A stretch of 64,000 nucleotides of DNA, from positions 330,863 to 394,862 of the forward strand of contig JBIKVZ010000001.1 of the NCBI GenBank assembly GCA_044356525.1, read 5' to 3'. Every line of letters begins with the position of its first letter. The first letter of the stretch is position 1. This DNA comes from Rickettsiales bacterium (GTDB taxonomy: Bacteria > Pseudomonadota > Alphaproteobacteria > Rickettsiales > RGZB01). Below the pieces are notes generated by a model. The model searched no databases, had not been told where the DNA came from, and was given only the letters and a program-made list of their open reading frames with translations. Made by a program: the position numbers and the translations under genes. Below are positions 1-64,000 of this stretch, piece by piece.

Positions 1-17
1 TGTCTGTCTCCTACTGG

Positions 18-953
18 TTATTCATAACGTTTGGATATGTCTTTGAGGTGAGTGATAAAAAATGCGCCCGTCATCGCCACCAGCACGTGCACGGCGAAGA
101 AAATCAGCGACGCGGCCACGCCTTGCTCTGCCGGCAGGCCGAACCACACCGCGCAATAATAAAAGGTCAGTTCCCGCAAGCCCACACCGCCAATCGAGAG
201 TGGTAAAATGGCAATCACATTCGACACCATAAATATCGCAAGATATTCCATTAATTGATGCGGCGGGACAATTGCAACAAACAAAATATAAGCACCGAAC
301 GCTACCATAGACTGGCTTACGGCAGAGAATCGGCTAGCACCAATCATCGTGCGAGGCGCCTCTTTCAAAATAAGCCTCGCGGAAATACCATAGGCCGGTA
401 TCAATAATATTACCAAAGCCGCAAGCGCCGGCCGTGCATAGGGAATGTGGCTTGCCACATCACTCACTGCTGCACACACCAGCGCAATTAGCAGCAGAAA
501 AAATAATCCGTTTGCGCGTTCGCTAAGCGCAAGTTTCAGTGCCCGCAGCGCCGGAATTTTCTTATATTTTTTCAGGAATAACGCCTTGTAGCCATCACCG
601 CTGATGCTGCCCGGCAACACTAAATTTACCATTGCCCCGGTTAGATACATCGGGATACAAAACTGAAGTTTGAGTGGGTGCCCGGCCTGTGAAAAATAAT
701 ACCGCATGCGTGCTGCGCTCACTATCTGCGAAAGAAGCAACGACACAAATGCCACAACAATATAAGGCAGCGGCACCGCGTGAATCTGCTGCCATATCAA
801 CTGTATATCTATACGCGTAAACACCAGCGTCAGTGCCAGCGCCGTAAGGCCCAGCTTAAGCGCAACACCAAACACACGCCTCCAGAGCGGTTTTTTCTTC
901 GTTTCTTCTAGCAGCTCTGCATCAACTGCGTGAGACTTCTTTGCCTGCTTCAT
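18..953 (-). CDS. Polytopic inner-membrane protein, flippase-like / lysyl-PG-synthase transmembrane-region family (UPF0104-like)
   Basis: 311-aa ORF with a K-rich N-terminus followed by multiple hydrophobic helices. Its start overlaps the stop of the upstream GT2 gene by 32 nt, a pairing often seen for this family. Confidence 0.6.
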   Translation of the reverse strand: MKQAKKSHAVDAELLEETKKKPLWRRVFGVALKLGLTALALTLVFTRIDIQLIWQQIHAVPLPYIVVAFVSLLLSQIVSAARMRYYFSQAGHPLKLQFCIPMYLTGAMVNLVLPGSISGDGYKALFLKKYKKIPALRALKLALSERANGLFFLLLIALVCAAVSDVASHIPYARPALAALVILLIPAYGISARLILKEAPRTMIGASRFSAVSQSMVAFGAYILFVAIVPPHQLMEYLAIFMVSNVIAILPLSIGGVGLRELTFYYCAVWFGLPAEQGVAASLIFFAVHVLVAMTGAFFITHLKDISKRYE

Positions 954-1887
954 AGCGCGCTGAAATAATGTAAGGGGTTTTATTTTGTGCGCCGTAATAC
1001 GTACGCATCACCAGCTCTGCCACAAAACCGGCGGTGATAAACTGCACGCCCATGATGATGAGCAAAATACCGACATAAAAGAGCGGCCTGCCGCCAATGT
1101 CGTTACCTAGTAATTTATACACCAGCAGATAAAATTCGATGAGGCCACCAAGAATGAATGAGCCAAGACCGAGATTGCCAAACAAGTGCATCGGCTTTTG
1201 GCGATAGCGCATGAAAAAATACATCAACAACAAATCACTAGCCACCTTGAAGGTGCGGCCAATACCATATTTTGAAACACCGAACTGGCGCGCATGGTGG
1301 CTTACCTTTACCTGCGCAAATTTTGCACCCAGCATCACTGCTAAAATTGGAATAAAGCGGTGCAATTCACCATATAAATCCAGCTGCTTGGCAAGCTCTG
1401 AACGAAAGACTTTGAGCGTGCAGCCATAGTCTTTGATATCGACCTTGGTCAGGCGGCGAATCAGCATGTTGGCAATTTTGCTCGGAATCAGGCGTAAGAA
1501 CAAACCGTCTTTGCGCTTGTTGCGGATGCCAGCCACCATATCGAGATTCTCTTTTTCAAGCTTTTTCAGCATCATGGGCAGATCGGCAGGGTCATTCTGC
1601 AAATCCCCATCTATCGTAGCGATATAATCGCCACGTGCTTCGGCAATACCTGCTGCAATGGCTGATGTTTGGCCAAAATTACGCTTGAAAAACACAGCGC
1701 GCACCGCTGCATCCTTCAGTTTCTTGATGGTGTCCTGCGTGCCGTCACTTGAGCCATCATCCACAAATATCAGCTCATAGGCTATGCCCTTCATGGCAGC
1801 CTTCACGGCCGATGCCATAGGCAGAATATTCGCCTGCTCATTATAGACCGGCACGATAACGGAGAGCTTCGGTGTATTTTTTGGCAT
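922..1887 (-). CDS. Family-2 glycosyltransferase, polyprenyl-phosphate sugar transferase type (DPM1/GtrB/ArnC-like)
   Basis: N-terminal GT-A motifs LSVIVPVYNE, FVDDGSSDGT and DGDLQNDP, plus two C-terminal TM helices. Confidence 0.85.
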   Translation of the reverse strand: MPKNTPKLSVIVPVYNEQANILPMASAVKAAMKGIAYELIFVDDGSSDGTQDTIKKLKDAAVRAVFFKRNFGQTSAIAAGIAEARGDYIATIDGDLQNDPADLPMMLKKLEKENLDMVAGIRNKRKDGLFLRLIPSKIANMLIRRLTKVDIKDYGCTLKVFRSELAKQLDLYGELHRFIPILAVMLGAKFAQVKVSHHARQFGVSKYGIGRTFKVASDLLLMYFFMRYRQKPMHLFGNLGLGSFILGGLIEFYLLVYKLLGNDIGGRPLFYVGILLIIMGVQFITAGFVAELVMRTYYGAQNKTPYIISARYEAGKEVSRS

Positions 1888-1940
1888 GAGGCCTCTGTTT
1901 CATTTTGCTTTTGCATGGCTATACCATTATTTTCACACCA

Positions 1941-4900
1941 ATGACAACGTCCAATCACATTTCAGCCCCCGTCAGCAGTGCGCGCCGCAAGGTGCGCGAG
2001 AAGGCGCTTGCCCTGCAAAGCGCCACGGGTGAGGTGCCGCGATTCATTCACTTAAGAGCACATAGCGCCTTTTCACTCTCCGCAGGCGCGATTCCGGTGA
2101 AAGACCTCATCAAGCTGGCGGTGAAGAACAACATGCCTGCCCTAGCGATTACCGACACACACAATCTGTTCGGCTCGCTGGAATTTTCGCTCGCCTGCAA
2201 AGATGCGGGCATTCAACCCATCGTGGGTGTGGTGCTGGCGGTGGAAGAAGAAACCAGCCGCCCAGGCAAGCCCGAAACAAGCCTACTGCCTGTGCTTGCC
2301 AAAAACGAAATTGGTTATCAGAACCTACTCAAAATCATCAGCCGCTCCTATCTTGAAAGCGGCGAAACCGTGACGCCGATTGTGCGGCTCGATACGCTGG
2401 GTGAGTATTCAGACGGATTAATTGCCTTCACAGGTGGCGCCGATGGTGTGCTCGGCAAATTTCTGCAAGCGGGGCAGCTTGAGGCGGCGCGCGCGCGGCT
2501 GGAAAAGTTACAAGACCTCTTCCCTGACCGGCTTTACATCGAGCTCATGCGCCACGGCCTGCCGGAAGAAAAAGCCACCGAGCTGCATTTTATCGACCTC
2601 GCTTATGAATATGACATTCCGCTCGTTGCCACGAACGATGTGTATTTCGCCACGCCAGACATGCACGAAGCACATGATGCGCTCATCTGCATCGCCGAAG
2701 GCCGCTATGTGAGCGAAGAAAATCGCAAACGCTTCACGCGTGAACATTATTTTAAATCGCCGATGGAGATGGCAGCATTGTTTGCGGATATTCCCGAAGC
2801 CCTGCTGAACACGGAAGTAATCGCTAAACGCTGCGCGGTGATGAGCGAGGCGAGGCAGCCGATTTTACCAAATTTCCCCACCAGCGCAGGCCGCACGCAG
2901 GAAGAAGAACTCGCCTTCGTGGCGCATGAGGGCCTCAAAAAACGCCTCGCAGAAGAGGTCCTGCCGCTACGTGCAACAGCAGAAGAAAAAACGGCCACTG
3001 AAAAAGAATATATCGAGCGGCTCGACTTCGAGCTTTCGGTTATCAACCGTATGAAATACGCGGGCTACTTCCTCATCGTTTCCGACTTTATCCGCTGGGC
3101 AAAATCCTCTGGTATTCCGGTGGGGCCGGGGCGCGGTTCGGGTGCAGGCTCGGTGGTAGCATGGTCCACACAAATCACCAACCTCGACCCCATCCGTTTC
3201 GGGCTGCTGTTTGAACGCTTCTTAAACCCCGAACGTGTGTCGATGCCAGACTTTGATATCGACTTCTGTCAGGAGCGGCGCGACGAAGTGATTCGCTACG
3301 TGCAGGAAAAATATGGGCGCGAAAACGTGGCGCAGATTATCACCTTCGGCAAACTCCAAGCCCGCGCTGTGCTGCGCGACGTCGGCCGCGTCATGCAATT
3401 GCCTTACAGTCAGGTGGACCGCATCTGCAAGCTGATTCCATTCAACCCCGCGAATCCTATTACGCTGAAAGAAGCCATTGGTCTCGACAAAGAATTGCAG
3501 CGCGAGCGCGATAAAGATGAAAGCATCCGCAAGCTGCTCGATATGGGCCTCAGGCTCGAAGGCCTTTACCGCCACGCCTCCACCCACGCCGCCGGTGTGG
3601 TGATTGCCGACAGGCCACTCGACCAACTGATTCCGCTCTATTACGACCCGCGCACCTCGATGCCTGTTACGCAGTATGCGATGAAGCAAGCAGAACAGGC
3701 CGGTCTCGTGAAGTTCGACTTTCTGGGTCTTAAAACTCTTACACTGATTGACCGCGCCTGCCGCCTGATTCGCGAAGCGGGAACCGACATCGACATCGAG
3801 CGCATCCCGTTTGATGATAAAGCCACGTTTGAAATGCTCGCACGCGGCGATGCCACCGGCGTGTTCCAGATGGAATCGGCAGGCATGCGTGATGCCTTGC
3901 GCAAAATGCGACCTGACACCATTGAAGACATCATCGCACTTATCTCGCTCTATCGCCCCGGCCCGATGGAAAATATTCCCATGTATGTGGCGCGCAAACA
4001 CGGGCGCGAAAAAGTGGACTACATGCACCCGAAACTGGAAGCGGTGCTGAAAGAAACTTTCGGCGTCATCATTTACCAAGAACAGGTGATGCAGATTGCG
4101 CAGATTCTGTCCGGCTACACGCTGGGTGGTGCAGACTTGCTGCGGCGCGCGATGGGTAAAAAAATCAAAGAGGAAATGGAAGCACAGCGCGACCAGTTCG
4201 TAAAAGGCGCAGTGGCGCAAGGCGTGAATGAAAAACAAGCCACGCATATTTTCGACCTTGTGGATAAATTCGCTGGTTACGGTTTCAATAAATCGCATGC
4301 TGCCGCCTATGCTGTAATCGGGTATCAAACCGCTTACCTCAAAGCGAATTATCCGGTGGAATTCTACACCGCCTCAATGAATATCGACATTGGCGACACC
4401 GACAAAATCAACCTCTTCCGCCGCGAAGCGATGAAGGCCGGCATCACTATTTTGCCGCCCGATATCAACCGCTCCGGCGCTGAATTTATCACCGAAAAAT
4501 TAAATCCGCCGCCGCCAACAGGCAGAAAACGCGCCATCCGTTATGCGCTGGGCGCGCTCAAAGGCGTGGGGCTTGCTGCCATGCAGGTCGTAGAAAAAGA
4601 ACGCCGCGCACAGGGTGATTTCAAAAATGTGTTTGAAGTGGCGGAGCGTTGCGACAGTCGCGCACTCTCCAAACGCCAGTTAGAAAGCATGGCAAAAGCC
4701 GGTGTGTTTGACAGCCTCAACCCAAACCGCAAACAAATGTTTGAAGCCGCGACACTGCTTTCGCGTTACGGCAGTGCGGTGCAGGAAGAAAAAGACAGCC
4801 AGCAGGTCAATTTATTTGGCGGCAGCAGCGCCGCGCCAGTTAATCACCCCGCTTTGCCTGAAATAGCAGACTGGAATGGTGAAGAGCGCCCTGCACAAGA

Positions 4901-5498
4901 ATTTGACGCTATGGGTTTTTACCTCACCGCGCACCCGTTGGAAGACTATCAGGAAACCCTCGAGCGCCTCGGTTTTTATAATATTCTGGGCCTCGAAGAA
5001 AAAATCACCGGCGCCGGCAATGAAATCAAGCTGGCGGGCATGCCAACAGCGATTAGCTACCGCCTTTCTGGTGGACGCAAATTTGCTTACCTCCAGCTTT
5101 CTGACCCCAGCGGCGTGATTGAAATCGCGATCTTCGATGAAGAAATGCTCACCGAAAAGCGCGAGGTGCTCGAAGGCAAAAAACCCCTCATCGTTACCGT
5201 CGATGCGAAAAAAGATGAAGGCGGCCTCAGGCTCTTTGCCCGCCATGTCGGCTTACTCGATACGTATCTGGATGAACGCCCACAACATCTGGTCCTGCAG
5301 CTTAGCAGCACAAAAGGCCTGCCCGCATTGCGGCAAACGCTGGCAAGCTGTGGCAAGGGACGTGTCCGCGTGGCACTGCAGGTGGATGCGGGCGGTATGC
5401 TGGTCACCATTCAGCTGCCCGAGCATTATGCTATCCCGCGCGCAACCCTGTCAGAAATCAAAAGCACCGCAGGTGTGGCGAAACTGCTATCCGCCTGA
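1941..5498 (+). CDS. dnaE: DNA polymerase III alpha subunit
   Basis: PHP-domain N-terminus (HLRAHSAFSLSAGA), catalytic PDFDIDF, GLVKFDFLGLKTL, NKSHAAAYA, and an OB-fold C-terminus. The ORF opens at TTG 1905, but the first ATG at 1941 (MTTSNH) is the more likely start. Confidence 0.97.
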   Translation: MTTSNHISAPVSSARRKVREKALALQSATGEVPRFIHLRAHSAFSLSAGAIPVKDLIKLAVKNNMPALAITDTHNLFGSLEFSLACKDAGIQPIVGVVLAVEEETSRPGKPETSLLPVLAKNEIGYQNLLKIISRSYLESGETVTPIVRLDTLGEYSDGLIAFTGGADGVLGKFLQAGQLEAARARLEKLQDLFPDRLYIELMRHGLPEEKATELHFIDLAYEYDIPLVATNDVYFATPDMHEAHDALICIAEGRYVSEENRKRFTREHYFKSPMEMAALFADIPEALLNTEVIAKRCAVMSEARQPILPNFPTSAGRTQEEELAFVAHEGLKKRLAEEVLPLRATAEEKTATEKEYIERLDFELSVINRMKYAGYFLIVSDFIRWAKSSGIPVGPGRGSGAGSVVAWSTQITNLDPIRFGLLFERFLNPERVSMPDFDIDFCQERRDEVIRYVQEKYGRENVAQIITFGKLQARAVLRDVGRVMQLPYSQVDRICKLIPFNPANPITLKEAIGLDKELQRERDKDESIRKLLDMGLRLEGLYRHASTHAAGVVIADRPLDQLIPLYYDPRTSMPVTQYAMKQAEQAGLVKFDFLGLKTLTLIDRACRLIREAGTDIDIERIPFDDKATFEMLARGDATGVFQMESAGMRDALRKMRPDTIEDIIALISLYRPGPMENIPMYVARKHGREKVDYMHPKLEAVLKETFGVIIYQEQVMQIAQILSGYTLGGADLLRRAMGKKIKEEMEAQRDQFVKGAVAQGVNEKQATHIFDLVDKFAGYGFNKSHAAAYAVIGYQTAYLKANYPVEFYTASMNIDIGDTDKINLFRREAMKAGITILPPDINRSGAEFITEKLNPPPPTGRKRAIRYALGALKGVGLAAMQVVEKERRAQGDFKNVFEVAERCDSRALSKRQLESMAKAGVFDSLNPNRKQMFEAATLLSRYGSAVQEEKDSQQVNLFGGSSAAPVNHPALPEIADWNGEERPAQEFDAMGFYLTAHPLEDYQETLERLGFYNILGLEEKITGAGNEIKLAGMPTAISYRLSGGRKFAYLQLSDPSGVIEIAIFDEEMLTEKREVLEGKKPLIVTVDAKKDEGGLRLFARHVGLLDTYLDERPQHLVLQLSSTKGLPALRQTLASCGKGRVRVALQVDAGGMLVTIQLPEHYAIPRATLSEIKSTAGVAKLLSA

Positions 5499-5603
5499 TT
5501 TTTTATCTCTTTATGGGTGTGCCTTGTATGAAAGGGCTACACTTGTGCCGGAAAATAGGATATAAATAGCTTGGGCTAACCTGTTCAAAATACGGGCAAA
5601 GAC

Positions 5604-7979
5604 TTGGCATTATCGCGGCTTAAGGCAGTGGTGTTTTCTCTTCTGGCAAGCGTCAGCGCGCTGGCGCAGGGTGCCCTTGTCGACGGCGCGGGCGCACAGC
5701 AGGCAGGCCCAAAGCCCACGGTTTCAGACGCGATTGAAAGCAACATCCCGGGATTTGACTACGTTGAAAAAGTAGCCAAGTTTGGTGAGGATGCGGCCAA
5801 AGATGCCGTACCAGCAGCAAAAAGTGCTGCTACTTCGGCGCAGGCGGCGGCTGATTCTATTGTCGCGGGCACACCCCCTTCGCTCCCTTCTGTTGGAACA
5901 CCAAATTTACCAAGCGTGCCTAGCGCCCTTGTGCCGCCTGAAGAAAAGACCAATATCACCGTACCGGCGCTGCCTACGCCAACTCTTACGGCACCCACAC
6001 TGAACCTTCCGGCCATACCACTCCCCGGTTCCACTGGCAGCCAGCCGGCACCCGCCGCTGCAACTGGCACCACACCTGGCGTGCCGGAAAAAAAAGCCAT
6101 TACCATACCAGACCCTAACGCACCTAAACCGGCTGAGGTTCCAGCGCAATCTGAAACAAAGCCCGCGGAAGAAAAAAGCAAAGAGAATCTGGACAGCATT
6201 CTAAAAGAAATGAAGATTCTGAAAGAAAGTCGCGGTGAAGCCAAAGAAGAAAAGGCATCTGTACCCCTGCCCGAAGAGTATAAAAAAATGATGGGAACGG
6301 ATAAGGAGCCAGAGGAAGAAAACCCTGATGATAAATTCAAAACACAGTATCTGCCTGATATCATCTACCGCAAAGATTACGAACGTACGAACGCTCACCT
6401 GCCGCTTTCTCTGGATGCGGGTGACCTAGAGCGCGGCATCTTTGAAACAGCCGAACAGGGAAATATAAACGGCCTCCGTGCTGTGCTCGACACTGGCCTT
6501 ATCAGTCCTGATGTGCGCAACACTTATGGCAACACTCCGCTCATGAGCGCAGCACTGCACGGCAAGGTTGATACAGCCCGTCTGCTACTGGCACGTGAAG
6601 CAAACCCGAACCTGCAAAATAACCTTGGGCTCACAGCCCTACATATCGCTGCGCAAAAAGGCCGCACCGACGTGGTGAAGGCGCTGCTTGCCATGAAGGC
6701 AGACCCTAACCTTAAAGATAGTTACGCCAACACGCCGCTGATGTTCGCTGCCGCAGGCAAGCATTTTGCAACTGCGCAAGCCCTGCTGGATGGCGGTGCC
6801 GTTCGTGAAGCACGCTTCCTGTCAGAACTCGTGCAAAATCCGTCGCAGATGAAGGCTGTAAAACAAGGCAAGCCGCCGGGCGATCCGGCTGCCATGGGTG
6901 AACCAATTGCCGAAGCCAACACCACGCCCGATGGGCTGGTGGTCAACAAGCCTTACTCGCCACCTGAACCGGAAGCCCCAGTAAAGCCTGAGGCACTCAC
7001 GGCTGAAAGCGCAACCTTGCCGCCCAGCGCACTTCAAGAAGAAGGTGTCGTGAAAGATTTATATGGTGTACCTGTTACATCAAAGCCTGCGAGCATCGGC
7101 AAGGATAAAGCCGATGAAGAAGCCCAGAAGGCCGCCGCTGCAGCGGCACGTGAGGCCGCAAAAAAAGCGGCTGAGGCACCGGTGCCCGGCGCAAGCTTAA
7201 CGGTCCCCGGGCAGGCCGCACCAGTCACCATCGCTCCAGCCACGCCAAGCCTAACTCCGCCCGCTGCCGCGCCTGTTATGCCAAGCCTCACGCCAGAGGC
7301 CGCCAGCCCTGCCTTGCCGTCACTTTCGGCGCCGGCTGCTACGCCTGAAAAAACACCGGAAGCCGCAAAAGTCACTGCGCCCGGAACTGGGCCAGCATCC
7401 GCCGCCCCCATAGACTCTGCCCCCGTACCTTCTGTTGGTGTACCGGATGAAGAGCCTGCCGCGCCGATTCCGGCGCTGCCTGTGAAAACGCCTGCAGCAG
7501 CGGTTACGCCGCCCTTATCTTCTTCTGCACCCGCTACAGGCTTGCCCGCACTGACGCCATCAAAGCCGGTTGAAGCCATTAAGCCTATCGCACCGATTAC
7601 TGAAACCAAACCTGCTGCCATTGAGGTGCCTACGGCAAGCAAGCCTGTAGCAAAACCGCCGTCTGACCTCAGTATGCCGGAAATGCCTTCGTTCGACAGT
7701 TTTGTAACGCCAGAGGAAAAGCCCACGCCACCAAAAACACCGGCCACCACCGCAGCAGATGCTTCCGCTCCTGCTAGCGGCACTGAGCTTGGCGTGCCAA
7801 CGGGCGACGCGAAGAAGGTTGTTGTGCCCGCTCTAACACCGAAAGAGCCTACAAAGGAAGAATCCAAAGACCCCGCCATGGATGCGGTGGGTCAGCTGTT
7901 TAAAGACGCCTCTGGTGACGCCAAGAAAAAAGATCAGATTCCAGCAGTAGGCCCACAAATCCCTACAGAATTAGAATAG
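5604..7979 (+). CDS. Secreted/periplasmic ankyrin-repeat protein with long Pro/Ala-rich low-complexity arms
   Basis: 791-aa ORF with a TTG start. Sec-type signal peptide (MALSRLKAVVFSLLASVSALAQG). Central ANK repeats (GNTPLMSAALHGKVDTARLLLAREANPNLQNNLGLTALHIAAQKGRTDVVKALLAMKADPNLKD). The flanking regions are rich in P/A/T/E/K. Confidence 0.85.
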   Translation: MALSRLKAVVFSLLASVSALAQGALVDGAGAQQAGPKPTVSDAIESNIPGFDYVEKVAKFGEDAAKDAVPAAKSAATSAQAAADSIVAGTPPSLPSVGTPNLPSVPSALVPPEEKTNITVPALPTPTLTAPTLNLPAIPLPGSTGSQPAPAAATGTTPGVPEKKAITIPDPNAPKPAEVPAQSETKPAEEKSKENLDSILKEMKILKESRGEAKEEKASVPLPEEYKKMMGTDKEPEEENPDDKFKTQYLPDIIYRKDYERTNAHLPLSLDAGDLERGIFETAEQGNINGLRAVLDTGLISPDVRNTYGNTPLMSAALHGKVDTARLLLAREANPNLQNNLGLTALHIAAQKGRTDVVKALLAMKADPNLKDSYANTPLMFAAAGKHFATAQALLDGGAVREARFLSELVQNPSQMKAVKQGKPPGDPAAMGEPIAEANTTPDGLVVNKPYSPPEPEAPVKPEALTAESATLPPSALQEEGVVKDLYGVPVTSKPASIGKDKADEEAQKAAAAAAREAAKKAAEAPVPGASLTVPGQAAPVTIAPATPSLTPPAAAPVMPSLTPEAASPALPSLSAPAATPEKTPEAAKVTAPGTGPASAAPIDSAPVPSVGVPDEEPAAPIPALPVKTPAAAVTPPLSSSAPATGLPALTPSKPVEAIKPIAPITETKPAAIEVPTASKPVAKPPSDLSMPEMPSFDSFVTPEEKPTPPKTPATTAADASAPASGTELGVPTGDAKKVVVPALTPKEPTKEESKDPAMDAVGQLFKDASGDAKKKDQIPAVGPQIPTELE
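6421..6810 (+). repeat. Block of about 4 ankyrin repeats (protein level) inside the 5604-7979 CDS
   Basis: Repeated TPLxxAAxxGxxxxxxxLLxxxAxxN pattern, read directly from the translation. Confidence 0.8.
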
Positions 7980-8080
7980 GCTTCCCACACGCTTTTTTGC
8001 TTGGCAGTGCCGCCCTAAACCGCTAAAAATAACCCATCCGCATTGACCCTCAACGACAAGTCCGCCACTCGAAGGATACG

Positions 8081-9805
8081 GTGATGAAAAAGCCTTTTGA
8101 TAAGTCCAAACTCCCCAGCCGTCACGTAACGGAAGGCCCAGAACGTGCGCCGCACCGCTCCTATTACTATGCGATGGGCATGACCGAAACGCAGATTCAT
8201 CAGCCGCTTGTGGGTGTCGTCACGACGTGGAACGAAGCGGCACCGTGCAACATTTCACTCGCCCGTCAGGCGCAAGTGGTTAAAAAAGGCGTGAGCGCCG
8301 CAGGTGGCACGCCGCGTGAATTCACCACCATCACCGTGACAGACGGTATCGCGATGGGGCATCAGGGCATGAAGTCATCCCTCGTGTCACGCGATGTGAT
8401 TGCTGACTCTGTTGAGCTTACCGTACGCGGCCATTGCTACGACGCGCTGGTCGGCCTTGCCGGATGCGATAAATCACTCCCCGGCCTGATGATGGCCATG
8501 GTACGCCTGAATATTCCATCTGTGTTTATCTATGGCGGCTCCATTTTACCCGGCCACTATAAAGGCAAAGACATCACCGTGCAGGACATGTTCGAGGCCG
8601 TCGGGCTTCACAGCACGGGCAAGCTCAGCGACGAAGAACTCCACGCCATGGAAGAAGTCGCTTGCCCATCCTCTGGTTCTTGTGGCGGCCAGTTCACAGC
8701 CAACACCATGGCCTGCGTATCTGAAGCGATTGGCTTAGCGCTCCCCGGTTCTGCGGGTGCCCCTGCGCCTTACGACACACGCGACCAGTTCGGCTTTGAT
8801 TCCGGCCTGCAGGTAATGGAGCTCTTAAAAAAGAAAATACGCCCGCGTGATATCGTTACAAAAAAATCGCTGGAAAATGCTGCCGCTGTTGTGGCCGCCA
8901 CAGGTGGTTCAACCAACGCCGCGCTGCATCTGCCTGCCATAGCGCACGAAGCGGGCATTAAGTTCAGCCTCGAAGATGTCGGCAGAATCTTCCACAAAAC
9001 CCCTTATATCGCCGACCTAAAACCAGGCGGCAAATATGTGGCAAAAGACCTGTATGAGGTCGGCGGCGTACAAGTTATTATGAAGGCGTTGCTGGATGGT
9101 GGCTTCCTGCACGGCGATGCTATTACCGTTAATGGAAAAACAATCGCTGAGAATTTGAAGGGCGTGAAGTTCCCAAAAAATCAGGACGTCGTGCGCCTCA
9201 CATCTGACCCCATCACCGCCACGGGCGGCGTGGTCACGCTAAAAGGCAATCTGGCACCAGAAGGCTGCATCGTGAAAGTGGCGGGCATGAAGAATCTGAA
9301 ATTCTCTGGCCCAGCGCGTTGTTTTGACCGCGAGGAAGATGCATTTGCTGCAGTCGATAAACGTAAATACAAAGAAGGTGAAGTGCTCGTCATCCGCTAT
9401 GAAGGTCCCAAAGGCGGCCCCGGCATGCGCGAAATGCTGGCCACCACCGCCGCCCTCTATGGGCAAGGCAAAGGCGACAGCGTTGCCCTTATCACCGACG
9501 GGCGCTTTTCCGGTGCCACACGCGGATTTTGCGTGGGTCACGTGGGGCCTGAGGCCGCGGCAGGCGGTCCTATCGCCCTCATTAAAGATGGCGATATCAT
9601 CACGCTGGATGCCATCAAAGGCACCATCAGTGTAAACCTCACTGAAAAAGAACTCGCTGAGCGCAAGAAAAAATGGAAGCCGCGTGCGACGGATTATCAG
9701 TCTGGCTCACTGTGGAAATATGCACAAGTGGTGGGCCCCGCCAAAGACGGTGCCGTTACCCACCCAGGTGGCGCAAAAGAAACCCATAGCTATGCGGATA
9801 TTTAA
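8081..9805 (+). CDS. ilvD: Dihydroxy-acid dehydratase
   Basis: 574-aa ORF with IlvD/Edd family motifs: [30 protein letters not shown]. Confidence 0.97.
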
Positions 9806-10467
9806 TGCAAGACTATCTTAAAACCATCGTTGCGGCGCTCTCTTTGCTCACGTTAATTGGCGCCTTATATCTCGGCTATGCGTACTGGCGTGACCGCACG
9901 GCTGTTTCTTCAGACCCGAATCTGGTGGAACTGGAGCGCTACGAAAAAGCAAAAGATTATCCCGGGCTGGCCAATGCACTTTTCCGCAAGCGTGAGGGCA
10001 CTGCGTTTAGCGAAGCCGTGCTGCCGTGGCTGGCAAAGCGTGAAGACTTAGGTTTCGCTCCGTACCTCTACGCGCAGGCGCTACATCTGAATGTGGTGCA
10101 AAAACCAGAAGAGGGCATCCGTTATTATTTCCGTGCCGGTCTTATTGCCCGCGTAGACCTTCTACGCTGTCTTGATGCCAGCGCAGAAACACTCATCATG
10201 CAGATGGAAGAATTATTCCCCGATGCGCTGGATTACCTCGATGAAAACCCAGGCACCCGCGTGGCGGCGGGCACGTTGGCGCTACTGAAAGAAGAGCAAG
10301 CCGTGCACCGCCCCAAGCCGGAATGGCTTTGCACGTATGGTGAAAAAAAGTTAAGCAAATATGCTGCATTCACTGAAGATGCGGCCTGGCAAGAAAAGCG
10401 CCTGCTGGCACTAGAAAACTTCCGTGTATTAATTTCAGAACGCCCTCAATACCCAGAAGGGCAATAA
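9805..10467 (+). CDS. Hypothetical membrane-anchored protein
   Basis: 220-aa ORF with one N-terminal TM helix (IVAALSLLTLIGALYLGYAYW). Its ATG overlaps the ilvD stop (TAATG). No recognisable domain. Confidence 0.6.
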   Translation: MQDYLKTIVAALSLLTLIGALYLGYAYWRDRTAVSSDPNLVELERYEKAKDYPGLANALFRKREGTAFSEAVLPWLAKREDLGFAPYLYAQALHLNVVQKPEEGIRYYFRAGLIARVDLLRCLDASAETLIMQMEELFPDALDYLDENPGTRVAAGTLALLKEEQAVHRPKPEWLCTYGEKKLSKYAAFTEDAAWQEKRLLALENFRVLISERPQYPEGQ

Positions 10468-10489
10468 CGTAACCGCTAGCCTTTGGGTG

Positions 10490-10517
10490 GCAGGTCTTCG
10501 CCCTGCTTCTCATTTTG
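10490..10517 (+). terminator. Weak candidate intrinsic terminator between convergent genes
   Basis: GCAGG-tcttcgc-CCTGC hairpin followed by the T-rich ttctcattttg. The stem is only 5-6 bp. Confidence 0.3.
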
Positions 10518-10592
10518 TATCCCCAAATAAGTACTCGCCAGCGTAAGTGTTGCACTGCGTATATTACCAAGCGCAACAAGTGAGTCGATGAC

Positions 10593-11255
10593 TTACTTAT
10601 TCGCCGCCATGTAGTCCAGAATTGCCACCTGAGTCGCGGCATGTTCTTCAAATGAGCGTTTTCTTTCTTCAAAAAGAGCGCCCATACCCGGTGTTACTTC
10701 ATCTGCCTTTGCAGCAGTAAGCCGATACATCTGCATGCCGGGTGATTGGTCAATCCGATTACTATATTGGTCCCATAATTTCATAAGTAGTTCTTCATCT
10801 TTGGCTTCAAGTGGCGGCACGGGCTCACCCTTAATTTCAGCCGTCATTTTATGATACATCGCAGTACTAAGCTGCTCGATATCAGCTAGCTCTGGTTTCA
10901 CTTTCTCCAGATAAGCTGAAAGCATTCCGCCTTTTTCATCAATCGCATTTGCAATACCCAGCAGCGCGCTTAAATATCCACCGATCGCCTCCACACGCTC
11001 CTCACCCAACACCATATCAATATGTTTTCCTGTGGGCCCTTCCTGCGCACCAGACCGATCGGATTCCATCTTGCGGCGCAGCTGTGCCACACTCACCATC
11101 ACATTGTCGAAAAACAACTGATCCCTTAACCCTTGAAGCATTGGGTGCTGCATCCGCCCATAGGCACTGGTCAACGTTTCGCCCATGCTGCGCACAAACA
11201 GATACAGATGCTCTTCCGGCGTGCCGCGGAGCGGTATTTCACCTTCGTTTGCCAT
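10593..11255 (-). CDS. Hypothetical soluble protein
   Basis: 220-aa ORF with normal amino-acid composition. The antisense ORFs look like junk. No recognisable motif. Confidence 0.6.
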   Translation of the reverse strand: MANEGEIPLRGTPEEHLYLFVRSMGETLTSAYGRMQHPMLQGLRDQLFFDNVMVSVAQLRRKMESDRSGAQEGPTGKHIDMVLGEERVEAIGGYLSALLGIANAIDEKGGMLSAYLEKVKPELADIEQLSTAMYHKMTAEIKGEPVPPLEAKDEELLMKLWDQYSNRIDQSPGMQMYRLTAAKADEVTPGMGALFEERKRSFEEHAATQVAILDYMAANK

Positions 11256-11330
11256 AGCGTCATTCTTAAAATTGTTGTAATCCTAGGTGCAGTATAGCAC
11301 AAAACCCCTTAATATTTGCTTAACGCAGAA

Positions 11331-12113
11331 ATGCCAAAATCCTTAAAAAACAATACGATAGATTCGGCTGAAGTGGCAAAATTTACCGCCATGGCCGATG
11401 AGTGGTGGGACGAAAACGGCAAATTCCGCCCGCTCCATTTGTTTAACCCCGTGCGCATCCGCTATATCCGCGACAGCATCACCGCACAATTTGGAAAAAA
11501 AACACAAGGGTCAAAGCCTTTAAGCGGCATCCGCATTCTGGATATTGGTTGCGGTGGTGGTTTGCTCGCCGAACCTTTGGCGCGATTGGGGGCAACCGTT
11601 ACTGGCGTGGATGCTTCAGAGAAAAACATTCGCGTTGCCACGCTGCACGCCAAAAAAAGCGGCGTAGCGATACAGTATAAACATGCTGCCGCAGAAGATT
11701 TGGTCCGCAAAAAACAGCAGTTCGATGTCGTGCTGGCAATGGAAATTGTTGAGCACGTGGCCGATGTAAATGCGTTTCTTTCCGCCTGCGCGGCGCTGGT
11801 AAAACCCGGCGGACTTTTGTTTGTTGCCACGCTGAACCGCACACCAAAATCATTCCTCTTTGGTATTGTTGGCGCTGAATATGTCATGCGCTGGCTACCG
11901 CGCGGCACACATGATTGGCGCAAATTCCTAAAGCCATCTGAAATCGCGGAGGCAATCACCCCCAAAGGATTTTCGGTAGAGGATATAAAAGGCGTAAGTT
12001 ACAGGCTTCTCACCGCAGATTTTTTACTGACGAACGACCCGAGCGTAAATTATTTACTGCGCGCCTCTAAAACGCCCAAGGCCTCAAGCCTGCGCCGAAC
12101 AAGCGGCACATAA
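11331..12113 (+). CDS. ubiG: Ubiquinone biosynthesis O-methyltransferase
   Basis: SAM-binding motif ILDIGCGGGLLAEPLARLG, UbiG-like WWDENGKFRPLH, and C-terminal VNYLL. The ORF opens at TTG 11316, but ATG 11331 is the more likely start. Confidence 0.9.
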   Translation: MPKSLKNNTIDSAEVAKFTAMADEWWDENGKFRPLHLFNPVRIRYIRDSITAQFGKKTQGSKPLSGIRILDIGCGGGLLAEPLARLGATVTGVDASEKNIRVATLHAKKSGVAIQYKHAAAEDLVRKKQQFDVVLAMEIVEHVADVNAFLSACAALVKPGGLLFVATLNRTPKSFLFGIVGAEYVMRWLPRGTHDWRKFLKPSEIAEAITPKGFSVEDIKGVSYRLLTADFLLTNDPSVNYLLRASKTPKASSLRRTSGT

Positions 12114-12436
12114 AATACATTCACAAACCAGCGATAAACCAACGCGAAAAGCTGCTTTTGAAAATGTGCCGCAAGCACGCGAGGCGCATAGCGCGCCAAT
12201 ATAAAAATAATCTTTGCTTTCGGGACTTTTATACTACCACCACGGCCTAAAACTAATAGCTTCCAAACCAGACGCCGTCTTGCGTACAGCGGCATACGGA
12301 TGCCTGTTTTTCTTTCCAGTGCAACCATCAGTCGTTGGGTCGATTTAACAATCTCTTGGTAATCTGACTCCTGCATCAGTTTCTTTGTGCCATCAATATA
12401 GTCGGGTATTTCACTCAAATGAACAGCGCCGCTCAT
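12050..12436 (-). CDS. Hypothetical protein, possibly the detached C-terminal part of the upstream GT2
   Basis: 128-aa ORF that overlaps the GT2 stop by 26 nt in another frame. Its 3' end overlaps the ubiG 3' end by 64 nt. See the finding on the A6 run. Confidence 0.35.
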   Translation of the reverse strand: MSGAVHLSEIPDYIDGTKKLMQESDYQEIVKSTQRLMVALERKTGIRMPLYARRRLVWKLLVLGRGGSIKVPKAKIIFILARYAPRVLAAHFQKQLFALVYRWFVNVFYVPLVRRRLEALGVLEARSK

Positions 12437-13145
12437 TTCTGATTCCGAAAGAATTTTTTGCTATTTTCTCTTTCACGATTCTTGCGGCACTTGCTTCTGA
12501 AATGGCGATGCTTGAATGATATTGGCTGTCGGAGCGCATACGATACACAATCCCTGGCCGCAGAAGTGACGCAGGCTTCGTGTGCTCAATAAGCTTTGAA
12601 ACCCAATCAAAGTCCTCCGCTTCACCATATTTAAAATCTTCTTGATAATAAATACCGTGCTGCTGAATCACATCATGCCGAATCATTAGCGTTGGGTTTG
12701 TAAAACACATCTGCAAAAGAAGGCTCACAGATAAATCTTTCACGCGATGAGGGCGATACCGAGACCGCAATACACCATCTCTCAATACAATCGACTGTAT
12801 GCCCAGAACACCCACACTCTTGTGCTTATCCAAATATCGTTTTTGTGCTGCCAGGCGCGTCGGAAGAGAAACATCATCTGCATCCATCAGTGCAATATAT
12901 TCACCTTTTGCTTCACGCAAGGCGGTGTTTCTGGCCGCGCCTGAGCCACGGTTTTTTTCATGATAAAAAACACGAATGCGGGAATCTTTAAATGAACGGA
13001 TAATATCGCGGGTGGTGTCCGTAGAGGCATCATCCACTATCAGCAGCTCAATGTCGGTAAGCGTCTGATCTAAGATGCTCTGAATCGCCGGTGCAATAAA
13101 TTCTGCCGCGTTATAAGCACACGTCACAACACTAACAGATGGCAT
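12411..13145 (-). CDS. Family-2 glycosyltransferase
   Basis: GT-A motifs VSVVTCAYNAAEFI, IVDDASTDTT and MDADDVS. The gene starts 21 nt after the atpC stop. Confidence 0.85.
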   Translation of the reverse strand: MPSVSVVTCAYNAAEFIAPAIQSILDQTLTDIELLIVDDASTDTTRDIIRSFKDSRIRVFYHEKNRGSGAARNTALREAKGEYIALMDADDVSLPTRLAAQKRYLDKHKSVGVLGIQSIVLRDGVLRSRYRPHRVKDLSVSLLLQMCFTNPTLMIRHDVIQQHGIYYQEDFKYGEAEDFDWVSKLIEHTKPASLLRPGIVYRMRSDSQYHSSIAISEASAARIVKEKIAKNSFGIRNERRCSFE

Positions 13146-13166
13146 AAGCCTACCTATGGAAACCTT

Positions 13167-13568
13167 TTAACGCAGGGCGGAAAGGAGCGCTTCCGCGATG
13201 TGGATGTTTTTCTCGGCCAGCTGACGGTCAAAATCATTCGCGGCTTTGGCAAGCGCCTTCTTGCCTTTTTCAAGGCGCTCTTCCGCATCCGAGCGCTTAG
13301 CAAGCTTCAGATCAACCGCTTCTTCCGCCAGTACGGTGCAACCCGTGGTGCTGACTTCGGTAAAGCCGCCGGAGACGAAAATGCGCTGCGTAATCTGCTC
13401 GCCATTTTCATACACATCCACCACGCCGCTCTGCATGGTTGCCACCATCGGCGCATGATTTTCCAGCACACCAAAGGTGCCGTCTGCACCGGGGATGACA
13501 ACCATCTTCACCGGCTTTGAAAACACCACCTGTGTGGGCGTTACTAAATCAAGCGTCAGCTTCGACAT
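13167..13568 (-). CDS. atpC: F1 ATP synthase epsilon subunit
   Basis: 133-aa ORF in the last position of the atpHAGDC operon, with a typical epsilon N-terminal beta-sandwich sequence (LDLVTPTQVVFSKPVKMVVIPG). Confidence 0.93.
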   Translation of the reverse strand: MSKLTLDLVTPTQVVFSKPVKMVVIPGADGTFGVLENHAPMVATMQSGVVDVYENGEQITQRIFVSGGFTEVSTTGCTVLAEEAVDLKLAKRSDAEERLEKGKKALAKAANDFDRQLAEKNIHIAEALLSALR

Positions 13569-13583
13569 GCGTGTACCTTATGG

Positions 13584-15119
<1,536 letters not shown>

Positions 15120-16016
15120 TTAAATTGCTTCCGCGCCGGAAATAATTTCAATCAGTTCCTTCGTAATCGTCGCCTGACGGTTACGGTTATATTCCAGCGT
15201 GAGTTTCTTAATCATTTCACCGGCATTGCGCGTGGCGTTATCCATCGCCGTCATGCGCGCACCCTGCTCGCTGGCAGAGCTTTCAAGCAGCGCGTGGAAA
15301 ATCTGCACGCTGATATTCAACGGCAATAAATCCGACAGCACGGCCGCTTCGCTCGGTTCATAATCATACACCGCTTCGGGGCCCTTCGTGGGGGCGGATT
15401 GGATTTTTTCCGACAGCGCGTTGATGTCGAGCGGAATCAGCTGCTGGAACGTCACTATCTGCGAAATGGCGGATTTGAATTTGTTATACACCACCGAGCA
15501 CACATCCACTTCGCCGCTTTCAAACAGCGAAAGCACCCTCGCACCCACTTGTGCGGCGTCAGTATATTCCACCTGCTTTTTACCGGCTTCGCCCATGCGG
15601 TCGATGATGGCGTTCTTGTAGCCATGCTTCAGCTGGTCGTAGGATTTTTTACCCACCAGCAGCAACTTCACTTCTTTGCCGGAAGCCTTCAGTTGCTCCA
15701 TGCGGTTGCGTACGGCGCGCACCACGCTGGTGTTGAAACCACCGCACAAACCGCGGTCGGATGAAATCACCACAATCAGATGCTTCTTATCGCTTGCGCG
15801 GCCCACCATCAGCGCGGGGGCATTTTCTTTTTCTTTAATCGACAGCGCCAAGGTTGCAATCACGCGCTCCATGCGTTCCGCATACGGGCGAGCCGACGCA
15901 GCACGTTCCTGCGCACGACGCAGTTTGCTGGCCGCCACCATTTTCATGGCTTTGGTGATCTTCTGCGTGGACTTCACGCTTTTGATCCTGAGGCGCAGTG
16001 TTTTTAAATTTGCCAC
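15120..16016 (-). CDS. atpG: F1 ATP synthase gamma subunit
   Basis: N-terminal LRLRIKSVKSTQKITKAMKMVAASKLRRAQ and C-terminal ITKELIEIISGAEA. Confidence 0.97.
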   Translation of the reverse strand: MANLKTLRLRIKSVKSTQKITKAMKMVAASKLRRAQERAASARPYAERMERVIATLALSIKEKENAPALMVGRASDKKHLIVVISSDRGLCGGFNTSVVRAVRNRMEQLKASGKEVKLLLVGKKSYDQLKHGYKNAIIDRMGEAGKKQVEYTDAAQVGARVLSLFESGEVDVCSVVYNKFKSAISQIVTFQQLIPLDINALSEKIQSAPTKGPEAVYDYEPSEAAVLSDLLPLNISVQIFHALLESSASEQGARMTAMDNATRNAGEMIKKLTLEYNRNRQATITKELIEIISGAEAI

Positions 16017-16054
16017 GGCTTAAACCTTTTCCTTCGCGCTACCAGTGTTTTCGT

Positions 16055-17584
16055 TTACGCAAACAGCTTGCTGAATTTTTCCAGCAGTGCTTTCAGTTTT
16101 TCTTCCGTTTTGTCCGACAGTTTCTGTTCGGTGCGGATTTCTTCCAGCAGCTTTACATTTTTGCCGCGCAGGTCTGCCAGCAGCTGTTCTTCAAAACGGC
16201 TGACGTCTTTTGCGGGCACCTTATCGAGGTAGCCTTTCACGCCGGCGTAAATCACGCAGACCTGTTCTTCCACCGCGAGCGGCGTATACTGGTTTTGCTT
16301 GAGGAGCTGCGTCAGGCGCGCACCGCGGCCGAGCAGTTTCTGCGTTGCGGCATCAAGGTCGGAACCAAACTGCGCGAACGCTTCCATTTCACGGAACTGA
16401 GCGAGTTCGAGCTTAATCGAACCAGCCACTTGTTTCATGCCTTTAATCTGTGCGGCAGAACCCACGCGGGATACGGAAAGACCGACGTTCACCGCCGGGC
16501 GGATACCTTTGTAGAACAATTCCGTTTCAAGGAAGATCTGACCGTCGGTAATCGAAATCACGTTGGTCGGGATGTAGGCCGATACGTCACCAGCCTGCGT
16601 TTCAATCACCGGCAGTGCGGTGAGCGAACCAGCGCCCTGTTCGTCGGACATTTTTGCAGCGCGCTCCAGCAAGCGTGAGTGCACATAGAACACGTCACCT
16701 GGGTATGCTTCGCGGCCTGGTGGGCGGCGCAGCAGCAGGGACATCTGGCGGTATGCCACAGCGTGCTTGGAAAGATCGTCATACGCAATCAGGGCATGCA
16801 TGCCGTTATCGCGGAAGAATTCACCCATCACGCAGCCCGTGTAGGGTGCCAGGAACTGCATCGGAGCAGGTTCAGAAGCAGAAGCCGCTACCACGATGGA
16901 GTATTCCATCGCACCTTGCTCTTCCAGTTTTTTCACCAGCTGGGCGATGGTCGAGCGCTTCTGACCAATGGCCACATAAATGCAGTACAGTTTTTTGGAT
17001 TCGTCTTTACCGCTGTTCACCGCCTTCTGGTTCAAGAATGCGTCAAGAATCACGGCGGTTTTACCCGTCTGACGGTCACCGATGATCAGTTCGCGCTGGC
17101 CGCGACCGATTGGAATCAGCGCGTCGATCGCTTTAATCCCCGTCTGCACTGGCTCATGCACCGACTTACGAGCAATAATGCCAGGAGCTTTCACTTCAAG
17201 GCGGGTTTGCTTCACGTTTTTCAAAGGGCCTTTACCGTCAATCGGGTTACCGAGACCATCCACCACGCGACCGAGCAGACCTTTACCTGCTGGCACGCTC
17301 ACGATTTCGCCCGTACGTTTTACCGTGTCACCTTCTTTAATATCGCGGTCGTTACCGAACAACACGATACCCACATTGTCTTCTTCAAGGTTCAGCGCCA
17401 TACCTTTAATGCCGCCGGGGAATTCCACCATTTCACCCGCCTGCACTTTATCGAGGCCGTATACGGTTGCGATACCGTCACCCACGGAAATAACTTGGCC
17501 AACTTCTTTGAGTTCGGCTTCACCAGAAAAATCGGTGATCTGTTTTTTCAAAACGCTAGCAATTTCAGAGGCGCGAATGTCCAT
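16055..17584 (-). CDS. atpA: F1 ATP synthase alpha subunit
   Basis: Walker [10 protein letters not shown], with typical alpha-subunit sequence throughout. Confidence 0.98.
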
Positions 17585-17607
17585 GGATCAAATACTCCCT
17601 TTAAAAA

Positions 17608-18177
17608 CTATCCCTTAATGTTTGCAATTTTTTGTGCACGGGCAAGGCGCTCTAAGCGACCCTCTACCGATGCATCAATCAGTTCAGAGCCAAGCTTCAC
17701 TTTCAGCCCGCCCAGAATGTTCTGGTTTACGGTTTCTTTTAATGCCACCTGCTTGCCCACCAGTTTTTTAATGGCGGTTTCAAGGGCGGCGCGATTCTGT
17801 GTAGAAAGCGGCACAGCGCTCGTCACTTCCACCGTCACTTCGCCCTTATCGGCAGATACCAAGCGGCGGAAGGCTTCAACAATGTCGCGTAAAATGGCAA
17901 GGCGGCGGTTTGCCGCAAGCAGCGCCACGGTGCGCAGCGTTACTTCTTGTGCTTTTTGCTGTTTCAGCAGTATTTCAAACACGGCGCCGATTTCGGCCGT
18001 CGGCAGCACGGGGCTCTTTGCCGCAATCACCAATTCTGGTGATGCAAGCAGCATGGCATCGAGCGCTTCAAGGTCTCTTGCAACGCTTTCCAGCGCATTT
18101 TGCTGTTTGGCCAAATCAAACAACGCCGTTGCATAACGGCGCGCAAGGCCAACTTTTCCCGTTTTTTTCGCAGGCAC
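17608..18177 (-). CDS. atpH: F1 ATP synthase delta (OSCP) subunit
   Basis: GLARRYATALFDLA N-terminal motif. The ORF opens at TTG 18225 and has no ATG near the N-terminus, so GTG 18177 is proposed. The start is uncertain. Confidence 0.85.
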   Translation of the reverse strand: MPAKKTGKVGLARRYATALFDLAKQQNALESVARDLEALDAMLLASPELVIAAKSPVLPTAEIGAVFEILLKQQKAQEVTLRTVALLAANRRLAILRDIVEAFRRLVSADKGEVTVEVTSAVPLSTQNRAALETAIKKLVGKQVALKETVNQNILGGLKVKLGSELIDASVEGRLERLARAQKIANIKG

Positions 18178-18356
18178 GTGGCTACACTTACTATATCTAG
18201 AGTTTTCCCAACCATTTCCGAGCAAACTGACGCATTTAAGCCCGAAATCGTGCCGCTTTCTAACATAAGCCCCTTATGCTTGCAAGCGCAAGCTTGGGCC
18301 AAAAAGCTTTTTTTGGAAAAATGATTCTAGTTAGCTGAAAAATATGAGTTTTTTAA

Positions 18357-18842
18357 TTAGTGGTTGGGCAGGTCGGGAAAGGCACTGCGAATGGCCTCAT
18401 ATTTCTGCTTATCCAACTTCACGATATAAAATGGCACGCCGTCGGTCGACTGGTGCACATTCATGCCCTTCGCCAAGCCCTTCGCTACACCGTGAATTTC
18501 ACCCAGCGCCAAAAAAATCTCACGCACCTGCGAGGCGGCATCAAGATCACCCATCACCACGCCGATGGTGCCGTCTTTTTGCTCCCTCACCGGTGAGGTC
18601 GGATTGTTATAGCTTTGCGGCAGCAGATAATCCCTCGTATGCATCACTTGCTGCTCAAGCTCCCTTAAAGGCAGGCCGCGCACAAATTCACCCGCCGCAA
18701 ATTCGATGGAGGTTTCCTTCGCGCTGAACGATATCACCAGCCCCGGCAGGTTATGAACCTGCCCGCCGCCCACGCGCTGTTCATATTTCCAGTCATCATA
18801 GGCAAGGCCGAGCACCGCCATCAACGCCGTCATGTGGGTCAT
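18357..18842 (-). CDS. Hypothetical protein (cassette gene 3)
   Basis: 161-aa ORF. Its ATG overlaps the TGA of the preceding small ORF (ATGA). The C-terminus AFPDLP resembles the C-terminus of the 19000-19662 product. Confidence 0.6.
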   Translation of the reverse strand: MTHMTALMAVLGLAYDDWKYEQRVGGGQVHNLPGLVISFSAKETSIEFAAGEFVRGLPLRELEQQVMHTRDYLLPQSYNNPTSPVREQKDGTIGVVMGDLDAASQVREIFLALGEIHGVAKGLAKGMNVHQSTDGVPFYIVKLDKQKYEAIRSAFPDLPNH

Positions 18843-18991
18843 GTCCTCAGGCTTTTCTTTGGGCCTTTTGCCAGCACAAAATTATCGTCCATGCCGTTCA
18901 GCTTCAGATGATACGGCATACCGCCACGGTCACTCACTTCCTGCCGCGCGGCCTTTAGCACCTTGATTGCCTCTTCAAATATCGAAGCCAC
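18839..18991 (-). CDS. Small hypothetical protein, 50 aa (cassette gene 2; below the ORF-track size cut-off)
   Basis: GTG start preceded by GGAGAG 4 nt upstream. Hand translation: MASIFEEAIKVLKAARQEVSDRGGMPYHLKLNGMDDNFVLAKGPKKSLRT. It fills the gap exactly, and its stop overlaps the next start. Confidence 0.5.
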   Translation of the reverse strand: MASIFEEAIKVLKAARQEVSDRGGMPYHLKLNGMDDNFVLAKGPKKSLRT

Positions 18992-18999
18992 TTACTCTC

Positions 19000-19662
19000 C
19001 TAACCACCCATTGGCGGCAAATCTGGTAGCGCCTCGAGGGCTTTCACCTTCTCAACCGCCGCCTTGCTAATCACCACGGAAGGGTGCTCGATAAAAATCG
19101 TGCGGCCATTACGATCCCTTCCATCAATGCCCTCCTGCGCACGCCAGCACTGCCCTTGCTGGCCATGTGCCTGTAATAGCAAATCCACCCGTTCATATTG
19201 CAGGGTAACAAACAATTCTGATAGTTCGCGTGCCCGCACCGGGTCCACCCCCTCCCCGCGTATAATCGGGTGTGAAATCACCACCGCATCCACGGCTCTG
19301 AATTGTGGTGTACCCGTTTTGCGCGTGGCTTTTTCGTTAGGCAGGGCAATGGTCAGTGGCTTCGTCAGCGGGTTTTTGAATATTTCCTGATGCAGCGCCT
19401 CCACTGCCAGCCTGAGTTTTATGGGGTCAAGGTCGCCTTTTTCCACCGGAAAGGTCAATTTCAGCGCGCCAGAGTCGTATGAAAAATTGTCGTAAAGCTC
19501 GCGCGATTCTACTTGTGCTTCTTTGCGCAGCACAAGCGAAGGCTTCTCGATGTCGCGCAGGGTTTTGGTCAGCATGTACGCATCTGCAAGTATTACCTTT
19601 GCCGCATCATTTTGCTTGGGGCTTAGGCCCTTGATGAGCACATAATTTTCCACATCATCCAT
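19000..19662 (-). CDS. Hypothetical protein (cassette gene 1)
   Basis: 220-aa ORF with AGGAAG upstream of the ATG. No recognisable domain. The C-terminus is ALPDLPPMGG. Confidence 0.6.
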   Translation of the reverse strand: MDDVENYVLIKGLSPKQNDAAKVILADAYMLTKTLRDIEKPSLVLRKEAQVESRELYDNFSYDSGALKLTFPVEKGDLDPIKLRLAVEALHQEIFKNPLTKPLTIALPNEKATRKTGTPQFRAVDAVVISHPIIRGEGVDPVRARELSELFVTLQYERVDLLLQAHGQQGQCWRAQEGIDGRDRNGRTIFIEHPSVVISKAAVEKVKALEALPDLPPMGG

Positions 19663-19782
19663 GCGCTGTTTCAGCGCTTCCTATATGGCTGAAAAGATAT
19701 TGACCGTTGCCATAATTAACCCCTTAGACTTTGATTTACCTGTCTATTTTAGCGGGCAGAGGTTAAGGATTCGTAAACGCGT

Positions 19783-21948
19783 CTACATAAAGCTGTAGGG
19801 GTCGATATCCACCTTCAGGCGCAGGCTGTTGGGCGTTTTTTGGCTGGAAAGCCAAGTGGTTATGTATTTTTGCACCGGCAGGGTGCGCGGGGCTTTCAGC
19901 AGCAAACGATAGCGATGCTGGCCCTTCAGGCGCGAAAGCGGCGCGGGTGCAGGGCCCAGTACACGCACCCCTTTAGCGGTAGGGGCCGAGGCGGCAAGCT
20001 GTTGCCCGAAGCGCCGCACATCGGCCTCTATTTTTCCGGAAATCACAATGGCAGCTAATTTACCAAATGGCGGCATCTCCGCACCTTGGCGCTGTTCTTT
20101 TTCGCGCGCCATGAACTGGTCGCGGTTATGCGCACGCAGCGCTTGCATTAACGGGTGCTGAGGCTGATAAGTTTGAATCAGCGCGCGGCCTTTAAAATCT
20201 TCTCGCCCTGCTCGGCCTGCCACCTGATGCAGCACTTGGTATGCCTTTTCACCCGCGCGTAAATCACCGCCCTCAAGCCCCAAATCCGCATCCACCACAC
20301 CCACCAGCGTCAGATGCGGAAAATGGTGCCCCTTCGCCACCATCTGCGTGCCGATAATAATATCCATCTCCCGCGCTAAAATCGCTTTCACGGTGCAGGC
20401 GGCATCAACGGGGTTTTCCATTGTGTCGCTCGTCATCTGCGCCACGCGCGCGTTCGGGAACAATTCTTTTACCTCTTCCGCCAAGCGCTCCACACCGGGG
20501 CCACAGGCTACTAAACTGTTTTCCGCGTTGCAGGAAGGGCATGCCTTTGGCAACGGCGCATGATAGCCGCAATGATGGCACTGTAGCCCCTCGGGGTTTT
20601 TGTGCGTCACCAGCCACGCGCTACAGCTTGGGCATTGCAAGCGGTGACCACAGGCGCGGCATAGTGTGAGCGGGGCATAACCACGACGGTTTAGATACAG
20701 CAGCACCTGCTGTTCTTTTTCGAGCGTATCAATCATCGCCTCTTTAAGCGCGGGTGAAATCCAGTGGCGGCTATCGAGCGCGCTTTCGCGCATATCAATC
20801 AGTTCAATATCGGGCAGCGTCGCGGCGCCGTGACGTTCCGGCAGATGCACGCGGGTAAATTTTCCGGCATCCACGTTATTCACTGTTTCAAGCGAGGGTG
20901 TGGCAGAAACCAATACCACCGGAAAACCTTCCGTGAATCCTCGCGCCACCGCCATGTCACGTGCGTGATACACCACGCCGTCTTCTTGTTTGTACGAGGT
21001 CGCATGTTCTTCATCCACCACCACCAGCGCAAGGTCGTGATACGGCAAAAACAATGCTGAGCGGGCGCCCACCACCAGCTGTGCACGGCCATCCCTAATC
21101 GCACGCCAGTGTTCGCGGCGCTGCCGTGGGGTCAACGCAGAATGCCACGGCGTGGGGGCAAAGCCGAGCCGCGCTTCAAACCGCGCAATCAGTTGCGAGG
21201 TAAGCACAATTTCCGGCAGCAATATCAGCACCTGCCTGCCTGCGTGCAACGCTTCTTCTGCCGCTTCTAAATACACTTCGGTTTTGCCAGAGCCCGTCAC
21301 ACCATCCAGCAACGTCGCCGCATATTTTTTACCCGCCACCTGTTGGCGCAATATTTGTGCGGCCTTTGCTTGCGCCTCAGATAATGTGGGGGCTTGCACG
21401 CTCTTCGCGTCATAGCTCGGATACACACTCGGCAACATGGGCACTTCTTTTTCAATCAGCGCGCCTTGCTTCACCAGCGCATTCACCACGCTCGCGCTCA
21501 CGTCTGCCAGTTCTGCCACATCTGCTTTCGGCAATTCTGTGTTTTCTAAAAGCGCCAACACTTTCGCGCGCGCGGCGGTTTGTGTGGTGGGCTGCTCGTT
21601 GCCCCGCGCCACATAGATTTCGTTGCGCACCGCCTCAAGTGCCTGCGGGGCACTCAGCGCCATCGCTAGCACATTGCCCATCGGCGCAAGCGAGTAGCCC
21701 GCCACCCATGCAATATAGCTCATGAATGTTTCAGAAAAGGGTGCGATTGGTTTTACCTCCAGCACGGACTTCAGTTTTGCCGAAGGTACATCCGTCGTGG
21801 CACAAAGCTTCCACACCACGCCGATTTCGGTTTTGCGCCCGAACGGCACGCTCACGATACTGCCTTTTTGCACAGCCATGCCTTCTTGCACGCGGTAATC
21901 AAACGGCGTGGGCGTGGCAACCGGCAGTAAAATTTTCGCGTATGGCAT
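19783..21948 (-). CDS. priA: Primosomal protein N' (replication restart helicase)
   Basis: Walker A DGVTGSGKTEVY, DEEH box (VVDEEH), and a Zn-binding Cys cluster (CRACGHRLQCPSCSAWL...LQCHHCGY...CPSC). Confidence 0.96.
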   Translation of the reverse strand: MPYAKILLPVATPTPFDYRVQEGMAVQKGSIVSVPFGRKTEIGVVWKLCATTDVPSAKLKSVLEVKPIAPFSETFMSYIAWVAGYSLAPMGNVLAMALSAPQALEAVRNEIYVARGNEQPTTQTAARAKVLALLENTELPKADVAELADVSASVVNALVKQGALIEKEVPMLPSVYPSYDAKSVQAPTLSEAQAKAAQILRQQVAGKKYAATLLDGVTGSGKTEVYLEAAEEALHAGRQVLILLPEIVLTSQLIARFEARLGFAPTPWHSALTPRQRREHWRAIRDGRAQLVVGARSALFLPYHDLALVVVDEEHATSYKQEDGVVYHARDMAVARGFTEGFPVVLVSATPSLETVNNVDAGKFTRVHLPERHGAATLPDIELIDMRESALDSRHWISPALKEAMIDTLEKEQQVLLYLNRRGYAPLTLCRACGHRLQCPSCSAWLVTHKNPEGLQCHHCGYHAPLPKACPSCNAENSLVACGPGVERLAEEVKELFPNARVAQMTSDTMENPVDAACTVKAILAREMDIIIGTQMVAKGHHFPHLTLVGVVDADLGLEGGDLRAGEKAYQVLHQVAGRAGREDFKGRALIQTYQPQHPLMQALRAHNRDQFMAREKEQRQGAEMPPFGKLAAIVISGKIEADVRRFGQQLAASAPTAKGVRVLGPAPAPLSRLKGQHRYRLLLKAPRTLPVQKYITTWLSSQKTPNSLRLKVDIDPYSFM

Positions 21949-22064
21949 TGGTGTTCGTTCCCCTAAGTAAGGTGTTTATAGCGCGGCCACGCTTGCATTG
22001 CCAATAAATCCGGCTAGTATGCGGCGAACATTCCTCCACCGCTAGAAAGCATAAAGGCCACGCC

Positions 22065-41383: not shown

Positions 41384-41521
41384 TTATTCGCCGGATCCCG
41401 TTGTTGGAGCAGGCTCTTCTGTTGAAGGAGCGGCTTTGCCACCCTCAGATTTATCGCACGCCATCACTGGTGCGCTCAGCAGCATCATTACGGCAAAAAT
41501 TGAAAAAATACGGATCATCAT
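41384..41521 (-). CDS. Small putative lipoprotein, 45 aa (below the ORF-track cut-off)
   Basis: Hand translation: MMIRIFSIFAVMMLLSAPVMACDKSEGGKAAPSTEEPAPTTGSGE. This is a signal peptide plus a lipobox-like VMAC. It fits between the mscL stop and the ileS stop. Confidence 0.4.
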   Translation of the reverse strand: MMIRIFSIFAVMMLLSAPVMACDKSEGGKAAPSTEEPAPTTGSGE

Positions 41522-41558
41522 ATCAGTTGCTCCAGATATCTCGGTTGAAGCGCTTATT

Positions 41559-41972
41559 CTACGCCTTTTTCTTTAATAAATCCCTAATTTCCGCCAGAAG
41601 CTTGATATCTTCGGGTTTTTCGGCCGGAGCGGCAGGTTTTGGGGCCTCGGCACGCTTCAGTTTGTTGATACCCTTTACCATCATGAAAATGGCAAAAGCG
41701 ATGATGGTAAAGTCAAACATCACCTGAATAAACTTGCCGTATGCCAGCACCACGGCGGGGCTTGCGCCTTCGGCCTCTTTCAGCGTGATGACAAATTGGG
41801 TGAAATCCACTCCGCCGATGAGTAAGCCCAGCGGCGGCATAATGATGTCTGCCACCAGCGAGGAAACGATTTTGCCAAACGCGGCGCCAATCACCACACC
41901 CACGGCGAGGTCAATCGCGTTGCCTTTCACTGCAAATTCCCTGAATTCTTTGAGTATGCTCATATTAGCCAT
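41559..41972 (-). CDS. mscL: Large-conductance mechanosensitive channel
   Basis: [33 protein letters not shown] signature. Length is 137 aa. Confidence 0.95.
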
Positions 41973-42085
41973 CCTTGATGCGGGTTAAAATTAGCGCACC
42001 ATCATTAGCGACCTGTGCATGCTCTGGCAAGTGGGCTTTTTTAGCTCTTTTCGGGCACGGCGGGGCATGCTAGGCTTCGCGCCTT

Positions 42086-42910
42086 ATGAAAAACGCAAAA
42101 CCCATACAAACGCCGCAATTTGCTTCCAGCCATGTCTGGCAGCATCGCCGCCTGATTTTTACGCTGGCAAAGCGTGAAGTTTCCGCGCGTTTCCGTGGCT
42201 CTATCTTAGGCGTATTTTGGGCGCTGCTGCTGCCACTCACCATGCTGGCGATCTACAGCCTCGTGTTCGGGGTTATTTTCAAGGCGCGCTGGGGCGTAGA
42301 AACCGGCGCAAAAGGCGAGTTTGCGATTATTTTATTCACCGGCCTTTTGCTGCACGCGCTGCTGGCTGATTTAATCACCCGCAGCCCACTCCTCATGGTG
42401 CATAACGCCAATTTTGTGAAAAAAGTGGTGTTCCCGCTCGAAATCCTGCCCGTGGTGGCGCTGCTTTCCGGCCTGTTTCAGTTCTGTGTGGGGTTTGCCG
42501 TGCTGCTGGTCGGCGCGGTTTTGGTCTATGGCACGCTGCCGCTCACACTGCTTTTTGCGCCACTTATCGTATGGCCGTTTGCCTGTATTGTGCTGGGCGG
42601 GTGTTGGTTTTTGGCGGCTGTCGGCGTGTACTTCCGCGACATCGCGCAGGTGATGGGCGTGGCCGCCACGCTGCTACTGTTTTTCAGTACGGTATTTTAT
42701 CCCGCCGAACACTTGCCTGCCGCGCTTCAGCCGCTGATTTACCTAAACCCCATCTCGTTTGCGGCAGACCAGTTGCGCCTTGTCACACTGCAGGGTGCGT
42801 GGCCGGATTGGAATGGTTTGGCGCTCTATTACGCGGCGGCGTTTTTCGCGCTGGCTTTTGGGTTTGCCGTGTTCCAGCGTGCGCGGAAAGGATTTGCCGA
42901 TGTCCTCTGA
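42086..42910 (+). CDS. wzm: ABC-2 type polysaccharide exporter permease (Wzm/KpsM/TagG-like)
   Basis: 274-aa ORF with 6 TM helices and an N-terminal KREVSARFRGSILGVFWALL motif typical of ABC-2 glycan exporters. Confidence 0.85.
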   Translation: MKNAKPIQTPQFASSHVWQHRRLIFTLAKREVSARFRGSILGVFWALLLPLTMLAIYSLVFGVIFKARWGVETGAKGEFAIILFTGLLLHALLADLITRSPLLMVHNANFVKKVVFPLEILPVVALLSGLFQFCVGFAVLLVGAVLVYGTLPLTLLFAPLIVWPFACIVLGGCWFLAAVGVYFRDIAQVMGVAATLLLFFSTVFYPAEHLPAALQPLIYLNPISFAADQLRLVTLQGAWPDWNGLALYYAAAFFALAFGFAVFQRARKGFADVL

Positions 42911-44198
42911 TACCGCAATTCGCATCAAAAACCTGTCCAAAACCTACCGGCTCTATGCCCGCCCGCGTGACCGCTTGATTGAACTCGTCACGGGCCGCCA
43001 GTGTTTTGTACCGTTTGCGGCGCTGAACAATGTGTCACTCGATATTAAAAAAGGCGAAACGCTGGGGCTTGTAGGGCATAATGGCTCGGGAAAATCCACC
43101 CTGCTGCAGCTGATTTGCGGCACGCTCACCCACACCAGCGGGCAAATTGAAACACACGGGCGCATCTCCGCGCTCTTAGAGCTTGGCGCAGGTTTTAATC
43201 CCGAATTCACTGGCCATGAAAATATCTTTTTAAACGCTGCGATTTTGGGGCTTACGGACGCTGAAACACGCGAGAAATATGATGCAATCGTTGCCTTTTC
43301 CGGCATTGCTGCGCATCTGCACCAACCGGTAAAAACCTATTCCAGCGGCATGTATGTGCGTTTGGCTTTCGCCATCGCGATTGCCAGCGAGCCGGATATT
43401 CTGATTGTCGACGAAGCACTTTCCGTGGGTGACATTGCGTTTCAGCGCAAATGCTTCTCGCGCATCCGCGAATTGCAGGCCAAAGGCGCCACCGTAGTGT
43501 TTGTGTCGCATTCGGTGAATACGATTTTAGAATTGTGCGACCGCGCGGTGCTGCTCGACCACGGCGAAAAGCTAATAGAAGGTGCGCCTGCTGCTGTGAT
43601 GGCGCAATATCACCGGCTGATGTTCGCGCCGGAAAAAGCGCTGCCTGCCGTGCGGGCGGAAATCCGCGCTGGCCTTGCACAAAACTCTGCCGCGCCATCC
43701 AAACAATCACTCGCCGCGCATTTCGACCCCTCGCTAACGCCCGAAAGCACTGTGTATTATGAGCCAAACGGCGCGGAAATCAGCAACATCTGCATCACTG
43801 ACGCGAAGGGCAATTCGGTAAACCTCTTAAAGCGCGGCAAAACCTATCATTACCGCTACGATGTGCGTTTTACAGAAGCGGCGAAATCCGTTCGTTTCGG
43901 CATGAATATCAAAACAAATACCGGCATGGTGCTGGGCGGCGCCTCCACCCACACGGAAAAAAAGCCGATGGCGGCGATTAAAAAGGGCAAAAAAATCAGC
44001 GTGGATTTCAGCTTCACCTGCCGCTTGTTGCCCGGCGTATACTTTACCAACGCAGGCTGCACCGCAGTGAAAGAGGCTGAGCGCGTGAATCTGCACCGCG
44101 TGCTGGATGCCTGCCTTTTCCGCGTGCTACCCGAGGCAGAAGAAACCGCCACCGGCAAGGTGGATTTTGGCATTACCTCAACCGTGAAAGGCGTGTAA
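42900..44198 (+). CDS. wzt: Polysaccharide ABC exporter ATPase with a C-terminal cargo-binding extension (Wzt/TagH-like)
   Basis: Start taken at ATG 42900 (MSSDTAIRIKNL), which overlaps the wzm stop. Walker A GHNGSGKST, signature YSSGMYVRLAF, Walker B ILIVDEALSVGD. A beta-rich extension of about 180 aa follows the NBD. Confidence 0.88.
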   Translation: MSSDTAIRIKNLSKTYRLYARPRDRLIELVTGRQCFVPFAALNNVSLDIKKGETLGLVGHNGSGKSTLLQLICGTLTHTSGQIETHGRISALLELGAGFNPEFTGHENIFLNAAILGLTDAETREKYDAIVAFSGIAAHLHQPVKTYSSGMYVRLAFAIAIASEPDILIVDEALSVGDIAFQRKCFSRIRELQAKGATVVFVSHSVNTILELCDRAVLLDHGEKLIEGAPAAVMAQYHRLMFAPEKALPAVRAEIRAGLAQNSAAPSKQSLAAHFDPSLTPESTVYYEPNGAEISNICITDAKGNSVNLLKRGKTYHYRYDVRFTEAAKSVRFGMNIKTNTGMVLGGASTHTEKKPMAAIKKGKKISVDFSFTCRLLPGVYFTNAGCTAVKEAERVNLHRVLDACLFRVLPEAEETATGKVDFGITSTVKGV

Positions 44199-44208
44199 AT
44201 CACTTCCC

Positions 44209-44937
44209 ATGCTTCAGTTTTTAGGAATCGGCGCACAAAAAAGCGGCACCACATGGCTTTACGAGAATTTAGCCAAACATCCGCAGGTTTACTTCCCTGG
44301 CGGCAAAGAAGTGCATTTCTTTGACATGTTCTTCACGCGCGGGCTCGATTGGTATCTCTCGCAATTCCCCGATAATACCGATAAAATCAACGGCGAAATC
44401 ACACCTGCTTACGCCATTTTGGAAGAGGCAAAAATCCGCCTGATTCACGACATTAACCCTGAGCTGCGCCTATTTTATATTCTGCGCGACCCACGCGAAC
44501 GCGCATGGAGCGCTGCCAAAATGGAAATGGGTCGCGCCGGAAAAACCTACGGGCAAACCAGCGACGAGTGGTTTATCGACCAGTTTTATTCCGACGCGTC
44601 GCTAAAACGCGGGGATTACCGCACCTGCCTGATGAACTGGCAGAGCGTGTTCCCCAAAGGCCAATTGCTGCTGCTGAAATTCACCGACATCCGCAACAAT
44701 CCGCACGCCCTCATGCAAAAGCTCGCCAAGCATATCGGCATTGATGCGGGTTTTTATGCAGCAGACCGCGCAGAAATCATCACGGGGAAGGTCTTTGCCA
44801 ACCCTGAAGAAATCATCCGCCCCTCTTTAAAGCGCGCGCTACATAAGCTTTATGCGCCGCAGATTGAAGAAATCAACCTCTTCCTCGGCTCTGCGTGGTT
44901 CGATGAGGAAGACCCCGCCTGGGCTTCTTCGCTATGA
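44209..44937 (+). CDS. Sulfotransferase (PAPS-dependent, Sulfotransfer_1/3-like)
   Basis: 5'-PSB loop GAQKSGTTWL and 3'-PB region ILRDPRERAWS. Confidence 0.85.
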   Translation: MLQFLGIGAQKSGTTWLYENLAKHPQVYFPGGKEVHFFDMFFTRGLDWYLSQFPDNTDKINGEITPAYAILEEAKIRLIHDINPELRLFYILRDPRERAWSAAKMEMGRAGKTYGQTSDEWFIDQFYSDASLKRGDYRTCLMNWQSVFPKGQLLLLKFTDIRNNPHALMQKLAKHIGIDAGFYAADRAEIITGKVFANPEEIIRPSLKRALHKLYAPQIEEINLFLGSAWFDEEDPAWASSL

Positions 44938-45683
44938 CGCCGCTTTACTTCCTGCATATTGCCAAAACGGCGGGCACGTCGCTGATTCATTTTCTGGATG
45001 GGCAATTTCCCAAAAACCAGATTGCGCCCTTTTCGCTCACACATGAACTGGCCGCGGCATTGAAGAAGGATGCGGGCTGCCTTGAAAAATATGCGTTGTT
45101 GCACGGGCATTTAGGCTATTCACCCGTCATGATGATGAAAAAAAAACCGCACATCATCACCCTGCTGCGTGAGCCGGTGGCACGCACTTTATCGCATTAC
45201 CGCCATATTTTGCGCCACAAGGACCACTGGCTATTTGCCGATTTGCCGAAAAAAAGCCTTTCGCTGGAAGAATTCCTCGATTACCCGCCCGCACAAAGGC
45301 TTTTCACCAATTTCCAAACGCGCAACCTCGCGCAGGATTTTGACTTCACCAAGCCCATCGCCGAAGCAACCGGAAAAGCACTTCAGCCCAATCTTGGCAG
45401 GCTTTTATCGTTTGTGCGCCCCGCACTTTCAGAAGATAATCTCTTAAACGTGGCCACAGAACGCCTTGTCGCCATGGAGCTTGTGGGCACCACAGAAACA
45501 TTCGACACATTCGTCACCACGCTCTGCAAGCGACGCGGCTGGGTCGCGCCTGCGGCACCACTGCGGCACAACACCGCACCCGAAGAAAGCCTCGACAGAC
45601 TTGCTCCCGCCACGCGGAAAAAAATTGAGGCCTTGACCGCACTGGATAGAGTACTGTACCGTGCCGCCGTTGACGGGGCATAA
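44934..45683 (+). CDS. Sulfotransferase (family-2-like)
   Basis: FLHIAKTAGTSL PAPS-binding loop and LLREPVARTLSHY. It overlaps the previous gene by 4 nt. Confidence 0.8.
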   Translation: MTPLYFLHIAKTAGTSLIHFLDGQFPKNQIAPFSLTHELAAALKKDAGCLEKYALLHGHLGYSPVMMMKKKPHIITLLREPVARTLSHYRHILRHKDHWLFADLPKKSLSLEEFLDYPPAQRLFTNFQTRNLAQDFDFTKPIAEATGKALQPNLGRLLSFVRPALSEDNLLNVATERLVAMELVGTTETFDTFVTTLCKRRGWVAPAAPLRHNTAPEESLDRLAPATRKKIEALTALDRVLYRAAVDGA

Positions 45684-45941
45684 ACCCTTATCTATCCTGT
45701 CACGCCCGTCTGTATCATTTTTACAACAAATATGGAAATTTACAGGCTTTATTTTAAAACATGGTTTGGCCCTGGTTGCACTCCTGCTTGAAAAATGCTT
45801 GATATTGGACGTTTTTTATACTAATCACGCTGTGTGGTTGTATTCAGGTGTTGCGTTTGAAAGTATTTCTGCGTAGCTTCCTGTATTCGGTTGGTTTGGT
45901 TTTTAACTTAAGTTTTGTAACTCTCAAATAAGAGGTTTTAG

Positions 45942-48530
45942 ATGGCTACTTTTAATTTTTCATCTGTTGTTGGCACTTCCGTTGCCTTCGTAACGGGCGA
46001 TGTTCTTAACTTCAACATCGCAAATAACAATCTTGTGCTACCTACGCAGGTTGATGTGTCTGATACGACGGGCGGCGTTCTGGTCGCAACGAATCTTGGT
46101 AACGTGATTCTCACGGGCGTAACACTCGCTCAACTATTCAGCGATAACTTCACCTTCAATGGCCAGGTTGACACGAACGGTCAGATCCTCATCGGTGACG
46201 AAACAAGCAACTCCTCCCTCGATGCCATTGGTAACACGCTCACAGCTTCTGCTGGTGCACGAATCTATGGCCTCGGGGGCGCAGATAACATCACTGGCTC
46301 TGGTGGCGTTGACAAAATCTCCGGTGGCGAGGGTGGTGACACTGTTGCCGCTGCTGCGGGCAACGACGATATCGCTGGCAATAGAGGCAACGATAGCCTC
46401 AACGGTGGCGTTGGTAACGACAACATCCGCGGCGGTCAGGACAATGACACGCTTAATGGCGGCGGCGGTGTTGACTCTATGGACGGCGACCTCGGTAACG
46501 ACAGCCTCGTTTCTACCGATGGTGTGGATAATGCCGTCGCAGACTCTGCGGTTGCATCGGGTGGTGCTGGTAACGACGTGATTGACCTTTCTGCTCTGAA
46601 TGACACGATTGACGGCTCAACCGTAAATGGTGAAGCTGGTACCGACACCCTCACGGGTACGGCTGGTGTCGATATTCTGAATGGTGGTGCTGATAATGAC
46701 ACCATCACGGGTGGCACGGGCGCTAACAATATCAATGGTAACCTCGGCAATGACGTCATCACCGGTGGTGCTGACGCTGCTGAAACGATTCGCGGTGGCG
46801 CGGGTAATGACACCATTTCTACCGGCGGTTCTTCGCTTGGTGGCGATGTCGTACACGGCGATCTGGGTGACGACAACATCACGATTCAGGATGCTGGTAC
46901 GGACCTCGGTGCAACGGTGACCGGTGGAACTGGTGCTGACACCATTACAGCTGCCGCTCTCGACGTTGGTGAGGCAGCAAATATCAACGGCAATCAAGGC
47001 CTGGATGTGATTACGGGCGGTCTTGGTAATGATATCCTCCGTGGTGGTGCTGACAATGACACCGTAACGGGTGGCACGGGCGCCGATACGCTGAATGGTA
47101 ACGAAGGTGACGACTCTGTCGTGAGCGGGGCTGGTACGCTTGGTGCAACGATTGACGGTGGTGAAGGTAACGACACGCTGGCTGGTGGTGCATCTACGAC
47201 TGCAACGGGCGACAACAGCATCGTAGGTGGTGCGGGCAATGACGTTATCACGAACGCTTCCACGGCTGGTACGAGCACGATTAACGGTGGCGATGGCGAT
47301 GATTCAGCTGTGCAGACCGGTGCTGGCGCAGCAGTCATCGAGGGTGGTGCTGGTAACGACACACTCACGGGCGGTGCGGGTGCTGATACGCTGACCGGCG
47401 GTATAGGCGACGATACGCTTAGTGGCCTGAACGGTGGCGACATCATCACTGCTGGCGACGGTGCAGACAGCATCTTGTCTGGTACGGGTGCAGACACCAT
47501 CGTATCTGATGCTGGTAACGACACCATCTCCCTCTCCACAGGCAACGACAACGTTGATGCTGGTGCAGGTGATGACAGAATCAGCTTTGCTGATGCTAGC
47601 TTTACCCTTGCCGACTCGCTGGCTGGCGGTGCTGGGACCGACACGATCGTATTTACCGATGCTGCGACAGCCCTCACGGGTCGCCTCGTTTCCACGGTAA
47701 GTGTTGAGGTGGTTGACTTGACCGCCTCAAACGGTGTTCTGGGTGTTATTGCTGCTGACTTCGTAGCAGCTTCCGACACGGCTGACACCGATGGTTCTGG
47801 TAGCTCCGTCCTGTTATCTGCTGGCACACGTACCCTCTCTATGGATACGTCTGGTGTGGCTGCAGGTAACACGGTGGTTGTAAGCACAACGGGTGCAGTG
47901 ACCCTATCTGCCAACGCAGATCGCATCCGTTTGGCGGATGGTGTGAACGCTAACGTTACGGCTGGTACTGGTAGCGACACGGTTGAAGGCGGCACGGGTG
48001 CCGATACCATAACCGGCGGTGCAGGCGACAACTTACTTACTGGTGGCGCAGGCAATGACAGCTTGGTAGCTGCTGGCGGTCTTGACACGCTCACGGGTGG
48101 TGCAGGTGCGGATACGTTCCAGTTTACTGTCGTGTCCACGCTAGCGGGTGCCCCGACCTTCACTGACCTATCTGTAATCACTGACTTCAACGCTGGAGCA
48201 GGTGATGTGATTAGGACGACTGGTCTGGTTGGTGCGGCAGAACTGACGGCAGGTGGTGCAACAGTCGTTGCTTCCGGCTTGGCCTCCACGGCCCTGACGG
48301 ACACAGGGATTAACAACCTGTTTAACAGTGTGTCGGGAACCCTGACCTCCTACCGCTTCGATGCAGGCGCTAACAACGCTGACGTTGTTTTCTTCAGCAC
48401 GACGGACAACAAGACATTCCTTATTATTGACTTGGCCGATAACGGTACCTTCACTGTTGCTGACCAAATTTTGGAAGTCACGGGCTTAAACCTCACGGGC
48501 TTTGCCGTTGCTACGGACATTATTGCTTAA
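45942..48530 (+). CDS. RTX (hemolysin-type Ca-binding repeat) protein, candidate T1SS substrate / S-layer-like protein
   Basis: 862 aa with dozens of GGxGxDxUx nonapeptides. No Cys and no N-terminal signal peptide. The C-terminal ITDF...D...I module is typical of T1SS targets. AAGAGG lies 7 nt before the ATG. Confidence 0.9.
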   Translation: MATFNFSSVVGTSVAFVTGDVLNFNIANNNLVLPTQVDVSDTTGGVLVATNLGNVILTGVTLAQLFSDNFTFNGQVDTNGQILIGDETSNSSLDAIGNTLTASAGARIYGLGGADNITGSGGVDKISGGEGGDTVAAAAGNDDIAGNRGNDSLNGGVGNDNIRGGQDNDTLNGGGGVDSMDGDLGNDSLVSTDGVDNAVADSAVASGGAGNDVIDLSALNDTIDGSTVNGEAGTDTLTGTAGVDILNGGADNDTITGGTGANNINGNLGNDVITGGADAAETIRGGAGNDTISTGGSSLGGDVVHGDLGDDNITIQDAGTDLGATVTGGTGADTITAAALDVGEAANINGNQGLDVITGGLGNDILRGGADNDTVTGGTGADTLNGNEGDDSVVSGAGTLGATIDGGEGNDTLAGGASTTATGDNSIVGGAGNDVITNASTAGTSTINGGDGDDSAVQTGAGAAVIEGGAGNDTLTGGAGADTLTGGIGDDTLSGLNGGDIITAGDGADSILSGTGADTIVSDAGNDTISLSTGNDNVDAGAGDDRISFADASFTLADSLAGGAGTDTIVFTDAATALTGRLVSTVSVEVVDLTASNGVLGVIAADFVAASDTADTDGSGSSVLLSAGTRTLSMDTSGVAAGNTVVVSTTGAVTLSANADRIRLADGVNANVTAGTGSDTVEGGTGADTITGGAGDNLLTGGAGNDSLVAAGGLDTLTGGAGADTFQFTVVSTLAGAPTFTDLSVITDFNAGAGDVIRTTGLVGAAELTAGGATVVASGLASTALTDTGINNLFNSVSGTLTSYRFDAGANNADVVFFSTTDNKTFLIIDLADNGTFTVADQILEVTGLNLTGFAVATDIIA
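46266..47577 (+). repeat. Main RTX nonapeptide repeat block (27-bp periodicity) of RTX1, with a second short block near 47960-48125
   Basis: Runs such as GGADNITGSGGVDKISGGEGGDTV... read directly from the translation. Confidence 0.9.
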
Positions 48531-48556
48531 CCGATAATTCCAAAGCTAAAAGAATT

Positions 48557-48589
48557 GGGGCGCTCCTTAACGGGGCGCCCTTTTTCTTT
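48557..48589 (+). terminator. Strong rho-independent terminator after RTX1
   Basis: GGGCGCTCC-ttaac-GGGGCGCCC hairpin (9 bp, one G-U pair), immediately followed by TTTTTCTTT. Confidence 0.85.
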
Positions 48590-48653
48590 ACCGCGCCTCG
48601 CTTTCGCGCTACACTGTGCACACACATAAAACCTTTCTTCTGCATAGGCGCCC

Positions 48654-50489
48654 ATGACCAGTTTCGTTTTTAGCAATCTTCAGGGTGATAGCACCGCTTT
48701 CGATTTTTCCACCGACAGCATCATTTTCAGTTCTGCTGATGGCACCGCCTCTGCGTTTAATCTGGCTGAAGTCACCACTGGCAGCACCACCGCAGTGCAA
48801 GTAACCCGCATTGCCGACGAGCCCGCGATTGGTAGCGGCTCGCTTAACCTTATCGCCACCCTCACCGGTGTGCGTTTGGCGCAGCTTACGGCCAGCAACT
48901 TCCTTTTCTTTGCCTCCAGCGCCATTATCGGCGATAACACCACCAACGCCCCCACCGAAGGTGAGGTGATTGGTACATTCGACGCCGCCGCGCAAAATAT
49001 TACCGGCACCTCGGCAGATGACCTGATTCTAGGCCTTGGTGGTGACGATGAGATTGACGGCAGCGGGGGCGATGACTTTATCAACGGCAATGCAGGCGAT
49101 GATTTGCTCACCGGTGGTGATGGCGATGATACCGTGCGCGGCGGCCAAGGCAATGACACGCTCTCGCTCGGCAGCGGCAGTAACGATGCGAACGGTAACC
49201 GTGGCAACGACGTTGTCACTGGTAGCAGTAGTGCAGATTTACTGCGCGGCGGGCAAGATAACGACACGCTCATAGGCGGTGGTGGCGCAGATACGCTGCG
49301 CGGCAATCTGGGCGATGACAGCCTTTCCTTAAACCCTGGCGTGGGCCAGACTGGTGTGGCAGACGGCAATGATGGCAATGATACCATCACCGCTGCTTCT
49401 GCCGTGGCGGGCGCTACCGTGCTGCTAAATGGCAATGACGGCAACGACAGCATCATCGGCGGGGCCTCCGCAGACTCCTTACGCGGCGGGCAAGGCGCTG
49501 ATATTTTGGTCGGCGGGCTTGGTAACGACACGCTGCTCGGAGACTTTGATAATGACACGCTCCGCGGTGCGGAGGGTGACGATATTTTGCGCGGCGGCTC
49601 CGGTGATGACACAATTATCGGAAACACCGGCAACGATCAGCTTTTTGGCGGCACCGGAAACGACGTTTTCATTGTTGATTACGTGGAAAATGACACAGAA
49701 AATAATTCTGTAACCGGCGGGTCGGGGATCGATACACTCGACCTCAACACATCGCTCGTAGGCACCACCATCCTGAACCTTGCCAACATTACGGGCGTGG
49801 ATGTGTTAGAAATGCCGGATGGCTTTATCACTCTCACCAACACCTTCCTGCAAGGCACTGATTTTGGCGCCGTTACCGTGCGCGTTAATTCTGACTCCAC
49901 CACGGGCAACATCACGCTCAACACCGCTTCCGTCAGCAGTACGTATGCCATTACGGTCGCCGTGAGCAACTCTACTGAAACCATTACTCTTGCGGCAGGC
50001 AACAACAAGGTCCTGCTCGATGGCGGCGTAACGATTACAGGCAATAGCGGGAACGACACCATCATTGGCGATGAAAACGCCGACACCATCACTTCTGGTG
50101 CCGGGCGCGATTCTCTCACGGGTGGTGCAGGCGGAGATACATTCATCATCGGCGCCACAGACTCCAATGCCACCAACGGCATCGACATCATTACTGATTT
50201 CAGTCGCACGGAAGACAGTATCGATGTGCCGTTTGACCCCAGCGCTGGCTTAAATGCTGCGCCCGTGGGCGGTGCGGCAAGTTCCTTTGCTGAGGTAGAA
50301 GCGCTTATCACCGCCGTGCTCAATGACCTTGGTGACTTGCAGATTATCAATATCACTAGCGGTACGTTGTCCGGCCAAAAATTTGCCGTCATTGAGGCAA
50401 ATGACGTAGACGGCTACCAGTCTGGGGCGGATTATCTCATTCAGTTCTCAAACGTATCGGATGCGTTTTTCTCTGCCACGTTAATCTAA
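48654..50489 (+). CDS. RTX (hemolysin-type Ca-binding repeat) protein, paralogue of RTX1
   Basis: 611 aa with GGxGxDxUx repeats, no Cys and no signal peptide. The N-terminal module resembles RTX1 (FxFS...AF...LTGVxLAQL...NFxF...IGDxTxN). C-terminal IITDFSRTEDSIDV module. Confidence 0.9.
   Translation: MTSFVFSNLQGDSTAFDFSTDSIIFSSADGTASAFNLAEVTTGSTTAVQVTRIADEPAIGSGSLNLIATLTGVRLAQLTASNFLFFASSAIIGDNTTNAPTEGEVIGTFDAAAQNITGTSADDLILGLGGDDEIDGSGGDDFINGNAGDDLLTGGDGDDTVRGGQGNDTLSLGSGSNDANGNRGNDVVTGSSSADLLRGGQDNDTLIGGGGADTLRGNLGDDSLSLNPGVGQTGVADGNDGNDTITAASAVAGATVLLNGNDGNDSIIGGASADSLRGGQGADILVGGLGNDTLLGDFDNDTLRGAEGDDILRGGSGDDTIIGNTGNDQLFGGTGNDVFIVDYVENDTENNSVTGGSGIDTLDLNTSLVGTTILNLANITGVDVLEMPDGFITLTNTFLQGTDFGAVTVRVNSDSTTGNITLNTASVSSTYAITVAVSNSTETITLAAGNNKVLLDGGVTITGNSGNDTIIGDENADTITSGAGRDSLTGGAGGDTFIIGATDSNATNGIDIITDFSRTEDSIDVPFDPSAGLNAAPVGGAASSFAEVEALITAVLNDLGDLQIINITSGTLSGQKFAVIEANDVDGYQSGADYLIQFSNVSDAFFSATLI
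49038..49674 (+). repeat. Main RTX nonapeptide repeat block of RTX2, with a second short block near 50040-50150
   Basis: GLGGDDEIDGSGGDDFINGNAGDDLLTGGDGDDTVRGGQGNDTL..., read from the translation. Confidence 0.9.
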
Positions 50490-50510
50490 GGGAGCTTCGC
50501 TATAGCCCGC

Positions 50511-51959
50511 ATGGAAAAGCCTTTATCCATAAGAAAAATCCCCTTGAAGCCAAAGGTTTTTGAACGCTCCCCGCGCCGCGTTTCACTCAAAACTTTGGTA
50601 AAGGGCACTGCCATCATCATGGTAGCGCCGCTTATGCTTTTGGCTATTTATGTGCTCTATGGTGTAATACCCATTCTCTACGCGCTGTATGGTGCTGTCG
50701 GCATCTTCATCATTTCTATTATTTTCGTCTGGCCTTATATCGCCAACCTTTCCGCACTGACTTTCTACGTAGAGCAATTGGCCAATGACAAAAAAGCCGA
50801 TGCGCCTGACCTCACCTTTCTCAACAACGTGGAAGATCTTTCCCGTGCCGTAGAACACCTGCATAAAAGCTGGAACCAGCGCCGTGTTCAGCTTGAAAAC
50901 ATGCTCGCGGAAAGCAAAATCCTGATCGATAGCCTGCCCGACATCCTCATCATGCTAGACCGCGACCTGAATATCATTCGTACCAATAGCACCGCACAGA
51001 TGGCCTTTGGTGGCTCTGTGAAGGAAAATATCACCCAGCTGCTGCACACGCCGGAGTTCCGCAAACATCTCGAGGGCGTCATTGCAGAGCGAAAAGGCCG
51101 CAGCACGGAATATGCCCTTCACGAACCGGAAATGAAGGACTATATGGTTCGCATTGAACCGCTGCCGGTCTATGCCCCCACCGGTATTGCGCTGATTGTT
51201 GCCATGCACGACGTCACCGAACTCAAACGCACAGAGCAAACCTTTGCCGATTTCGTGGCCAATGCCAGCCATGAGATCCGCACACCACTCACCAGTATCA
51301 TTGGCTTTGTGGAAACACTGCAAACCAGCGCAAAGGGTGATGAAAAAGCCCAAGAAGAGTTTCTATCGTTGATGGCGCTTCAGGCACAAAAAATGGCCAC
51401 GCTGGTAACAGATTTGCTAAGCCTTTCAAAAATTGAGCGGCGGCTCCGTACGGTTCCGGCAAGCCCCTTAAAAGTCGGCCCTCTTCTTCAGGGCTGTGTA
51501 CGGGATGCCGAAGCGGCCGCCAAAAAACGCGGCATCAGCATCGTGCTCAATCTTCCCAAAAACCTCCCTTCGGTTCTGGGGGATGCAGAAGAATTAACCC
51601 TTGTTTTCAACAACTTGGTTGGCAACGCCATCAAGTATGGTTTTGAGGGATCGTCTGTCACCATCAGTGCGCGTGAAGGTGAATTCATTCTGCCACACGA
51701 CACGCTGATACGTACTAAAAAACCCTGCCTTGCGATTTCCGTCACCGATACGGGCGCTGGCATTCCACGTGAACACCTGCCGCGCCTCACCGAGCGTTTT
51801 TACCGTGTGGACTCCGCCCGCAAGAAAGACATTGCCGGCACCGGCCTTGGGCTTTCCATCGTAAAACAGGTGCTTGAGCGCCATCGCGGCGTGCTAAACA
51901 TTGAAAGCCATGTCGGCAAGGGCAGCACCTTCACGGCCCTTCTTCCCCTACCACAATAA
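50511..51959 (+). CDS. phoR: Phosphate-regulon sensor histidine kinase
   Basis: Two N-terminal TM helices and a PAS-like region. H-box SHEIRTPLTSI, N-box NLVGNAIKY, G-boxes DTGAGIP and GTGLGLSIV. Located in a pst/phoB context. Confidence 0.88.
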   Translation: MEKPLSIRKIPLKPKVFERSPRRVSLKTLVKGTAIIMVAPLMLLAIYVLYGVIPILYALYGAVGIFIISIIFVWPYIANLSALTFYVEQLANDKKADAPDLTFLNNVEDLSRAVEHLHKSWNQRRVQLENMLAESKILIDSLPDILIMLDRDLNIIRTNSTAQMAFGGSVKENITQLLHTPEFRKHLEGVIAERKGRSTEYALHEPEMKDYMVRIEPLPVYAPTGIALIVAMHDVTELKRTEQTFADFVANASHEIRTPLTSIIGFVETLQTSAKGDEKAQEEFLSLMALQAQKMATLVTDLLSLSKIERRLRTVPASPLKVGPLLQGCVRDAEAAAKKRGISIVLNLPKNLPSVLGDAEELTLVFNNLVGNAIKYGFEGSSVTISAREGEFILPHDTLIRTKKPCLAISVTDTGAGIPREHLPRLTERFYRVDSARKKDIAGTGLGLSIVKQVLERHRGVLNIESHVGKGSTFTALLPLPQ

Positions 51960-52046
51960 TCACGCACCCCAAGCGCTTGCTTTTTACCCAAACTTGCCTA
52001 TTCTCAGGGCTCTCTGCAATGGCCGTAGAATTATAGAAATCTTTTT

Positions 52047-53261
52047 ATGCACTCACTGCTGCTTTTGTTACTGATCTTGCTCATAGGTGCGGGTGGCTTT
52101 GTTTTCGGAAAAAGGCGCGTTCTTGCGCTGCTATCAGAGAAAAATGCCCCGCGCGCTGCAGCGCTGCCATCGTACTACGGCTGGTGTGCTTTGCTGTGGA
52201 CAACCGTTCCCGCTCTTTTGCTCATACAATTCTACTTTGCCGTCGCGCACCCTGAGGCGCCCAAAGCCATTGCCTATGCGCTAGCCGCGTGCCTCGCACT
52301 CTTGGGCTTGGGGTTTTCGCTCAAGAAGCTGAATCTTGCCTTCCGTGCGCGCGACCATGTGGAGAAGTGGGTGATGTTGCTGATGCGCACAGCCACGTTC
52401 TTTGCGGTTTCCATCACCTTATTCATCGTGCTTTCGGTGGTGTTTGAATCCGTCCGATTCTTTGAAAAAGTATCGATCTTTAGTTTCCTGTTCGGTTTAG
52501 AATGGAGCCCCCAAATGGCTCTCCGCGCCGATCAGGCCGGCTCCTCCGGTTCTTTTGGCGCAGTGCCCGTATTCCTCGGCACCATCATGATTACTTTCAT
52601 CGCCATGCTCGTAGCCGCCCCTGTGGGCCTCATGTCCGCCATTTACCTGTCGGAATATGCCAGCAAGCGCGCGCGCACCATCATCAAGCCCTTTCTTGAA
52701 ATTCTGGCAGGCATCCCCACTGTGGTGTATGGCTATTTCGCCGCCATTGTGTTCGCCCCTGCCCTGCGCGATTTCGGCGCTTCTATCGGCCTCAACATCG
52801 CCTCAGAAAGCGCCCTTGCCGCTGGCGTGGTGATGGGCATCATGATTATTCCGTTTATCCTGTCGCTATCTGATGATGTGATGAATGCCGTACCCACCGC
52901 GCTCAAAGACGCCTCGCTTGGCCTTGGTGCCACGCGCTCCGAAACTGTGGTAAAGGTCGTGGTGCCTGCCGCGCTACCGGGCATTGTCGGCGCACTGCTG
53001 CTTGCCATTTCACGCGGCATCGGCGAAACCATGATTGTGGTAATGGCCGCAGGCTTAGTGGCCAACCTCACCATCAACCCTTTCGATTCTGTCACCACCG
53101 TCACCGCGCAAATCGTAACGCTGCTGGTGGGCGACCAAGAGTTTGACAGTGCCAAAACATTGGCCGCGTTCGCACTTGGCTTCACATTGTTCCTCATCAC
53201 GCTGGTTTTAAACGTGGCCGCACTCCTTATCGTGCGTAAGTACAGGGAGCGTTATGAGTAA
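52047..53261 (+). CDS. pstC: Phosphate ABC transporter permease PstC (long form)
   Basis: 404-aa polytopic ORF with MetI-like core and EAA-type loop region (SRGIGETMIVVMAAG). Operon position is before pstA/pstB. Confidence 0.9.
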   Translation: MHSLLLLLLILLIGAGGFVFGKRRVLALLSEKNAPRAAALPSYYGWCALLWTTVPALLLIQFYFAVAHPEAPKAIAYALAACLALLGLGFSLKKLNLAFRARDHVEKWVMLLMRTATFFAVSITLFIVLSVVFESVRFFEKVSIFSFLFGLEWSPQMALRADQAGSSGSFGAVPVFLGTIMITFIAMLVAAPVGLMSAIYLSEYASKRARTIIKPFLEILAGIPTVVYGYFAAIVFAPALRDFGASIGLNIASESALAAGVVMGIMIIPFILSLSDDVMNAVPTALKDASLGLGATRSETVVKVVVPAALPGIVGALLLAISRGIGETMIVVMAAGLVANLTINPFDSVTTVTAQIVTLLVGDQEFDSAKTLAAFALGFTLFLITLVLNVAALLIVRKYRERYE

Positions 53262-54555
53262 ACACCGCACCATATCGCTCACACCCACGGGCCAAGAGCG
53301 CAAGCGCCTCGCCAAGCGTTATCGGAAAGAGCGTCAGTTCCGCGCCTTTGGTATAAGTGCCATTGCGATTGCCTTTGCGTTCCTCAGTGTCCTGCTCACC
53401 GCTATTGTGGCGCGCGGCAGCGGCGCCTTTGTGGAAACCAGCATCCGTTTGCCGATTACATTTTCCGAGCAAACACTCGGGCTCACCGCGCCCGCCACAC
53501 CTGAGGCGCTCAGGATGGCAGATTTTGATAGCGCGGTGAAAGAGGCCCTCAAGCTCCGCTTACCTGAAGCGGGAGATGACCGTCTGCTGCGCAACCAGCT
53601 TTACGGGCTCGTCAGTAAAAATGCGGGCTTCGTCGCAGGTCAGGCCCTGCAGAAAAACCCCGCGCTCTTAAACACCACAGCTGAGCTATGGCTTCCCGCC
53701 TCCACCGACATCGACTTGCTCGCCAAAGGCAAGGTTGATACGAGCTTGCCGCCTGAGATGCGCCGCGTGTCTGACACGCAGCTCGGCTGGTATAGCCAAC
53801 TCAAAAATGAAAAGCGCATTAAGAGGCGCTTCAACACCACTTTCTTCTCAGAGGGTGATTCCCGCGAGCCAGAACAGGCAGGCATCCTCGGTGCAATGCT
53901 CGGCTCTATCTTCACCATCGCCGTGTGTATGGCGCTGGCCTTGCCAGTGGGCGTGATTACTGCGGTGTACTTAGAAGAGTTTGCGCCGGAAAATAAATTC
54001 ACCGACATCATCGAGGTTAACATTAACAACCTCGCGGCGGTGCCGTCTATCGTGTTCGGTCTGCTCGGGCTTGCCGTATACTTGCACTTCTTCGGCCTGC
54101 CACGTTCTAGCAGCTTGGTGGGTGGCCTAACCCTTGCGCTGATGATTCTACCCACGCTGATTATCGCCACGCGCAGCAGCCTTAAAAGTGTACCGCCCTC
54201 CATCCGTCAGGCCGCCATGGGTGTGGGTGCGTCGCCTATTCAGGTGATTTTACACCATGTACTGCCTCTGGCCATGCCAGGCATCATGACGGGCACGATT
54301 TTGGGCATCGCCCGCGCGCTAGGTGAAACCGCGCCGCTGCTGATGATTGGCATGGTGGCTTTTGTGGCCGATATCCCATCCAGCGCCTCGTCGCCCGCCA
54401 CGGTGATGCCGGTGCAGATCTTCCTTTGGTCTGACAGCCCCGAAGCGGGCTTCCAGGAAAAAACCGCGGCGGCCATCGTGGTGCTACTGGTGATTCTGAT
54501 TGTAGCCAATGCCAGTGCGGCATGGCTGCGTAAAAAATATGAGCGTAAATGGTAG
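53254..54555 (+). CDS. pstA: Phosphate ABC transporter permease PstA (long form)
   Basis: 433-aa ORF with a long periplasmic loop after TM1 and an [17 protein letters not shown] region. It overlaps pstC by 8 nt. Confidence 0.9.
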
Positions 54556-55349
54556 GAACAATGACAAAAGAAAAAAAACAGCCAAAAGAAAATCACCTGC
54601 GCCTTGCGGCCCAGCACGTCAATGTGTTTTATGGCGAAAAACAGGCGCTGTTTGATGTGAACTTAGATATTCTTGCCAATAGCGTTACGGCGCTCATTGG
54701 CCCTTCGGGCTGCGGTAAATCCACCTTCCTGCGCTGCTTAAACCGCATGAACGATACTATTCCGGGTTGCCGGGTGGATGGTAAGATTCTGCTCGACGGA
54801 CAGGATATTTATGAAAAAAGCGTCGACGTGGTGTACCTCCGTCAAAAAGTGGGCATGGTGTTCCAAAAACCAAATCCATTCCCAAAATCCATTGCTGAGA
54901 ACGTGCTCTACGGCCCCAAAATCCACGGCCTCGTGAAGAAAAAAAGCGACATGGATGAAGTGGTAGAAAAAAGCCTCAGCCGCGCAGGGCTGTGGAAAGA
55001 AGTAAAAGACCGCCTGAACGAACCGGGCACGTCACTTTCTGGCGGTCAGCAGCAGCGCCTGTGCATTGCACGCGCCATTGCAGTAGAGCCAGAAGTGTTG
55101 CTGATGGACGAACCCTGCAGCGCGCTCGACCCTATCGCCACAGCCATCATCGAAGAGCTGATGGGTGAGCTGAAACGTAACTTCACCATCATCATCGTCA
55201 CCCACTCCATGCAGCAGGCGGCGCGTGTGTCTGATCGCACAGGCTTCTTCCACCTTGGCAAACTGGTGGAAGTGGGCAGCACGGAAGACATCTTCACCCG
55301 CCCCAAACTCAAAGCCACGCAAGACTACATCACCGGTCGCTTTGGCTGA
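54549..55349 (+). CDS. pstB: Phosphate ABC transporter ATP-binding protein
   Basis: Walker [36 protein letters not shown]. The start is either ATG 54549 or ATG 54561. Confidence 0.95.
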
Positions 55350-55431
55350 TTTATCGCCCTTCTCAGCTTTTGCTTTTTTAGGCCGCAAATCCCTGTTATA
55401 ATCAGCGCTCGTTGAATTGTATGGAGCGTGA

Positions 55432-56136
55432 ATGAGTAAAGCCCCGGTGCCTTATGTTCTTGTGGTGGAAGACGACCCCGCCATTGCCACGCTGGTGCGC
55501 TATAATCTCGAAAAAGAGGGCTTCAAAGTAACCCTCTGCGGCGATGGACAAGAAGCCGCCGAGCTTTTAAAAGAAGAACACCCCGACCTGATTTTATTGG
55601 ACTGGATGCTGCCGGGTTTAACCGGTGTGGATTTATGCCGCAAGATTCGCGCCAGCGATAAATTGCGCGGCGTGCCTATTATTTTGCTCACCGCGCGCGG
55701 CGAAGAATCTGACCGCGTGGAAGGGCTCGACAGTGGTGCAGATGATTACATCACCAAACCCTTTTCGCCCAAAGAACTCGCGGCACGCATCCGTGCGGTG
55801 CTGCGGCGCATCCGCCCGGTGTTCTCCAGTGAGCGCTTGGAATATGCTGGCATCGTGATGGACATGGGCAGCCACAAAATCAACTTCAACGGCAAAGACA
55901 TCATCATGGGTCCCACCGAATTCCGCCTGCTCGCCCACTTCATGGAAAGCCCAGGTCGCACCTTCTCGCGTGAGAGCTTACTCAACACCGTGTGGGGACA
56001 AGATATTTACGTGGAGCTGCGCACGGTGGATGTGCATATCCGCCGCCTGCGCAAAGCCTTGGAAGAATGCGACCCCACCCTCGCAGAGCTGATTAAAACC
56101 GTGCGTTCTGCCGGTTACATGCTGGAAAAAAACTAA
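55432..56136 (+). CDS. phoB: Phosphate-regulon response regulator (OmpR family)
   Basis: Receiver domain (VLVVEDD, DLILLDWMLPG, ILLTARG) plus a winged-helix domain (LRTVDVHIRRLRKAL). Confidence 0.92.
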   Translation: MSKAPVPYVLVVEDDPAIATLVRYNLEKEGFKVTLCGDGQEAAELLKEEHPDLILLDWMLPGLTGVDLCRKIRASDKLRGVPIILLTARGEESDRVEGLDSGADDYITKPFSPKELAARIRAVLRRIRPVFSSERLEYAGIVMDMGSHKINFNGKDIIMGPTEFRLLAHFMESPGRTFSRESLLNTVWGQDIYVELRTVDVHIRRLRKALEECDPTLAELIKTVRSAGYMLEKN

Positions 56137-57434
56137 CGTTTCTTTTTTGCCGCAGGTTTTTTCGCGCGCGATTTTTTACCACTCATACCCAGTGTTTTAG
56201 CCAGCCATACCAGTAGCACAATGCCGGGCACAGCGGCCACCGTGCTAAACACAAAGAATAGCGCCCAACCCAGCGCCTCCACCACAAAACCTGAGGTGGA
56301 TGAAAGCAGCGTGCGCCCTGTTGCCGCCAGCGACGAAAGCAGCGCATATTGCGTGGCCGTATATTGCACGTTGCACAGGCTGCTGAGGTAGGCCACAAAC
56401 GCGGCGCTGCCCATGCCGCTGGCTAAGTTTTCCACACTAATCGTCACGCCCAGCAGCGGCACGCTGTAGCCCACTTTGGCTTGCAGTACGAACATCAGGT
56501 TTGAAGCCATTTGCAAAATGGCGCAGAAAAACAGCGCGCGCATCATACCCATGCGCGCCACCAGCACACCGCCCAAAAACACGCCCAACAATGTGGCTAC
56601 CAGCCCATAGGTTTTCACGATGGCGGCAATTTCGGTTTTTGAAAATCCGATGTCAATCAGGAAGGGTCCTGTCATCATGCCGGCCAGCGCATCGCCGAAT
56701 TTAAACAGGACGACAAATAGCAGAATCATGAGCCAGCCCTGATGCTGCATGAAGTTCGCGAACGGCGATACCACGGCTTCTTTCGCCCATGTGATAAACC
56801 CGCTATACTCGGTTTTCTTCACCGCGCGCTTTGGCTCACCGGCCCACAGTACCGTGAACACACCCACCAGCATCAACACGGTCATCACGAGGTAGGCAAA
56901 AAACCATCCGTATAATTCTGCCATCACCAATGCGCCAGCGCCTGCCACCAGCATGCCGATACGGTAGCCGAATTGCACAGCTGCCGCGCCGTGCCCCTGC
57001 TCTTCGGGCGCTAAATATTCCACACGGTAGGCATCAATTACAATGTCCTGGCTCGCCGAGCAAATAGCAACCACCAGCGCCCAAATCGCGGTGATTCCGG
57101 CATGCTCTGTGGGGTTTGAAAGGCCGAGGCCCAGCAGACTTACCATCAGCGCCATTTGCGTAAGAACAATCCATGCGCGGCGGCGGCCCAGCAGGCGGCT
57201 TAACACCGGCACTGGCACGTGATCCATCAGCGGTGACCATAAAAATTTCAATGTGTACGGCACGCCAATCGCGGCAAATAAACCAATTGCAGCCTTGCTC
57301 ACGCCGCTTTCCGCCAACCACACAGTAAGGGTGGAGGCGGTCAGCGCCAACGGCAAGCCACTGGCAAAACCCAGCAAGGCAATCACCAAAATTTTACGGG
57401 TAAGGTACAGCTTGAACGCGGCAGCGGCGCGCAT
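56133..57434 (-). CDS. ampG: MFS transporter, AmpG (muropeptide permease) family
   Basis: 433-aa 12+ TM ORF with an AmpG-type N-terminus (LLGFASGLPLALTASTLTVWLAESGVSKAAIGLF...LKFLWSPLMD). Confidence 0.85.
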   Translation of the reverse strand: MRAAAAFKLYLTRKILVIALLGFASGLPLALTASTLTVWLAESGVSKAAIGLFAAIGVPYTLKFLWSPLMDHVPVPVLSRLLGRRRAWIVLTQMALMVSLLGLGLSNPTEHAGITAIWALVVAICSASQDIVIDAYRVEYLAPEEQGHGAAAVQFGYRIGMLVAGAGALVMAELYGWFFAYLVMTVLMLVGVFTVLWAGEPKRAVKKTEYSGFITWAKEAVVSPFANFMQHQGWLMILLFVVLFKFGDALAGMMTGPFLIDIGFSKTEIAAIVKTYGLVATLLGVFLGGVLVARMGMMRALFFCAILQMASNLMFVLQAKVGYSVPLLGVTISVENLASGMGSAAFVAYLSSLCNVQYTATQYALLSSLAATGRTLLSSTSGFVVEALGWALFFVFSTVAAVPGIVLLVWLAKTLGMSGKKSRAKKPAAKKKR

Positions 57435-57436
57435 GG

Positions 57437-58456
57437 TTATAGGTTTTCCAGCAGGGTGGAAAGTTTGGTCAGCGTGCGGCCACCAAGATACTTCACAACC
57501 TCAGCGGCACTCAAAGCGCCAAGCCTTCCGGCCTTGTCGAGATCCATGCCTGTTACGATGCCGTAGAGCACGCCCGCAGCATATAAATCGCCCGCGCCAG
57601 TCACGTCATACACTTCATCTACCCGCTCGGCCTCAATCGAGTGCACATAGCCGCCGCGTGTAATAATGTAAGAGCCTTTTTCGCTGCGCGTCAGCGCCAC
57701 CACATCGCATTTACCGGTAAACCAGAAAAGCTGTTTGCGCGTGTCTTTTTCGCCGCTTAACGCCGCCGCTTCTTTTTCGTTTGCGAACAGAATATCGATA
57801 TGGCCTTCGTCGAGCAGCGCTAAGAATTCATCTTTATGGCGCTGCACGCAGAATGCATCAGACAGCGAGAAGGCCACTTTGTGGTCATGCGCGTGTGCAA
57901 TTTTAATGGCTTCGCGCACGGCTTCTTTCGCCTTGGCTTCGTCCCACAGGTACCCTTCGATATAGGTGATTTTGCTGTTCTTGATAATTTCAGGGTCGAT
58001 ATCTTCTTTCGTAATTTGTGTGCTGGCACCTAAGTAGGTCGCCATGGTGCGCTCGGCATTTTTGCCTTTGATTTTGCTTGTACCCTCATGCGTCACAAAC
58101 ACCAAACATTGCGCCGTGGGTTTGCCGGAGGTTGCGGGTGGGGTGCTGTAATGCACACCAAGGCTTTTCATGTCGTGGCGGAAAATATCGCCCATCTGAT
58201 CCTTCTTCACGCGGCCGATAAACGCTGCGCTGGCACCGAGTGATGCAAGACCCGTGATGGTGTTTGCCGCCGAGCCGCCAGAGCATTCTGTGGCCGTGCC
58301 CATTTTTTTATAAAGCTGTTGGGCTTTTTTCTCATCCACCAGCGTCATTGAGCCTTTATGCAGGCCGTGTGTATTCAAAAATTCATCGGTCGTATAGGCC
58401 AGAATATCCACAATCGCATTGCCGATACCCACTACATCGAACTCTTTTTTTGTCAT
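57437..58456 (-). CDS. PfkB-family kinase, adenosine kinase-like
   Basis: GIGNAIVD N-terminus, GGSAANT, and C-terminal DVTGAGDLYAAG motif. The stop lies 2 nt from the ampG start. Confidence 0.85.
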   Translation of the reverse strand: MTKKEFDVVGIGNAIVDILAYTTDEFLNTHGLHKGSMTLVDEKKAQQLYKKMGTATECSGGSAANTITGLASLGASAAFIGRVKKDQMGDIFRHDMKSLGVHYSTPPATSGKPTAQCLVFVTHEGTSKIKGKNAERTMATYLGASTQITKEDIDPEIIKNSKITYIEGYLWDEAKAKEAVREAIKIAHAHDHKVAFSLSDAFCVQRHKDEFLALLDEGHIDILFANEKEAAALSGEKDTRKQLFWFTGKCDVVALTRSEKGSYIITRGGYVHSIEAERVDEVYDVTGAGDLYAAGVLYGIVTGMDLDKAGRLGALSAAEVVKYLGGRTLTKLSTLLENL

Positions 58457-58626
58457 ATTCCCTGCTCTTTATTTGCAAAACCGCTTTACGGCGGCACACA
58501 TGCTGTTACGCCCCAAGGTAGAAAATTTACCCTTCCCCCGCAATCACTTATTGATAAATTGCCCGCCCGCGTCTATACATACCGTGTTTTTTACTTTGAC
58601 CATGTTTCTTTATCACGGGTGCGCAT

Positions 58627-59184
58627 ATGAGCAATAATGGTTTAGAATTCAACAAAATCGCTGCTGGCGTATTAATCGCCGGCCTTGTTGCCATGGTGGC
58701 AGGGAAAGTGGCCGATGGTCTTTACCACCCGAAGCCGGCTGAAAAGCGTGGCTTTGAAGTCGCAGCTTTGGAAGAATCCGCCGGCGCAGGGGCTACCGCA
58801 AAAGAACCCGTGAAGCTCGGCGCGCTGCTTGCGGCTGCAAATGCAGAAAATGGAAAAGTCATCGCGAAGAAATGCGCCACCTGCCACAGCTTTGAAAATG
58901 GCGGTGCCAACATGGTGGGCCCAAACCTGTGGGCGGTGGTGGGCGCAGCAAAAGGCGCGCATAGCGGCTTTGATTACTCTCCGGCCCTTAAAGAAAAAGG
59001 CGGCAATTGGGATTATGAGGCGCTGTATCATTTCGTCTACAGCCCGAAAGGTTACGTAAAAGGCACAAAAATGGCCTTCGCAGGCCTCCGCAAGCCGGAA
59101 GAAATCGCCGACCTTATCGCCTTCATGCGCTCTATGGGCGGTGGCTCCCCGCTGCCACCGGCTGACTTTGAAGTCGCGCCGTAA
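58627..59184 (+). CDS. Membrane-anchored c-type cytochrome (CycM-like)
   Basis: N-terminal TM helix, heme-binding CATCHSF, and distal Met region GTKMAFAGL. Confidence 0.88.
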   Translation: MSNNGLEFNKIAAGVLIAGLVAMVAGKVADGLYHPKPAEKRGFEVAALEESAGAGATAKEPVKLGALLAAANAENGKVIAKKCATCHSFENGGANMVGPNLWAVVGAAKGAHSGFDYSPALKEKGGNWDYEALYHFVYSPKGYVKGTKMAFAGLRKPEEIADLIAFMRSMGGGSPLPPADFEVAP

Positions 59185-59254
59185 TTTCCTGCTTTAAGAG
59201 TGCTGGAAACCCTGCTAGCATGCCTCAGATTTTAAATTCTGTAGGTGGTCGCCA

Positions 59255-64000: not shown

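Follow-up and report, generated by a model that had tools for sequence, protein, structure and literature searches.

The genes wzm, wzt, ST1 and ST2 form a single operon on the forward strand, at positions 42086-45683 of the 64 kb stretch of Rickettsiales DNA analysed here (the window). They encode an ABC exporter whose Wzt subunit carries a C-terminal Wzt_C domain, followed by two putative PAPS-dependent sulfotransferases, and all four are under purifying selection. The operon may serve to modify and export a surface glycan of the ABC-transporter-dependent type, with a terminal sulfate licensing export, a reading whose chances are judged to be about even.

Organisation and conservation of the operon

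The genes are tightly packed. The permease gene wzm (42086..42910, 274 aa) ends in a TGA at 42908-42910, past the wzt ATG at 42900, giving an overlap of 11 nt, and wzt runs to 44198. ST1 (44209..44937, 242 aa) starts exactly 10 nt past the wzt stop and shares 4 nt (ATGA) with ST2 (44934..45683, 249 aa). The first-pass annotation had described both the wzm/wzt overlap and, 10 nt after wzt, two overlapping genes with distinct PAPS-binding signatures; coordinates and motifs agree with that description throughout.

The cassette is found again in related alphaproteobacteria, in one case with ST2 and ST1 fused, and at least four divergent lineages retain all four reading frames unbroken. Two relatives, L004 and L008, have the identical four-gene order at 49-96% protein identity. 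Against L008, a relative at dS of about 0.4-0.5, dN/dS is 0.04 for wzm, 0.05 for ST1 and 0.11 for ST2 (four-gene range 0.04-0.11); against L004 it is 0.11-0.22. By this measure constraint on the cassette equals or exceeds that on ileS or phoR. Since the order recurs at such divergence and dN/dS is this low, the arrangement is not due to chance.

The surroundings of the cassette are housekeeping genes, with no sugar-nucleotide genes among them. As previously annotated, the cluster has no polymerising glycosyltransferase. None is present beside it or within 29 kb either, GT2 genes occurring in the window at 922-1887 and 12411-13145 only. No PAPS-synthesis genes and no kps genes were found in the window, and no methyltransferase near the cassette.

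Downstream lie two genes for RTX proteins, also on the forward strand. RTX1 (45942..48530, 862 aa) is a Cys-free, acidic calcium-binding repeat protein (HemolysinCabind, E=4e-65), and RTX2 (48654..50489, 611 aa; E=7e-53) has, by alignment, the same type of N-terminal domain. A strong terminator-like hairpin at 48557-48581 parts the two. Orthologs of RTX1 lie 3' of the cassette in L004, L008 and L169, and L178, whose genomic context differs and which has no sulfotransferase, encodes a protein sharing the RTX1 N-terminal domain directly after wzm-wzt. RTX1 and RTX2 are possible partners of the cassette.

The Wzm/Wzt exporter

Wzm, the ABC-2 type permease of the exporter, matches PF01061 (ABC2_membrane, E=1.3e-22); in NCBIfam Wzm/RfbD and KpsM score best, both far under their cut-offs. 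Wzt has 432 aa (42900-44198), and its ATG at 42900 is consistent with 432-aa gene calls in other assemblies. The nucleotide-binding domain (about aa 1-247, 42900..43640) matches ABC_tran at aa 42-174 (E=9e-25) and has Aquifex aeolicus Wzt (8dku, E=1.3e-72) as best solved relative. Past this ATPase domain extends a segment of about 185 aa, put at about 180 aa and called beta-rich in the first-pass annotation. It is predicted to be all-beta (pLDDT mostly 87-97) and contains a Wzt_C domain (PF14524, aa 289-422; 43764..44198 to the stop; E=5.6e-32, 111 bits against a cut-off of 30.4). A profile of the C-terminal domain matches the solved domains 6o14/8dky (E about 6e-21), 2r5o (2.5e-17) and 5hno (1e-10), and the full-length model aligns with full-length Aquifex Wzt over about 425 columns at 34% identity (Foldseek E about 1e-41).

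Two putative carbohydrate sulfotransferases

ST1 carries the motifs GAQKSGTTWL and RDPRERAWS and matches Sulfotransfer_1 (E=3.3e-15) and Sulfotransfer_3 (E=1.3e-15) in Pfam. Its best solved relative is heparan sulfate 3-O-sulfotransferase 1 (3uan, E=2.7e-19), and the alignment matches the 5'-PSB (GAQKSGTTW), the E-x-T-P-A-Y stretch and the 3'-PB (RDPRERAWS). Orthologs of ST1 lie immediately 3' of wzt in L004, L008, L174, L095, L100 and L101.

ST2 carries FLHIAKTAGTSL and REPVARTLSHY. No Pfam model reaches its cut-off with ST2 (Gal-3-O_sulfotr, E=0.012; Sulfotransfer_2, 12.3 bits against a cut-off of 22), so its identity as a sulfotransferase rests on family profile and predicted fold. A 40-sequence family profile, in which FxHxxKTxGT and RxP...S are invariant, matches heparan sulfate 6-O-sulfotransferase (HS6ST, 5t03, E=8.5e-26) and HS2ST (E=4e-8), and the AlphaFold model (pLDDT 93.2) has 5t03 and 4ndz as top Foldseek matches at probability 1.0. 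By profile and predicted fold ST2 is a heparan sulfate 6-O/2-O-sulfotransferase-like, Sulfotransfer_2-related enzyme. The earlier call of two different sulfotransferases therefore stands for ST1 by Pfam and for ST2 by profile and fold, with ST2 under every Pfam cut-off. Both are probably carbohydrate-type PAPS sulfotransferases. Both are also short, single-domain proteins without the coiled coil that defines terminators of the WbdD/WbbB type. In genomes of Nitrospirota, Marinicella, Nitrosopumilus and one cyanobacterium, ST2-family genes are found close to genes for Wzt-like proteins.

Sulfotransferases at related loci

Eight loci (L169-L174, L178, L179) were retrieved by Wzt similarity alone and not selected for sulfotransferases. 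A sulfotransferase domain is encoded directly 3' of wzt in six of them (L169, L171, L172, L173, L174 and L179), the exceptions being L170 and L178. In L169, ST2 and ST1 are joined in-frame into a single protein of 499 aa, a fusion that ties both enzymes to the same pathway. The sulfotransferase domain is N-terminal to glycosyltransferase domains in L171, L173, L179 and the E. coli plasmid locus L175, with a coiled-coil segment after it in L171 and L175, and L172 has a stand-alone sulfotransferase with a coiled coil. The established terminators WbbB and WbdD have these same layouts. Polymerases headed by a sulfotransferase domain come from genomes of Pseudomonas/Stutzerimonas and Rhizobium and from the E. 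coli plasmid.

Three of the clusters (L172, L173 and L179) have PAPS-synthesis genes within or alongside them, two with cysD and cysNC and the third with an APS kinase, a combination with sulfotransferases termed a "hallmark" of sulfated polysaccharide synthesis by authors of work on sulfated capsules (PMC11641403). Methyltransferases are also present in clusters of the same Wzt clade (L171, L172 and L173). In Nitrospirota loci up to seven sulfotransferases adjoin wzm-wzt. Orthologs of ST1 together with a separate sulfotransferase-coiled-coil-polymerase are found in the metagenomic loci L095, L100, L103, L139 and L141, and in these ST1 may act within the chain instead of capping it.

The pocket of the Wzt C-terminal domain

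In Aquifex the methyl-binding pocket is formed by Leu300, Thr346, Ala348 and Trp362, and LPS binding is lost in W362L (PMC9445017). These positions align to N336, N384, G386 and R400 of the window's Wzt, of which N384, G386 and R400 are invariant among 61 relatives. Arginine occupies the R400 position in 147 of the 150 best representatives and likewise in the methyl-phosphate-binding O9a domain (2r5o). Domains of the Trp type are those of Aquifex and of the R. rubrum and Azospirillum plasmids, none with a sulfotransferase nearby; the Arg/Trp comparison is a remote alignment, with domain E values of 4.8e-5 to 1e-20. Two domains adjoining ST2-like genes have serine at the position (L031 and L035), and L170 and L178 have an Arg-type domain without an adjacent sulfotransferase. 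Where the arginine is present an aspartate always stands at +3, and given this constant partner the arginine might be structural.

Comparison with known systems

The E. coli O9a/O8 polymannose clusters resemble the window in having wzm-wzt followed by a modifying enzyme and a Wzt with a C-terminal Wzt_C domain, which in O9a reads an anionic methyl-phosphate cap and has Arg at the R400 equivalent. They differ in that the window has two predicted PAPS sulfotransferases rather than the WbdD kinase/methyltransferase, no coiled-coil ruler and no mannosyltransferases or other polymerases, its candidate cap being deduced from the genes. Among solved structures, Aquifex aeolicus WzmWzt (7k2t, 8dku, 6o14) comes closest to Wzt as a whole, with a homologous binding domain that reads a 3-O-methyl-mannose/rhamnose cap (PMC9445017); its pocket is L/T/A/W with no adjacent sulfotransferase, whereas that of the window is N/N/G/R. 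Terminator-polymerases of the WbbB type (Klebsiella O12, Raoultella; beta-Kdo cap) share with L171, L173, L175 and L179 an N-terminal modifying domain with glycosyltransferases downstream, but the N-terminal domain in these loci is a sulfotransferase and not a Kdo transferase, and the window's sulfotransferases are free-standing. In Aeromonas salmonicida wzt is followed by an unexplained 'sulfotransferase-domain ORF' and then wbbB, although according to the authors the O-antigen structure published for it contains no sulfate (PMC4483657).

Sulfated capsules of the Kps type are sulfated in the cytoplasm with PAPS and exported by an ABC transporter (Cobetia marina KMM 1449, Vibrio sp. KMM 8419; PMC11766843, PMC11641403), and rhizobial KpsS/LpsS belong with them (PMC11625862, citing Townsend and Keating 2008). 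Sulfotransferase and PAPS genes sit there among the transporter genes, an arrangement shared with L173 and L179. The Kps systems rely on KpsMT together with KpsE/D and KpsS/C, lack Wzt_C and carry in-chain sulfate, in contrast to the Wzm/Wzt with binding domain of the window. Cyanobacterial exopolysaccharide clusters such as synechan xss also hold sulfotransferase genes (PF00685, PF03567, PF13469) within export clusters, although synechan itself is a Wzx/Wzy product; 'ABC-type' clusters with sulfotransferases are listed there without analysis, and no Wzt binding-domain or cap role is proposed (PMC8205485).

Sulfate as a candidate export signal

In the proposed scheme glycosyltransferases from another part of the genome would build a polyprenol-linked (undecaprenyl) polysaccharide at the cytoplasmic face of the inner membrane. 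ST1 (3-O-like) and ST2 (6-O/2-O-like) would then sulfate it in the cytoplasm with PAPS, as family membership and the gene fusion suggest. At least one sulfate on the non-reducing terminal residue would form the cap read by the Wzt C-terminal domain, possibly through the invariant Arg that stands in place of the Trp of the Aquifex methyl-cap reader, and the capped chain would, by homology, be translocated by the Wzm/Wzt channel. That a sulfate might be the terminator or recognition tag, or the glycan be otherwise sulfated, with its glycosyltransferases encoded at another site, was already suggested in the first-pass annotation and gains computational support from the Wzt_C domain, the two sulfotransferases, the six of eight loci, the fusions, the PAPS genes and the pocket arginine.

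It is possible, with a lower probability, that sulfation is in-chain only, in the manner of Kps-type capsules or the sulfated exopolysaccharides of cyanobacteria. The Wzt domain would then read a different mark at the chain end, for example methyl or a special sugar attached by an enzyme whose gene lies elsewhere, and sulfate would not license export. The sulfated Cobetia and Vibrio capsules, ABC-exported with in-chain sulfate (PMC11766843, PMC11641403), are precedents, the sulfotransferase-rich Nitrospirota loci fit heavy in-chain sulfation, a single cap needs fewer than two different sulfotransferases, and several loci hold ST1 beside a separate terminator-like sulfotransferase. Methyltransferases in related clusters point the same way, and being common in the same Wzt clade they mean that the recognised cap could instead be a methyl or mixed group. 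Against in-chain sulfation only, the exact terminator position, after wzt and N-terminal to coiled coil and polymerase, is held by a sulfotransferase in Pseudomonas, Rhizobium and the E. coli plasmid, the methyl-binding Trp of Aquifex is replaced by an invariant Arg, and the cassette has no methyltransferase nearby.

That the substrate of ST1 and ST2 is not the Wzm/Wzt cargo but a lipo-oligosaccharide, a small metabolite or RTX tyrosines, with adjacency reflecting co-regulation or chance, is unlikely. In its favour, the cluster lacks glycosyltransferases, RTX proteins are always 3' of the cassette in this lineage, and wzm-wzt-RTX occurs in L178 without any sulfotransferase. Bacterial sulfotransferases acting on peptides exist, RaxST being one, and NodH acts on Nod factors (PMC11625862). 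However, the nearest relatives of ST1 and ST2 are enzymes of heparan sulfate, a polysaccharide, rather than tyrosine or small-molecule enzymes, there is translational coupling to wzt, and wzt-sulfotransferase adjacency recurs across phyla, including classical O-antigen clusters without RTX genes. Least probable by far is a reading of the cassette as the decaying or silenced remains of a once larger O-antigen cluster, functionless since the loss of its glycosyltransferases. The missing glycosyltransferases, sugar-nucleotide genes and coiled-coil terminator and the housekeeping setting would fit such a remnant, but the four intact frames in at least four divergent lineages, dN/dS of 0.04-0.11 and 0.11-0.22 against the two relatives, invariant catalytic motifs and the productive in-frame fusion in L169 argue against it.

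Returning to the terminal sulfate, comparison with the related loci suggests that bacterial surface polysaccharides may carry sulfate as an "export me" tag of a kind not yet described.

The wzm-wzt exporter and its C-terminal domain

The four genes of the cassette (42086-45683) lie head to tail, all on the + strand. The product of the first, wzm (42086-42910, +), is an ABC-2 permease of 274 aa (PF01061, E=1.3e-22), and that of the second, wzt (42900-44198, +), a 432-aa protein in which an ABC_tran domain (E=9e-25) is followed by Wzt_C. The two genes overlap by 11 nt, with the wzt ATG at 42900 inside the 3' end of wzm and the wzt stop at 44198; the same 432-aa gene call is repeated in three other assemblies. 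Permease and cognate ATPase are thus encoded by adjoining, translationally coupled genes, as in Wzm/Wzt ABC-2 exporters, and among solved structures the ATPase is closest to that of Aquifex aeolicus Wzt (8dku, E=1.3e-72). A Kps-type (group 2/3) capsule module was also considered and was rejected, as the KpsM model scored 27 bits against a cut-off of 300 and the window yielded no kpsE/D/S/C-like genes.

Wzt_C (PF14524) matches aa 289-422 of Wzt (E=5.6e-32; 111.1 bits, cut-off 30.4), spanning positions 7-142 of the 143-position profile. In the AlphaFold model of Wzt (61 homologs, mean pLDDT 87) the C-terminal domain is all-beta with pLDDT mostly 87-97, and the model aligns with full-length Aquifex Wzt over about 425 columns, Wzt_C included (Foldseek E ~1e-41). 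A profile of the C-terminal domain matches all three solved Wzt binding domains, namely those of Aquifex (6o14/8dky, ~6e-21), E. coli O9a (2r5o, 2.5e-17) and Raoultella/Klebsiella O12 (5hno, 1e-10). As modelled, the tail is a beta-sandwich (jelly-roll) fold related to these domains. Given the Wzt_C score, the all-beta model, the Aquifex alignment and the domain-profile matches, the proposal of the first-pass annotation that the tail is a carbohydrate-binding beta-sandwich stands. A word-indexed homolog search with the tail alone returned one match; relatives were therefore gathered with full-length Wzt and by an exhaustive representative search.

The two sulfotransferases

ST1 (44209-44937, +; 242 aa) starts 10 nt past wzt and matches Sulfotransfer_1 / Sulfotransfer_3 with E about 1e-15 (family score 56.6 bits against a cut-off of 22). 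Its nearest solved relatives are heparan-sulfate 3-O-sulfotransferases (3uan, E=2.7e-19). The ST1 motifs GAQKSGTTW, GEITPAY and RDPRERAWS align to IGVRKGGT, VEKTPAY and RDPSERVLS of 3uan, an alignment that covers the 5'-phosphosulfate loop, the E-x-T-P-A-Y catalytic-base region and the 3'-phosphate motif.

ST2 (44934-45683, +; 249 aa), joined to ST1 by an ATGA overlap, reaches no Pfam or NCBIfam threshold (Sulfotransfer_2, PF03567, 12.3 bits against a cut-off of 22) and is 6-OST/2-OST-like by profile and fold. In a large protein collection 70 cluster relatives are detectable, several of them with PF03567 or PF06990. A 40-sequence profile matches heparan-sulfate 6-O-sulfotransferase (E=8.5e-26) and 2-O-sulfotransferase (E=4e-8), and the ST2 model (pLDDT 93.2) has as its best Foldseek matches 5t03 and 4ndz (probability 1.0), the same two enzymes. 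FxHxxKTxGT and RxP...S are invariant throughout the family. The first-pass annotation had seen two different sulfotransferases behind wzt, and the profile matches, the 3uan alignment and the ST2 model bear this out, indicating two carbohydrate-type PAPS sulfotransferases of separate families, ST1 3-OST-like and ST2 6-OST/2-OST-like. Both are single-domain proteins, and the coiled-coil ruler of dedicated chain terminators is absent from them.

Genomic surroundings and conservation

The cassette is preceded by ileS and mscL and followed by two RTX proteins, phoR, pstCAB and phoB; the remainder of the window is housekeeping, including a separate F1 ATP-synthase operon and cobS/cobT. These features, taken with the 'Hyphomicrobiales bacterium' label of the syntenic relative L169, suggest an uncultured alphaproteobacterium as the host of the cassette. 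No polymerising glycosyltransferase or sugar-nucleotide genes occur within 29 kb of the cassette, the GT2 genes of the window being solely those at 922-1887 and 12411-13145, and no PAPS-synthesis genes (cysDN/cysC) occur within the 64 kb window. In the cap-dependent O9a/O8/O12 pathway, by contrast, polymerising glycosyltransferases and sugar-nucleotide genes share the cluster and a coiled-coil terminator sits beside wzt; the window lacks such a terminator, which is present only in the relatives L171 (Stutzerimonas stutzeri), L172 (Pseudomonas citronellolis-like) and L175 (E. coli plasmid pKTa005_1). Scanning the window for Rfam families and tRNAs gave no matches, and in a promoter/terminator scan, which did not separate transcription units, the sole clear signal was a strong hairpin 3' of the first RTX gene.

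Elsewhere in the window a bufferin-like RiPP gene set (35110-37441, -) comprises DoxX, HvfC/DUF2063, MbnB/DUF692 and a DUF2282 (BufA1) precursor, and is syntenic with ileS in two other loci with the same cassette (L004, L008) and in L169, from an assembly labelled 'Hyphomicrobiales bacterium'. The window also encodes a 791-aa ankyrin-repeat protein (5604-7979, +). Ankyrin repeats are unusual for free-living bacteria and are frequently tied to host association.

Cassette and following RTX genes are conserved together in L008 (93-96% identity) and L004 (49-63%). Relative to L008, dN/dS is 0.04 for wzm, 0.05 for wzt, 0.05 for ST1 and 0.11 for ST2, against 0.17 for ileS and 0.045 for phoR as comparators. 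That the cassette is a dead remnant is extremely unlikely in view of these low values (0.04-0.11), which are as low as or lower than those of the housekeeping comparators. L169 encodes both sulfotransferases as one fused protein of 499 aa in ST2-ST1 order, which ties the two enzymes to one pathway. That ST1 and ST2 act on an unrelated substrate is quite unlikely.

RTX proteins downstream of the cassette

The two RTX proteins (45942-48530 and 48654-50489) carry calcium-binding nonapeptide repeats (HemolysinCabind, E=4e-65 and E=7e-53), are Cys-free and very acidic, and have in common a conserved N-terminal domain of ~100 aa (M[AT][TS]FxFS...LTGV.LAQL..SNF.F...IGD.T.N). No cognate ABC/MFP/OMF secretion genes were found for them among the annotated reading frames of the window. 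RaxST-like tyrosine sulfation of the RTX proteins was judged unlikely because ST1 and ST2 match carbohydrate rather than tyrosine sulfotransferases.

RTX orthologs follow the cassette in L004 (11059-16291), L008 and L169 (13043-15556). At a further locus (L178, 10044-12902) a protein with the same N-terminal domain lies directly after wzm-wzt in an unrelated genomic context with no sulfotransferases. Together these arrangements hint that this Wzm/Wzt clade and the RTX surface proteins are functionally linked, perhaps through glycan anchoring by analogy with the O-antigen-bound S-layers RsaA and SapA. Another co-location of Wzm/Wzt with RTX is seen on a Rhodospirillum rubrum ATCC 11170 plasmid (L176, NC_007641.1, 5214-12746), where a SapC-family gene, wzm and a wzt with a tryptophan-type binding domain lie beside an RTX/serralysin-C-terminal protein, together with a methyltransferase-regulatory-domain protein.

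Sulfotransferases behind wzt in other loci

Loci retrieved through ST2 or ST1 homologs are biased toward the presence of sulfotransferases. Among these, a Wzt-like ATPase lies within 10 kb in about 20 of 79 ST2-family genome loci (Nitrospirota, a cyanobacterium, Marinicella, Nitrosopumilus), and ST1 orthologs are often found directly 3' of a wzt gene whose product has a binding domain closely related to that of the window, as in the metagenomic loci L095 and L100 and in L101. In a marine Nitrospirota-type cluster (L006/L007, 3851-16610), seven sulfotransferase genes of three families are grouped around wzm-wzt and the genes for a GSDH-like protein and a 928-aa protein that looks secreted; the cluster resembles one for a heavily sulfated glycan.

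Eight loci retrieved by Wzt homology alone form a sample unselected for sulfotransferases. In six of the eight (L169, L171, L172, L173, L174, L179) the gene immediately 3' of wzt contains a sulfotransferase domain. It is the ST2::ST1 fusion in L169; in L174 it is an ST1 ortholog, with an epimerase and a GT2 next in line. The other four, L171 (gene at 11371-16389), L172 (11358-12581), L173 from Rhizobium sp. R693 (11338-15642) and L179 from Pseudomonas yamanorum (11335-15270), have in common a third, Sulfotransfer_3-like domain type with the motifs GMHRSGTS...KDPR. This type passes the Pfam cut-off in L172 (34 bits against 27), and its profile gives 43 matches in the PDB, each either named as a sulfotransferase or closely related to one; those with other names are retinol dehydratase, one 'polyketide synthase' deposit and two uncharacterised proteins. 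The remaining two loci have no adjacent sulfotransferase, one being L178, with its RTX protein after wzm-wzt, and the other L170, with an orphan wzt. The L170 gene (10001-11293), without an adjoining wzm, encodes a binding domain 65% identical to that of the window and overlaps a diaminopimelate/ornithine decarboxylase gene, with exbB/exbD next.

The four loci with the third domain type are O-antigen clusters of rhamnan type, and the Stutzerimonas, Pseudomonas and Rhizobium strains that carry them are in culture. In L171, L173 and L179 the sulfotransferase domain is N-terminal in a protein of 1,300-1,700 aa that runs into WbsX, RgpF, GT1 or GT2 domains, with a coiled-coil-like segment between sulfotransferase and glycosyltransferase domains in L171; in L179 the domain is absent from the gene call, the gene start having been placed too late. 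L172 encodes a 407-aa protein consisting of sulfotransferase and coiled coil. A comparable gene is present on the plasmid of a river-water E. coli (L175, NZ_CP147085.1, 8536-13899), directly after wzm-wzt and rmlBDAC. Its 1,787-aa product, annotated merely as 'glycosyltransferase', opens with Sulfotransfer_2 (E=1.1e-22, residues 24-252) and continues through a coiled coil and WbsX to GT2 and GT1. Of 5,426 complete E. coli genomes, a single one has the locus. Pfam detected this Sulfotransfer_2 domain but the profiles built locally for ST1, ST2 and ST3 did not, so that a 'none' from the local profiles is no proof of absence. The characterised terminators WbdD and WbbB are built in this way, with a modifying domain and a coiled coil that stand alone or are fused to a polymerase (PMC3482155, PMC9445017, PMC11231755).

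PAPS-related genes accompany three of these clusters. In Rhizobium sp. R693 a cysD-like gene and a cysN/cysC fusion lie directly upstream of GT2-rmlBDAC-wzm-wzt, in P. yamanorum cysNC and cysD lie 5 kb downstream of the cluster, and in L172 an APS kinase gene is in or beside it. Sulfotransferase and PAPS genes together have been called a hallmark of sulfated polysaccharide clusters by authors working on capsules (PMC11641403, PMC11766843).

The binding pocket

In Aquifex Wzt the pocket for the 3-O-methyl cap is formed by Leu300, Thr346, Ala348 and Trp362, with Trp362 as lid, and W362L abolishes LPS binding (PMC9445017). These residues correspond to N336, N384, G386 and R400 of the window Wzt in three independent alignments (single sequence, 61-sequence profile and domain profile), all of them remote. 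N384, G386 and R400 are invariant among 61 relatives. At the R400 position, the best 150 of 462 clusters from the exhaustive search (E<=1e-10) have Arg in 147 and Lys in 2.

Among the fetched loci, 15 of the 17 distinct binding domains with a sulfotransferase directly after wzt have Arg at this position, with Lys in the Nitrospirota group. The binding domain of L175, whose sulfotransferase domain was detected by Pfam alone, is likewise Arg-type. None of the three Trp-type domains (Aquifex and the Rhodospirillum rubrum and Azospirillum plasmids) has a sulfotransferase directly after wzt. The pairing has exceptions, since Arg-type domains occur without an adjacent sulfotransferase in L170 and L178, and Ser is found in L031 and L035, which have ST2-like neighbours. 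The O9a domain (2r5o), whose ligand is the anionic methyl-phosphate cap, has Arg at the equivalent position by alignment, and this Arg would by inference take part in cap recognition. The Arg at the R400 position could also be structural, because Asp follows at +3 throughout.

Sulfate as a possible cap or in-chain decoration

The best-supported model for the cassette is a sulfated-glycan export module. Enzymes from genes elsewhere in the genome would assemble a glycan chain on a lipid carrier, and ST1 and ST2 would sulfate it in the cytoplasm; the Wzt C-terminal domain would recognise the chain through a terminal anionic group, and the recognised chain would then be exported. The Wzm/Wzt cargo is very probably a sulfated glycan. 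That terminal sulfate is itself the cap recognised by Wzt is a serious possibility, just short of a probable one. The main rival, that sulfation is in-chain only, is rather unlikely; it draws on the lack of a coiled coil in ST1 and ST2, on the loci in which ST1 orthologs occur alongside a separate terminator-like sulfotransferase and on the methyltransferases in related clusters. On the side of a sulfate cap are the pocket Arg of the Wzt clade and the terminator-like layout of the sulfotransferase proteins in relatives.

Described caps are methyl, methyl-phosphate and Kdo only (PMC9445017). A fourth class of O-antigen cap is tentatively put forward beside these, namely a sulfate ester carried by the terminal sugar at the non-reducing end. 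It would be installed by sulfotransferase domains in terminator position, free-standing in the alphaproteobacterial cassette and fused to a coiled coil and polymerase in Pseudomonas/Stutzerimonas, Rhizobium and the E. coli plasmid, and would be read by a Wzt clade of at least 150 clusters at 50% identity with a pocket Arg in place of the methyl-stacking Trp. An extension of the sulfate-cap reading, in which the sulfated glycan of the cassette lineage would anchor the acidic RTX proteins encoded beside it to the cell surface, rests on the S-layer analogy and is unlikely.

Sulfated bacterial polysaccharides are regarded as rare and their enzymes as poorly known (PMC8205485, PMC11625862). Kps-type capsules and rhizobial K-antigens are known cases of sulfated polysaccharides exported via ABC transporters (PMC11766843, PMC11641403, PMC11625862); sulfotransferase genes have been noted in cyanobacterial 'ABC-type' clusters (PMC8205485), and an unexplained sulfotransferase-domain gene follows wzt in Aeromonas salmonicida (PMC4483657). 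In open-access papers and preprints, neither a sulfate cap nor a terminator of the sulfotransferase type was found described, be it for Wzt or WbdD/WbbB in connection with sulfotransferases or for Wzm in connection with sulfated O antigen. The cassette appears to be a minimal member, without glycosyltransferases, of a widespread uncharacterised class.

Textbook accounts of O-antigen biogenesis treat cap-dependent export by Wzm/Wzt as a quality-control step. The fuller system is present in cultured strains in which the hypothesis is testable, namely Stutzerimonas stutzeri (GCA_000982865.1), Pseudomonas yamanorum (CP058644), Rhizobium sp. R693 and E. coli KTa005 with plasmid pKTa005_1. If sulfate is the cap, a large Wzt clade would have a predicted ligand and uncharacterised polysaccharide sulfotransferases a defined role, and chain-length control and export licensing would hinge on PAPS supply in many environmental and plant-associated bacteria.
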